Of a stretch of DNA of 64,000 bases, positions 1-64,000 are shown piece by piece. Where the stretch lies: NCBI GenBank assembly GCA_046563655.1, contig CM102288.1, positions 1,736,001-1,800,000 of the forward strand. Direction: 5' to 3'. Source of the DNA: Yuukianura sp. NJ FZ-2021. Its lineage: Eukaryota. Position 1 is the stretch's first letter, and the number at the start of each line of letters is the position of its first letter. A program made the position numbers and the translations under genes. The notes below the pieces were generated by a model. The model was not told the DNA's origin, did not search any database, and saw only the letters and a list, made by a program, of their open reading frames with translations.

Positions 1-563
1 TGAACCTTTAATAAAACCATCCGAAAGAAAACTAACTAAGGTATCCCTAGGGGCCTCAAATCCGCACGATTTTCAAAAATCAAGATTTCGGAACTCTGTG
101 GGCAAATACGGTTGGTGATCTAGATTTTTCGGTTCACGACAAACGACCAGAAGAATTTTTTAGTTTTGTTTATTTAGTAATAAAAAAGTGTTTTTTAAAC
201 ACCGAAGCGTAAATGTTAATTACGGGGTTGAGACTTCGGTTAAATATATACTCGAAAACTTAAGTTTTTTTTTTGTTCAAATCTACCTTTTGTTTCCTAG
301 AAATACCTATTTGGATTATGTTAAATATGGTTTCTAGATTTTGCCACTACTGTGATCAAAATTGCCACGTTATTTAAAATTTTCACAGGTACCATACTAA
401 CCCTAAAATATAAAGATTTAAAAATTTTGAATCCTGATTCCGCATAGTTCGAATCCTCCGGAAAGAAAGATTACCTTTTTTTTAAATTACAGGATTTTCA
501 GAGCTTAGACATTACGTTGCATCTCGTTTTCCAAAGACTCAAATTATCTCATTTTTTTAAACC

Positions 564-664
564 AAAGTCGACTTTTGAAGTTGTAAAGTCGACTTCCGAC
601 TTTCCAAAAAACGGTCAAGAAATCGACTTCGACGTCGACTTCAAAGTCGACTTTGCCACCCCTA
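564..664. repeat. Cluster of GTCGAC-type motifs ending in a possible hAT-like terminus (TAGGGGTGGCAAA on - strand), inside an intron
   Basis: Several (A)GTCGACTT motifs in about 100 bp ending at ...TTTGCCACCCCTA (664). No partner end or TSD found. Confidence 0.3.
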
Positions 665-716
665 AACACACATCTATGAAAATGTTGATTCAAATCACGA
701 ATGATTGAATAATCAC

Positions 717-1055
717 CTGATCTAGAACGATCTCTTTTACGACGGGAATGTTCATCATTACTGTGGCGATGACTCGATCTATCCTTTACGGATTCCCTGC
801 TTCGGCTTCGACGACGGTGATGTCTTTCTCGATCGGAATAACGTCGGTCTCTTCGTCTGCTTTGAGAGTATGATTCCGAGTCGTCATCAGATTCAGATGC
901 CGATCGTCCTCGTCTTCGACTATGTCCAGATCCCGACCGATATGAATCCTTTGCCCCTGAAAGAATCCTGGACAAGTTATGTCAATGTTAATCACAGCAT
1001 ACACAAAAGCTTTAGCATGTTACCGTTTACCCTTACCCTTCGAAGAACTTGACAT
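717..1055 (-). CDS. Arg/Ser-rich protein, 5' part (the gene presumably continues toward or past the left edge)
   Basis: Exon 1055-1037 (ATG TCA AGT TCT TCG AAG G|gtaagg) splices in frame to exon 956-717 (ttcag| ... |gtgatt). Translation: MSSSSKGAKDSYRSGSGHSRRRGRSASESDDDSE...RRRSRSRES...RDRSRS. Confidence 0.6.
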
Positions 1056-1808
1056 TTCGACGATACTCAGTTAGTTAGTTAGTGAAGGGAATAGTAAGAT
1101 TGGACGCACAGAAAAGTAATTACTACTTTAACAATTAAATTAACACACTTCAAAGTTTACGAAAAGTTTACGTATTTTTCTAAAACGAACTTTTTTTAAA
1201 TCCTACAAACTTACAGGGCATACTCCGATCCTCCTTCCATAGCCGGGCATTTGATTATTATTCAAGAAAATTTTTAGACAAATACTAGTGCAAATTAGGC
1301 AGTTATGCATTATCTTTGATGCACATAAATTAATTCTTATTGTGCCTAATTAATTGTCGAATTTAAGGCATTGATAACTTAAGTGTACTCAAATTAATAA
1401 CGTTAAAGTATAAGTACCCAACACATACGTTTGGGTGTCCGACTGTTGTGTCTGTCACACTGCTTGGCGGGAATCTTAGTTGATAAACCGGGTTGAGTAA
1501 GATAAGCCAATTTATAAGCAAAAGCAGCTGTTTCTTATCGATGTACCGTTAATTCCTTTGTTAGTAAACAAGCTTACTTCTTACACAAATTAGTAACTGT
1601 TTAATTGCGGGTTACTACTTAATTACAGGTATTTGGAAGCTAATTATCAATTGCGTCAGCGGAAAAGGACGATGAAGCAAGTGGTTGGACTTGGATCTGC
1701 ATTCTCTATTTAGTATGCAAATCTTCCGCTGCTTCCTGCCTGCGTGTGCGTGATCTCTGGCCTCGTCGGGTTAACTACACAACTCGTACGACTTAAATTG
1801 AACAAACA

Positions 1809-3598
1809 ATGCAGCTTCCGGGAATTGGCATCTTTGGTGGACAAGACAGCGTTATTAACATCCTCGTACCATATCTGAAGGACAAGGGATTCCGGGTGGA
1901 GGCTTTCTGGGCACTGACTTTGCAAGGTGATTGCAAAATTAAAACAAAAGGAGTTGGTGTTAGTACTTAAGTACGACCAAAGTATTTCTGATGTTTGTTT
2001 TTGTTTTGGATAGATGCTGAACGAGTTCGGAGAGAATTTTCGATTCCATTTTGTACAAACAAAGTTGATGAAGTATTGCTTCGGAAAGATGTGGAGCTGA
2101 TCATCATTTTCTCTCCTCCAAATCTAAGTTCGCAAATTGCTGTCAAGGCCCTAGGAATTGGAAAGCATGTTTTATGTGACCGACCTGCTGGATTGTCACA
2201 ATGTGAAGCTCTAAAAATGGTTCTGGCAAGCAACTACTATCCATCATTGATCTGCGTCCTTGCTTTCTCGTTACGGTTTCACCCTGCGTAAGTTAATTAA
2301 AGAATTTTCGGAAATTTGGATTTTACAAAATAATATTTTTTAATGTTTCTCCAGGTTTATTCAAATGAAGAAGCACATGGACAAATACGTTGGAGTTCCG
2401 AAGCTTTGTTCCATAAGATTAGAAATGGGGCCGACGCTTGGATCTACATTTAACTGGCTATGTGATGACGTTATGGGTATGTGAAGGCACTGGAAAATGC
2501 TGATCTTCAAGCCATGTCAAAAGTTATAACAGGTCACTAATTATTTTAAAAAGGTGGCGGCGTAGTTACACTGTTCGGGTCACACTTGATCGACTTAATA
2601 ACCTACTTAACTGGCCAAAAAGCAATACGAGTACACGGTGTCACAAAAACTCTTCTACCCCAGATGGGGGGCAACCTTTTCTCACAAACTGGAACAACAA
2701 CTCGTCGTGTCACAGCTACAGATTTTGCTGTGATTCAATTAGAAATGGATGGAGGTACTTATTCAAAATCATTCAAAAAAATTTTCAGACATTTCTGACT
2801 TTGTTTTGAATCAAAAGGTCTCTTCGTATCTTTGACGCTGTCAAACCAAATGCCAGCGGGATATTTTTCTCAAGAGATTGCCATGTTTGGTTCCAACGGA
2901 TTCCTGCGGGCAGACGGCGCAAAGGTCACTGGCCTCATACATTCCAATGCAGAGAAAATCCTTCAAAGAAATAACAGTAAAGGCATAGCAGATGCTCCCC
3001 GAGCATCTGAAACTGTGCTGTACTCAGATTCTGAAGATTCAGATTTTCTACTGATCGATCGCTCAATTCGTGCAAACGGTGAATTCTCTCCACTCCTTCC
3101 ACCAATTTATCTGGATGGTAACTAACTATTTTGATGACAGAAACTCTTACATATTAATTCTGATTAAATACTAACTCAATAGTCACGTTGTCTCTTGTTG
3201 TTAACAGGTTTGTTGAAAATGCTTGGTTTACTGCGTGAAGTTTTCAACGTCCCAAATGGAAATGAATGGAAAAAGGAGAGTACTGTCGGTGAGTTTTTCA
3301 GTGCAAAAAGTATCTCATACTTACTGAAAATGATTCATGAAAGGAAAGAACCACTCAAAGTAAAATAATTTTCGAATTTGTATAAAGATTTTCAAGAAAT
3401 AAATGTCAAAAACGTTTTTGTTTGGTAGGCGTCCTTGGTGCGGGTTTTGAAGAAGGTTTGTACGTCCAAGCAGTGATAGAAGCCATCAAGGACTCTGCCA
3501 AAGGAAATCACTGGTCAAAGGTTAACATTTTAACAGAAGAACCAGATCCAAATCCAACTTTGACTGCTGCTGTCCGCACTTCCGCGATTTCCTTGTAA
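1809..3598 (+). CDS. GFOD1: Glucose-fructose oxidoreductase domain-containing protein (Gfo/Idh/MocA family), multi-exon
   Basis: N-terminus MQLPGIGIFGG...LVPYLKDKGFRVEAFW, then IPFCTNKVDEVLLRKDVELIIIFSPP...QIAVKALGIGKHVLCDRP, NWLCDDVMGGG...GSHLIDLITYLTGQKA and FEEGLYVQAVIEAIK. All match animal GFOD1/2. GT-AG introns; TAA at 3596-3598. Confidence 0.9.
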
Positions 3599-5009
3599 CT
3601 TGTGGAAAATGCGTCACGCAAGAAGTCATACGCTTAACATTGAACCAATAACATCACGAGTTACAATGTTACAAATACTTTTAAAACCTGTGAATGATGA
3701 AACACTTGTCCTAGCTACTTAATTGACAGTTAACTAATCAGTAACGATTCATCATTCATATTACAACCGTCCATGGTTACCTGTAACCACTTTAAACTCT
3801 TTTTATAAACGCAGCTTATCAGTAAATGTTCACAGTTAATCTTGTTTACAGCGCCCCAAATTTTTGGGCGTTTCCAGCATCCAGCAGTGTGATACATTCT
3901 AATATTTCTATTCATCTTGTATAATTTAAAAAAAAACGTGTTTAGTATGTCACTTTCCGGCAGAAAATCGCACTTTAACACTTCACGTGGAGAACCATTT
4001 CACGTCACCCTCGTCCATCTTCTGACCATGAGTAATTAACACCTAAATTAAGACAATTAACACCCCGCTCCACACACCCAATAAGAAATATTTACTCCCT
4101 CTCTCTCAATATTTGCACGTTTAATTTTCTATACGTTTTTATTTACCACGGAAAATTCAATTATCAATTTCCATTCCCTTTTTCCTTTTCAAAATTCTTC
4201 ACTTCTCTTTTGAGCATAGAGTCATTTTTCCATAAAAACCTATGGGACTCTTAATTTTGCTTAATTAACTTCGCACTATTTCTTAATTAAGATCAGGAAC
4301 AAAAGTGGATAATAATAGCGTGAGGTGTTTGCTTTTATCATCACCATTTCAATAAAAAGTGTCAATATTTACACAATAATCAAGAATAGTGGCAAGAAAA
4401 AGCAAAACTGAAACCGATCTTTTAAAAACTAAAAATAGAGAAATACTAAAAACGAAATACAGCCCTACAAAAAAGAGAACAAAAATAATAAGAATATTTA
4501 AAGCTTATCACAATGTTTTTCATGTCATAGTGTTTCATTTTTAAAAATAAAATTTCGACAAAACGAAAAACAACATTTAAAATATAGAATGTTCTAAAAG
4601 TTTCTAAAATCAATTTAAAAGTTTTCGAAACATTTAAATTGATTCTCTTTGGTTTTAGGAGGAATTAAGGCGTTAGCTTAATATAAGTTAATTAAAGGAT
4701 ACTTCAGAGCTCTCTCACTTGAGCTCATTTTAACTTAAGTTTAATTAACCAAAAAATAATAATTAGCACCATCAATATTAATTAAGAAAGACTTTAACCG
4801 GGGGCACAAATCCTTTTAAATGCTTATAACAGATGAGGTGAAACAAAAAAAAAATAACGAAAGACAAACCACAGCTAAATTATTTGGGTCAGCCTTTCAC
4901 TTTTCAACAAGCTCAAATAATTTTTTCAGCTCCAGCATTTCTTAACTTGCGCAGTACTTTATGATACTCGACCAGTATTTCATGCTTACGATTGAGTTGC
5001 TCCATAAGA

Positions 5010-8000
5010 TCAAGTGTTGGTCATACCTGAGGTCATGTCCTTGACCTTTGTGTTGTCTCCTGCTACTTTTGACCTTCGATGTCTCCAAAGATGAACGCGA
5101 AAGCTTCCTTTACTTTTGAGTCCAATTTTACATATGGGACACTCAATTTTTTCTTCCGGGAGGAGATGACATTCATGAATGTGTGCTCGGAGGCGTTCCC
5201 GTTTCACAAATTTTTGACAAACGATGCATGGAACGAGTGGTCCCGGGAAATTTTCAACTTTTTCGACCATTGCATCCACTTGACTTGCTGTGTACCGAGC
5301 ACTCTGTGGTACTTGACTACTTCGGATAGCCTTGGTCTTCGGTTTAGTAAATTTGAGAGCCGTCGTGCTATTTCCTGCACTCATGCCATATTTTGCCAGA
5401 AAGTGAGCTGCACTGCCGTGACCTCCGAAGAGGTCAGCTCTTGAATGGAGATGGTGTGACCGTGGAGGAGACGAAGGGCGCAGTCGCTTGAGCTTTGATT
5501 CGTGTGAACTGTCGGTTCCGAATGAAGGGCTGCTGAGTCTTCGTTGTTGCGGAAAGCCAAAGGGAAGGTTGGTTTGAGTCATGGTGGCAGAGGGGTATGC
5601 CAGGGGGTGGTGAGCAATGGGGCGGGGGAGTGCTGATGCTGAGAGAAATGGGAAGTATCTCGGTGGGACTGGTGGCAAAAGGTGGCTTTTGGAGGTCATG
5701 TGGGACAAGAGAGTGCTGGCAAGTGCGGTGGGACTTTTAGCTGACGAATCAAGTGGCCAACTCGTTGAACCTGCAGAATCAGAAGAAAAATCGTCAAAAA
5801 ATGTTCTCCAAAAGCAAAAACAACTTTTGAAAGTGAAAACTTTTTTTTTCATTTTTTCACAAATTCAAAAAGACCTAAAGAAGCTTTTTCAACTTACGTT
5901 TTTCCTGCTTGTATGAAAAAACAGGCGGGGTTGTGACTAGCAGCCCCGCGTTGGTTCGAAACGACGACGCTTCAGTAACTTCGAAATCCGGTGAATGTTG
6001 TCTGCTAGTGTTTGGTTTACTTAGATCTTCCGCCACAAGTGAGCTACCTAAAATTCAAACAACATGACCTCTTGCTTCAAATTGGTCCAAAAAATGAACG
6101 AAAGTTCGAAAACTTACGTCTTTCAACTTGACCCCTTCGATCCAATCCACCTTCTCTGAAAAGTTGCTGTTGTCGCTGAAACGACATGTTCGAGGCATGT
6201 CCTGAGCGTGTCGCCTGGAAATCCCATTTCGCGTCCTCCTCATCATCAATTTCAATCAGAACTGGCGGGGCTGGCGGAGTACTTGGTCCACCATCACTCG
6301 GTTTCATGCCAGCAATAATAGAATTTTCAACTAAAGCTTGTTGCTGTTGTGCGTTGAGGGTAGGGGTTGGTGGAGACGATGGAGCTGAGAGTCCTCCGCG
6401 ATGTTCGTTCAAACTGCCGACAGTTCCAGAAGAAATTCCAGACGATACGCTGGATCTTTTGCGAAAACTGAGCATCCCGACAGGACTTGTCGGAGTATCG
6501 TCATGTATCGCAGTAAAGTTTCGTTGGTTAGAGCCATAAGAATGCCATGGTTGAGAATCATCATTGGACCGCGGCGAAGAAGGGCCACCGCAACCGTGTT
6601 CTCGTGGACTCTGCGTTTCTGGGGAATCGTCGGTAGCATCCTGAATTTAAAACAAAAAATTGCGAAATTTATTCCCATTACGTACAAAAATTGTTTCAAA
6701 AGTGAAGGTGATGGGAGTGAAATTAAAAAAAAAATCAGTTTTTATATAAAACTTGAAACAATTAAGATTTATCTCGTGCCATTAAAAAGACTACTAAAGC
6801 TACTTTCTTGAATTTACAATTTACAACAACGTAACCAAACCTAAGAGTTCCGTCTTTTAGGGATAAACCTGTTTCCAGCCATTTTTTAAAACTTAACATT
6901 AGCCTACACTGCTTTTTACCAACTTTACGTAACATAAATTTAGTGTGTTACATATAAACTTTTAGTTTTTTCAACAAAATTTTTTTGTAACAAGAAAAAA
7001 TACGTTGTTTAAGTTAATGCTACTTTCAACTTTAATTCAACTGTTCGTCACACTTGAACAAATTTTTTGAGAAATTCCTTGTTTAGCGTCTTTGCAAAAA
7101 TCTAACCTTCAAAAATTTATAAATTCGTCCAGCTAACAAGGATTTCCTAACGTCATCTCGTTTCAAAATCTAGTTTAAAAAAAATCACTGTCCTAATTAG
7201 TATAACTTGTTTTAAAATGCACTGATGTGAAATTTTCTTCTCGCGTTCAATTTTCTAATCGGTCTAATCTTACACTTTTCTCAGAAATAACAACTTTTGG
7301 GCATAAAGTAAAGTATATTGACGTAAAATCCCAGTTTTTTATAGTAAAATACAAGACTGTTTCAACTAATTGCAAATGTATTTCGATAATTAATTACTTA
7401 AAATACGTATTGCGTAGAAGGAGTGTCGTAAATTCAATTGACGAAGGTCAACTGTGCAAAACGGGTTCCATTCTAATTAACTGATCGTTGTGAGAGACTC
7501 GAGGCTAATAAAAATTCTAAAATCAAGTTTAGGTTAAAATTAAATTTTAACATTTGTATAAGTTGTTGCATGGCAAGGCCTAAAGTAACCACAGAGCGTC
7601 CATGGACGTACGCAATTTGTATCTAACTTTTACATCTACAATGTTCGTGTTGACGTAAATAACCTAACTGGTTTAGAATTTGCCATTACAACTGATCATG
7701 TGCTGGAGTTGACCCTGTTTTAAATATATCCAACATGTATGAGGTCAGAGAAGTCTTTGGCTCTCATGACCTAGCCAGTACCGGGTACCCATTTGACGTT
7801 AGAATAGCTTTTTCAAGTGCCAATTTGCAAAAAAAATGTATTACGTAACTAACCTAACACTTAATTTTAAAAAAAAAAAAACTCCAAAATTTGTAGGGTG
7901 TAATAAAATTTAGATTGATGAAAACCACTAGACTGTAATTTGAAAAAGCATAGCAATTGTTTTGAATTTTGTAAAAATTCGTTTCACAACGGGAGTTGAA

Positions 8001-11000
8001 CATAACTAATCTCATCAATTGGATCAAAAATCAACAAATTTTAGCTCAAGTACAAAAATTGGAAATAACAGGACTTGTGACCTTCTTGGTCAAAATTCTG
8101 GAGTCAAAACAAACTAGGTACAACCAGATTTGGACCTAACAGAGAACCAATTCTGACACTTTTAATAATGTTTAAGATCATCGCGGTTCAAATTTTATCA
8201 TAATATTTGAAATCAAATCCACAAATTACTAAAAAGACTATAAGTTATGTAGTTATGGTCTGTTTTAGACTCAACTTCCTAGACTATAGAAAGAACGACA
8301 GCTTTATGGTAACTTTATCCGTATGTTAATTTGTACTACTTTATAACCTCACCTCTTGACCTGATCGTTTTCCTAAACATTTCCATGTTTAGGAATCTCT
8401 GTTGCAACACAATTTCATTTTAACATTTGCTCAAAATTTCAAAAAATAAGTCAATAGGAATTCCAAGTTTTCGGGTTTGGGATTTTTCACCAATTTTGTT
8501 CGTCTAACCTTCAATTTAAGTAATAAATTTTCTACTTTAATTATCCAGTGAAACTAAAAACTACTTCTGGAAGATAACAAAATAATTTCTTTCTGTGTGA
8601 AATTTTTGGCAAAGTTGCAAAATGTAACTTCTTAGCTGAAAAAAGTTAACAAGTTAAATTTTTTCGCCTGCCCTGTTGAATTGCATCCTGAATTTTCAAT
8701 TAGGCACATAAAAAGTAGAATAATACAAAATAAAAATGAAACAAAAGAAGTAACGATTCCAGGAGAGATAAGTTCATCTCTCAAAAAGTGGACGCTTCAA
8801 TTTCATTTTGCAAATTGCAACTCTGTCTGTTAAAAAGCGCCTTGTTGGTTACTGACCAATAACAAGTTAAAATTGCAAGTTGCAGAAAAAACTCGTTATG
8901 AGATACTTCTTACTACACTGAATTAAACAGAAAAACCCATGCATAGAGTGTATGAGAGATTTACATCGTTAGCAAAGCTTGTTTTTCTCTTTGGCATTTT
9001 TTATGCAATAATAAGTGGATGCTGTAGAGTAAGTTCTTAAAGCCGTTCACAAGGACAATGTACAGGGTTAACCTGCTACCCTGTTGTACCAAATGCCCAC
9101 TGGGGAGATACCCACCAAAAATTTAATACATAGATAAGCACAGTGTTACCGGATATCCACTTTTTTGCATTTCGTCCAGTTATATCCACTGGATAAATGG
9201 ATACATCCGGATAAAATCCAGTTTCCGATGGACGAAATGGAGTTCTGTCCAGAAGAAATCAATAAAATCCGAATATATCCACCAATTTCGGGGAGATTGG
9301 AAGAAATATTTTATCCATCCAGCCGCACTGGATAAGCACAATATAATTACGATTACATGCCATTCAAATTAAGAAAAAAGTTTTTTTTTTTTTGGAAATT
9401 TTATTCTGAAAAAGTTTTCACATCTCTAAACTGACGTCGTCGGATCGTCATGCTAATCTACCGAATCAGAACTACCGAGTTGGCGTATCGCTTACGTTTG
9501 CGTCACGTAACCACTACTACGTTGATTAATTAACTTATTCGGAAAACTAGTGTGAACTCAAACTAGTTTTATAGTAGTCTGACGCAAAATATTCACAACT
9601 GGCCATTGCCAAAAGGCTTCTAAAATGCTAGGGTTTTTTTTTTACCCGCGTAATGTTGCGGGTTTTACACTTGCTAACCCTGGTATGTGGCCGTGACCAG
9701 CCAGAGAAGTCAAGAAAGGCTTCAGTGCATAGGTCAGGAACAGAGACGCACTTCCAACCTATCTCAACTTCAGAATCTTCTTAACCCATCAACACCTAAA
9801 CTTCTTAACATCCACATCACCATTTCTGCCAAAATAACTTTGACTTTTAAAATATACTTTTTGCAACTCTGGTTAAGCACGTAGCCATCCTTAACTCAAA
9901 CAACATCCAATTAATTCAAATTCACTCAAATCCTTATTGACTCCCAAAAATCCGAAGGTGCTCTTTATGTATTTCCATACATTTTGACTCATTTCCCGAA
10001 AAACACACGAATACATTAAAATGGTATTAATTTTCGCCTTTATCACTTAGTAGTATTACTTTATCACAATTCACAAGCATCTGTCTTTTCATATCCAAGC
10101 CAAAATGTTTTTAACACTACTACTAATTTACGTACAGGAGTAATTAAGTGCCAGATTCGCAGTTTGCTCAAAAATTTGCACAAGACGCAGACGTGTTTAA
10201 GCATTCAATGAGAAAATAACAACCATAACCATTAAGTAGTTACTATAATATACATTGGGTTAGAACAGTGTTGAAAGTTGTAACTTGTTCAAATGAAGTC
10301 AGTTTGTGTTTCTGGTTAACCATGACCTTTGTTGCCCCTCTCCAGAAAAAAAGAGAGAAAAACATTTGCAAACAAAAGATAATTGCAGAAAACGTCGCAA
10401 GTATTTCGTTACACAGATAAATTTTGAATTTGAACCAAAAAAAAGTCAAAAACTGTGACGCTGGAAAACTTAAGTTGAACCAGCATCTTTTTTTCAAATA
10501 AAGTGCACAAGCCAAAAAAAAGCGAATTGAAATTAAACTCTATATAGCTTTCAAAATTTTCAGTTTTAAATTATCAATCTAATTTTCAATGTGGTTGTTA
10601 TCTAACAGCCTCCACTTTAGTAACGGCTAACTAAACTGTTTTTAACTGTTTTTGAAACCAAAAAAGTTACAAAAAACTGCTTCAATCGAGTGCAAAAATT
10701 TATGAACGAACGAAAAAAATCAAGGTGAAACTTGCGTACGAAGTGGCAAAATTGTGGGAAAGTTTGGTAGATTTTGGATTAAAAGATGAGATTAGATTGC
10801 ACAAAATAAAAACCTTGTTTGCGTAGACATTGAGCAAAAGTTACAGACGGTGACCTCTGTTTTTTTCTTCGCTACTGCATGAATACGATTTAAATAGAAT
10901 CACTCAAAAATTTGGTTTTCAAAAAACAAATTAACAAAAAGTAACATATTTTTCAAATACTTTCTAAAATGTGTTCCATTTTGAAAAGAACAATGCTTAC

Positions 11001-14000
11001 TCGTGGCCTACAAATCAGTTACTTTTTAGTGAGTTGCTAAACTAACAACGAACGATGGAGACAGATGTTGTTTTTCTAGAAAAAAAAAGCGTTTTTGGAA
11101 AAATGTTGCACAAGCACAAGCAGCATTCTAACAAGTACAAGCATAGCTAAGCATTGGCGCTGCGTCAGAAACTTTTTTTGGATAACAATTCATTCGCCTA
11201 TTCTTATGTGTGAGATGCAAAGAAATTTTGTCGTAGGTAGTTTTACGCTGCACGGAGATATTCAAACAACATATTTAAGTAATTCATAAAAAATTGATCG
11301 AAATTTACTTCAACTGTTTTGGATTTCTAGGGTACGCTTTTAACGTGAAGCTAGAAACACTTTAGTACAGAAACGCTTAAGCACGCTACAGGGAATTGCA
11401 CAAAGTTTACTAAAATCGCACAGAATTCTAATCTTTACGTTTTTCAAAACAAAAAAAAATGGCGTTGCACGATGCAAAATTCCATTCAAACTCAATTGCT
11501 GACTGCAGAAATGCAATTATGAATCCTAAAATTATTTTTTGAAATTCTGCACGTGCAGAAAAAAATTTAAAGAGTTTTACACCATTTTTAATGAAATAAG
11601 TTCAGACCCGCCCAACTTGAAAAAGTTTAAATTTTTCAAAACTTAAAGAATTCATAGAATTCGGTGGAACTTTGTCATTGTCATGCAAAAATACAAAGGT
11701 TAAAAGGCAAGGGAGGAACAACGTACAAAAAATTGACCTAGTTTATGAACTTTTTTTCATGTGGGTCAACAATATTTAAAATGGTAACTTTTTATTTTTT
11801 AAAGACCTTCTTCCTCCGTTATGCTTTTAAAATTGTAATGATATAAAGGCAGGACATGGAGAAAGTTCTTTAAAAGAAAGTTTTTCCTTTCTGTTGCTCA
11901 AAACGCAACAACTTTGAAGAAAGTGCACTTTAATTTCTGATCAGTTCCAAAGTGCTCATGAATTAGTCTCAAGTTTCCGATCACGGACTCTTGTATATTA
12001 AAACAGAAAAATGGGGACTATAAGTACTTAATTTTTAATAAGCATAAGGTATGGCCCAGTTTAAAAAGAAAGTCTAGTCTCAAAAACCCAGACGATGACG
12101 GAAAAGAAAGCAATAAGCAATAAGCACTTTAGAAAAACAAAGATCCACACCCATAAATCATGCAATTCACAAGAGAGAAATTGAAATTTAAAACACAACA
12201 ACACAAATTAACCATTTTCTTAAAGATAACTCTAACAAAACTAAAAAGTGATACTTCGACACATGCCAAAATTTTAGTTAACAAATTATTTCAAAATGGT
12301 TCAAAAAGTGAAAAAAGAAAACTCATAAAATTTCATAATTGAAACGATCACAAAGTCCTCAAAAAAGTACTAAATTAATCAGGACATTAGGGAGTTTGCG
12401 TTATAAATGTCAGAAAAAAGTTATAGAATTTATAGAACAAAAGTTTTTCTATAATTTTCAACTTTGGTACAGTTTGCGTCAACTTACTTTATAGAAATTA
12501 TAGAACTTAAAAGTCTGTAATTTCTATAAATTTGGCGCCAGAGAACAGAGTTTGCGCTTTCTCATTTTGCTCAGTAGGAAAGTTCTGAGAAAGGAATGCC
12601 TGGTAATGCATTCACCCAGAATCCACTATCTAATTGTCATGGGTTAAGTAGGTTAAGAGTAAGCCTCATTACCGTTCCAAATGTCATGGTAATGAAACTT
12701 ATCGTATTATGGTTGCTTTGCACTAGCATTAACGTTGATTACCTATGTAGTTAAAATTTTTAGAACCAAATTAATTCATTTAGTGCCCAGTGAAGCTAAA
12801 TACACTCCAGGATAGTATAGATTTGACTATCCCGTTAAGTGTCAGCCATTTTTCCTGTTTTAAAAGAAGTCTGAACGTCCTCATCAATTTTTCAACTTTT
12901 CTGAAACCACAACTTTATAGAATTGATTTATAAATGACATAAGTTGGAAAAGTACCATGTGACCGGCTGAAGTGACGTCATTTCACAAGATAAATTCTAT
13001 AAAGAGGATAAATTCTATAACTTTTGATTTGGGCAAATTTAGCGCAAACTGTGGCCTTCAAAATTATGGAATCTAAAATTTTAACCACGTGACCAAAGAA
13101 AGTGACGTCATTTTGCAAGATAAATTCTATAAAGTCCATAAATTCTATAACCAGTGGAAAACGCAAAGTCCCTATTACTACAGTTACTTTTTTATGAAAG
13201 CCGAAAAAAGTAGAATTGTTAGCTTGAAACCATATCCTTTTTTTTTTCGAAATCTCAAAATCATAATTTCGTTTTTACTTTTACGCAAAGTGAAAAAACT
13301 TTTTTTTTATGAGATTTGATCCAAATCGGGTGGACTTTTTCTCGGACAAGTCGGAAAATGAAAAGATAAAGGTGATAAGTTAATTGATATACACGGTAGA
13401 ATTTCGGTAATTAACTTTTCTTAATTTGCGGAAATTAATAGCAGGGACTTTTTAAATATTTGACTGTGTCCAATAACATAATGTTCTTCTCTTTCTTAAA
13501 CAGTGGGATTTTTTTTTATGAGCTCAAGCCGAGTTAGACAATGGGAGGGAACAGGAATTGGCCCATTTTAAGAATTTAATGCACCGAAATTTCTGTTTTT
13601 AAGAAATTGAAGTTAAGAGAATAAGTTTGCATTTATGAATAATTTAAAATTGTTCCATTATGTTGATAACTGACTTATGGTGGTGCATGACTCCTCTTTT
13701 TCTGAACACGATATAACAAAACCAATAACCTAAATGCAACTTCAACTTCAACTTTTGGTTTGCTAAAATGCATCCAAATTAATTAAAAGTTCAAGGAGCC
13801 ATTTTTTTCAATCCAGCTACTGCCTAGAAACTACCTTATGAAAACTTTGACTGGGTGACTTTGAGAATGACTAATTTGTCCGGAAATGAAATTTTGAATT
13901 TCAAAATTTTAAAATTACGGAATATAAAAAAGTTGAGAAACTTACGGAAATGTTGCTAGGATGAGCGTTGATGCCATCAATTCTGAGAGATTCGGCTGCT

Positions 14001-14795
14001 TCCATGAAGTCATCAAACTCATTTTCACAGACGCGAACTTGACCCGAATAAACAAAGTTCATGACTTGCACAACTTCTTCATGTCGTACTCCCTGCAGCA
14101 CTATGATCGGATGCTTGCAAGGATTTTCCTGTTCAAATTTCGAAAAAAAAAAAACACTTGAATTTGAAATTTCAAACCTCAATTTAACTTCAAATGCGCT
14201 TCAAACCGGGCAAAATGGGACGTGAAAAGTGATAGAAAAGCAACAAGCAAAAGTTGCCGCAGAAGTTGCAATTCGCGTTAGAAATAAAAACTTTAATTTT
14301 GAAAAAAAAAAAAACTCATAAAATGCTTGTTTTTCTTACCTGAAAAAGCTTGCGGAAGTAAGGACTGCTCAGCGCAAGTATAATTTTATGAGCTTTGATT
14401 GGTTCTCCGTTGTCTGCAATAAGCGTTACATCTGCCAGTTCTTCTGATCTGAACAACGTTACGAGGCCCTCTACAATATGATGCTGGAATCCGTTCCATT
14501 TGAGAGACAGCATACTGTCCCCCGGTAGTGTCATCGTTTCTGATACCGTAGGAGAGTTCACCGGAAGAGAAGTACTGCTGCCAAGCGGTACGCCACCATC
14601 TTCCCCGCCAGTATCAATTGTCAGCTCCATATCGCTTTCTGAGTCAGCCTTCCCTTTGATTACTCCAACAATTGGTTTGGGTGCAACAGTAACGACAGAT
14701 TCTGAAGAGATTTGAGTCGGTTCTTCAGCAATGAGCAAATCACTTCCTGAATCTCCTCCTCTGCTGTTAGATCCAATCGGTGAGAATCGCAGCAT
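5010..14795 (-). CDS. Tramtrack/Broad-type BTB domain plus two C-terminal C2H2 zinc fingers (transcription factor)
   Basis: Exons 14795-14340, 14128-13946, 6640-6118, 6047-5898 and 5770-5010 join in frame at GT-AG sites. BTB: LSLKWNGFQ...LADVTL...IKAHKIILALSSPYFRKLF|ENPCKHPIIVL...MNFVYSGQV...AAESLRIDGI. Fingers: CIVC...HIHECH and CPIC...HLWRH. Confidence 0.85.
9141..9330. mobile_element. hAT-type MITE (190 bp) in the BTB gene intron
   Basis: Ends CAGTG...CACTG with imperfect TIRs (CAGTGTTACCGGAT vs CAGTGCGGCTGGAT). Exact 8-bp TSD GATAAGCA at 9133-9140 and 9331-9338. Many internal GGATA/TATCC motifs. Confidence 0.8.
12390..13172. mobile_element. Non-autonomous DNA transposon with TA flanks (783 bp)
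   Basis: TIRs GGGAGTTTGCGTT / AACGCAAAGTCCC (12/13 match) flanked by TA on both sides. TTATAGAA motifs predominate near the left end and their complement TTCTATAA near the right end. Confidence 0.7.
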
Positions 14796-17131
14796 TTTGA
14801 AAAAGATGAGCAGTGTAGATTCAAATCGAAACAAACATTAGTCGGCAATCTAGTGTGAAGAGTTAGGTTGAAGACAACAAAAAATACGGTAGTGAATAGG
14901 AACTGAAGTGGGTACGGTACTTGGTCTTTGCAGTTGGATACAGCGATGAGTGGAATTGGTTGTTTCTGATTTCCAATTGTTCTAAGCGAGTCCTCTCCGT
15001 ATCAGTCCACTGACGAGAATGAAGCGTGATCGTCCAGGCACGGGGGAGTAGTCTACCTTGCACATAACCTACCCCATTTATTAGCATTGCCATCGGTTCT
15101 AGTGCTATCCATATCCACTTCGTTGCTAAAAACCGCCACCACCACCACGGCATAGCAGGGAAAGTTGTACTGGAGAGAAGTTAGAATGTAAACATATTGA
15201 AACAGATTCCTAGTTAGTACAGTTTAGTAAGAGCAGTTAAATACACACACCGGAGTGCAGAGGGTGATGATGAGGTTCTCCAGGACATGGGTTAACCTGT
15301 AACGCAGGGAAAATGTTAGTTCTCATAGTAATCAAGACTCAAGAGGAACGAACGAACTTACACTGTTGTGTGAATGAATTCGAAATGCTTGATTTTGCCA
15401 AATTTTTGCTCTATTTTGCTGAATTCCTTTGTTTGCGGAACAACAGACAAAGAGAGACAAAAGACAAAGAACAGAATCACATAATTCATTTTCATAAGTT
15501 GCCGCGACGGCCGCCAGTCTCATTGGCGTCAACGAGTCTGAAGCGGTGGGTAACACAGTAAGAACAATAGTGATTGGTTGAATTAGCACAACGCACAGTG
15601 GGTTTTGGTAATGTTACTAGCACGCATAAATTCCAACCACTATAGAAGTATTGGTTGATATGGAAAACTTGTCTGTGACATCAAATTTTTAATATTGATG
15701 ACATTTGTAGGCTAATACACTTTAATTTGAATGATTTCTCGGATTTGTCCGGCTTAAAGTAAATTCTGCCGGACAAAACTCAATTTCATCCATCAAAACT
15801 GGATGCGATCTGGATGAAAGTGGCTATCACCTGGACAAAACGCCTGAAAAGGGGGCATATTCAGTACCGTCCCCCGCAGTCGTTTCTCTACTTACGCACT
15901 CCGTCGCAGCAATTTAGCTTAACCATATGTTAAAGTTCAAAACGACACTTTTACATTTTGCTTCCGATTCAATGCTTTCTGATGAATCGAATAAGTTCTA
16001 GCGTCCTATGTCCACAATGTATTTCCTGATTTTCTCTTCCGTATTGTGAACGTATCCGTACTCCAATGCTTAAAATACCTTAAATCCTAACACATCACTT
16101 CAAAATGAAGCTACTATGTTAGTACCGCGCAGATTTGATACCTTCGTTTTATGCGTGCTGGCCCATATCTCAAAACCCATTGTGCAACGTTGAGGCTTTT
16201 AAAATGACTGCCTATTGTCAGAAGAAATTTGAGCGTGACGCTTCTGGGTTTTATGAAACTCTTCGACTCTCCCGCGAGTTTTGCGCAAAAACAAGGACCA
16301 ACAAAACGGAGAAACATTAAAATTTTAACTAAACAGTTTTATTTTTCAGTAAAAACTTTTATTTTAGAAATTTTTATTATGCTCCGTTCCAAAACTATAT
16401 TCCGCCTGTGTATTTTTTTTGCCACCTTTCTTTTGTAACTGTTGAGCGAGACTCCCAGCACTTTGGCTGCGAAGGGGTCACAAAAGAAAGGATACACTCC
16501 CAACGCACAATTTGGGGAAACCAAGTATAAAAGTGATTGATTTTTTAAAACTTTGTTTCACTGATCAGGTTGAGGATCTGTCATTGTTTAGCAAAAGACC
16601 GCGCAATTTCTGGAGGGAAAAGGGGAGTTGAGTTTTCTCCCAAAAGGTGGCTACCTACGATGAGCGCTATCACTATGACCTTGGGACAGTCATTTTAAAA
16701 GCCTCTTACTTAACTAATTGTTGCTTAATTAATTGAACTGAAAGTTATGTTTCCCTGTGGTAAACCCATAGCCAACATCCACACAGTCAGTTATGAAAAC
16801 CTTGATACAGAGTAGTGAGATTCAAAGTCGACTGCGTTTTTACTGCTCATTTTGTCCAGTTGCCATTGCCATTACGTCAAATGTTGGTAGAATTTAATCA
16901 TACTCTAATTGACGAGTGTCCCTCCGTCACAATGGGAAATCCCATGCTAATGCAAACTATAGGTACAAAAAACTCTCTGCTTGGAAGAGTGGAACGATCC
17001 TGGGGTGTCCCTTTTACATTACTTCTCCAAGCACAGACTTCCACAAATTCCATCTCAACTCAGAAACCAAAAGGAGGGGGGGGGTCTGGGGGGGCTTGCC
17101 CCCCCAGCCTTTACAATACATTTTCGATTCA

Positions 17132-17293
17132 ACTAGACGGAACCCGTGATGTTTACACATCGCGAAATTACCTTTAAGCACTAGGTGCATACCTCGGGTC
17201 AAACGAAAAAGCTAGCGGATTTTTGACAAAATGTTCAAAATCATCCTTCCTTCATGTCATCGTGATGTGTAAACATCACGGGTTCCGTCTAGT
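17132..17293. mobile_element. 162-bp element with 34-bp inverted ends, each resembling a Helitron 3' terminus
   Basis: ACTAGACGGAACCCGTGATGTTTACACATCgCGA ... TCGtGATGTGTAAACATCACGGGTTCCGTCTAGT (one mismatch). The right end has an 8-bp-stem hairpin 8 nt before CTAG|T; the left end mirrors it with one mismatch. Confidence 0.6.
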
Positions 17294-18210
17294 AGGCATA
17301 AAGTCAATAAGCTGAAACGATGAAAACATCCGTTACTAGTTTTAAGATTGCTGCTAAGAACTACTTTAAAACGAAAATATGCTAACTGCCTTAGATTTAC
17401 GTAAGCATATTACCGCATCCACATCCGGAAGGAGATATGTCCAGGACTTTAGAATTTTGAAAAAATAAGAATGAGAACATTTTTTTGAAAAAGCAAAAAA
17501 TCCAAACCTTAAAAATCGACGCGTGTCACACGCGGACAGGGCTTTCAAAATTTGCCGCACAAATGAAAGTTATGGTTAGTCAAAGAATTACTTTGAAGGA
17601 TACTTAATGGTCAACGGAAGTGGACATCGGCGATGCCAACTTGTACGCTAAGGACAATTAAAATAATTACTTACTAAATATTTACTAAATAAATAAATAA
17701 TTACCAGTTCAAAGCCAAAGTACAAAGAAAAGAGAAATTTTGTGTTGATAAAATAAAGACATCAATTTTTTTGTCGTCTCGTTTTTAAAATAACGTTGGA
17801 CCATTACAAAAATGATGTATTCTTTGGCATTATTAGCAGATGATAGAAATAGGATATGAATAATTAGCAGTTGTAATTAATAGAAAGAGGATTGGAAAGG
17901 AGTTTTATGATACAGTATAATGACATTCAAAATATTGTGTTAATTATTTTGCAAATTTAAACCCTTGACAATTATTGAAAAATGTGGCAACGCCGTTAGT
18001 ACCTATAACACTGTGGGTGGAGGTTAGAAGAGTGTCTTTTTGTCGAGTTTGACGGCCATTCACATTTGTCGGCAAAACTCTCGTGGTGATTTTACTTTAC
18101 CTTGCTAAAGTAATTGGAAAGCAGCATGGACCGATTTCGAGAGTAGATTTTCAAAAATCTGTTTGAAATTTTGAAAATCGAAAAACTAGAAACGCTGTGC
18201 TGGATTGCAA

Positions 18211-21200
18211 ATGGCGAAGAAAAAGGATAGCATTGATCATGGGGATCGAAATAACCAAGATTCCGAGCCGGATTTCAATGACCCTGAGGGATACGTGGAT
18301 GATATTCCAGATGAAGGTACGTAACTGATAAATTGACCGTGATTGATTGACCTTGTCTTTAACATTGTATTATTGTGTAGAATTGTTTGGAGACATCCTG
18401 CGTACAAGGCCGAAGGAATCAGATGGAGTTGAGAACGTAGTGGCAGTCGATGGAATCCCGCAAGTTGCTGAAGATCGTCTGGAGAAATTGAAAACTGTTG
18501 TTCGAAAAATCTTTGGAAAGTTTGGAACAATCGTGAGCGACGATTTCCCAGTAGGCGAAGGTGGAGTTTCTAAAGGGTGAGGAGTGAGAACAATTGATTA
18601 CTGAATTACATATGGTAGGATCAAGTTAAACTTAACTTTGACTTTGTTTTTCAGGTATTGTTTCATCGAGTACAGCAATTCTGCTTCAGCAGCAGACGCA
18701 GCCAAAACTGCTGATCAATATAAGTTTGACAAGTCTCATACCTTCTGTGTCAACCTCTTCACCGATTTCGATAAGTAAGATATTCTTCTAACTTTTTGTT
18801 CCCCTAAAGTTAAGGTTAGTTCATGATGCTGAACTCTCTCGTTGATACAAAATGAAAGCAACTTTGGCTTAATCTTTTCTGAAGCTAACTTTTACTCTTC
18901 ATAATACCAATTACTGAACAAAACTGTACAGTTTTTACAGAGTTTTCCGTGTTTTAAGGTACGAAAGCATTCCAGAGGAATGGAAAACGCCGGAACCGCA
19001 TGGGTACAAAGACCCTGGCAACTTGTCTTACTATCTTATGGAACCCAAGGCGTACGACCAATACTGCATTGTCAACATTGGAGTAAACAAGAACTTTCCC
19101 GGTAACGATATTCAAGTAGTACTCAACGCTCCTGAGCCCAAAATTCTGTTGAATCGTGGAGGCGGAACTGATACAATTGCCAAATGGTCACCCAACGGTA
19201 CTTACCTTGCCACTTTTCACGGACGTGGTGTGGCCGTCTGGGGCGGAGAAGAGTTTGCCAAAATCAATCGGTTTGCTCATCCCAACGCAGAATTTATCGA
19301 TTTCAGCCCCTGTGAACGGTAAAACCGGATTACTTTTCAGTTTATGCTGATAAGCACGCTGACATTCTTTTTTATAAACAGGTATTTGGTAACATTCGCT
19401 CCTAAAGCAGAACGGCACTACGATAGTAACTCCGAAGTTCTCATTGTGTGGGACATTCGGACAGGGGCAAAGAAGCGAGCCTTTTCTGAACTCCACAAAT
19501 CTCCTTGGCCAATTCTGAAATGGTCACATGATGACAAGTATTTTGCTAAGATTGGACCCGAAACACTTTCCATTTATGAAACACCGGTAAGCCAAACAGG
19601 CTTATTTCTTCATCTTCATTCCAATTAGAATAAAAATACCAAACGAATATTTAATGTTTCTTGCAATCATGGATTTGTAGAAAGTAAGTTTTTTGAAATA
19701 TGTTGACTGAAAGATGGAGCTGGGTCAGCTGAAAAACAAGCAGGAACAGTCAGCTGACAAGCATATCTTTTTTAGCGAATTATTAACGACAAATTTTTAA
19801 AATGGCTTTATAATTTGTCACTATTTTTTTATAGAGTTTTCGTCTTCTGGATAACAAGAGTCTAAAAATCACAGACCTGCGTGACTTCAGTTGGTCTCCC
19901 ACTGACAACATCATTGCGTACTGGGTCTCTGAAAACAAGGATGTTCCTGCCCGTGTTGTTCTTATCGAAATACCAACGTAAGTTACTACTAGGCTTCAAT
20001 TTTTAATTTTACTTCGTATTTTTAGTAATAATCTTTTCTTGTTTAGTCGCAACGAAGTTCGTGCGAAAAACTTGTTCAACGTGGCAGACTGTCGAATGCA
20101 TTGGCAGAAGTCCGGCGACTACCTCTGTGTAAAAGTTGATCGGTACTCCAAAGTGAAGAAAGAGAAGCACGAGAACAAGTACAGTGTAAGTTGACTAAAA
20201 GTTAGTAATTATTAGAGTAATTTAATTTCATGCATACTTTGAATTGTGCAGGGAATGTATTACAACTTTGAGATCTTCCATATGAAAGAGAAGAATGTGC
20301 CGGTTGACAGCGTGTGTGAGTTCAAGGAACCCATCAGTGCCTTTGCCTGGGAACCAGTTGGAAGCAAGTTTGCAATTATCCATGGAGAACAAAACAATAT
20401 CTCAGTCAGTTTTTACGGTGTTCGTAAAGGAGATGCTCCCGTTCTTCTTAGTAAGTTGATTTACTTTACGCTAATATGCAGTTCAATTCCACAAACATCA
20501 GACACACCTTACCCGACTTGCCTCAAAATTTTGAAAAAAAAATATTTTCAATTTTGATATGAAATTCTGTTTCCAAATGTCAAAATTTGAAGTCAGTCAA
20601 AAATTATGCCACCGCTCTCTGCATGTTCTGTGTAACCTGATGTAATTAGATGTGGTATTCTGTGTCTTCGTCGAAAAAATGTAATTCAATTGATTAACTG
20701 ATTTGGTGATGTTTTATTATTATTACAGAAAAATTGGAAAAGAAGAGAGTCAACAGTTTGTTCTGGGCTCCACAAGGACAGTTCTTGGTTTTGGCACTGC
20801 TGAAGGCAGCTGAAGGGCCCCTTGAATTTCTCGACACATCCGACTTTAGTGTGATGAACTCCGTGACCCCTGAACTGACAACCGATATTGCTTGGGATCC
20901 AACTGGACGTTATGTCGTAGGAGCCGTGTCAGCATGGACTGGCAAAGTTGTAAGTGATTTCAATTTAACTTTTCAAAGATTTGGAATCTCCAGCTGAACA
21001 AATTGGCTTTGAATCAATTCAAAATTAATTCTGTTCAGACTTGCCTTCAGGTAAGGAGAATTGAGCTGGAGAAAATCAAAAGGAATAGTTCCACCTCCAT
21101 TTATCGTTTGATATAAAGTGGAGTCTAAGACTGTTCGACAATTACAACAAAAATTCAATCATGCGCTCTTTTTTTAAGGTTTTGATTGATGACCTCCATT

Positions 21201-21686
21201 TTTCTGTCTTTTATAGTCTGACACTGGATTTACCATGTACACCTTCCAAGGAAAAGAGCTTCGTCGAGAGAAAATCATGCGTTTTGGTAATTTATTTTGG
21301 CGACCACGCCCACCCTGTCTCCTGACGCATGCGCAACTGAAGGAATTGAAAAAGAAACTGAAGGAGTACAGTCCGCAGTTTGAAGAGGATGATCGGAAGT
21401 TGCATTCTAAATTGTCCGAAGAAGAAATGCAACGGCGGAAGAACACTGTTTCTGCCTGGAAGGAGTACCGTACACGCAAAGTGGCTCAATACCTGGCTGA
21501 GAAACAAAAACGGCTTATACTCAGGAATCGTAAGTTTCTAAACAGATTAATTGATTGATATTTTAATGGTAACCTAATTGATACATTTTTCTAGATGTGG
21601 ACACGGATGAATTGGACGCAGACAAGAGTTCTATGAATGAGGAGACATTTGAAGTGCTCATCAAGGAAGACATTGTCGAGGAGTAG
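18211..21686 (+). CDS. eIF3b: Eukaryotic translation initiation factor 3 subunit B (RRM plus WD40 propeller), multi-exon
   Basis: MAKKKD...[46 protein letters not shown]...[99 protein letters not shown] at 21684-21686. Confidence 0.97.
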
Positions 21687-21876
21687 TCCACTACTGTTTC
21701 CCGATTATTCTTTAGGTTAGGTTAGGCTGATCCCTGATCTAACCTAATTACTGTTTATTAACTTTAATTATAAAATGCATTATGACTGTTGTCAATGTTT
21801 AGGTGTAAATAGGAGGTCAAAGGTAACAATGAACTTACTGGTAAAGGTATACAGTTTGCATTCAAGGGGTTCAATT

Positions 21877-22076
21877 ATGCCATTTCATCGAATGAATTAC
21901 AACGAAATGAATTTCCCCGAAATCAATTTACAACGGAAGACAAATTACAACTTGCTTTCGTTGGAATTCTACTTTCGTTGTAATTCGCTCCAGGCTTAAG
22001 TTAGCTTTCGTTGTTCGTTTCGCGTAAATTGATTCTGAGAAATCGTTTCGTTGTAATTCATTCGATGAAATGACAT
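21877..22076. mobile_element. MITE-like fold-back element between eIF3b and USP3
   Basis: About 55-bp imperfect inverted ends (ATGcCATTTCATCGAATGAATTACAACGAAA... / ...TTTCGTTGTAATTCATTCGATGAAATGaCAT) with internal TTACAAC/GTTGTAA motifs. TSD not resolved. Confidence 0.6.
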
Positions 22077-22684
22077 GCTCCTCATTGAAGTAACGTTGAA
22101 ATCAAGTTAACTTGGGTGAGGTGCAAGTGTCTGATGGGTGGGGAGGTTTGTTGTCATGTGAGTTGGGAGGATGCGATTGTAGCGACGTTGGGTCTTGTGG
22201 CGGCGGCGTAGAAGACTGCTTGTCCTCCCCTCCCACTTACCATATGCACTTCTTACTGCAGCAGCAGGAGGGGAGGGGTGGTCAAAATAGTACTGTTTTT
22301 GCCCAGGGAGCTCGAATTGGCTGTGTTCCGTGCTGCATTGGGTGGAAAACGTAAGTCCTTTGGGACTTTGTACTGGATTTATTTTAGTTTTTACCAAAAG
22401 GAAGAATTTACATGAACAATAGGATCTCTTCCCTTTCGTATCATCAAACAAGTAGCAAGTTTGTATAGGTCATTGAAGTGCGTACCCTTGTCACCTTTGT
22501 GTTCACTCCGACGTATCGATAGTAAAAGTGTCAGCAGTCATTGTCATTTGAGAAGTTACAGGTCAGGTCAGAAGGACGTCGTCAGAAGTAAAAGCGGAGG
22601 TCAAGGTCACTGGTCAGCTGTCGTGTCACGGGGAAAGCGCTGTGCAAAGAGTAGGTTGACCAGTCGTATTGTGATCGTCAGGGT

Positions 22685-25600
22685 ATGGATTGTCCGCATT
22701 TGAACCTCCATTCGATCCGAGTGCCCAGCTTCTTGGCACCATTTCACTGCTCAGGTCAGTCACACTATTGCTATTGTTTCCTATTTATGTCGGATCCGAT
22801 TTCAGACATGTTCCTATTCCTAAGCTTAAGTTTCATTTTATGGTTTGTTTTGTTATTGTTTGGAATTTAATTGATTGTTGTTGTTTATGTTTTGTGTACC
22901 ATGTACCGTACCAAAACCAAGCAGTTATTCACTTTATTACTAGATATGAAAAGTAGAATAAGAATGGGCGAGAGGAATCCCATTGTTGGTTTGATTAGTT
23001 TTCTGGTTACGATTAACGTAATGAATGGCGAAGGTTAAGGTTACAAAATGTTTAGACTTTAAGCAATAATTAACCATCCATTCAATACAGCGTAAATGGG
23101 AGTTATCGAGTTACGTTTTCATTTACGTTTTATTTTTTTTTTATTTTAGGGTGTCAAACGGTTGAAAGTCCTTGGCTGTGTTTATACTGCGGAGTTATCA
23201 ATTGCGGACGCTACATCAATGGTCATGCTAAGCAACATGCTGAACGGAAGAAGCATCCTCTGGCAGTTGACTGCTATGCTCTCAGTACATACTGCTACGA
23301 ATGTGACGACTACATCACCAACCAACACCGAATTCCCTCCACCGTCTTTGATCGACTCAACACTGTTCATGACCTAACGAGGTCCATTGGCGACAACTCC
23401 AACTCATCATCATCCGATAGCTCCTCCTCATCCACTACTGATATTTCCCTGCTTCGCTCAAATGGATCCACACTTGCCTCTCCGCCCAAAACGTCTCGTC
23501 AACGTCGCCGGAAGGATACTGTCAAGCCAGTACGCAGTCGAGGACGAATGAACAAACCGTTGAAGGAGAATCCTGATCCACCATCCCCACCACCAGCGCC
23601 ACCGTCAGTAGGAAGTACAGCAAGTCGCGGGTTGCCTGGCGGACGGAAACGAAGTTCTGGTCCTTCGGCGATGAGTGGTGACGAGGAATCACGGGTTCGG
23701 AATAGTAATGGAGGTGATCTCAGTAGTAGCCAAAACCTCCTTCCATCTGTGAATCTAAAGAAACAAAGACTGGTTGAAGAGACGTCTTCTGCAAGGAGTG
23801 TCAATGGACTGCAGTCGATTCGAAGCAGAGCCAAGGAAAATGTGTCCAAGGGAGCGAAGCCACTGGGACTTGTGGGGCTGCGTAACCTTGGAAATACTTG
23901 CTTCATGAATTCAGTGGTCCAGTCGTTGTCGTAAGTTAAACATTTTTTAACTTTTTAACTTGCTAAACAGTAATTCTGGCGCATTGGGCAAGTTTTTCTC
24001 GTTTTTTGAAAAGTTTTTGGTTTTAAATGACCTTCCCTAGCAAATTGCATGTTATATGTTGCATGTTTCTTCTTGGATTCGAGCGACTATGAATCGGTAT
24101 TATCGATTTTTTGTGGAGGTGGGTTTGTGTGGTGAAAGAACTGTGAATTACAATGAAGGGGTTGGTAGGATATACGTTAACGTAAGAATTGTTGTACTTA
24201 AGGATAATTTTATGTTTTTATTGAAGTAATTTTCAACTCAAAATGTTTTAGTTTTACAAAATTTTGCTGGATGAAAAGATTAGTGTAGGCGGAAATCTTG
24301 CTTAAAAGTTGATTGCTTAACAACTACTTATAACTCCAAAGTTTAATTTGGCATTTTGTGAAGACGTGGAAGGTTTGACGTCGTCGTTGGTTGAACTGAT
24401 CTCAACAACAACAATTCTCTGAGATACAAAAAGTACAAATAATAAGTTTAGCCAAAGATGAGCGTCGCAGGATTCGAGCAAAAAGTGGTCTGTACTTGTC
24501 GACTACCCGATGGAAACTGAGGTGAAAGAGCCAGAAGATGCTAAGTTTTGCTGCTTTGAAAAAAAAAAGTTGCTTATATTTTTACAAAAAGAGTCCCTGG
24601 GAGATCATTGGTGTGCCAAAAGCGTTTACGCCGTATGTTGGTTATAAGTATACGCCAGGATGCCAGGAAAACTCAAAAAGTGCTTATGGGCAGAATATAC
24701 AAAAGCGAAAAAATCTGGCTGGGTACTTGCGAAAGATTGCTTTTTCTTTCTCCGCAGCAGCAGGAGTCCTATTTCACTTTTCATTTTTACACCTTATCGT
24801 ATGTTTGTGGAAAAAATAGAATCGATCCATCACAAATATGAGGAAATACAGGGAAAATGTTGGAGTTTTTCAGCGGATTTTTGATATCGTCTTTTCAGCG
24901 ATATTTTGCAACCAATTTGTGCAACATGTTATCATTTTTGATTTTTGTTATCGCTAAAAGCCTGTGTGCCAATGGGACATGTCAGCTTTGATTGCATGGA
25001 TTTAGGGATTGCTAAAATTTGAAACGATGTGTTATGATTGATTATGAACATGAAATAAATATTTTGATATTTATGAAAACTTTTTTTAAAATATATTTTA
25101 GGAAAATTCGTGGATTTTCGTGCTACATGGTCCATATCCCACCACCTCATGAGCTCCTGGGAACGAACAACGACGCAAATCAATCGCGACGAATCTACTC
25201 AACTCGCTCTCGTCGCAGGAGCTTATTGGCTGCGTCCTCCTCACAAAATTCCATCAATAATGGAAACGGATTCACTGAAAACGGACTGGAGTTGGGCAGA
25301 AAAGAGGCAATGGAGATTATGAGAGCTGAAGAACTGCTGACGAATGAACTACGCAAGATTTTGATTTTACTCAACACGAAAGGCTCTTCAGCAGTGTCAC
25401 CCGACTCACTCTTTTCTATCATTTGGGAACTTATGCCACGCTTTCGGGGGTACCAGCAACAAGATGCTCATGAGTTTTTGCGGTGAGTGGTGTAATTCAA
25501 ATACAAATGAAAGTAAATGTGAGTTGAAATGAAAATTGAACTTTTTGTGAATTCAGGTACGTGCTGGACCAGATTCACAGCGAGCTCATCCGACTTATTC

Positions 25601-26730
25601 CGACGTTTTCATGGGATGGACGAACTACTAGAAAGTCCAAAGGTGTGGACGGAGGGGGTGACATGTACTTGAAGGACATTGGAGGCAAAAGTCTCAAGAA
25701 TGGGGGATTGTCTGAGCAGTTCGTGTCTGTGTTTGGGTACCACTCAATTGTTACCTCCATGTTTGGCGGTATCCTTGAAAATGAGGCAAATATCTCAACT
25801 TTTATGATTCTGTTGTGATGATTTTTGGTTTTTGAAAATTTTTAACTGTTTTTGTGTTTTTAGGTTCGTTGTTCCAGTTGTGGAACAGAGTCGCGGAAGA
25901 ACGATCCATTTTTGGACTTGTCTCTGGACATTCCAGTGGGTCTGGGAGGAGAAGCTCGCCTAGAAGACTGTCTCTCAAACTTTACGGGTGTGGAGGAGTT
26001 GTCAGATGATGACAAATATTTCTGTTCTCATTGCAAAGATTTACAAAAGTCTACTAAACGCTTTTCAATTCAGCGCCTGCCAAACGTAAGGCAACTGTTG
26101 CTCATCAATTATTTCACTTTTTGGCATGTTTAGAATGAAAAGTTTTGTTTTAAAACTGCGGTTTACTTCTTCTTTCTTAGGTTTTGTGTTTACATCTCAA
26201 AAGGTTTCGATGGTCAAATTACCTTAGGTGAGTTAACAACTAAAGTAATTTTTATAAACTTTTTAGTAGTCCGGGATAAAATGAATTGTCAATTTTTGAA
26301 TTTTTATTATTTGCAGAACCAAATTAGATCACTTTGTTCAGTTTCCAATGACGTCGCTGGATATGTCTGAGTATCTTCTGAATAAGCTGCAACCACGTGG
26401 TTCCTCCAAATCAAAATCCAATTCGTCGAATATGTATGATTTAGCTGCAGTTATTGTCCATCATGGAACCGGGTAAGACAGATTTTTTAAAAATGATACT
26501 AGAAATACTAAAAAGTACTAAAAATAGTATAAGTGAGGCAAATCGTGATTACTTTAGTTGAGTTCTGATTACCGAATAGGGTTGGTTCTGGACACTACAC
26601 GGCCTTTGCGAAGAAGGACTGTCAATGGTATCACTTCAACGACTCAACAGTGAAACTGATTGACGAGTTGTCAGTGTCCAAGTGCAAGGCCTACATCCTA
26701 TTTTATACTCGTAGCGAATTCAAAATTTGA
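22685..26730 (+). CDS. USP3: Ubiquitin carboxyl-terminal hydrolase 3-like (ZnF-UBP plus USP catalytic domain), multi-exon
   Basis: MDCPHL...SPWLCLYCGVINCGRYINGHAKQH...YCYECDDY (ZnF-UBP); Cys box GLRNLGNTCFMNSVVQSLS; PRFRGYQQQDAHEFLRY; His box YDLAAVIVHHGTGVGSGHYTAF...WYHFNDSTV...KAYILFY. TGA at 26728-26730. Confidence 0.92.
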
Positions 26731-27755
26731 GAATCAAGAGAAACTCATCGTTCAATTGGCGCAGGAAACTGAAGATGAAGAACTTGAAGTTTAGCGGTAA
26801 TGTAAAGCAGAGGTGAGGTAGGCAGTTGAGTTGAGAAAGCGAGAGGTCAGGGGGTCACCTTTGTAGAGTAAACAAACGTTTCTTACCTCAAATGTGATTT
26901 TAGAAAGTCTAAAGTATTAGAATCGCTGTAGAGAGTGTGTGGAACTACAGCGGTTACATAAGGTGTGGATGTATGTAATTTAAGAGGAACAGAAAGCGGT
27001 ATGTAATGTTAAGTATGTATTAATATGCCATCCGATCTTAACTAAGGCAGCATGGCTTAAAAGTAGAATTTTTGTTGGTCCATGAACAAATTGTCTCTAA
27101 AAATGTAAATAATATACAGGTTAAGTTATATTCAAGCGAGAAATGCCTAAAAACTGGCATCTCTCTTTAATTTCAGTTTGCAAAAAGACGATTATTGGCC
27201 TCTGTGATTTACAATTTTGAGTTTAGGATTTCAAAATTTTGAATCTGAAAAAGCAAGAATTACTCTGAAAATGGTTACCTTTTTGAAAATTCTCTTCCAT
27301 TCTATATGTCTTAGAAATTGTTCAAATTCGTGTTAATTGTTTGCCGATCTAAAGTTCAAAGTTCATCTTACCCTCAAATTCAGAAAAGTTAACTCAACTT
27401 TAAGTTAAAAACCGGAACTAAATTAGTAAATATATAAATCACTTTGCGAGATCTACTTAATTTGCAGATTAAAAGGGAGTAAATATTTAATAATCAGCTC
27501 TCGAGGGAACTTAAAATTAGAAATCTATAGGGTCAAAGTTGACATTGACGACTGCGCAAAGGAGTGAAGGAAGAAAAGAATTGATATTTTGATACCCAGT
27601 TGACGAGATCAAATTATGTTATACTAAACCTATAACAGCGATTTCTCTTGTCAGTTTAAGTTTAAGGGCTCTCTGTGGCAATTTCTAAGGGGCTTTTAGT
27701 TATAATATCGATTAGTGCACTAAATCTTTTTTGAGTAGTTTTTAAACTAAAGTTT

Positions 27756-29999
27756 TTAGTAACCTTTGAAACTGGCATTTCGAAGGCATCTGTCACCCCC
27801 ACTGTGACTGCGAGTTCTCATCCTGGCTGGAGCAGGCGTAGTTGTAGCTGGATTTGGTCGCTCTACGACTGTAGAAGAAGCGTTTTGTATTTTTGAAGGA
27901 TATTTTCTAGGAGTTGGAGACGTTTTTGTGATGGCCAGCAACTGATGATGATGAGTTTGTGATTTGAGCTGACTTGGATCATCTGATGATAGTTTCTGAA
28001 GTTTTGGATTCCATTCAACCAATCGCTGTCGTTTTCTTTTAAGTTTCGTAGGAGCTGAAGTGTGTTTAGCCTCAGAGGGATCATTGACGACGTCCTCTTG
28101 AACTTGAACTGGAGCTGGAGGGACTTGTCCAGCAGACACCGAGTCAGTTTGATTTAATTCAAGGCTTCTTGACACGTCTTCAGTTTGATCTTGAATTGCG
28201 CTGTCCTCAGCGTCAACGCTGCTGTGCAAATCGCTCGTAGTATTCAGTTGTGATGAGGTTGAGGTAGAACTCGCATTCGTGGATTCGATCGTAAGAGTAA
28301 CGTTGTCTTGACCCTGATCCTTCTGTTGTTCAGTGTCCTCGTGAATATATAAGATCTCATCGTCATTTTTCACAGCATCTTGCACTTGGTGCAAATCGTT
28401 GACCGGAACTGCCGGAGGTTGACTACTGCCCTCCTGGTTCTTGTGGGATCGCTTGATGTGATTGAGCATTAAAACTTTGAGTCTTGTCTCTCTCGAACAA
28501 AATCTACATCGAAAAATACCCAGCGATGTCTTTTCTAGCACTTCGTCACGGTCAGTTTCACATTTAGCTTGGTTTTCATTTGGATTTATCACTTGAGGTT
28601 CTTCATCTGAAATCGGTTGAACTTGGTGTTCTAAACTGGAAATTATCAAGAAATGGAGAAATTGAAAATTGAATTTTGAAATTGTGTACGGGAATGGGTT
28701 GTTAACTTACGTTGGGATTTCAATTTCTTGAGTCTCTCCTGCCTGATCGGAGTTTGGTTGAGACAGAACTGGTGACGGCAGATTATACTGACCCGACATA
28801 GCGAAGTTTTCAAGGAGTGGATCACTGTCGTCATCTTCTTCTGGAAGATCATATCTGTAAGGCTTTGGTTTTTCTTCGTTCACGACAAACGTTGCTCTGG
28901 GAAGATTAGAAGCAGTTTGATGCAAAAAGTGATGCGGTGGCCTCGGTACTACTGCACTTCTCACGGTCATCGGTGTAGGTCGGGGTTTGACAATGGAGGA
29001 GGTTGGGACTAGAACTGTGTTTCCTCTGTTATCAATTGGAAGCAGAATAAACGATTCTGTATGTCCTGGCTGTTGCTGACTCGGTAGCATAACTGGCATA
29101 TTCGGCACTACTGGATAAGTATCTGTTTGAATAATTTCAGTATCCGATAAAATGTCGACAGCATCCTGAGCCGGTCCTTCAACATACAGGACCAAAGTAC
29201 CGTCCGCCTGGGTCTCGATTCTCATTTGACTTTGATTTGAACGGGGAAGTGCTAAAGTCTCTTGTTCATCTTGGACCTCAACTTCCTCAAGCTGATCTGC
29301 AAGTTCAAGTTGTCCGTTCTCCTCCACTGCTGCTGACGACACTGGAACGTCGGAGTTCAAGTAAACTGGATCCACTGTACCTAGTTCCGTGTCATTCAGA
29401 ACTTCCATTGGAATTCCAAGCTCATTTTCATGCGAAATCTGGACAAGGTCCTCCTGGGGGCAGTAGAGCTGAAATGTTGCTGGTGGAGTATTAGTTGTGA
29501 TGTATTCAGCAGGCAATCCACTGCTAGACACAATCGGAGTGACAATTGGGGTAGGTATGGCTTGTGAGACTGTAGTCGAGTCGTATGTTAGTGGGATCTC
29601 TGTCGGAAGAGGCTGGGCGACTACTGTAGGTTCGAGGGCCAATGAGAGCTCTGTGACTGCTGGATAAGGAGCATCCGAGACAATGAAACTATCTGGAGAT
29701 AGAAGCTCGATTGGAACAGTATCTGGAACCACAGTGATTTCATCTGGATCGTAAGTTTCGATGTATGAAACGGCCCCATTTGTAGTGGAAAAGATAGACG
29801 GTGTTGGATCTAACGTTGGATGAACTTGGTATACTTGAAACTTGTTATTGTTTATATTGGGCCGTCGGGAGATAATATTGGGTCGCTTGAGGTCAAGGCC
29901 GCCAGTAGTACTGAGGTAATAGACTTCCTCGTCCTGCCGAAAGTTGTCGAGAAGCAGACGATGCTGATTGATCGTCGCCTTTTGTTGATATCGATTCAT
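27756..29999 (-). CDS. Uncharacterised acidic, Pro/Thr-rich protein of about 720 aa with one C2H2 finger
   Basis: Two long ORFs joined in frame by a GT-AG intron at 28710-28636. Finger FRCRFCSRETRLKVLMLNHIKRSH. An upstream exon (donor near 30128) is probably 5' UTR. Confidence 0.7.
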
Positions 30000-30798
30000 C
30001 TTGCCTGTAAGAAAACAAAAAATCGAGATTTTAAACGATTACGTCGTCGATTGAACGTTCGGATTTTCAGGGAACTTTATGACTTCGCATAAAGTTTTTT
30101 GCGAATCTTGACGACATATTTCGCTTACCCGCTTTGCTGGAGTCGTAAAAATTGGGCTAGTGCTGGATACTGGATATACTGCCGCCACCATGCATTAAGT
30201 GCACACCAACACACCTCAAAATCGTCACTGGAAAGTAGTAATCTGCGTCACGCGACAGGGGCGGGGCTTTTTAATAATAAACTTCCACCAAGAAAGTAGC
30301 GACAACGGTGATCGCCCGTGACTAATCCTGTTCATTCTAAACAGTTTCCATCCAGGACCAACGGTACTTTAAAATTTAATTTTGCAATCAAGCAAGAGAC
30401 GATTGAGTAATTAAATTCTAATCAGTGAATTGAACAGTTACTAACCTATTAACACCGTTTGATTGGTTAAACGTGGACTCTCCTGTCGGGCGTCGGGGAT
30501 CTTCTGGAAGGAGGTTACGGTGACCACGTATACCGTAAATACCGAAGGTAAGTAAACAAAAAACGGGGGAATCGCGCAGCTGGACTTGGACATGGACACG
30601 CATGCGTCTCAATTGCAGAAATTGGTGGGGGTCGCAGTCTCGTAGTGTTATCTTGGTCCCGTTTTGCAGCGGAGAAGGGGGGCGGTCGGGGAAACGTAAA
30701 TTTTTCTTCTACCGTAGAGCTTCTAATTACTACCCCTCGGGCGTAAATTTTTTTTCTCTAGAACTACCGCCCGGGGTCTAAACAACATGAGTTAAAAA

Positions 30799-30967
30799 CG
30801 TAGCAGGTAATTTGGTCGGAAGTGAATTGGTCGGAAACGCAGAGGTCGGCAGGCGTATATGGGATTTAGATTAGGTTTGGTTAATCTTTTTAATGCTAGG
30901 GGTAGGTTATGTTTATAATGTTATTCGTTTTCGACCAATCCAATTCTGACCAAATTACCTGGAACCG
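30799..30967. mobile_element. 169-bp MITE in a divergent promoter region
   Basis: About 42-bp imperfect TIRs (CG..CAGGTAATTTGGTC.GAA...TTGGTCG.AAACG) flanked on both sides by TTAAAAA, a candidate TSD. TTAGG-like interior. Confidence 0.65.
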
Positions 30968-31796
30968 TTAAAAAAAATATATAAAAAAAAATATCTCGCG
31001 TAAATATCGCGCGTAAAAATATCTTTCACAATATATGATATTTTTTAAGGCGATCTTTTTTGCAAATTTTTTAGTCTCGTTCGTCAGGAACCCGAAATGT
31101 TAGTAGTATTAGAAACTCGGCTATTATTGGGAATCGACGTTTATTTGCAGTTTTACGGTATATTCTTACTTGTGTATGTTCCGGTTGGAGTTGGGTGCAC
31201 ATATCTAAACGGTGTTGAATTTTTCAAAACTTTTGAATACTGAATGCTGATTGGTTGGGTTCGGCCCCTCTCGTTTGGCGCCACCATTCAAACTGTCCAG
31301 AACTTTAAAGTCAAAATATTTTTTTTGAAAGCCAGAGATGAACGGGAGAAGGGAAGCTTTGGTTTCTTTGCTATCCAAATTCAATTGATTTCGTAGGATA
31401 TAATCCCTTTGCCCTTATAAGCAAGCAGATGCAGAGGGGTATAGCAAGTGTATGAGATTTGGGTATAAACAAAACAAAGCAAAGTGGTAATTGACGCCTT
31501 TTGAGACTTAAGAATAATCGATTGTGTTGTGCTTGTTACTCAAAAGCTTAAATTGTTTTACTTTTGTGTTAAACAGGGCTCAAGATGACACTCTGGAGCA
31601 TATTTTACTTATCCTGTGGTACGTGTACGTTATATGAGCGCCTGGAAGATGCCAACTAATAATTTGAGTGGAGCTAAATACTGGAAGTCATTGACTTACG
31701 TGATCATACAACTGGAACTCAACTAGCACGGACCGGTTGACGTTAAAGTGACCAGGAAAGAAATAGCAGTACTGGATTGAAGTCCACGTTGTTAGT

Positions 31797-34700
31797 ATGA
31801 ATCCTTATGGAATCTTACACTCGGCTCCGAACAGTCTCAGTCTTCATGATCATAACCAGTTGAGCAGAATGCTGCAGATTCCGGTCGTGCCGCAACAAAT
31901 GGTTGTGACCCCTTCGATTACGAACAGTGCCATGAGAGCCCTTGGATCCCTCGGTCAAGATTCTCCTCATATGAACGGACTGGCGTCACTGGGCAATCCT
32001 GCCCATGAACATGTCAACAGAATGGTGATGAATCAAGGTGGACTGGAGCAAAGGCATAGGCCGAATACAAGTTCTGCCGCTCCTGGAACCAGTAGTAGCG
32101 GTGGTCCTTCGGGGAATCCTCCAGATTCTGGTGGTGGCAACATGCATCGCCAACAAAACCCCTCCTCAGTCCAAGATCATCGACTGACTATAAACCAACC
32201 AAATCTAGATCAGCGACATCACAAACAACTCAATACACCTTCTACCGAGAATTCCCGACAAGATCATCACCATCCGCAGCAGCAACATCCACCGAATACA
32301 ACAAATACTCCGTCGCTTGATCTGCACCAAGAGGTGATGATGGAAAATTATTATGAAGAAGCTGACGATCGACCCCATGTTTGCCAAGTGTGCAACGCCT
32401 GCTACAAAACTCGAACTCATCTGAAGAGGTTAACATTGCTCGAATCTTGATTCAAGATTCTCGAATCAAGTTTTATACTTGCAAGTATTCAATCCTAACA
32501 AGCTTTTTTTTTCACTTTTAGGCACATGTGTATCCATCTGAAAGCTCGTCCATATTCCTGTACATTTCCAGAATGTGGCAAAGGTTTCAATCGTAAAGGT
32601 ACAGGTACATTTCCACTTCCTTATTTCCACGTCTTAATTCATCTGTTCACAATGAACTGAAAGCTATGTAGTCAAAATCTAATTCTTGTTTTTACCTTTG
32701 TCGTTTTTCAGAGCACGCGAATAAGGTACACTTCAAGACATTTCCAGCTTTTTCATAAAAACGTTTACTAACCTTATATTTTGTGTTCATTTGTAGCACT
32801 ATGATGCAGTTCACCGACTTTCCAAGTTCAAATGTACGTATTGCTCCAAAGAAATCAGCAGGAAGGATCATTTGAACAGGTACGATAACGAAAAACAATC
32901 CATTTCTAGTTGTTTTCGAATTTCGAAAAGGAAATTACGAATTTTAATGTTTTGGTTCTATTCTTTACAGGCACATAAAAAATATGCATACTTTTCCTCT
33001 CCCGCCCGGCGGAACACGACGTGCAGCAGGTATGAAGAAAAACATAAAAATTTTGTGAAAATCTAAATCTACTGCTAGTTTATCAGAAATGAGTTGATTT
33101 TATTGAACTTTGGTAGGAACCGGAGCTCGGAAGAAGAAGGGCGAAGGCGGAGCTAAACTTGGAAATGTGCTTGCAGTAGGATTAATTGAGCCTAAGACGG
33201 AGCTGGGTAATAGTCGATGTCAGCAACTGGATCCACACGCTATTCTAGGTCCATCAGTACCACATCCTCATTACCAAACAGCACAATTTACCAATGGAAA
33301 ACCATCGGCAGGAGTGTCTGGATTGTTGGAGTTGTTCACTTGTCCAGAATGTTCTTCCAGTTTTGTCTCAGAAAATGATCTCACTATTCATGCAAAAACT
33401 CACAAACCTCAGCCGTACAAGTGCACTGAGTGCTCCAGGGCGTAAGAAATCTTTTAGGTAATCAATTCACAGTTCAATTAATCAACATACGTTTTTTATT
33501 GCAGTTATACGAGAAGAGAGAAACTCACTGGTAAGGAATTTCAAGTGTAATTTTCTATAGAATTTAAATTCAAACGGAGAACTATTTTTACAGAGCATGT
33601 GCGCTGCTTCCATCAAGGACAAAAATTCTCCTGTGAATACTGCGGCAAAGGTGACAAACCTGCGATTTATTGTTATAGACTTGAACGATTGATCTCACGC
33701 ATCTATTTTTCTTATTTTTTCAAATAGATTTATCCCGGAAAGATCACGTATTGAGGTAAGCTGAAAAATGATACAACAGTTTTTATCTTTCTTATTCAAA
33801 AAGTGACTCAATCGTTAATCGTTTTCTGCTTTTCTTTCTTTATATAGGCATGTTCGCAGGTAACCGAATAGAAGATCAGTGAAACGCAGTGATGAAAGTC
33901 AATTTCAACCATCGGTTTTCATGGGATGTTTATTTCTAATTTCTTTTTTGTTTTACTTCCAGTGTTCATCCAGAAGTATTAGCGAGTCAATTCGTCGAGG
34001 TAAAGTGAAACCCCAAGTCAAAACTGTGAAGATTGTGCTTTGAGAGTGCAGTATTGTGATTTTTGAATTTAAGATGGCGGAGAGCAATGGAATCGATCCT
34101 GCAAGTGTAATAAGTGCAAGAGCAAATAGCAATGGATCCAACAATTCACACCTTCCAACATCCTCTGCCTCCACGACGTCTACTCCCTCCAACAATTCAA
34201 ACAGCAATGCCATTCCATCAATGGGCGAAATGGGAGCTCTACTCAAATCCGTTTGCCACATATGCCTCAAAGTAAGTTTTTACAGCTGGAACATTGGAAA
34301 ATGTTGTTTTTTGAAACATTTATGGAAAAATATAGCTCGCATTGTCTTCAAATTGTATGTAAATTGGTTTCCTAAGAAATGATGTTGTCTTTCAGGTATT
34401 CGGAACTTCCTATCATCTCTCGAGACATGTCCAATCTGTACACAACCAGAATATGAGACCGTACGCCTGCTCTTTTTGCTCGAAGCAATTCAAGGTAAGT
34501 TGGTGGGAAATTATCCTGGAAAGAATTTGATTTTATGATCAACGATTTTTTTTTCGACAGAGAAAAGACCATTTGACGAATCACACAAAAAGTCATTGTA
34601 ATAGCCATCGTGAAGGGTCTCCGAGTTCTGCGCAGCTTAACATGGCAAATATTATCAACGGAGCAGAATCTCTTCGACATCATGCACTCAATTCCCTGCA

Positions 34701-35181
34701 AATAGAAATGTTAGCCCCGGATGAAGAAAACAAAAATGTCCAGCAGAACGACTTGCAAAAGGGAAGTGAAAATGGAGCCAAGGGCTCCAGAGCAGGAGAT
34801 GGCAAGTATCCGAAAACGGAGAAACACGATGCAAGAGAGACTTGTGATGCAATGGGCATGACTTCCAGTGCAGCCCAGGCGAAACGCGGGAAAAGTGGAG
34901 TTCAAGAGAGAAACAACGATGGAAATGGCAGCAACAACAGTCGACCACTGACAGAGAGTGTGCGAACAGAAACTCAGCAGCTTCTTCCGTTCTGTGCCCA
35001 GTGTCAAATTAAGTTCAGTTCGGATGGTCAACTAGTACATCACCTTATCCAGAAACATGGAGGAGGAGGTCAAGAGGCTAGTTTGGTCAAGGACACTTTC
35101 CAACAGAGTTTATGGGGACGAATGGAGTCGGTAGAGAGTTCTGGAGGAGAACATCAACATGCAACTAGCAGTCGGTCATAG
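31797..35181 (+). CDS. Multi-C2H2 zinc-finger protein (about 9 fingers) with many short exons
   Basis: In-frame splicing gives CQVCNACYKTRTHLKRHMCIH, CTFPECGKGFNRKEHANKHYDAVH, CTYCSKEISRKDHLNRHIKNMH, CPEC..., CTECSRAYTRREKLTEHVRCFH, CEYCGKDLSRKDHVLRHVRSVH, CHIC..., CSFC... and CAQC.... Stop at 35179-35181. Confidence 0.85.
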
Positions 35182-35852
35182 AACTTTTACTAAAAAGCGA
35201 TCACAGGTTTTTAAATTTCTAGGTGTTAGGATTTTTCATAATTAGTTTAGAGGTGGAATTATTAATTGTGAGAATTAAGTAATTACTCTCCATTTTTTGT
35301 CTTATTTATGACTTTCGTATTTTCTGAGATTGTAAATCATGAAACCATGTAATTACTATAATTTAATTACGATTACGCCTACTACACACTCACACTCACT
35401 CACTCTCAAGTAACCCTTTCGTCCGTAATAACTTCATTTTATTTTATAAATATTATAGTATTTATCAGTTTTATGCCTGTTACTTGTCCTTTCTGTGTAG
35501 AAAATAAAATATTGCGACAATTAACTTTAGTTTTAAGTTTAATTAAGTCGATTACATCTGAATTCTGAGTAATTTTGACTTATTGTTCTAAAATTTCAGG
35601 TCTAGGGGCGTGTTTTCGTGGTTGGGGCAAGCTGAGACGCAGGTTCGAATTTTGAATTATTTGGCGCGCTTTCCCGAATTCACTTTCGTGTTTTTATTTT
35701 TTTTTTCCGTAGGAATCAACAGGAGGAAGGAACGAAGGAAGTCAACGAGAGAAGGAGAAGGTTAGTTAAACGTTGTTAATTAACGATTGATTAATTAAAG
35801 TAATTAGACATATGTTCTTAACAGATAGTTTGTCGGATACTGAAAGACGAAA

Positions 35853-37106
35853 ATGGAAGAATCGGAGGAAGTAAAGAGACTGTCGAAACGTAAACAGCGA
35901 ACCAGTTTGGGAGAATCGGCAAAACGGAAGAAATTGCATCAGCAATCGAAGAAGCCAGCGTCAAGGACTGCAGTGATCCGACCCAATGGAAATGAGTGGT
36001 AATTAATGCAATGATTAATTGTGCTGCTATTGCTATACTAGAAGTATGTGCTTAGTATTCTAAATGTAAAGCATCAGCTGACTTTTATTTCTTCTTTTTA
36101 GGCCGAATTATAAAAATGAATGGAAAACCGAGTTGATGACATTGTTGAACAAGTACGTTATATATGTAACATATACGAATGAAGACTTGGAAAAAACAAA
36201 AGGCAAACTACGTTTACGACCATTGTTATTGATATTTTCAGATTGTTGGAACCCATGAAACTTCCAACTCGAAAAGTTCCTTTGAACGAAATTCGTAAAG
36301 TGGAGCCTGGGAAAAGAGGAGAGTTTCGTCGGCAATGGATGGCAGATGAAGCCGCTAAAGTTGGATTCCAATTCAGTAATTACTTCCTACTTAGGTAAGG
36401 TTTTGTTTTTGTTTTTGTTGAAGTATGTTGAACTTGAACTTAATTACATCGTTTTAAACGAAAATTGGAGTTAATGATTTTTTTATAGGTCATGTGTCGC
36501 TCTTGGTGTCAACTGCGTTTCCAAAGGGCTGGAGAGGGATAAATTGGTCGGCGTGATAATTGAGAAGAACGTAACTCCCGAGATTATTACGAAACTGCTT
36601 ATTCCTATTGCGGAGGGAAAGGGCGTCCCTATTGTTGCCATTGACGGACTCAATTCTATTTTCAAGGATGCCTGTGGAATGCGTTGTATCGCCATGGGTC
36701 TCAAGGTAACTTAAAACGGATGTTCCTATAAAAGCTTCATCCGCTTGTTCCATTTTCGTAATTTCGTTTTTTATACAAAAAAAAACTTTTATAACTTATG
36801 GTTAGGAGTAACTATTTGGTTCATTTTGTTGAGCTTCCGCCTTCCGTGGTCAAATTCGTTTCAAAACATCTCATTTCTTGGTTTCAGCTTCCTTGCGCTG
36901 AAATTAGCAACCATTTCTTCCCAATCCTGGAGCATGTTCAATCAGCCAAACTTTCACTGGAATCTTCGTCAGCATCGGATGACACTCAAGAAGGAAAAGC
37001 TTCAAAACCACAAACTCCTGGCAGTTCCAACTCCACGCCCAAGCGCAAGATGGACAATCAACAACAGGCTTTCAAGAAGAAGAAGATTCGGAAAATGGGT
37101 TCCTAA
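35853..37106 (+). CDS. RPP38: Ribonuclease P/MRP protein subunit p38-like (L7Ae family)
   Basis: The exon at about 36489-36705 reads RSCVALGVNCVSKGLERDKLVGVIIEKNVTPEIITKLLIPIAEGKGVPIVAIDGLNSIF...GMRCIAMGLK, matching the RPP38 L7Ae core. Basic N- and C-termini; GT-AG introns. Confidence 0.75.
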
Positions 37107-38813
37107 ATCCTAAGACCAGAATCCTTTCAAAAGACTGTCAAAAAAGTTCGGCTTGTTCCTAAAAGCCTACGATTGGGAGGACACAGCGTGACATAGGAGA
37201 TGACCATTCCGTCCTACATCGTCGTACCGTTTAGCTTACAGAGTTGCCCAAGGTTAGGTTGTAAAACTTAGGAATAAAATGAAAAGTTGCATATCCTGTG
37301 CAAGTCTAATTTATTTGTGAGTATTTTCTTTGTGCTGGATCTTTCAGATGACAACACAGGCAAGAAGGAGGGGAAGGACGACCGGCAGGGTGCTTGTTAG
37401 GGTGAACCCGACCCCAAGTTCCATTTGAACGATCGGAGAGCATGACACGGAGGAAGAAGAGGGGGATGGACACTTTTTTGTTCAATATCAACATCATCTG
37501 CCTCGTTTCCAACCAAACTTCAGAGCTCGACTCTACTCAAGTTGAAGAACAAAGTTGATTCATGTGGGGTTCCGTCCGTTGTCCAACACAGGCCATATGG
37601 GGATGTCGTGCTAGAAGTGGAAAACATGTTTGGATCCAAGGAAGAGGGGGAAGTTTGGGGTATCGTCATGGCCATTCTCTCCTTCCACTTTGTGGTACTT
37701 GACACCTTCAGAAGACTAGAGACAAAGGGGGATAAAATCAGAAGAGGACAGACACATGGCTTGGCGTTGGGCATTTATGGCATGGACTTGGACTTGGCCA
37801 GGAGCCGTTTACAAAGCTATACACCCTCGAATCCACTTCAACGGCTTGCCTCCTTCCCCTGATTTTTCCCCCCACAGAGCAAGGGGGAAAGTGAAGCCAT
37901 GGACTCCTCCCTCCGCCCACAGACTCCAGAACCTCGCTTCCCCCACTTACCACCACCAAGAACCTCCGACCCATGGGAATATTATGGGAAAAAGGCTGTT
38001 GGTTGGGGACGTTGCGGAAACTTAGAACAGAAATAGACGACTCGACCTCCTCCATTCTCCACTGTGGCACCCCAGAACACCTCCGCTGGCTCGCTGGTTT
38101 AAAACTGAAGGACTGACGAACGAAAGTTACCTTGAAGACACCTACTGATCCGGAACCATTTTGGACAACACTGAAGGTAACAACTTAATGAAGTTTTTAG
38201 TATTGTTAAACATTTGAAAGTAACACGAAATTAGAGAATTGTAAGTTGGTATCGGTGACCTTTGACCTGACCTTTGTACCACGACTTTTGGACACTACTG
38301 TAAAGTTAGTAGTCAGGCCGGTGTTATCGGTTAACATGAGGATGAGACATAGCCTTGGACAGATTCTTTCAACAATAAGAATCTCTCATTGGGTTTTGTT
38401 TGGTGTGAAATTTTAAGAGTAGGGTTTTGCAGGACAAAGAACGAAGAATTGTTTTCTGTTGGTCATTTCTTCTGACATGTCTTTGTTCTTTGGAGCACAG
38501 AAATAGCAAATTTTTTGTTAAGGTTTTTTCAATATCATGCGAAAATGCAGAAGGCGAATGAGAGAGGTCAAGGCAAGAGTTCCTGGAATCACGTTGGTTG
38601 TGGTTGGATTCCCATCGAAAGTTGATGTGAATTCAGCTTGCAAATTGCAATTCAACTGCTCAAGTTCTATCATGGGAACTTCCAGTTTTCTGATAGTTAA
38701 ATGGGATATTGGATCTGGATGGAGATATGACTTTCGTACATACGAAAAGTTAATGTGTTAATTTTAAACTTGTTTCCTAATGCCCCTATCTTTGATTCGT
38801 TTTAGGTGGGACG

Positions 38814-40918
38814 ATGAAGGAGGAGAAGAGTGATTTATTTAGTTGTGGGCAGTGCAGCTCGTCGTTCGTAACTAAACGAACCTTGGAGTCCCATACAAAG
38901 GCGTTTCATCCTCTGTCAAAGGTCAGTTCCACGGACGCGGACACGCCCGATCAGCATTTGTCACTGCCAGAGTCTCACTCTCAGGGATCGATGCCAAAGT
39001 TAAAACGAGCCAGTTATGCTTGTCAGCAGTGCAGCAAAAGATTTCCGACACAGGACGAACTGATACTCCATCAAAAATCGACTCATTCCGAAGTAAAAGT
39101 TATCCTTGACGGTCCGGAATCAAAACAGACAGCAAAACCACGTGCTTTGGTAAGAACTATTTCAAACGTTTTGAATTGGCGACATTTTGTTAGTCTAACT
39201 TTTTCAATTTGACCTTGTGTTTTACAGAAGCGACCTCTCGAGGTGAAAGATGAGGACGACGGTGACCTCAGAAATCAAGTCAAGACTAAAATCAAGATTG
39301 AGCCGAATGCGGATCCAATTGTGGAAGAAACAAACGACGTCAAGCCATTTGTCCATACAAATAATCGATTCTACCCATTTGCAAATGTAGAAAACTTTGA
39401 GATTACTGAAGTTGTCAAATCGCTGCTCATATCACATATGAACGCTGAAAGCGAACGGGAGAAAAAAGCTGCTGCAGCAGCAGCTCTTGAGAAGTCAACG
39501 TCTACAGCGATTGTGAAGTCACCAGTCCCAATGCGAGGAACAAAATATGAATCTGAGGATGACGAAGAAGATGAATTCGAAGGAGAAGGATCGTACGGAG
39601 CGACTTTCTCTCCTGAAAATGGGCACGACGTATTGTCTCCTCTTGTGAGCATGGACGAAGGGGACAACTTCAATACTGGAAACTTTGTTTGCAGCGATTG
39701 CGGAATTGAGTTTCCCACGGACTTCCAATTGGTGAAACACATGCAAGATCACGTCAGTCGTCCTCACAAATGCAGAATTTGTGGAAGTCGATTCGCGAGA
39801 AGTAAGTAAAACTTTTAATTTTGTAAAAATCAACTTAAAATAACTTTTTTTGTGTGTATTTTAGGGGAACACTTGTCGAAGCATCAGAGTTCCGTCCATT
39901 CCGGAATTAAATATACTTGTAAATACTGCTCCAAAGATATTAGCCGTCGAGATCACCTAATTCGTCACCTCCGAAGTGTACATCGCTGTGAGGTATGATG
40001 CTTGGAGTTCAGAAAAATGCTTTATTTCTACCAGACTAAACTAAATTTCGATTACTTTTTAGATTCCAAAGGGCCTTGACCTGTTGTCTGCTGCTGCTTC
40101 GAGTGTTCGAGTTAGTTCGAATTGTCCATCGGCTAATGTTACGGCTCAATACGATCCGGATCTGAATCTAACTGTGCAAAGTATGCAGCCTAAACCAAAG
40201 AAAGTGAATGGGACCAAATGTGACATGTGCTGTGAAACGTTTACGGTTTTGGAAGAGCTGTTCCAGCATCAGCGACAAGCTCATGGCGACATTCGCAGAT
40301 ACGATTGTAAGTTTCAACACAATTTCAACTTTGGATTTTGTAATTCATAATTTTTATCTGGACATTTCAGGTGCATATTGTTCTAAAAGCTTCAAACGCA
40401 ATGAACATTTGCAGGTAGGTAACAAGTGGAATTCTGCATTACAAAATGAAACCAATGATTGAAACTTTCAGCGATTATTTTGTTGCGTATTTTTGTAGAA
40501 ACATATTGTACTGCACACGGGTGAGAAGAACTTCGCTTGTCAGTTCTGTTCAAAGAGCTTTCCCAGAAGAGATGCCCTTCAAGATCACCTTCGCCGAGTT
40601 CACGGTTCAGTCAATCCAGCAGAAACTGAACAATTTTCATGCGACCTCTGTGACAGAGTGTTTGCCCAAAGTTCCAAACTGGTACGACACCGGAATCAAG
40701 TTCATAACATAACACTGGCTGTGGCCATTGCCAACGGAGGATCACTGTTTCGAAATCAAGACAATGATGGCCAGTACTCGACAGGCGATGATGGTTCCAG
40801 TGACACTGGGTTGATGGATTTCAACATTACAAAAGTGAAATTACCTCCAGTTCCAGGTCTTCTTCCAATCAACGACTTCCAATTCCATGCAGCCACTACC
40901 AAAGTGGGAAAGAATTAG
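38814..40918 (+). CDS. Multi-C2H2 zinc-finger protein (about 9 fingers)
   Basis: CGQCSSSFVTKRTLESHTKAFH, CQQC..., CSDC..., CRICGSRFARREHLSKHQSSVH, CKYCSKDISRRDHLIRHLRSVH, CDMC..., CAYCSKSFKRNEHLQKHIVLHTGEKNFACQFC..., CDLC.... TAG at 40916-40918. The true 5' start is uncertain. Confidence 0.85.
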
Positions 40919-41155
40919 AGGACTTTGGAGCTTGGCCTTTCTTGGAAATTATTTCTGAACTTATTTGCTAAAAAGTTTATATTTAAAGAGCTTCTTTTTC
41001 CTGTCAACATTATTTAATTGGATCACTTTATACTTTCATAAGTCTAAATTTTAAGTTTAATTTCCTAAAATGAGAAATTCTTTATTACCCTGCTGTCATT
41101 CTTTCAATTTATAGACGTTATGTTTTAAGAATTTTCGTAAACATAAGCAGAGATT

Positions 41156-41250
41156 GGGTCGGTCTAAAAGGCCGTAAATCAGAGCGTGTGTTAACAGCAT
41201 GGGGAGCGGCCGCTCATTTAACATTACGTTAGCATGGCTAAAAGGCCGTA
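41156..41250 (+). repeat. Left terminal inverted repeat (95 bp)
   Basis: Exact reverse complement of 52293-52387. Confidence 0.95.
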
Positions 41251-41520
41251 GATTGGAGCGCAAAGACGCGCTCCAACCGCTCAAATGGTGTAAAAGGCCG
41301 TAGATTGGAGCGCAAAGATGCGCTCCAACCGCTCAAATGGTCTAAAAGGCCGTAGATTGGAGCGCAAACATGCGCTCCAACCGCTCAAATGGTCTAAAAG
41401 GCCGTAGATTGGAGCGCAAAGATGCGCTCCAACCGCTCAAATGGTCTAAAAAGCCGTAGATTGGAGCGCAAAGATGCGCTCCAACCGCTCAAATGGTCTA
41501 AAAGGCCGTAGATTGGAGCG
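41237..41520 (+). repeat. Subterminal tandem array, 52-bp unit, 5 full copies plus a partial
   Basis: Units start at 41237, 41289, 41341, 41393, 41445 and 41497. Consensus TCTAAAAGGCCGTAGATTGGAGCGCAAAGATGCGCTCCAACCGCTCAAATGG, containing a 10-bp-stem hairpin. Confidence 0.95.
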
Positions 41521-41565
41521 TATTTCATCGAAGTTAAATTTATGAGTCTCAGCCACATTAATAGT

Positions 41566-42003
41566 TCACAACCATTCAAATCTTATATGTTTAATGTATT
41601 TTTTTGACAACAGAATTGAATACCCCGTTGAATACCCCATCTTTAAGGAATTGAAAATAGCGATCAATTTCTCTTTAATTTCAGGATAGTTTAACATAGC
41701 AATTTGGTTATTCTTCTGTAACTCGAAAACGTAGTGGCGGAACCAACCGCCCGCTATATTTTCAAGAGCTTCTCCGAGATACAAGGACCAGGTGTTTTCA
41801 AGTAGTCGGTTTGCCATGCAGGACATTTCGTAGAGCATGAGGAACTTATGAACATCCTCCTTCGGAGTTCCTCCAAACTTAGGGAACTTTACGGTAACTC
41901 TAACCATAGGAGCATTAGATGGGATGGATTGGGGGGTTTGGATAGTGGCTGCGGTTGACGACGGTGGGTTAGGCGCTGGTGTATTGTTAAACAAGTGGTT
42001 CAA
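41566..42003 (-). pseudogene. Ty3/Gypsy Gag capsid-like fragment (N-terminal half), transposon cargo
   Basis: VKFPKFGGTPKEDVHKFLMLYEMSCMAN...LYLGEALENIAGGWF...YPEIKEKLIAIF matches the retrotransposon Gag pattern. The upstream Pro/Ser-rich frame is interrupted by a stop, and the fragment is truncated next to the 52-bp array. Confidence 0.65.
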
Positions 42004-44280
42004 CCGGCTAGGCTGGATGACCTGATGACCTCCCGAGGGAGTGGCTGCATTGGATGGGGGTTCGTGGGAAGGGATGGTGTAGGGTTATGGGGAGTGTTCG
42101 GGGTGGACATTGTTATGAAGGTGGGGATTGGACAGTGTATGAATTTCTAACCTCGTTGGCCGGAGTAGGTGATGTCGAAGTGCTGGAACTGGCCGCAAGT
42201 TGGATGCGAGGAGCCGGTGGACACAGTGGGATAGGCTTGTCCTGAAAGATGCTTGATGGTACCGTAAAGGTGAGAGAATGAAATGGTCGAAGTGGTCCGT
42301 AGAGGTGTACCGTCACTTGGTGACTTACAAGTACTTCGAGAAGAGTCTTACGAATGGAAAAGTACTGGGCTAGGTAATACTCTGAGTTTAGGATCTGAAA
42401 GTGGACGGTGCTGTGAGAGAACTGAATGAAGCTTCGAATCTTCCGTAGGGATTTATAGAAAGAAAAGTGGTGGAATGGCTCAGTGCCATTTGGATCGGTT
42501 TCCACAAATAAGTTGGCAACCCAAAAGCCTTTGCCAATCTGCCAAATTTGAGTCTTGCCAAGTTGGCACGGAAATACAGTCGTTGTATATCCAGTTTTAG
42601 GAGTAAGAGAGCTCGTTGCGATCTTGCCAAGTTCCCTCAGTGTTGCAGAAGTTTAAAATTAAATCTCGGCCTGTCCTTTTAAGGTTTCGAACCCGGCCGT
42701 CAAAATGCTCCAAAGTCATACTTGAGCTGGGTGCTCGGATGTGTTCCTAAAAATAGGTGTCGCCTTATATGGGAACGGCGAGCGAAAGGACAGAATGTAG
42801 TGCGGGAATCGCGTGTCGAGATGGACGGTCGCCAAAACTCGGGGTCTCGTCCCTAGATGGCGAGAAAATGGAAGGGGGCTAGGTGAACCAAAGCTGTCCG
42901 TATGGCGCAGTCTCACAACAACAGGCCGTTGCCCATAATGTGATCCATACGATGTTGGGTGAATGCCAACTGACCGACGGCGGCCAGCAGAATGGCGCAA
43001 GTCGGGAATCGTTATGGCTGGGGTTTGACGACTTAGAAGAGGTGGAGAAAAGAGATGGGGTGCTGAGGTGGGGGATGGGATGGTGGGGAAGGCGGAGGAA
43101 TCTTAGAGAGGGGTGGGGGATGATTCTCGATCGCGGCCGAGGAAGGCTACAATAAGGGCGTAAGAAAAGGGATTGATTGTCGGTCGGGTGACTGGCCCTT
43201 GGTGCTGAGGGGAGAGTGCCGCAGGAGGCTGCTTTCGAATGGACCAATGTAGTAGCCTGGAGCTCGGCAAGGTCGAAATTTTACAGCAGTGCTCGGGCCA
43301 GATCGTTAGGTTCGGAAATTCGTGGAAGCTAGGAGACACTCCCATTCCCTTCATCCACAATAAAGACGATTTGGCCTAAACGCAATATGGTGTGAGCCCA
43401 CTTATTGCAGCGAGGAAAGTACCTCACCTGTTTTGTTAGCTTATAGATACACTCTCTCCTTCTCCGCCTTACACCAGACAGTAATAAAGACGATCTGGCC
43501 CACGCACAATAAAAGTATCTGGACCCTTGTTAGGCGATCTTGGATACGGACCACTTGAAAGGTGGTTGAGGACAAGGATTGGGGCTTGGGTGAGTGGTCG
43601 TAGGCGAGGAAGTGGGATGAAGGGTTCTCCTAAAAGTCCCGCTCAAGGGTCAGAGCCAAGGCCGTCTTTACCAGGGCCGTCTTTACCGTCTTTACCTTTG
43701 CAGCCGCGGGATACGCAGCTTGAGGTCTCAGTCTCTACGCGGGAGAAGCCTTCTCAGTGCTGGCCTTTGGCGTACACAGTGGGGTTCAGGGAGGATGCCC
43801 TTGAGACTCCGGACTTTGTCGTAGCAAGGAGAGTAGTTAAATGGGAATGTCGGAGAAGGTCGTTAGTTTAAGGCTTCTGGTGGTTGGACGCGGTGAAATT
43901 CCCTAGGTGAGGATGCCCCTCGTCGGTTGGTGGTGATGGCGGAGAGGCGATGGATCGTGTTGTGATGGTTCCTCAGTGGCAGCTTCGCAACTGGTGAAGA
44001 GAAGGTAGTTATGGTTTGGGCACGGTTTCTGCGCTGTACTCTCTGCTTGTTGGGATGAATTCCTAGTATGTTAAGAGAGAAGTATTAAGGTATGCTAAAT
44101 TTGAAGTGTGACCATTGACCTGAGGTCTTTACAGACAGGTCGTCGGTTGTGACGCCTGAATACCTGTACTGATGTACAGTCTTCTCGTTGGCCACTTGGT
44201 GCCCAAGGGGGTGAGCGTTCCGTCTACCCTGGGTAGCGAAAGCTGAACCTATGTTTTCTGATGAGAAATGTTATAGTTCT

Positions 44281-44500
44281 GCACTGCTTTGTCAACTTGG
44301 AGGGAAAATATTTGAGTTTCGCACTACTGTGCCAAATTCGTTGCTAGAATTTTGGAATTTGCCCTACTGTGGCAAATTGCTTACTAGAATTTTGATATTT
44401 GCACCCCTGTGAGAAGTGTGTTGCCAAAATTTGGAAATTTGCGCTACTGTGGCAAATGTGTTTCCAAAATTTTGGAGTTTGCGCTACTGTGGCCAATTTG
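44281..44500. repeat. Degenerate 40-bp tandem repeat (about 5.5 copies) inside the large element
   Basis: Units at 44281, 44321, 44361, 44401, 44441 and 44481. Approximate consensus GCRCTACTGTGGCAAATTTGTTGCYARAATTTTGGAATTT. Confidence 0.8.
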
Positions 44501-46112
44501 TTAAAGTGCAGATGAAATTCCTAATGAAGTAGAATAAGGGTTGCTTACTTTTTGGCTGGTGATAGAGAAGGGCTGGAAGATGATGTTACTGGTGGGACTG
44601 GGCGCTATTGGTCCATCCTGTCCCAGTCACTTCCACACACAGTGGCCCAACAAAGGTCAACGGATTTATAAGTCAAAGTGTGATGGTGTGGTTATCCGAT
44701 TGTTAATGTCGGTGTCACAAAATGTGCAAGTTAGTAAGCTTTTGTTGCTAATTGAAGAGTTAACTTGTGTAACCAGTGGGGCTGGGGCACATAGTACAAG
44801 AAGTGTTATTAGGATGAGAGTGAAAGCTGAACTAAAGTTGCTAAGCCTCATGCCGTGATGTGTTAAAAGTGCGTAAGTTTTTAAAATGAAACGCACCGAA
44901 ATTTGAAACCAGGGCCCGAGGATGGCCCTATTTGGACATGTTCAAGTCCACATTTAGGTTTCGTCCCTGGGAATTGTATTTTTAGGAAGAAGCAGCGGGA
45001 GGGCTACAGTTATCGTGGGAGTCAAGTGTTAGTGCGAAGGAAAATGGGGGAAAAAAATACACGCTGCGCATGTAAGGCTTATTCTAAGAAAAAAAAATCC
45101 GAGTTCGAAAAGGACCATAAAAGATGTGAGCCCTTGCCCCCTCTGATCTGGAGCCTGCGGCCAAGGTCTCACAACTTCTGTGAGCACCGCGGACCCCGAG
45201 GGGGTAACCCCAAGGTTCCCGGGAGAAAGTAGGAGAAGGGATGTTTGACCTCACCTCGACCTCGGTGAAAGAAAGCGGCATCTGACTGTATCTCGGGCGG
45301 TTCCTGGTTCAGAGTTTGAGAAAGTAGCGAGGTCATAGGGCGAAAGCGGAGGTGAGGGCGAAAGGCTACTCAGACTACAACTCCTCTGATCGAGTAAAGA
45401 AATCTCACCTAGGGGTCTGGAGAAAGTTCCGTTGCACACTTTTATTTGCACACCAAAGAAACAGAACGCAAGGAGCCTCAGTGACCTCCGGAGCGGAAAG
45501 GTTAAGTCCGGGTCAAGTACGGACTCAGCGGGTGATCTCGGCCAAGGGATGATCCCCCGGGCCGAGATCGCTCCGCTCCTCTTCCGAGCCGATCTCTCTC
45601 CTTCCTCTCCTGTCTCCAGACTCTCTCGAGAATCAGGTTCGCAAATCCTAATATGCGAATCTGAGTCTCCATTTTTAATGATAACGGGGTCATCTCCTAA
45701 TCAGGAGATGACTCTGCTAGGATTCCCGGGCAATTCGTGAAACCGAATTCCGCCGAACTTGGAAGCGATCTTGGAGGTTCTTCCAAGTTATGCGGAAACC
45801 ATGTCACTCCTAAATCCGCCTTACTGGCCCGGTTTAGGAGCTGACAGTGTAGTAGGCCTGGAGGTAACATGTACTCTTTAGATTTTAGGAGGTTGTAACA
45901 ATCAATCCCGAGCAAATCAATTAACTTGTCATTTAACTTCTTTGTATTCTCGTAGTTTAGAATTACCCATAACTTGCTCCCTCCTCAAATCATCAGGTTC
46001 AACTCGCAGAAGTTGCAGTCCTACGAGGCGGACGAAACAAATTCGTATTAACAAGAAGGTTACTGCGAGAAATTAATAAAGGAGTGTATTCGGTGGTAAG
46101 AAGGTGTTGGGC

Positions 46113-46897
46113 TCACCTCAGGATGGAAACCTGTTCCCGTGAAGGCGACACTCCAGTATACGGCACAATCGGTAACTCCTTCAATTCCTTTCTGCGGTAA
46201 CGGGTTGGAGACGAGGTTAGATGTGAACCATGTACAGAGCAGCAAAAGTGTGTAAAGAAATTAAAGAAACGGCTCACCCCGTAATGGTCTTGGTCCTTAT
46301 GCAGTGAGCTGTTGTATTTCCAAAGGGATAACGGGTCACAAAAGTCGTTGAGGTTGGTTACACCTAATTGGTTGGAAACAACTGTGTTTTGGCGTAGTTC
46401 TTGGTAGTTTTCTTCTTTCCCAAGTACTTCCTCAAAGAATCTGTCTAGAGTCTCCCGACTCCGCGTGAAGTCTGGATTTCTGAAAAAAGTGAAACGAGCG
46501 GAAGTGGCGTGCTGTACAACAATATCAACGTATAAGTTTAACAAATTTGAAAACGCTGCTTACGTAGATTTTCGAATTTCATCTCCGTCCGTAAGTCGAC
46601 GACCTCTGCTACCTTACCATGAACAGGACAGCCAAGCGTCGGATGTAAGCGATACGTGTAGCGAATGGACTTCCCAGAGGGCGAACGTAGTGTGGAAGCT
46701 AGGATGGCTTGGTTGAGGTTTAGTTTCTCGCCGAAACGGATAACGAATACGCCCGAGTCATTAATTTTATCTTGGTTTTCTCTCCTAACTGTTTGAATAT
46801 ATAATGATGGGTTCGCCAATCGCTCACCGATGAACTCGTGGATGTAGACGTTCGAGTTCCAAGGGTAATGCTGAAACATATAACAAGTACTAGCCAT
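46113..46897 (-). pseudogene. Orphan, apparently spliced gene fragment (transposon cargo)
   Basis: Two consecutive protein-like ORFs (119 and 143 aa) separated by a gtaagc...gtacag intron-like stretch whose phases do not match. No recognisable domain. Confidence 0.35.
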
Positions 46898-47364
46898 AGT
46901 TAAAGAACCCCTGTAACATGTTAACTTTTTGTTGTAGGTGTACTGATTAGTCTGATGTTAATCAAGCAGAGATCCCAGGTTAGGTTACCTTAGGTTAGTA
47001 TACGTTAATTTCAAGCGAAACGATTCTGTTAGGTTAACAATCACACAACTTTAGCAGCTGTACCAAATTTGCACAGAACAATTCTTTGCCCTCAACCTAA
47101 TTTCTAGTGCTTCAAATTTGGTGCTTCCTACCCTTCGAGTAATAAGACAACAACAAGACACTTACCATTCCGGAATAAATTGGTGACGAAGCTGAACAAA
47201 GTCAACGAGTTACGTGTCAAAAAAAAAAAAACTACAAACATAGGTACATAGTAAACTGTAGCAACTGGAACAGAAAACACGGCGAAACAGAAAATTCAAA
47301 TGGCCCTGACTAAAAGTCTGAAGTGCTATCTGAAGTTACTGTCTGAAGTGACGTAACTTCGTCC

Positions 47365-48363
47365 AGGAATGTGGGAAATGTTTTATTGTTTTATGGCGAA
47401 TGAAAGCGTGACAACTATGGAAGTCTTGCTGAAATAACTCCTGCATTTCACGTTCAAAGGCAGATTTGCAATCGCGACTGATGGCGTACCGTTGTTTTCA
47501 GTACAAAATTGTAAAATAAATTCGTTAAAACAATGTTACTTTAGTTAATTTTACTCACCACATTTTTTTCACCACCGTCTTCGCCAATACACTGATTAAC
47601 GGAGTACAGCTCGCAGTCTTCTGTGTGCCACTGACCGAATGAATTAAATACCCCAGCATACATGTAGGGGTGTGTTATTCCGGGAACGTTGTAGTCCGAG
47701 ATTATACTTCCCAAATGCGCTTGATTCATCTGCAATCCTACTTCCTCTTCCGGCTGGTAAGGCATTCCATTCATGTAGGGCGTATTGTTACAAGCAATAC
47801 TTGCCCAGAAATCGTTCTCTGCATCCTGGAGCACTTCATATGCTGGAATTCTTCTAAAGGGAAAACATATAATGTTTAGGTGCTTCGGTGAATTTCGTCG
47901 AAGTTTTTCAGTTTGATTTTAAACTTTACTCGTTCTGTTTGAAGTAATTGGCAATTGTTTCCTTGTATTCACGTCCAGGAGCAGTAGTATACACTCCGTT
48001 TCCCACATCTGTTATGTTCACACGTCTTCCAGAGCTTCTAACGCGGCTTCCAGGGATTGCGCCACGTAGCTTTATTTCCCCCGATCCGGTTGTACAAAAT
48101 GCTAATTGCCTGAACTGTACGCTTTCAAGCATGTCAATACGCAGCGGCACAATTTGCTCTTCCGGAATAATCTTTAGAAAAGAGTGACCAGTTTTCAACT
48201 AAACCTTTAATTATTCAAAGATGACTGATACCTTAAAGATTGGAACATTTTCAGGAATTTTTGCTTCCATAACAACGACGTAATCCGAGAATCTGTCAAG
48301 ATCTGCCTTCGTTGCCTTGAAACTTGGTACTTCCAATCCAACCACATCTGATGGATTGCAAGG
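47365..48363 (-). pseudogene. KDM4/JMJD2-like JmjN-JmjC histone demethylase, intron-containing, decayed and 3'-truncated (transposon cargo)
   Basis: Exons 48363-48232, 48171-47930, 47853-47559 and 47489-~47365. JmjN: EVPSFKATKADLDRFSDYVVVMEAK...IFK|IIPEE. JmjC: AENDFWASI...VPGITHPYMYAGVFNSFGQWHTEDCELYSVNQ...GEK(M)W|YAISRDCKSAFERE...DFHSCHAFIRHKT. Confidence 0.85.
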
Positions 48364-49372
48364 CTGGAATTTGTTAAGCGTAATTTAAGGCACCTAGCAC
48401 ACTACATTGTTACCATTAGCAGACTGGTAGGTTGTCGATTCTGGTGCAGTGAAACTTTTTTTCCAAGTTGTTTGGCCAAAATTTATGAAAAATGTTTCTT
48501 CAAAGATTCGCTTTTTATCATGTCTAACGTTTTTGGAACGTTTAGAGCAAACAAATTTTTTTGACGGTAAGGGTCCCCTCTTTCCGTGTTTTCTTTTAAA
48601 TGTGGTGGTAATGTGGACCACCGCGGTTGAGCATTTCGTCGCCCTCTAACTGGTGCTCAATTGGAACGTTAAAGACGAAGTCTTTCTGCCGTAGCATGTT
48701 GGCTAGCATGGCATTCACTCGAGTACCGAGTCGAACCGACTCAAGGTAGATGTTGTAAGCACGCATTTTCTCCGGCTCCGGCATGGAGTCGAAGTTTAGC
48801 GGTGGAGTGAGTTGGTGTCCTTGCCATTTTACTTCTCGCTGCCAGACTTTATAGTTCAACTCCCTGCCTTCGGTCACCGAGATGTTAGGTTGGTACAAAT
48901 TGTTGTGCATTCTAGAAAGCAGAGGTGAAATGTTAACCTGCTACTAGGTTAACAGTTAGATTCGTGTGATCAGTTGTTCGACTATTTGAAGTATCAAAGT
49001 GTAATGTGATTTTTATTAATTCTTAATTATTTAATCAAGAATATAGTCGTGTGGGTGATGAGGTGCTTCGACTACTGCCGAAACTTGTTTGGGTCGGTGG
49101 CGGAGGAAATTACGTAGGAGCCGAGCCCTCAGTACGTTCGGAACTAGAAAATTCCTATAAGTCCACCGACATTTTCTTTCCAAAATCTAAGTACTGGATT
49201 CAGACAAGGTAGAGTCAAATTGTTCCCGCCCGTTGGTACAAACGAGTTGATCCAAATCTGACTCACAAGTTACTTCTCCCAAGTTTATGGTGAAGAATTG
49301 GAGAACGTGTTATCTGCGTCCCGTCAAACGGTCGCATTACGTACTTAATAGCTTTAGAATATGCAACAATGT

Positions 49373-49670
49373 TTAATCGGATGTCAAGTAGGTCAGATCT
49401 GGAAAACCAATAGAGGAATCTGACCGTTCAGCAATTTCCAAAAGTGTTCGAAGCTTCGTCATGGTTTCAGGGTTATGCATGCCAATTTGACGCCGCAAGG
49501 TCGGTTCCAGACCCCTCAGCGTATATTTCACACGTAGTGAGTCGTTCATGTCTGGATTGACTCTATCCGCAAGGTTCTGCATGTGTATGAAATAGTCAAG
49601 ATGAGCTTCTCCCTGTTTCTGTTTTCTAGAAAGCAATTGCCATTCGTTTCATGTCATAGGCCATAGCCAA
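49373..49670 (-). pseudogene. Gag capsid-like fragment (C-terminal half), transposon cargo
   Basis: EWQLLSRKQKQGEAHLDYFIHMQNLADRVNPDMNDSLRVKYTLRGLEPTLRRQIGMHNPETMTKLRTLLE matches the major-homology-region pattern of Ty3/Gypsy Gag. Frameshifted at its 5' end. Confidence 0.7.
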
Positions 49671-49676
49671 CACGTC

Positions 49677-49716
49677 TCAAATGCAGTGAGACCACCCCTG
49701 GTCTCACTGCATTTGA
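49677..49716. other. Perfect 18-bp-stem hairpin
   Basis: TCAAATGCAGTGAGACCA-CCCC-TGGTCTCACTGCATTTGA. Confidence 0.9.
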
Positions 49717-50699
49717 TGAATTTTTTTGAAAAAAATAAACAAAATTGAAAAGTCGTTCCCAAGTGACCCGGGTTGAAGGTCACAGAATTATTCCCATTGT
49801 GTCCACAATCGTAAAGTTAACTTTTGTATTAAATAAATGTTCGATGAGTGTTTGAAATGTTGAAACGTGATAAGAAATTTTAACCTTCAAAGATTTCTAA
49901 CGCTTTGGAGGTTTTGTTTTTGCCTCTGAATTGCTATGTGCAATAAATGTGAAAGCGATATGGGCAATAAATCGGGATCTTTGGATCCCTTAAGTTATGA
50001 ACTTCACTCACTTATTCTTTGATCGTGATGCATGCGTAGACCATGACACTGGAATCAGTCTCATCTCAGATTCTAACTAGTATAGGTTTATATTACATTT
50101 GGTGCAAAAACCACGATGCCAGGAAAAAAATGGCAGACTATGAAGTCTGAACGCAAAACAAGAGAAAGAATGGGGGTGTTTCACGTAAGTTATTTTTTTT
50201 TTTAAATATTTGTACTAAATAGTAATCATACATCTAGAAACTATATGATTCAGATGCCGAGTACCTCTCGTGACAATCCGACGGGAAGGGGCTGCCAAAA
50301 AAAAACCAAACAAACGAAATAAGGTTTGATTATTTCCTATTATTTCTGATTGGCGCAAGGTTTCATTTCCTGTTAGTACCTTACGCATACAGTTTAGGTT
50401 AGTCGTACGCGTGTCTTTGTGTAAAAGACTGTACGCAGGAGATTAAAATATGTGGAGGTGGATGCGTTTTACTTTATAAATTGAATTCCACATACCGTTC
50501 TAAAGATCATGAAAGTGCGCATGCGCCATTGACGTTCCAAGGCTTTTTTGTTACGCGCTTTTACTTTCTACGCATAAATTAGTTACCAATATAAAACAAT
50601 ATATATTAACGGTTAAGTGTATTCGTTTTATTTCCGCACTTCCAGCACGCTCGAGCGCCAGTAATTTTGTCTTAGTCTTTCGAGTTTTTGGTGTATAAT

Positions 50700-51080
50700 T
50701 CAAAAATCGCTGGGCAAAGAATTTTGAAAGCATGCTAGCGTCACCATTGTCGCTTTGTCCTCACGTGCCACAGGCTGCTCATCCGGATTCAGGCAGAAGT
50801 CCAATTTTCGTCGCACATAAGAATTTGTGCCTGGAGGAGGCAGGAACTCTAAAAGTGCTTTGTGAATCGATTTCAGTCTATTCTTACATGAAGAACATAA
50901 TGCGCGGTTATCTGCTCTATCCCTGACAGGCGTGAATTGTAGTTGTGAATTCATCCTGAATAACAAAGTTTTCAAAGCTTGCCCCACAGTCACATTGCAA
51001 TCCCGCAATGTTGCGGAAAATCCAATAATATCTTGACTATTCTTGAAGGGTTTGTCGCAATTATCGCAGTGTCTGTTCAT
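50700..51080 (-). CDS. ZAD (zf-AD)-like C2-C2 zinc-finger ORF, transposon cargo (possibly first coding exon of a longer, decayed gene)
   Basis: MNRHCDNCDKPF...TVGQALKTLL...NRALCSSCKNRLKSIHK: two CxxC pairs about 50 aa apart followed by an amphipathic helix, as in ZAD domains. Confidence 0.5.
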   Translation of the reverse strand: MNRHCDNCDKPFKNSQDIIGFSATLRDCNVTVGQALKTLLFRMNSQLQFTPVRDRADNRALCSSCKNRLKSIHKALLEFLPPPGTNSYVRRKLDFCLNPDEQPVAREDKATMVTLACFQNSLPSDF

Positions 51081-51481
51081 TTTCGTGCCGTCTGTTCTTT
51101 CTGAAATTGGGTCCAACTGATAGTGTATCCACCTTAAAGCACCAGACTTCAAACCAGAACTAATTTCAACCACAGACTGACAGGTTCAGACAGACTGCCA
51201 ACCACAGCTTCATGAGTTGTTAGTGAGTCACTTTCTAACTTGGAAACTAGGCAGAAGTGGCGGTTATCTCCCATCAGACACAGAATGGGTTAAAGGCATC
51301 GTAAAACAGAAATACATCCCCCGCCTAACTATGGACAATGCAATGCAAGTTAAAATGGTTTTTAATTTAATCAAAATTGATTTTGTTTTGGAGCAAAACT
51401 TGCTCCCTCCTGTTCATCGAAATTATTTTTTTTGGAGAATGTTCTAACATAACATAACCATTACAAAAGATTTAGGAAAAA

Positions 51482-51894
51482 TTTTACTTTCAGTGGGTAA
51501 CTCCGATTTTCGTAATTTTTTTTTTTCACAAATACCCTTTGACCCCCTGACTATGAAAATATAATTTTTTTTGACCCGCTCTCAAAAATTTCGAATTTTT
51601 AAAAAATTTTGAAAATGGGAAATTTCCCATAAGGTCACATGTTAACTTTTCTTAAAAATAAATCCCTTTCTCGAAGCCTAACCTAAACCTAACCTAACGA
51701 AATAAAACCAATAACCTATTTTGAGAAAAAAATTAACATGTGTCCTTATGGGGAAATTTCAATTTTCAAAATTTTATAAAAATTCGAAATTTTTGAGAGC
51801 GGGTCAAAAAAATTATATTTTTATAGTCATGGGGTCAAAGGGTATTTGTGAAAAAAAAAATCACGAAAATCGGAGTTACCCACTGAAAGTAAAA
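51482..51894. mobile_element. Fold-back/MITE nested in the large element
   Basis: About 180-bp imperfect inverted arms (51482-51660 and 51717-51894; TTTTACTTTCAGTGGGTAACTCCG... / ...CGGAGTTACCCACTGAAAGTAAAA) around a short CCTAA-repeat core. No clear TSD. Confidence 0.75.
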
Positions 51895-52292
51895 CTTTAC
51901 CAAGATTTACATCTAAATCTAAATTTTTACTTAAAACCGAAAACGAGTACAAAAAACATGAATTTCCTTCGTTCAACAAAAATTGTGCATCGATGCACAA
52001 TCGGTGGATCCACCGATTTCCCATCTCTTAACATTATACACACTCGCCTTATGGAGTGAAACCCAACCGTGTTTGAGGTGAGCGAAAGTAAACAAACAAA
52101 CACGGTTGGCATCCTAACAACTTGGTGGGTCTGTTTGATCCCACCAGAGGTCACAAGGTCAACCGAGTGGTCTGGCTCCAGTGGATCGGTCAGTATCCAC
52201 GGAAGCCAGCGCGGTGACCATAACACAATCTACGGCCTTTTAGACCATTTGGGCGGTTGGAGCGCATCTTTGCAATCCATTCTACGGCCTTG

Positions 52293-52387
52293 TACGGCCT
52301 TTTAGCCATGCTAACGTAATGTTAAATGAGCGGCCGCTCCCCATGCTGTTAACACACGCTCTGATTTACGGCCTTTTAGACCGACCC
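52293..52387 (-). repeat. Right terminal inverted repeat (95 bp), preceded by one degenerate inverted 52-bp unit (about 52227-52292)
   Basis: Exact reverse complement of 41156-41250. Confidence 0.95.
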
Positions 52388-52474
52388 GCAGAGATTACCC
52401 CGAATGCCTTGTGGAGGGAAGTGGAATTTGAGAAGAGAAGATAAACTCACTTTTTAACTTGTGTAAAAGTGGAC

Positions 52475-54349
52475 ATGTCATTTTTCTCTGAACATCGCGG
52501 TACTTTCTCTCGCGTAAAAGAATACCGGAAGAAGAATGACCTCTTCGTGGGTGACCGGCAAGTGGATGGCGACATTCTGGAAGTTGTCCAGCTTCAAGAG
52601 AAAGCGATGTCTGCCTTCGGGAGGAATTTTCCGGGTAACAGCTGGTGGCCATCATGGAACTTAATGTTAACTGTCAGAACAATTTTTCTACCGTGCGGAT
52701 TCCCCGAATCGGTGTCATCAGATTACGTCCAGTACCAAATCTTCGACACGATTCAGGTAAGTATCAAGATTTATGTCACTTCTTAGATAATTTTAAAGCA
52801 ATTTACAGTTAACATTGATGAATAATTTAACAGGCTTTCTCGTCTTCCATTACTGGTGCTCTTGCGACGGAAGCAGTATTCAAGTCAGTGGGGGTTGGAA
52901 CTTCTGAGGCAACACCGCTCGCTGCGGCAGTCACATGGTTAGTAATTAGTTTCTGAATTTACAATTGTAATTAGTTTCATCTGATACTTTGTTCATTCTA
53001 GGTTAATAAAAAGCGGAAGTGGAATGGTCAGTGGAATCGTTTTCACATGGTCTAAGGGGTACCAAATTAAATCAAACATCTACAGAAATCAAGATCCCCA
53101 GTTTGGTTAACATTTCTGTAATGTCTTTCTTTTCAGGACAGCGCTTGACTACGATAACAAGAAATGGCGATTGTTCGCTGATATCCTTAATGGTAAGCGT
53201 ATTTCTTCCGATAAACAGATCTGCTTGGGATACACTGTGAAGTTATCATGACGTAACTAATTGCTAACTTCTATTCTGTTTAGATTCGGCAATCTTTCTG
53301 GACCTTATAACACCTCTGTTCCCATCGAATCTTGTGATCTTCATGTTCTCCTTATCCAGTATTGCCAGAGCTTTAGTTGGAGTGGCTGGTGGAGCTACAA
53401 GAGCAGCGATTACACAACATCAAGCTCGAAGACAAAACGCTGCCGACGTTTCAGCTAAGGATGCTTCACAGGAAACGTTGGTCAATTTAGTCAGCTTAAT
53501 TGTCAGTCTCATTCTCCTTCCGATTGTGAGCGGTCGCCAACTGTAATTGACTTTCTTGTCAAGTTTAATTTCAAACATAAATGAGGTTTTTCCTAACCTT
53601 CGTTGTTTATTTTACAGAATTGTTTGGACTCTGTTCTTCGTCTTCACATTTCTCCACGTTTTTGCAAATTACCAAGCACTTCGGGCTCTGAACCTGGAAG
53701 TGTTCAATTCTAGTCGCCTTCTTTTTGCTCTCCAACGGTTTCTACTTTACCAAAAAGTTCCTACAGTTTACGAAACTAATCAAAATGAATCTCTAATTGT
53801 TGGATTCGGCATCAAAGGTAACTTCGAAACTAAAAATTCAATAATCGGATATCTCTGATGTTAAGATTAATTTCTCGTTTTTAATTATCAGATCGGGACG
53901 TTTGTAAATTTTCTATAAGAGTTGGTGTTTCGCTTGAGGAGGCACTGCCCAGTCTTTCTACTGCAGAAATCAGTGCAGCTATTCATGATTCGGAAGGGAA
54001 ACCATTTCTCATCTTTGGAAATGCTCAAAGAAGAACGATTTATATAATACTTTCCGAAAATATTGGGTCTACGTCCATCCTAGAAGCCTACGCTCGGTCG
54101 ATACTTGCCGCACATAACTTCAATGCTAACGTGGAGGTCAGTACTTTGTATTTCACTAGTATTTACAATGGTGTTGTTCGCATAACGGAACAAAATTTTT
54201 GTAATTTCCAGAAGGTTTTACGTCCACATTCTCCAGAAGTAACTAAAGCGTGGGAAACGTTTTACCATGGAGCGACTTCTGAAGGATATGACCTGTCCTC
54301 TGCTCTGATTCAAAGTGATGATTGGAGAGCAAAATGGAAACATTCCTGA
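52475..54349 (+). CDS. RUSF1: RUS1 family protein (C16orf58/RUSF1 homolog, DUF647), multi-exon
   Basis: IFLPCGFPESVSSDYVQYQIFDTIQAFSSSITGALATEAVFKSVGVG...ATPLAAAVTW; KKWRLFADILND; ALVGVAGGATRAAITQHQARRQNAADVSAKDASQETLVNL; LHVFANYQAL; DDWRAKW. TGA at 54347-54349. Confidence 0.93.
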
Positions 54350-54783
54350 AGAGCACTGATCGTACTTAAAACTTAATTTTTGAAAATAAAAACGAACTTT
54401 TTCGATAGGGATAAATGCGAAGTACTATTTAAAACTGGGTCACTGAGAGAGGCTATACTAGGCTTCCCATTTTTTCAAAAAGTCGAACATTTTGTTAATT
54501 TTTGAACTTTTTAAAATTTTAAAAGATGCTTTATGTCATCCTGAATTTAGTTATGAAGAGATTTGCTTTCCAACGCATTTCGTTCCTGAGATATGAATTT
54601 CTAAAGTTTTTGAATGTTAGAATTTTTTGGAAGAGATTTTACGTGGTGAAGTTAAAGGTTGTGCTTTGAAACTGTCCGGAGCTATGCGGGGATCGTACGG
54701 TCCAGAAAGGCTCCTCGCCTTTCTCAACTTTTTTTCCCCCCTGCACTGCACTGGCGGCATTCCCATACACAAGACAAGTGGAG

Positions 54784-55683
54784 CATAGATGGGAGTCCTC
54801 ACTGTCCTCTTTGAGGATTCCTCAAAGAGGACAGCTTTTTTTCAGAAATTGAAGTTTGAGGATTTGAGGACTGAAAATTGGATGAGGATTGAGGAAAGAG
54901 GATTTGAGGACTGAGATCTGAATGAGGAATGAGGAAAGAGTAATTGAGGACTGAAAGTAAGATGAGGAATGAGTTTTGGAGACTTGAGGATTGAGTTTGG
55001 CGTGAGGATTGAGGAAAAGAGCAATACTCTTTTTCACTAAAAAGCGAAGTAAAATTTCAGACTTGAGACTTTAAAATGTTGAAATGCATAGGAAAGCAAC
55101 AACCGCGGTTGTTTCAAATTCATTTTTGATCAAATTTTGCTTTGCATACTTTACCTCCCTGCCACAGCCTGTCTTTTTTTTTTCATTGCTGGAACTTTGG
55201 CAAGATCTTGACGGTCTAGAATTACAATTGAATTGTTCGAAAACGTATTAATGGTTCGTCAGCATCTCCTGAACTCGACTGTTAATTAACAATCGCGATT
55301 GTTTTTTAAAGTCAATACTTGTGCTGACATTATTATCGTAGTTGAAAAGATTTATGTAGATTCGGAGTTAACACTAACTAAATACTACATTACTTAACTG
55401 TAGTATATAACCAAACTTTTGCCATTTAACATCCTTACACTGGAATCCTACCGAGTTTCCGGGAAATGTTCACAATGAGGATTGAGGAATGAGTTTTTGA
55501 GGACTGAAATTCAGGTGAGGATTGAAGTTTGAATATTTGAGGACTGATTTTTCAAAGAGGATTGAGGAATGAGTTTTTGAGGACTGAAATCCCGTTGAGG
55601 ATTGAGGAAAGAGGTTTTGAGGATTGAAATTTCGTTGAGGATTGAGGAAATGAGGAGTTACTCATTGAGGACTCCCATCTATG
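54784..55683. mobile_element. Non-autonomous hAT-type element (900 bp)
   Basis: Perfect 18-bp TIRs CATAGATGGGAGTCCTCA / TGAGGACTCCCATCTATG. Exact 8-bp TSD AAGTGGAG at 54776-54783 and 55684-55691. Dense TGAGGA motifs in both subterminal regions. Confidence 0.9.
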
Positions 55684-56644
55684 AAGTGGAGGCAGTTCTC
55701 CTATCCACCTCTTCGTTCCGTATAATATCCGATCTGAATTCTACCAAATTCACAGCTACACTTTACAATTCCTAGAATTACAGAATACAAAAAATCACAA
55801 CTTTGTCGCAATTTTTGCAACTCCTTTGGTCTTTTCAACTTGCAAAACATCAGTGCACTTAAATAAGGTGCATTTTCCAAAATCTTACCTATAAAAGTTT
55901 GCAAACACAAAATGCAGGGTCCAAATGTTTTAAAAATTGCAAATTTTACGTAACATAGCGTTTGTGTTTTGAAGAAAATTGACTTTAATGAAACGAATGC
56001 GAAAAACAATTTTTTTTTGTAAGATTCGAATACTTGTAATTTTTTTCTCACAACACTAACCTTCAAATGACCCAGTTGACATTTGATTTTACTTAAAAAC
56101 AAATCATCAGAAAAGTCAATTCCAGTTTGAATCAATTATGAAACTAACTAAACTACGTTCTCAACTTTAAGACAATTTGATGATCAATATTTGAAGTTTT
56201 AAATCGATCAAGGCATTTTAGAAAGAATCAACAAAAATTCTGGAGAACACACCTCTTTTACACGCCACTTTCTAATCAAACTATCGCCATCACTGAATTG
56301 AATAATATTACAGAATGAGTTGATTAATACTATAAATTAACATTTACACTTTTGTCTTTAGAACTAATTACTGATTACTCCACCAATTCATTCAACAATT
56401 TACATTCTGCTCTCCTCGAAAGTAACAAACTCCTCCAGAATCTGCTAATTTCCTACTCTTCCATCCAGAGCTTCGACTAATTAATTGTATAAATACTAAA
56501 AATAAAATCATCACCTCCTGGAAGAAATACCACTCACATTTAAGAAGAACTGGAATTAAAATTTAGTAGAGGTTTTCGCGTTGTAACTAAAAATTGTCGT
56601 ACGTCTCACTCGCATCGTCCAACGTTCTGCATTGAGTTTTTCGT

Positions 56645-59600
56645 TTATAAAGCAAACATCTTATTCTCTTGCTTCTCCTTGTCCAGAGTTGATCTTGTCG
56701 TTGGTGGTTGCCTGGATTCGGAAGCAGCATTTGCCCTTTCCTGCAGAAATTTATCAAATTCTGAACTTGTTAGGGACTCTCCACCAACAGCACCAGGCTG
56801 AAATCATAACACCAAAACCAGCAAATTATTAGAAACCATTCCACAAAAACCTAAATCTACAAAATAAAAATACAAATCGTACATTTGCCTTGAGCCATGC
56901 TTCCATTTCGTCAAAGTCTGATTCCCTGTGCATCTGTTACACAAAGTCAATTTTTGGAAAATTAAAAATTCAACTTTACAATTTCTACAAAAACCACCAA
57001 AACCGAAAAAACTAAACCAACCTGGATAATTGCTTCCTGTGGAACGACAAAACCCAAAAATGAGACAGAAAGAACAGAAGACACCACCGAACGTGTAAAA
57101 AGAAACACCCAAATGAGAACAGACAAAAACCAAAGTATAAATCCAGCAGTACACAACGAAATAAGAAATCACAAAATCCACAAAGCCCAAATTGTGCACA
57201 GTGAACTTAAATTGCAAATTATTTTGTCAAGTATTTTCTTACGTCAATTTCCGGTTCAGTCCTCCTTGCAACTGCTCCTAAGCTGTTAGCTTGATCCACG
57301 TTGGAATTGTCAGCGTATGTACTTCCGCTGGGAAATGTAAAATACCGATGTAAAATCAATTACGAATCAGCAAATCAAAACTATTTTGATGATTGATTAC
57401 CTTAATTTTGACTTTTCATATGAGGCCGTCCGTGACTGAGCAAACATGTCAAAGTCACTTTCATCTTCTGGTTTGCGGACACTGGACTTCTGCATGGCAC
57501 TATTATCTTTAAGGTTAAGTCCAGTTGACATTTTCTGTGCCGTATTGGACACAGCCTCGGCATTCCCATCTCCCCAGTCTATCAACGACGGTTCGGATTC
57601 ATTCTTTTGCAGTGAAGTTGACGAATTCACTGGTCCACCTCCTGTCTTCTCAATATTTTTCCGATACCGGCCATACCTGAAAACAAAAATAAAACGGCGT
57701 TTAAGTCCAACAAAAAAAATCAGATTCTAACGAAAACTAAAGATGCTGAAATCTTTCCCAGCGCAAAACACTAAAACAAAAGTTGATTTTCATCCAAAAC
57801 AATTTTTAAAAAATTAATAATTGTAGGTTCTACTGAGAATCGAACTCAGATCTCGAGATTCAAAGTCTCACGTGCTAACCATTACACCATAGAACCACTG
57901 GTTGAAATGACCGTTGCCAAAACTCATCCTATGCGGTGAGTCATTCTGCGATGAGTTTTTGCAGACACTCATACACAAGAGCAAATTGCAATATAGCATT
58001 TCACACCTCACAGTAATTATAATCAAAGAAATTGAGTTGTAACTGACCTCAAAAAGAGATTATTCAACTCGTCATTAATATGAAGCATCTCTGCCGTCAG
58101 CTCATCAGAGGACACAGTGCAAAGTAGCTCCGCAATTCGTCTCTGCATCTCTTTGCATGTGCTGTACAGCTCCTGCAAAAGTAATTAAATTGCAACAATT
58201 GTTTTTCTGCTATACCAGCAAAACATAAAAAAAAGCAAAACACATGCTCGTTGAAAAACTATTAAATATTGAACAGTTAATTAAATCAATCAATTCTTAC
58301 CTGCAGAAGTTGCATGTCCTGTGGATCCTCATTTCCTGGCTTCATTTCTGACAACATCTCTGCGAACACTGCAATGTTCGACTGTACCAAGTCGAGGTCC
58401 CGACGAATCTTCACCACTTGATCACCGCTTACCTGAGACATAATCAGTTAACGTTAGTCCACTTTTTCTAACAACAGGCTAAAACTTGAAGGTTTTCGTT
58501 CGCAGTCCGTGATTAATTCACGTCAAAGTTTCTAGAAAAGTCTACTATTTAGTCTATTATCTTCGTGACTTGACTAACAAAACCAACTGAAGAGAAGTTT
58601 AACTGTGTAATTTTGCTCTACCGAGTCAACTTGAAAAGGAAGTCATTAGAGTGTGACGATGATGAGGAGCAGAGCAGGAGAGAAAATCAAACAATGGACA
58701 GACTACACGTTAAAACTCCGAAACCATGAAACGGCAGAGGGGAGTTGAACCATTATAACGAAAAATCTCATGAAGAAGTCATTTGTAACACAACGGTAAT
58801 CTCGATTCCCAAAAAAGCTCTCGCCCCTCAAAAATTTTTGCAAATTACTGTTGCAAAAATAGGTCTTTAAAAGCAATGTTGAGTTTTAGAGATTTTTGCA
58901 CAAACTCACCTGACGTTCGCCGAGATCAACGGGATGCAGAATTTGTTCCGCCTCTACGCTCTAGAAACACCAAAACAAATATGCGTAACAAGATCAAACA
59001 AATTCCTAGTACAAGATAAGATTCTCTACATTGGTTGATAACTTTAAATCAAAGTGTCGGTAACCCTGGAGGATCCATGAACCGCAATACTTACACGTTT
59101 TGGTGTCAATATCGGTGCCATACTGCCAAGATCCGTCATCGGGAATTCAATTCCTTTGCTCTTCAGTTCATGATAAACTTGTACAACGCCCGAGAGCTCC
59201 GGGTCTCCGTTAAAGGTATCTGCCCAATTTTGGATCAATTCCAGCACTTTCTCCTGGATTACTAATGGTGGGTCGTTCTTAGCACCTAACACAAGAAAAC
59301 AATAAGTTAATGCAGCGCTTCGAAACGATTGATTCATGTATAGAACATTGAATTTCAACTCACCAATCAGTTTCACCATATCCTGGACAAAATCCTTATG
59401 ACACACCAGGATATGAAAACGTTTCGAACAGTTCTTGACACATGCTTCCAAAATCGTCAAAGTGTACATTATGACATTGTAGTTTCTTCCAGAACTTTGC
59501 CCCAGTCTCTTCTTTATCGCCCGAATCGCGTCTTTTCCAGCTTCATCGGTCTGATTAATGTCGTCGCAAATACTCATAATCAAGGACCAGTCTTCGGATG

Positions 59601-59873
59601 CATTCTGTAGATCCGTCGCTTGTTCTATTTCAGAAACATAAGCAAATCAATTAAAATGAATCGTCAATTGGAAAGTTAAACCGACCCCTCATTTGCATGT
59701 CCAAAATATATTCTCACTGTACATTACCGAAACCAATAGCATATCGTTCAAAGTTCAACGTACTATTATTATAGAAAACATTCCTTACCAATTTTACGTC
59801 CAACTGGTGTTGAAAATGGGTTTCCACTAAACAGGGACATGATTGGTTCAAGCGACTTCTTGGCTTCCTCCAT
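56645..59873 (-). CDS. TOM1L2: TOM1 / TOM1-like 2 (VHS plus GAT endosomal adaptor), multi-exon
   Basis: [22 protein letters not shown]...[32 protein letters not shown]...[11 protein letters not shown] (VHS); GAT exons; [31 protein letters not shown]...MFAL*. Start is either 59873 or 59840. Confidence 0.92.
57825..57896 (-). tRNA. tRNA-Gln (anticodon TTG), intronic in TOM1L2
   Basis: GGTTCTATGGTGTAATGGTTAGCACGTGAGACTTTGAATCTCGAGATCTGAGTTCGATTCTCAGTAGAACCT forms a full cloverleaf with A/B boxes, followed by a T5 run about 12 nt downstream. Confidence 0.93.
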
Positions 59874-60726
59874 CGTCGTCGCAGAATAGATATCAAGGTC
59901 AAATCCGAACTGTTCAACGGTGTCAAATCAAGTTACAACAGCAGTAAATAAGTTAATTGCACTATGGTCGTTTCTCGTTGATGTAGAAGAGGTCAATATC
60001 CAGATTAGCAGCACCAGCTGATGTCCAACTAAAATTCGATAAACAAAAACATAAACAAGGACACAGAAACAGATGATTAAAAGCTGGAAGGATCCAACGG
60101 GAGATGTCAAGCACAAGAAAATACAGTGAGACAACAAAATTTTAGAGCTCACATCGGACAAGCAAGAGTCTGCGTATCTACGATTAGATGTTTTTACGAC
60201 GTGTTAAGCCACTTAACGCTTGATTAATCCAAAGTTCAATTTTTTACCAATTGATTACTAGTAGTAAGTAATATGTAAAATGAATGACTCACCACCACCT
60301 AAATCTCAAGTTCACGCAATACTAAACCCAAATCGCTGATTCACTATTCGCTCAAGTATGTGGGTAGGGTGGCCTTCCAGAATAAATTATAGGTAAGCAA
60401 AAAATCAAAGGTAAAAAAACGTGAGGCTGAGTAATGGACATACGCATCGGAATGGAAAATTCGCAAAAACATTCCGGAAATAAAAAAAATTGCAATTCCG
60501 AGATTTTTTGTTTCATGACAGTCGTCTCGGATATCCTCTTCCTTTTGCGTCAAGAAGCGAAAATGGAAAGTTTTGCAACCTACGCTTTAGTACGCCGCTG
60601 TTGAAAGTTGAGAGAGCATTCAACATTATGCAAAACATTTATTTAGAAGCTTGTTCTTTTACGATTTTGATTTTGAATATTTGTGTTAACGCAAAACTTA
60701 CGTGATCTTTTTAATTTGAGTTTTAA

Positions 60727-63700
60727 TTATTCGACGGACCCACAAGAAACTGAAGGAAACATCTCTTGACAGGCCTTCCATTCACAAACGTTTTCAATTT
60801 TGGTCGGATTCCGCTAAAAGATATCAAACATTCATCAAAATCATAAAAACCTAAGCTTTTTTTGCATTTGACCCAACCAAGATCATCTGTAAAATCGAAG
60901 TGACCTTGGGATTACCTCAATGACCTTGGATGGAGTTTCGTCTAGTGGGCACTTCGGTGACTTGTTATTTTTTCCTTTCTTCTTTTTAGCTTTGGACTGA
61001 ACATGTACGTTAATACGTTTTCTTTTTAGTGACGATGGACCAATCAATCCCTTCAAGAAACAGAAAAAAATCGAGCAAAGTTAGAACAATTAGGTGCGTA
61101 AGATTCTAAATTCTAAATCTAAAATTCTTACTTCAAAAAATTCAATAGCATCTTGAAGTGTTACAGTCTCCAGTTCCTTGAGTTCCACCTCCACTCTGGA
61201 AAAATTATGAAATTTGTTATTGATTTATGAAGAACTTCAATAGAATTCATGAAATAGGTAATAAATTTGACCTGTCAAAGTTGTACAACCGTGTTTCAAT
61301 CTCTGCCCAAAGATGCTCTCCTCTTGCTCCAATTTCTTTCGGCTTCTCCGCTTTCCGAACTGTTAAAGCTAATCGGTGTTGCAGGAATTCTTCCTCTGTC
61401 ATGTTATCCAGAGTTTTATGTAGACACTCGAGGTAACAATCGATTCTCTTTTCAACATATGCTGGGTCAAATCCACTTTGGACCAAGATCTGAAATCCAC
61501 GGGTTCGGTTTGCTTTTCTAATGGTTGTCCAAACGTAGTACTGAAATGGAGGAAGAAAAAATCGTAGTGTAATCGTTAAATCACTAATCGGAAAATCTGA
61601 CTGCAAATGATGTCCGGTTACCCCTAACTGTTCCACAGTCCGGAGTTGATTGTAACAGCCTTCGTAAGCAAACTGGTCCATGAGTTCCATCAAAACATTT
61701 CCTCTAGTTTCTTCCTCTCCGCCTTGAAACAAAACTGTTACACAAGAGTCGGAATGCGTATGATGTTCACCCGTGTACAGAAAATCAGAACCTGAACAAG
61801 CAAAAAAGCAACTGTTCTGAAAATATTTCCAAAATAACCCGCATTCGAAATTAAAACTTCTGTAAAATTACCCGGCTTCAGTTTCAATTCACGCATACGG
61901 GCGTCTTCTTCTTTTGTTAGCGCTTGAGTTCCATTATCTTCAAACAATTTCTCGCACTTCCTTACCAGATCTTTCGCTTCCTATTAGAAAATCAACGATT
62001 TGTTAACTCGCCAGTTAATCATAATCATTTTTCTTACTTCCTCCGTCATATTTCCATACAAAAGCCATTCCAGTCTAACTTTCTGAAGAAACTCTTTCAA
62101 AAACTTTGTCAGATCTTCCAGAGTGACACCTAGGAGGAAACGAATTTGCAATCACAATCCAATATTTTAGGTTACAAGACAAACCTTTGAGAGCTTCAAG
62201 CATTTCTTCATGAGTCCAACGCTTCTCCCTCAGCAAATAACCCAAATACCAATTGGCATGTTTGCTTGGTTGTTCTTTTCTCCAGTTACTCAGTGCCCTT
62301 GAGTATGCCTCCTTCATAACAACAAATCTTTCTGGGTCACAACAATAAGTGACCAAGCGTTCAACAACTTTCTGGAGTAGGACTCCCAGCTTGTGATCAT
62401 AACCGGCAACATAAATCTACACAAACCAAAAAATATTACAATCAAACCAAATTATTAACCACCGATAGTAAAAGATAAAAACAGGAAGAAAAAAATCAGA
62501 AATTGACAGATTACGTACCTCTAATCCATAAACAGATTCCAACAAATGGTATTTGAGTCCTGATACACTTGCGTTGTAGGTAACTTCAGTAAGCGAATCC
62601 TCCACTAATCGTTTCAACAGTCCAACCAAAGTTTGATTCAATGGAGACATCTTTGGAAGTGGACTGCAAATGATAAAATTTTTGACGTTGATACAAAAAC
62701 CGTATCCAGTAAAATTTTACCTTGAGATCTCCACTCGAACAACAGCCTTTGGTAAAAGGAATTCATTATCTTGCAAAAAGAAAGCTCGGCTCAATGGACC
62801 ATTCGATATTTTTCGTGGAATAATTCCCTAGAAGTAAAAAAAATTACTTAATCTTAATTACTTAATTACTCGTATTAATTCATGAATTGAATTGGTAACT
62901 CAAAAATATGGAACAAAAATTACCGTATTATCTCTTGGTTTCAATTCAAAAACGGATGGAATAAATTCGTTCTTTAGTGGAAGGTGTAGCTCTGCATTTA
63001 GACCACAGTTTTTCCACTTCTGAATCAGTTCAGCGTCAATTTTTTCCACAGCATACTGGATTCCGTAGTATTGTTCCACTTGATCCGCCTTAGACTCATT
63101 TTCCTTCGCAAAAACGGTGATCCTGCCAAAATCAAATGGGCAATTTGATCACTATTTTAACCTCAAACTCTAACATTACTCATCACATTAGAATTAAAAA
63201 CAAAAAACTGATCAATACCTGCACTTTTCTGGAACTAAATTCGTCATTAGCATTACAATTTCCTCAGGATTGTATTCCGTTATGAGGTAGTCCGCGCTCA
63301 GTACATCCTCCAATGGATACGACTAATTAAACAATTGAAATACAGTATAGAGCAACACATAAAGTGAAAGGAATCAGATGAGTTTCTTACAAGCATTTTT
63401 GGAGTCAGATCACATACTGTGTCTTCTGGACACTTTTGATCCAGAAATCTGAAATTCATGGCTTCCACATCACGAAGTTCTTCCCAAACCCATTGCTGTG
63501 GTCCACTTTGACGAATCATTTCTAAATACTGAATGAAATAAAAAAATTTTATTAACCATATTGCAAGCAACATGGAAGTTAAAGTGATTCAAAGAGGAGT
63601 ATTAATTTAATTTGAGATTTACCTGAAATAGAATTTCGGCAATTTCATCAACATGTTGAAGTCCGCTTTTCGATAGCTCCATTTCGATTGAAGCCATTCC

Positions 63701-64000
63701 GAATCCGCGGGCTTCCGTGGCAATATCCGCTGAAAGTTCGTTGACCCAGCCTTTCTTTTTCAAAAGTGACAGCAGTGACCCCGAACTTTCATGGCCCAGC
63801 AAGTGAGTGAGATAGTGAGTCGACTGTAAAACATTCAGATTAACTTATAATCTTCTCAGGAGAGTGAAACGTTGATAAACTTACCCCTGCTTTGTATCTG
63901 TCGGTGGTATCCGGAAACGGAAAGACGACACTCATCTGGCGAAGGTCTTTGACTGGAACGACGTAGACCTTTATTCCAACATGGTCAGCATCAAATGGAC
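60727..64000 (-). CDS. IDE: Insulin-degrading enzyme / M16A metallopeptidase, 3' part (5' end beyond the window)
   Basis: VYVVPVKDLRQMSVVFPFPD; THLLGHESSGSLLSLLKKKGWVNEL; QYLEMIRQSGPQQWVWEEL...MNFRF; ELHLPLKNEFIPS; FFLQDNEFLLPKA; LVEDSLTEVTYNASVSGL; CYNQLRTVEQLGYYV; FDR. TAA at 60727-60729. Confidence 0.92.

What the first reader, a model, noticed from the sequence alone, without database searches (positions are those of the whole stretch)
41147..52396. 11.2-kb cargo-loaded Mutator-like transposon (animal 'Pack-MULE') with pristine ends and multi-gene cargo
Seen: 95/95-bp identical TIRs and a perfect 9-bp TSD (GCAGAGATT) enclose 11,232 bp. Inside are a ZAD-like ORF, two Gag fragments, an intron-containing JmjN-JmjC gene, orphan spliced sequence, a nested fold-back and a minisatellite. 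All recognisable coding cargo is on the minus strand, and no transposase was recognised. Known: 9-bp TSDs with long G-starting TIRs typify Mutator/Foldback elements, and gene-fragment-carrying Pack-MULEs are best known from plants and are typically a few kb. Inference: this is a large gene-capturing DNA transposon in an animal. The ends are perfect while the cargo is decayed, so an old cargo package was probably mobilised recently in trans, implying an active autonomous partner elsewhere in the genome.
Basis: partly seen in the sequence, partly recalled or inferred. Interest (0 to 1): 0.9.

Follow-up and report, generated by a model that had tools for sequence, protein, structure and literature searches.

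The report
Old cargo-carrying DNA transposon insertion
This is a real 11-kb cut-and-paste transposon copy with no transposase of its own that carries part of a histone-demethylase-like gene, but it is shared with a second sample, varies in structure, and belongs to a kind already described in animals.

Summary
The structural observation holds. Perfect 95-bp TIRs (41156-41250 / 52293-52387) and an exact 9-bp TSD (GCAGAGATT) bound 11,232 bp. A 26-nt end motif is repeated 7 times at the left end and 3 times at the right. No transposase is present: 0 of 6 frames and 0 of 115 ORFs reach any Pfam cutoff.

The cargo claims hold only in part. A divergent KDM4-like fragment is real, with one verified 76-nt GT-AG intron, but its C-terminal catalytic half is missing. 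The Gag calls are weak. The ZAD call is unsupported.

The history claim does not hold. The left junction is also present in an independent run filed under another organism label. The interior differs between contigs by blocks of 4.2, 1.5, 0.4 and 0.5 kb. TIR identity is not a clock.

By contig depth, the KDM4-like piece looks multi-copy on its own, independent of the TIRs.

The superfamily is inferred as Mutator-type, but Merlin fits the same end features. No genome was available to look for an autonomous partner.

Insect Pack-MULEs (Ssk-FB4) and mosquito MULE derivatives carrying host gene fragments are already published. I rate it a new member of a known kind, of moderate to low interest.

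The parts
41147..41155 (.). Left copy of the 9-bp target site duplication GCAGAGATT
   Evidence: identical 9-mer directly outside both TIRs; neighbouring bases differ, so the length is exactly 9.
41156..41307 (+). Left TIR. The first 95 nt (to 41250) match the right arm perfectly, and similarity continues to 41307 at 90%.
   Evidence: I1; 162-nt alignment, 90.1%.
41234..41520 (+). Subterminal tandem array: 5.5 copies of a 52-bp unit. Each unit repeats the 26-27-nt terminal motif (GGTCTAAAAGGCCGTA...GAGCG). These are the presumed transposase-binding sites.
   Evidence: period 52, 96% matches; D3 (7 motif copies at the left end); (14-mer core 10 times in the window, all at the two ends, 0.02 expected).
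41631..45846 (.). 4,216-bp variable block. It is G+C-rich (52% at 42-44 kb) and holds the gag-like ORF 41566-42084(-) and the 40-bp minisatellite 44305-44498.
   Evidence: table 5: contigs of X1 (depth 102.6), X3 (30.8) and X5 (5.35) join 41630 to 45847..
45847..47331 (-). Shared core with orphan ORFs (46113-46559 and 46538-46957) and a weak second KDM4-like scrap (46020-45967).
   Evidence: table 8: X5 pieces 45847-46371 and 46387-47331 at depth 5.4-5.7; no family. E 2.2 scrap.
47372..48366 (-). Truncated, divergent KDM4/JMJD2-like gene fragment. It has a JmjN-like part (48366-48229, weak), an exon 48198-47930, a 76-nt GT..AG intron 47929-47854, a JmjC N-half exon 47853-~47552 (keeps the H-x-E of WHTED), and a continuation 47497-47372.
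   Evidence: PDB KDM4D/A E 5.6e-8; best of 107 hits 46% identity, E 2.7e-16; tblastn map; spliced translation aligns across the junction; continuation in another frame, with stops.
48192..49704 (.). 1,513-bp variable block holding the second gag-like ORF 49373-49648(-). A perfect 18-bp-stem hairpin (49677-49716) sits at its right edge.
   Evidence: X1 contig joins 48191 to 49705 with 13 other letters between, depth 110.8.
50700..51185 (-). It has no family support. The 414-bp block 50624-51037 inside it is skipped by other contigs.
   Evidence: (50623->51038 in X1 and X4 with filler TTAAGTG). (the filler copies 50613-50619).
51470..51906 (.). Nested fold-back (MITE-like) repeat. The contigs laid over it have the highest depth in the region.
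   Evidence: I2, I8, I9: arms 85 nt 92%, 55 nt 96%, 56 nt 91%; bin 51600-52083 depth 2791 in X1 against ~237 in the flank; X4 contig joins 51453 to 51932.
52226..52387 (-). Right TIR. The last 95 nt (52293-52387) are perfect. It carries 3 copies of the terminal motif.
52388..52396 (.). Right copy of the 9-bp target site duplication

Best explanation
This is one copy of a low-copy, non-autonomous cut-and-paste DNA transposon. Its end architecture is of the Mutator-superfamily type (MULE / Rehavkus / Foldback-like).

Shown:
- Perfect 95-bp TIRs and an exact 9-bp TSD.
- A 26-27-nt terminal motif repeated 7 times at the left end and 3 times at the right.
- No transposase inside.

Inferred mechanism: a transposase made elsewhere binds the repeated end motif, pairs the ends, excises the element and inserts it with a 9-bp staggered cut.

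Location: it landed in a ~308-bp spacer, 229 bp after a C2H2 zinc-finger gene and 79 bp before the first ATG of a RUS/UVB-sensitive-family gene.

Interior: it is a mosaic. It holds a truncated, intron-bearing, highly divergent KDM4-like fragment, two weak retroelement Gag-like remnants, orphan sequence, and a nested fold-back repeat whose contigs are very deep. The KDM4-like fragment looks, by contig depth, like part of a separate multi-copy repeat.

History: the insertion is not demonstrably recent, because it is shared with an independently sequenced sample under another organism label. After insertion the interior was reshaped by large deletions and/or insertions, and at least one deletion shows templated filler. 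I take the cargo to be non-functional passenger DNA at this copy.
For: - Ends: (TIR and TSD; 0 chance matches in 100 shuffles).
- Binding-site-like repeats: D3; 10 motif copies, all terminal, against 0.02 expected.
- No transposase: (0 of 6 frames with any Pfam family at E<=1); 0 of 115 ORFs >=45 aa reach a curated cutoff. 7 of 115 have sub-threshold hits, and none of those is a transposase.
- Mutator-type features in the literature: 8-11 bp TSD and long TIRs (PMC6446971, passages and Table 1). Rehavkus has a 9-bp TSD, 26-400-bp TIRs, a minisatellite, and Arthropoda/Annelida hosts (same table). Aedes Muta families have 8-9 bp TSDs, TIRs >100 bp, subterminal tandem repeats, and derivatives with host gene fragments (PMC5225508, passages).
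- Family mobility: an X5 contig starts the TIR at 41156 behind 255 letters of an unrelated flank (table 7).
- Shared insertion: X5 piece 40462-41239 crosses the left junction (table 8).
- Junctions reproduced without mismatch by X1 contigs 40673-41185 and 52358-54000. This is probably the source sample, so it is not independent.
- Variable interior: joints table 5. The filler TTAAGTG is templated from 50613-50619.
- KDM4-like fragment.
- Depth: X5 contigs over 47447-48597 have depth 164 and 114, against 4-7 for neighbouring pieces. The TIR bin is only 18. The tool warns that depth is not a copy number, so 'multi-copy' is my inference.
- Flanking genes.
Against: - The defining MULE feature, a MULE-type DDE transposase in a partner with the same ends, was not seen and could not be sought.
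- Merlin elements share the 8-9-bp TSD and 5'-GG TIR ends.
- Only one additional TIR end was seen, and only in X5. Its TSD could not be read.
- All read evidence is from short assembled contigs. These cannot phase the blocks, cannot separate alleles from paralogous copies, and cannot show that the two ends are linked across 11 kb.
- Which structural form is ancestral is unresolved for the 4.2-kb and 1.5-kb blocks.
- The window carries 4 extra bases at 47571-47574 relative to every contig laid there, in all 4 runs (table 4). So the frame break that makes this KDM4-like copy look dead at that point may be an assembly error.
Confidence: 0.55

Rival explanations
1. A short MITE-like element inserted here, and the interior was acquired later in place. 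The routes would be nested insertions and transposition-independent gap filling after breaks inside the element. On this view the 'cargo' never travelled between these TIRs.
For: - Tan et al. 2021 infer that single-copy animal Pack-TIRs mostly arise by transposition-independent gap filling (PMC8277862, abstract and section 7).
- Both gag-like ORFs lie in blocks that other contigs skip (41630->45847; 48191->49705).
- X5, which shares the junction, has a contig joining 41630 to 45847.
- The fold-back at 51470-51906 is a separate repeat whose contigs are very deep, and an X4 contig joins 51453 to 51932.
- By depth, the KDM4-like piece is far commoner than the TIRs in X5.
Against: - None of the large joints shows a shared-letter overlap ('both' = 0), as a TSD-making nested insertion would give.
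- The 414-bp difference carries locally templated filler, which points to a deletion from the long form.
- The 4.2-kb block has roughly single-locus contig depth in X1 (165-170, plus 102.6 for the skipping contig, against ~237-269 in the flanks). So no donor copy is evident. This is a weak, depth-based argument.
Confidence: 0.22
2. The element belongs to another superfamily that also makes 9-bp duplications, above all Merlin (IS1016-like). It would then be a non-autonomous Merlin derivative.
For: Merlin elements have TIRs of 24-462 bp with a conserved terminal 5'-GG and are flanked by 8- or 9-bp TSDs (PMC8101967, introduction passage). Here the TIR starts GGG and the TSD is 9 bp.
Against: - Subterminal tandem arrays of the terminal motif and TIR similarity beyond 100 bp are reported as typical for animal MULEs (10 of 12 long-TIR Muta families) and for Rehavkus.
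- No IS1595-type DDE domain is present in the element. That says nothing about a partner elsewhere.
Confidence: 0.13
3. One reading: an intact 11.2-kb multi-gene Pack-MULE package was moved very recently in trans by a currently active autonomous Mutator element.
For: - 95/95 TIR identity and a perfect TSD.
- Cargo with stops and frame breaks.
- One more TIR end elsewhere in X5.
Against: - The same left junction is present in an independent run under another organism label, at about 1-3% divergence in the laid pieces (table 8).
- The 11.2-kb arrangement is one of several forms (table 5).
- At that divergence 0 differences in 2 x 95 nt are not unexpected (my estimate).
- TIR arm identity is a family property, not an insertion clock.
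- Two of the four named 'genes' (ZAD, Gag 1) have no family-level support.
Confidence: 0.07
4. Assembly artefact: the two ends were joined wrongly, or the interior is a chimeric collapse.
For: - No laid record spans the whole stretch (table 1).
- The window differs from all contigs by 4 bases at 47571 (table 4).
Against: - Both junctions are reproduced exactly by contigs of X1.
- The left junction is reproduced by the independent X5.
- A matching 9-bp TSD at two mis-joined ends would need a 1-in-262,144 coincidence.
- All 30 bins are covered in X1, X3 and X4.
Confidence: 0.03

Closest known systems
Non-autonomous derivatives of Muta/Phantom MULEs in Aedes aegypti (Liu & Wessler 2017, PMC5225508; passages seen)
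   Same: 8-9-bp TSD, TIRs >100 bp, subterminal tandem repeats of a short motif, no transposase, and heterogeneous interiors that include host gene fragments.
   Different: The Aedes repeats are 9-15 bp, against 52-bp units here. Muta1 is 3.2 kb, and this copy is 11.2 kb. There the autonomous partner and transposition are demonstrated; here no partner is known. Their Additional file 2 (list of derivatives) was not seen.
Ssk-FB4, called 'Pack-MULEs in Drosophila' (Tan et al. 2021, PMC8277862; abstract, sections 7 and 14, and passages seen)
   Same: Animal TIR element with 9-10-bp TSDs and long TIRs, no own transposase, and carrying an intron-containing host-gene-derived segment.
   Different: Ssk-FB4 has a known parental gene, several copies with distinct TSDs, and expressed protein. 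Here the parent is unknown (the nearest protein found is 46% identical), and only one full copy is seen. Their Supplementary Data were not seen.
Rehavkus group of Mutator-related elements (Dupeyron et al. 2019, PMC6446971, Table 1 passage)
   Same: 9-bp TSD, TIR 26-400 bp, an associated minisatellite, and invertebrate hosts.
   Different: Rehavkus is defined by its transposase with a PHD finger, and none is present here. The position of the minisatellite is described there relative to the ORF, which this copy lacks.
Merlin superfamily (PMC8101967, introduction passage)
   Same: 8-9-bp TSD and TIRs starting 5'-GG within the 24-462-bp range.
   Different: Nothing in the passages I read reports subterminal motif arrays as a Merlin hallmark. 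No IS1595-type DDE domain was found here.
Plant Pack-MULEs (rice; PMC5861414, seen only in the search listing)
   Same: MULE-type ends around captured gene fragments, with no transposase.
   Different: Tan et al. describe plant Pack-MULEs as short (~300 bp), and their parents are identifiable. This element is a large mosaic with retroelement-like remnants and a nested repeat.

Membership tests
Mutator superfamily (MULE) | Target site duplication of 8-11 bp | tested here: met
   Exact 9-bp TSD. Range taken from PMC6446971.
Mutator superfamily (MULE) | Long TIRs, commonly >100 bp | tested here: met
   95 nt perfect; 162 nt at 90%.
Mutator superfamily (MULE) | MULE-type DDE transposase in the element or in an autonomous copy with the same TIRs | tested here: not met
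   None in 6 frames or in 115 ORFs. A partner elsewhere is not testable because no genome is held.
Mutator superfamily (MULE) | Several copies with the same TSD length at different sites | tested here: inconclusive
   One further TIR end with an unrelated flank in X5 (table 7). Its TSD is not readable. TIR scans of metagenome and viral collections were empty.
Pack-MULE / Pack-TIR (criteria of Tan et al. 2021) | Internal sequence copied from a host locus that still exists (>=90% identity, unique parental copy not flanked by TEs) | not testable with these tools
   No genome. The nearest protein in 1.84 billion representatives is 46% identical. Word-index searches were empty.
Pack-MULE / Pack-TIR (criteria of Tan et al. 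2021) | Internal sequence 100-5,000 bp between two ends of one TIR element | tested here: not met
   11,042 bp between the perfect arms. This is an operational cutoff, not a biological one.
Merlin superfamily | 8-9-bp TSD and TIR with terminal 5'-GG | tested here: met
   Definition.
Merlin superfamily | DDE_Tnp_IS1595-type transposase | tested here: not met
   No such domain in the element. A partner is not testable.
KDM4/JMJD2 histone demethylase (JmjN + JmjC) | JmjC domain at family level | tested here: inconclusive
   Pfam JmjC gives 16.4 bits against a cutoff of 24, covering profile positions 1-27 of 114 only. PDB KDM4D/A residues ~111-223 match at E 5.6e-8. In the representatives search, 107 proteins reach E<=1e-3.
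KDM4/JMJD2 histone demethylase (JmjN + JmjC) | Complete Fe(II) triad H-x-E...H, i.e. the C-terminal half of JmjC | tested here: not met
   H-x-E is present in WHTED (alignment). No sequence matches the part of the four KDM4-like proteins beyond about residue 245-275.
KDM4/JMJD2 histone demethylase (JmjN + JmjC) | JmjN domain | tested here: inconclusive
   tblastn E 0.39 at 48366-48229. No Pfam JmjN hit.
ZAD (zf-AD) domain | Match to the zf-AD profile | tested here: not met
   No zf-AD hit at E<=10. Atlas best 0.75, recognition 1669.
Retrotransposon Gag / capsid | Match to a Gag/capsid profile | tested here: inconclusive
   49373-49648: Arc_C E 0.065 and Ty3_capsid E 0.13, below cutoffs. 41566-42084: no Pfam hit; Atlas neighbours named retrotransposon gag at 0.90-0.92. 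The two ORFs are not similar to each other.

The most novel reading that the evidence does not exclude
The KDM4-like JmjN/JmjC module may not be dead passenger DNA. It could be a lineage-specific, multi-copy, still-coding gene family spread by mobile elements. Its products would bind or demethylate H3K9/K36-methylated chromatin and blunt heterochromatic silencing of the carrier elements. That would be an animal counterpart of transposon-encoded anti-silencing factors known from plants (a comparison I recall; it comes from no call).

Three observations leave this open:
- All laid contigs lack the 4 bases that break the frame in the window.
- At least one intron is intact.
- In X5 the piece has contig depth 20-30 times that of its neighbours.
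Probability: 0.04. Interest if true: 0.8.

Novelty: new member of a known kind. Interest (0 to 1): 0.32.

Why it matters
If the Mutator assignment holds, this adds a large, gene-fragment-carrying MULE-type element to the short list known from animals. Tan et al. found no Pack-MULE in 100 animal reference genomes, using a 5-kb size limit that this copy exceeds. So such large elements may be systematically missed.

It also sits 79 bp upstream of a gene's first ATG and is structurally polymorphic, which makes it a usable natural case for studying how big insertions affect a compact promoter.

It does not show current transposon activity or gene birth.

Tried and rejected
- Whole-genome TIR search: no genome is held for this window.
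- Exact-pattern scans for the TIR found nothing: metagenome contigs (21-mer) and viral contigs (26-nt degenerate motif).
- The search for related loci with the KDM4-like exon in metagenome contigs: 93 pattern matches, none confirmed.
- Three word-index protein searches returned nothing: the KDM4-like exon with 'longer', the gag-like ORF, and a flanking RUS exon used to place the host. The host taxon was therefore not determined beyond 'eukaryote with short GT-AG introns and C2H2-ZNF, VHS, M16 and RUS genes'.
- Earlier-findings look-ups by place, sequence and words were all empty.
- Empty site: among the joints listed for the 4 laid runs, none joins 41146/41155 to 52397. The table is cut and the records are contigs, so this is no evidence that an empty allele is absent.
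- Expression: no RNA holder was listed.
- In X5 the bins 41920-43855, 44824-45791 and 48696-49663 have no cover. I rely only on the contigs that join across these bins, not on the holes.
- Rfam and tRNA scans of 40000-53500: nothing.
- Literature search for JmjC genes captured by transposons: 70 papers held at least 4 of the 5 terms. None of the 15 listed, judged by title and abstract start, was relevant.
- Considered and dropped: the KDM4-like piece as a retrocopy (it keeps an intron), and a Helitron as its carrier (not tested).
- cluster look-up of the best KDM4-like hits gave only unnamed metagenome fragments.

Full report
**1. Observation: the ends**

The ends are exactly as described.
- One search finds inverted arms 41156-41250 and 52293-52387, 95 nt long and 100% complementary.
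- extends the similarity to 162 nt at 90% (41156-41307 against 52387-52226).
- Searches show GCAGAGATT directly outside both arms (41147-41155, 52388-52396). The neighbouring bases differ, so the duplication is exactly 9 bp.
- The 31-nt terminus occurs only at these two places in the 64-kb window, with 0 matches in 100 shuffles.
- TIR to TIR spans 11,232 bp.

Each unit repeats the 26-27-nt terminal motif. There are 7 motif copies at the left end (D3) and 3 at the right. The 14-nt core occurs 10 times in the window, all at the two ends, against 0.02 expected.

**2. No transposase**

- Six-frame translation of the whole element with stops read as X gave no Pfam family at E<=1 in 0 of 6 frames.
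- Long X-containing queries lose weak hits, so I also scanned all 115 stop-to-stop ORFs of >=45 aa.
  - 0 of 115 reach a curated cutoff.
  - 7 of 115 have sub-threshold hits at E<=0.1.
  - None of those hits is a transposase or a DNA-binding domain typical of one.
- Rfam and tRNA scans were empty.

**3. The cargo claims**

*KDM4-like fragment.*
- The ORF 47541-47918(-) matches human KDM4D/KDM4A (residues ~111-223) at E 5.6e-8 to 3e-7 against the PDB. The H-x-E of the iron site is kept.
- Pfam JmjC reaches only 16.4 bits against a cutoff of 24.
- A full HMMER pass over 1.84 billion representatives gave 107 proteins at E<=1e-3. The best is a 91-aa unnamed metagenome protein at 46% identity (E 2.7e-16). 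Typical KDM4-like proteins lie at 28-45%.
- tblastn with six of those proteins maps the pieces:
  - a weak JmjN-like stretch at 48366-48229 (E 0.39);
  - the strong piece at 47852-47595;
  - a continuation at 47497-47372;
  - a doubtful second scrap at 46020-45967;
  - nothing for the C-terminal half of JmjC.
- On the minus strand a 76-nt GT..AG interval (47929-47854) separates two of these pieces. Leaving it out gives one open frame that aligns colinearly across the junction with two of the four KDM4-like proteins tested, P0003 and P0005.
- So the fragment came from genomic DNA, not from an mRNA.
- The continuation after 47552 is in another frame with stops in the window.
- However, every contig laid there, in all four runs, lacks 4 bases that the window has at 47571-47574 (table 4). 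The break may therefore be an assembly error.

*Gag.*
- 49373-49648(-) gives only Arc_C E 0.065 and Ty3_capsid E 0.13.
- 41566-42084(-) has no Pfam hit and only language-model neighbours named retrotransposon gag at 0.90-0.92.
- The two ORFs are not similar to each other.

*ZAD.* There is no zf-AD hit even at E<=10. The Atlas best is 0.75 with low recognition. Only a CxxC...CxxC pattern remains.

*Other features.* The fold-back at 51470-51906 and the 40-bp minisatellite are real.

**4. Evidence from sequencing runs**

No genome is held, so I used public runs. Five holders were listed, from 2 studies. X1-X4 are one sample, probably the source. X5 is a different study under a different organism label. 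X1, X3, X4 and X5 were laid as assembled contigs.

a. *Junctions.*
- X1 contigs reproduce both junctions without mismatch (40673-41185; 52358-54000).
- An X5 contig of 778 nt lies on 40462-41239 with 7 other letters and 10 gaps. The same insertion site is therefore occupied in an independent sample that differs by about 1-3% in the laid pieces.

b. *A second TIR end.* Another X5 contig begins the TIR at 41156 behind 255 unrelated letters. At least one more end of this family lies elsewhere in that genome.

c. *Joints across large parts of the interior.*
- 41630->45847: X1 depth 102.6, X3 30.8, X5 5.35.
- 48191->49705: X1 110.8, with 13 other letters between.
- 48133->52226: X3 46.1, X5 7.31. 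The right side is exactly the inner edge of the TIR similarity.
- 50623->51038: X1 and X4, with filler TTAAGTG.
- 51453->51932: X4, skipping the fold-back.
- The filler TTAAGTG is a copy of 50613-50619. I read this as templated end joining, that is, a deletion from the long form.
- For the other blocks the ancestral state is open.
- Both gag-like ORFs lie in skipped blocks.

d. *Depth.*
- X5 contigs over 47447-48597 have depth 164 and 114, against 4-7 for neighbouring pieces and 18 for the TIR bin.
- The tool warns that contig depth is not copy number. I infer, cautiously, that the KDM4-like unit is a repeat in its own right and commoner than these TIRs.

**5. Setting**

- Upstream lies a C2H2 zinc-finger gene whose last ORF ends at 40918.
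- Downstream, the ORF 52445-52786 holds the N-terminus of the UVB_sens_prot/RUS domain, with further exons at 53268-54349.
- The element lies 229 bp after the first gene and 79 bp before the first ATG (52475) of the second.
- It therefore sits in a ~308-bp spacer close to the 5' end of a gene.
- This fits the genic targeting reported for Muta1 but does not discriminate between superfamilies.

**6. Mechanism**

Shown: TIRs, TSD, reiterated end motif, absence of a transposase, and a further end elsewhere.

Inferred:
- A transposase supplied in trans binds the reiterated motif and inserts the element with a 9-bp stagger.
- The superfamily is Mutator-type, judged from three published features:
  - TSD of 8-11 bp and long TIRs (PMC6446971);
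  - subterminal tandem repeats (10 of 12 long-TIR Muta families in Aedes, PMC5225508);
  - the Rehavkus profile of 9-bp TSD, TIR 26-400 bp and a minisatellite.
- Merlin fits the TSD and the 5'-GG start equally well (PMC8101967), so the assignment is about 55-60% likely.

**7. History**

- The arms of a TIR are not homogenised at insertion.
- The site is shared with X5.
- The present 11.2-kb arrangement is one of several.
- How much of the interior travelled with the ends cannot be decided from contigs.
- The main rival is that a short element grew in place. Tan et al. infer this as the usual origin of single-copy animal Pack-TIRs.

**8. What is known**

- Tan et al. 2021 found 370 Pack-TIRs in 100 animal genomes. 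They found none in insects or birds and no Pack-MULE in the reference genomes, using a 5-kb limit on the interior.
- They also describe Ssk-FB4 as 'Pack-MULEs in Drosophila'.
- Liu & Wessler 2017 describe Aedes MULE derivatives with host gene fragments.
- So this is a new member of a known kind.
- It is unusual mainly in size and in carrying a very divergent KDM4-like module that seems amplified separately.
- Supplementary tables of these papers were not seen and could list closer parallels.

**9. Verdict**

This is a real transposon insertion. It is probably Mutator-type and is non-autonomous, with a mosaic and structurally polymorphic interior. There is no evidence of recent movement. Interest 0.32.

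Noticed in passing
window 40919-41146 and 52397-52474: The element splits a spacer of only ~308 bp between the stop of a C2H2 zinc-finger gene and the first ATG (52475) of a RUS/UVB-sensitive-family gene. The right TIR ends 79 bp upstream of that ATG, so the insertion may have replaced or displaced this gene's promoter.
   Followed up: partly
window 47571-47574: The window has 4 bases that are absent from every contig laid there in all four runs, including the likely source sample (table 4). This may be an assembly indel. It changes the reading frame at the end of the KDM4-like exon.
   Followed up: partly
window 49677-49716: A perfect hairpin (18-nt stems, 4-nt loop) lies exactly at the right edge (49705) of the 1.5-kb block that an X1 contig skips. 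X3 and X4 contigs also diverge at this point (table 7). It could be a breakpoint hotspot or the end of another element.
   Followed up: no
window 47447-48597: In run X5 the contigs over this KDM4-like unit have depth 164 and 114, against 4-7 for neighbours, and they continue into unrelated sequence at 47385/47447 and 48551-48597. This suggests a separately amplified repeat family carrying the KDM4-like exons.
   Followed up: partly
window 41617-41640: A 12-bp tandem duplication (TTGAATACCCCG / TTGAATACCCCA) sits at the left edge of the 4.2-kb variable block. Its meaning is unknown.
   Followed up: no
window 42000-44000: The 4.2-kb variable block is compositionally foreign to its surroundings. 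G+C is 0.52 and GC skew +0.26, against about 0.36-0.47 G+C in the rest of the element and its flanks. On the minus strand it has overlapping Pro/Ser/Thr-rich ORFs and no family hit.
   Followed up: no
window 59044-59646 and 61247-62416 (minus strand): Ordinary host genes lie downstream: a VHS-domain (TOM1/GGA-like) exon and M16 peptidase (insulinase-like) exons. The region is gene-dense.
   Followed up: no

Follow-up and report, generated by a model that had tools for sequence, protein, structure and literature searches.

A diverged KDM4-like gene fragment, probably passive cargo, in a putative Mutator/Rehavkus-type transposon

Four exons resembling a KDM4-type histone demethylase lie inside a transposon in the window, the stretch of 64,000 nucleotides from Yuukianura sp. 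NJ FZ-2021 that was analyzed here, and their position raises the question of whether a demethylase gene belonged to the element or was picked up by it in passing. An earlier note on this DNA leaned toward the first answer, proposing a long-functional and possibly element-resident gene whose intact relatives could erase their own heterochromatin. The ends of the element, the anatomy of the exons and the state of other copies in public sequencing reads each bear on this question.

Ends and contents of the element

The KDM4-like exons are enclosed by an element of 11.2 kb with perfect terminal inverted repeats (TIRs) of 95 nt and a 9-bp target-site duplication (TSD), and their description as transposon-borne holds good. 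The terminal features are as follows.

41147-41155, no strand: left TSD copy, GCAGAGATT, with the same letters as 52388-52396
41156-41250, plus strand: left TIR, 95 nt, starting GGG, complement of 52293-52387
41186-41572, plus strand: subterminal minisatellite with a 52-bp unit repeated about 6-7 times, from repeat families and inverted pairs
52293-52387, minus strand: right TIR, pairing with the left TIR
52388-52396, no strand: right TSD copy, matching the left copy

A repeat search with a script check found the TIR pair to be 100% complementary over its 95 nt, and the terminal 31-mer is confined to the element's two ends (chance expectation 0). One or two related 52-bp units also stand beside the right TIR at 52226-52306, where 52226-52291 matches the left units at 91-94% in blastn. 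Mutator-like elements (MULEs) have TSDs of 8-11 bp and long TIRs, and Rehavkus elements combine a 9-bp TSD with TIRs of 26-400 bp and a minisatellite, according to the portion of PMC6446971 available to us; G/C-rich termini are typical of TIRs (PMC13359780, in part). The window element likewise has a TSD within 8-11 bp, long TIRs with G/C-rich ends and a Rehavkus-type minisatellite beside a TIR. A Mutator-type DDE transposase is missing within the element, as none of the 91 open reading frames (ORFs) of at least 50 aa in 41000-52600 matched a transposase family in Pfam at E ≤ 0.05. Because TIR length, 9-bp TSD and minisatellite match published traits, the element would be a non-autonomous DNA transposon of Mutator/Rehavkus type, its superfamily being placed from its ends alone. 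The pattern of TIR and minisatellite had 0 matches in metagenome contigs.

On one side the element is flanked by a C2H2 zinc-finger gene and on the other by a RUS/DUF647-type gene. Copies were compared through contigs from public reads of four runs (X1, X3, X4 and X5, of which X5 is from organism B), and an X5 contig over 40500-41239 crosses the junction between left flank and TIR with 7 letters differing, so the insertion would appear to be old and fixed. Between its ends the element holds several further segments.

41631-45846, no strand: G+C-rich segment of 4.2 kb, an insertion in the window's haplotype, missing from other contigs
46116-46957, minus strand: two adjoining ORFs of 139 and 148 aa; they share the strand of the KDM4-like exons and lie downstream of them
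48599-48940, minus strand: upstream ORF of 114 aa with a Met start, then frame-shifted ORFs down to 48397
49376-49648, minus strand: Gag-like retrotransposon ORF fragment (Arc_C E 0.065, Ty3_capsid E 0.13)
51470-51906, no strand: nested foldback, MITE-like repeat near the right end, with an inverted self-match of 84% over 436 nt

The 4.2-kb insertion, whose GC reaches 0.52, is bypassed by a joint 41630>45847 in contigs of X1, X3 (depth 102.6 vs about 240 in the flanks) and X5; it has no LTR pair, no clean TSD and no Pfam family. A gag-like ORF can be made out by eye in it at 41569-42084 on the minus strand. For the two ORFs at 46116-46957 there is a weak Atlas lead (scores 0.76-0.80) to a hAT transposase's C-terminal region, with nothing relevant in Pfam (E ≤ 10) or the PDB, and a single-sequence AF2 model with a pLDDT of 38.5 was unusable. 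The frame-shifted upstream ORFs that the earlier note had suspected of belonging to the KDM4-like gene are indeed present (48599-48940 and 48397-48645) and match no Pfam family; in contigs of X1 and X3, 13 letters stand for 48192-49704. Both Gag domain matches at 49376-49648 fall below their cut-offs and the likeness was judged by eye, while the foldback repeat reaches a depth of 3282-3778 in X3 vs about 240. An Rfam scan returned one tRNA.

Anatomy and divergence of the KDM4-like exons

The gene piece consists of four minus-strand exons, separated by introns of 60, 76 and 69 nt, that read as JmjN followed by ~60% of a KDM4-type JmjC core, counted from its start.

48232-48363, minus strand: exon 1, most of JmjN (own profile positions 8-41, E 0.044-0.05)
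47930-48171, minus strand: exon 2, JmjN-JmjC linker, its start continuing the JmjN motif; the spliced model aligns through it
47559-47853, minus strand: exon 3, start of JmjC with G-I-T-H-P-Y-M-Y-A-G, W-H-T-E-D and L-Y-S-V-N (KDM4 chains; own profile E 2.5e-19)
47571-47574, minus strand: four extra letters causing a frameshift where exon 3 ends, in the window's assembly only
47490-47491, minus strand: acceptor of intron 3, reading CG in the window, against AG in contigs of X1, X3 and X5
47380-47489, minus strand: exon 4, its lower boundary approximate, with W-Y-A-I ... C-H-A-F-I-R-H-K (own profile positions 203-243, E 5e-9)
47317-47349, plus strand: threefold TCTGAAGT repeat, copies starting at 47317, 47329 and 47342, just past the end of KDM4 homology and thus near the truncation, as the earlier note had it

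Homology to KDM4 was approached from several directions. When the exon-3 ORF (47544-47918, minus strand) was compared with the PDB by phmmer, 57 distinct sequences matched at E ≤ 1 (best 5.6e-8), with KDM4D and KDM4A chains at 8e-8 to 4e-7, Rph1 at 4e-6 and KDM5 chains at 0.19-0.78. A tblastn search of 109 proteins against the window gave 165 matches, 110 of them in 475xx-479xx and 54 in 473xx-474xx, all on the minus strand; a single stray match fell at 567xx. We also built our own KDM4-core profile of 394 positions from 46 of the 109 proteins and ran it on six-frame ORFs of at least 15 aa from the window, where it matched 47544-47918 (positions 113-195, E 2.5e-19), 47339-47497 (203-243, E 5e-9) and 48214-48384 (8-41, E 0.044). 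Spliced as they stand, the four exons give a one-domain alignment over profile positions 8-195; with 47571-47574 left out the alignment extends over 8-242 (134.9 bits, E 4e-43), and about 258 codons are free of stops once the four-letter insertion is set aside. The PDB scores place the gene piece nearer KDM4 than any other JmjN/JmjC subfamily.

The reconstruction of JmjN followed by JmjC from these exons, offered by the earlier note, stands for its JmjC/KDM4 part, on the evidence of both the PDB and our own profile. JmjN is weakly supported, by collinearity and by the match to our own profile (positions 8-41, E 0.044): Pfam returned no family at E ≤ 1 for the exon-1 and exon-2 pieces, and exon 2 alone matched neither Pfam nor the KDM4-core profile. 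Pfam JmjC scores 16.4 bits on exon 3 against a cut-off of 24, over profile positions 1-27 of 114. The H-x-E iron ligands are kept in the W-H-T-E-D of exon 3, and the window piece does not reach a family-threshold JmjC with the full H-x-E ... H triad.

Both ends of the piece are incomplete. Exon 1 has no in-frame start codon ahead of JmjN, and in exon 4 the homology ends soon after R-H-K, the ORF stopping at 47336-47338. Profile positions 244-394 found no match in any frame of the 64-kb window, which bears out the description of an intron-keeping, truncated KDM4-like piece. The distal iron His is accordingly absent from the window copy, nothing following R-H-K, and with that residue and half of the JmjC barrel missing (the end lies at about 243 of 394) the fragment as predicted could not be a demethylase.

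The claim that the protein has diverged beyond what its lesions explain is upheld. Identity between the gene piece and canonical KDM4 is 24-30%, whereas animal KDM4s share 54-62% among themselves, and the tree end branch of the window lineage measures 1.59 against a median of 0.29; KDM4s of fungi and algae are nearer to those of animals than this KDM4-like lineage is. The nearest relatives, 39-49% identical, are exon-like fragments from metagenomes (P0001, P0108, P0109 and P0096), fragmentary ORFs on several short contigs that would also fit a repeat-borne gene family. With such fragments the window gene shares derived residues and an exon end, and it groups with them at an SH-aLRT of 91, not starred; a placement with animal KDM4 is not rejected by the AU test (p 0.46). 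Of 49 columns conserved at 90% or more, 29 are kept, H-x-E and C..R-H-K included, and conserved positions of active-site type are all intact in the retained part. In P0096, Tyr replaces the first iron His. Since open reading has been kept despite 24-30% identity, along with 29 of the 49 conserved columns, the source gene would have been constrained for a long time.

A search for intact relatives returned no copy with the distal His among 1.84 billion representatives, a 5.8-billion-cluster collection, and metagenome and viral contigs. The exon-3 ORF had no match among longer or near-length proteins in the protein collections. A profile, A2, gave 169 matches among 8000 scored candidates of longer proteins, all of them generic KDM4/JMJD2 (those named being KDM4A, KDM4B, KDM4D and JMJD2) and mostly 25-42% identical, with a maximum of 59% across a quarter of the query; on metagenome contigs it gave 47 pattern matches and on viral contigs 39, with 0 confirmed in either. 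The intact family members that the earlier note had envisaged are thus not to be found in the collections searched.

Lesions and copies in sequencing reads

The two lesions named for the window copy look different in the light of other contigs. What had been taken for an extra A in a homopolymer amounts rather to four additional letters, 47571-47574, next to the A-run, with an unchanged effect on the frame; every contig covering the site, in X1, X3, X4 and X5, leaves them out, which restores the frame and places exons 3 and 4 in one frame. The CG acceptor at 47491-47490 is real in the window. At 47491 a T replaces the G, which on the minus strand is an A and yields an AG acceptor, in X1 (depth 36.6 of 36.6), X3 (456.1 of 456.1, 2 contigs) and X5 (164 of 164), and in none of the depth of X4 (0 of 109.1), whose contig retains G. 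Both lesions are private to the window's assembly or allele, and less damaged copies or alleles exist. Longer copies may exist as well, the sequence past exon 4 in other copies being interrupted by contig breaks at 47331-47447 (the breaks in X1, X4 and X5 contigs fall between 47331 and 47399-47447).

Over 47399-48095, the window and an X1 contig differ by 8 substitutions, 2 in 566 exonic and 6 in 131 intronic nucleotides (Fisher p 0.0008). Such a skew would fit continuing constraint on the exons, but the six intronic changes are bunched at three places and each of the two exonic ones replaces a residue, which weighs against it.

In organism B the gene piece and the ends of the element part ways. 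X5 contigs over 47447-48597 have depths of 164 and 113.7, the flank contigs 3.7-6.9 and the TIR bins 12-20, so that the KDM4-like contigs stand at about 20-29x flank depth and the TIRs at about 2-3x. As the TIRs are not multiplied with the gene piece, the amplifying vehicle there would not be this element; together with the lack of a transposase among the 91 ORFs, these depths tell against residence of the gene in this element family, as the earlier note had it. The high-depth X5 contig no longer matches the window beyond 48597, and at 47447 one organism B contig leaves the window sequence inside exon 4, the next 30 letters not continuing the KDM4 frame as judged by eye. Over 47444-48311, depth in X3 and X4 is about 1-2.5x the flanks. 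A 14-nt inverted pair (47269-47282 / 48584-48597) was considered as an element boundary and rejected, as an X5 contig of flank depth crosses 47269-47331; the pair ends where an X5 contig ceases matching.

Run X1 holds spliced contigs of the adjacent gene, whose joints, of GT..AG type, fall between 52753 and 53283. X1 is not catalogued as RNA, and from the spliced contig of this neighbor we guess that it is an RNA run. Its contigs cover 30 of 30 element bins unspliced, and among the joints listed the contig over exons 2-4 retains its introns.

Origin of the cargo and its known parallels

We think it probable that the KDM4-like piece is passive cargo comparable to that of a Pack-MULE, a dead 5′ fragment of a KDM4-like gene in a non-autonomous element of Mutator/Rehavkus kind. 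The element would have inserted once between the C2H2 zinc-finger and RUS/DUF647-type genes, making the 9-bp duplication, and would have gathered as passengers the 4.2-kb insertion, Gag scraps, the foldback repeat and a KDM4-like gene's 5′ portion. The retained introns point to copying of this portion as DNA, presumably from a host gene, and it would have been acquired either by the element itself or by the landing of a second repeat that carried it. The source gene would have been functional, evolving fast under coding constraint over a long time, and in the sister organism the same piece would have been multiplied, apparently by another vehicle.

Pack-MULEs of rice, maize and Arabidopsis, claimed also in a myxozoan, are alike in their long TIRs, 9-bp TSD, missing transposase and intron-keeping internal gene fragment, and the window element resembles them further in lying just upstream of a gene. 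It differs in its length of 11.2 kb and in an interior that is largely other repeat debris, plant Pack-MULEs being mostly 1-2 kb with none above 7 kb in the available portion of PMC6431247, and its cargo lies far from any known KDM4 and so was not copied recently from an ordinary host gene. Carriage of gene fragments in the Pack-MULE manner is established in plants and claimed in one animal (PMC6446971, PMC6431247 and preprint 10.64898/2026.02.11.705288, each in part). Rehavkus elements of arthropods and annelids have in common with the window element a 9-bp TSD, a TIR within 26-400 bp and a minisatellite by one TIR (Repbase, via PMC6446971 in part), but their defining PHD-finger transposase is absent here; the Rehavkus minisatellite precedes the 3′ TIR of an autonomous element (PMC6446971, in part), and the window element, having no transposase, has no definable orientation.

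For the cargo itself, the solved cores of KDM4A, KDM4C and KDM4D (KDM4/JMJD2) show the same order of JmjN, linker and JmjC if the weakly supported JmjN is accepted, KDM4 chains being the best PDB matches, and the window piece retains H-x-E together with the Y, N, K, W and C..R-H-K positions that are conserved; it differs from them in its low identity (24-30%), in the loss of all that follows about position 243 of 394, and in having no PHD or Tudor parts. To our knowledge, no sequence relation is to be expected between this piece and VANC, the anti-silencing protein encoded by Arabidopsis VANDAL (Mutator-like) elements. Under the anti-silencing hypothesis, and only there, VANC would be comparable as an element-encoded protein, and likewise Epe1, a fission-yeast JmjC protein that counters heterochromatin (PMC5735166, PMC10398659 and PMC7192584, each in part); Epe1 is a host gene, and VANC acts through sequence-specific binding and not through histone demethylation. 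Neither for the fragment nor for its relatives is an anti-silencing role supported, and a VANC-like function is an analogy only. A literature search outside subscription journals and Repbase found no paper on a JmjC or KDM4 gene as transposon cargo; the word "demethylase" is absent from PMC6446971 and PMC6431247, and "Jmj" and "histone" from PMC6431247, as far as the available text of each extends.

Were the KDM4-like gene instead a resident accessory gene, intact members would remove H3K9me3 from their own copies or bind and block it there, and the window copy would be a recently damaged member. This would accommodate a lineage that is very diverged yet open-reading, its grouping with exon-like fragments of other organisms, the contig depth in organism B, the absence of both named lesions from other copies or alleles, and the position of the piece within a TIR/TSD element. 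We nevertheless hold it to be decidedly improbable, given that no intact copy was met in the protein, metagenome and viral collections searched, that the carrier lacks a transposase and its TIRs were not multiplied alongside the gene piece in organism B, that the contig there departs from the KDM4 frame in exon 4, that P0096 has lost its first iron His, and that the introns stay in the X1 contig over exons 2-4 among the joints listed. A fuller version is in our judgment no less doubtful: an animal, probably arthropod, repeat family would have its own fast-evolving KDM4-type demethylase, the window gene and P0001, P0109 and P0096 would form a mobile-element lineage whose intact members remove or mask the H3K9 methylation of their own copies, the organism B depth would mark a recent burst, and the window would hold a truncated passenger in a Mutator-type element. 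Arthropod is here a guess, drawn from the shortness of the introns and from the hosts published for Rehavkus.

Small-RNA control of parent genes has been proposed for some Pack-MULEs. By extension, the source may be a fast-evolving host family (e.g., a KDM4 paralogue of the germline, or one driven by conflict, that was amplified in organism B), any role of the transposon piece lying in its RNA, with fragment transcripts, whether read-through or TIR-driven, feeding small-RNA control of the parent gene. The unspliced coverage of the element in a run that holds spliced RNA of the adjacent gene, the confinement of amplification to organism B and the AU test all agree with such a source, but the reading of X1 as RNA is a guess and its contigs give neither strand nor level; we consider this scenario unlikely. 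That the locus encodes a short JmjN and half-JmjC protein with a non-catalytic role, the frameshift being an assembly error, seems to us very unlikely indeed. The contigs of all four runs do lack 47571-47574, an X4 contig otherwise equals the window over 47409-47841, and the four exons then read through to the stop at 47336-47338; against this, JmjN has no start codon before it in exon 1, the upstream ORFs are frame-broken, the window-like haplotype keeps its CG acceptor, and half a double-stranded beta-helix is unlikely to fold.

As passive cargo, the locus offers a clean animal case of a gene fragment carried, introns included, by a Mutator-type element, a phenomenon familiar from plants that has seldom been documented in animals. 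The origin of the cargo is the more interesting point, since it comes from a distant yet open-reading lineage that apparently underwent multiplication in a sister organism. A host paralogue as source would mean a chromatin gene under rapid evolution, possibly through conflict; a transposon-resident demethylase would mean a new means by which mobile elements counteract heterochromatin.

The KDM4-like exons and their divergence

The minus strand carries, from 48363 to about 47380, a KDM4-like gene piece of four exons; its splice sites are canonical, and its introns measure 60, 76 and 69 nt. Exon 3 (47853-47559, minus) is the clearest, as its open reading frame (ORF) matches solved KDM4 cores: 57 distinct PDB sequences were recovered at E<=1 (best 5.6e-8), with KDM4D and KDM4A chains at 8e-8 to 4e-7 and KDM5 chains only at 0.19-0.78. 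When 109 proteins were compared with the window by tblastn, 164 of the 165 matches fell on exon 3 or 4; the remaining match was a stray at another place. A KDM4-core profile of 394 positions was built from the 46 of these proteins with an H-x-E-D motif 100-330 residues in, followed by at least 200 residues, and was searched against all six-frame ORFs of the window. It placed exon 3 at positions 113-195 (E 2.5e-19), exon 4 at 203-243 (E 5e-9) and, weakly, exon 1 at 8-41, the place of JmjN (E 0.044); no other ORF matched below E 1, and none matched positions 244-394, bearing out within the window the earlier note's claim of truncation before the distal iron-binding His. Pfam JmjC reaches 16.4 bits on exon 3 against a cut-off of 24 (profile positions 1-27 of 114), and Pfam JmjN has no match on the exon pieces. 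The start of JmjC is solid, and a JmjN collinear with it is weakly indicated. Judged from its sequence, the fragment cannot be a demethylase.

Logan contigs from four public runs, three of one sample of organism A (X1, X3 and X4) and one of organism B (X5), were placed on 40500-53500. Joined as in the window, exons 1-3 align as a single domain and exon 4 is out of frame. No contig that covers 47571, in any of the four runs, has the four letters 47571-47574, which may therefore be an assembly error; without them exon 4 is in frame, and the spliced model covers profile positions 8-242 at 134.9 bits. Position 47491 is T in X1, X3 (two contigs) and X5, giving an AG acceptor for intron 3, and G in an X4 contig elsewhere identical to the window over 47409-47841. 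The two lesions named in the earlier note, an extra A in a homopolymer and a CG acceptor, are thus present in the window but not general, being confined to it or to a single haplotype; the first does damage the frame, and is more accurately stated as four added letters next to the A-run.

Aligned over about 222 columns, the spliced product shares 24-30% identity with KDM4s of a nematomorph, an ostracod, a rotifer, fishes, a mammal, fungi and an alga, against reference identities of 62% (nematomorph-fish), 55% (rotifer-fish), 49% (fungus-fish) and 41% (alga-fish). It keeps 29 of the 49 columns at least 90% conserved among 32 full-length rows, including H-x-E, N, K, W and C..R-H-K. A search of 1.84 billion representatives gave 107 that score at E<=0.001. 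The best, P0001 (E 2.7e-16, 46% identity), is an ORF of 91 aa from a metagenome contig 1089 nt long; all three members of its 90% cluster, from three contigs and two sources, end where the window's exon 3 ends, and the cluster shares with the window G-I-T-H-P-Y-M-Y, H-T-E-D-C and several derived residues. In P0096, a 106-aa fragment of the diverged group, Tyr replaces the first iron-binding His, and this member of the lineage, at least, is likely inactive as an enzyme.

A quick tree was made with 49 rows, namely the window model and 48 of 225 proteins (picked as named proteins, top unnamed matches and fragments). In it the window joins P0001, P0096 and a further fragmentary relative, P0109 (SH-aLRT 91, unstarred; long branches were flagged), and this group lies outside the animal KDM4 clade, which is starred. 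With an end branch of 1.59, where the median is 0.29, and with its low identities, the window model upholds the earlier proposal that divergence far exceeds the damage. Placing the group with animals was not rejected by an AU test (p 0.46), and the lineage is most simply explained as an offshoot of animal KDM4 that evolves fast.

The carrier element, its interior and its neighbours

The exons lie between terminal inverted repeats (TIRs) of 95 nt, 100% identical, at 41156-41250 and 52293-52387, and the direct repeat GCAGAGATT flanks the element on both sides. The terminal 31-mer of the TIR occurs nowhere else in the window, and a minisatellite of 52-bp units (about 6-7 copies) adjoins the left TIR. 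The 9-bp target site duplication (TSD), long GGG-starting TIRs and subterminal minisatellite fit published MULE and Rehavkus elements: MULE TSDs measure 8-11 bp; for Rehavkus the TSD is 9 bp, the TIRs are 26-400 bp long and a minisatellite is present (PMC6446971); and TIR termini are G/C-rich (PMC13359780). The element resembles Rehavkus, as described there, in TSD, TIR length and minisatellite, and fits the Mutator/Rehavkus kind, an assignment made from its ends only. At E<=0.05, no transposase family was matched by any of the 91 ORFs of at least 50 aa that lie in 41000-52600. The left flank-TIR junction is crossed by a contig of X5, and the insertion is therefore older than the A-B split; the flanks of organisms A and B are about 98-99% alike.

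Inside the element, a 4.2-kb segment (41631-45846) is missing from contigs of X1, X3 and X5, and 1513 nt (48192-49704) are swapped for 13 other letters in X1 and X3 contigs, giving a form without KDM4-like exon 1. At the joints of the two missing segments X3 depth drops to 103 and 111, roughly half the flank value of about 240, which we read as a second haplotype, paralogues being an alternative. The 4.2-kb segment is G+C-rich (GC up to 0.52), carries a Gag-like ORF (41569-42084, minus) and contains 40-bp tandem repeats (44271-44510); neither an LTR pair nor a clean TSD was found for it. Position 49705, the right breakpoint of the swap, lies in a hairpin loop between perfect 18-nt arms (49677-49694 / 49699-49716), and many contigs begin or diverge there. 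Scraps resembling Gag also lie in the element, as does a foldback repeat whose depth is very high (X3, 3282-3778 against about 240 in the flanks) and which is hence a member of a highly abundant family; within it, at 51586/51791, a contig links opposite strands.

Features within and beside the element
46116-46957, minus: two adjoining ORFs of 139 and 148 aa, one frame change between them
50703-51185, minus: 161-aa ORF with two C-x2-C pairs about 55 residues apart
51470-51906: foldback, MITE-like repeat, arms 84-96% complementary
52445-52783: Pfam UVB_sens_prot match of a RUS/DUF647-type gene, downstream of the element
57825-57896, minus: tRNA gene (Rfam RF00005, 69 bits)

The paired ORFs, directly downstream of the KDM4-like exons, are linked only weakly, by a language model, with the C-terminal domains of hAT transposases. 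The 161-aa ORF resembles by eye a zinc-finger-associated (ZAD-like) module and matches no Pfam family at its threshold. An X1 contig of the adjacent RUS-type gene (52374-53283) is spliced at four GT..AG joints, and X1 therefore contains RNA. This contig starts within the right TIR, 14 nt in: part of the transcript's 5' end may come from the element, or the contig may simply break at the repeat. The tRNA gene lies upstream of a TOM1-like VHS exon (59044-59646).

Copies elsewhere and the origin of the carried fragment

X5 k-mer depth is 164 for a contig over 47447-48133 and 113.7 for one over 48106-48597, against 3.7-6.9 in six flank contigs and 12-20 in TIR bins. We take X5 as DNA because its flank depth is even over genic and intergenic parts and its neighbouring-gene contig is unspliced; so taken, the depths correspond to roughly 20-29 copies of the piece in organism B, k-mer depth not being copy number, a multiplication that we read as independent of the window element's TIRs. 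In organism A, depth over 47444-48311 is about 1-2.5 times that of the flanks. Contigs of X1, X4 and X5 break between 47331 and 47447, and one X5 contig departs from the window at 47447, inside exon 4. An X1 contig (47399-48095) retains introns 2 and 3, among the joints listed, and differs from the window at 8 sites: 2 in 566 exonic nt, both residue-changing, and 6 in 131 intronic nt (Fisher p 0.0008). The intronic differences form three tight clusters and thus represent fewer events, and the signal of exon constraint is weak.

The earlier note had predicted a transposon-borne family of KDM4-like demethylases with an anti-silencing role. Such a family would be expected to show the strong divergence of this lineage, fragmentary relatives in other organisms and multiplication in organism B; yet no intact member appears in any collection searched, the window's carrier is not the vehicle of multiplication, and one relative lacks the first iron His, so that we consider it decidedly unlikely. 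A source in a host paralogue, with a predicted RNA-level role for the fragment, is doubtful, and a short non-catalytic protein from the locus is highly improbable.

We favor, as the probable reading, a Pack-MULE-like case, in which a transposase-less Mutator-type element carries a KDM4-like gene fragment. Carriage of gene fragments by MULEs is established for plants and has been claimed for one myxozoan (PMC6446971, PMC6431247, 10.64898/2026.02.11.705288), and the window's element would likewise carry one. In the open-access literature searched, we found no description of a JmjC/KDM4 gene as transposon cargo. On this Pack-MULE-like reading, the element would carry the 5' 60% of a gene among other debris, and the fragment would derive from a long-constrained, fast-evolving KDM4-like source.
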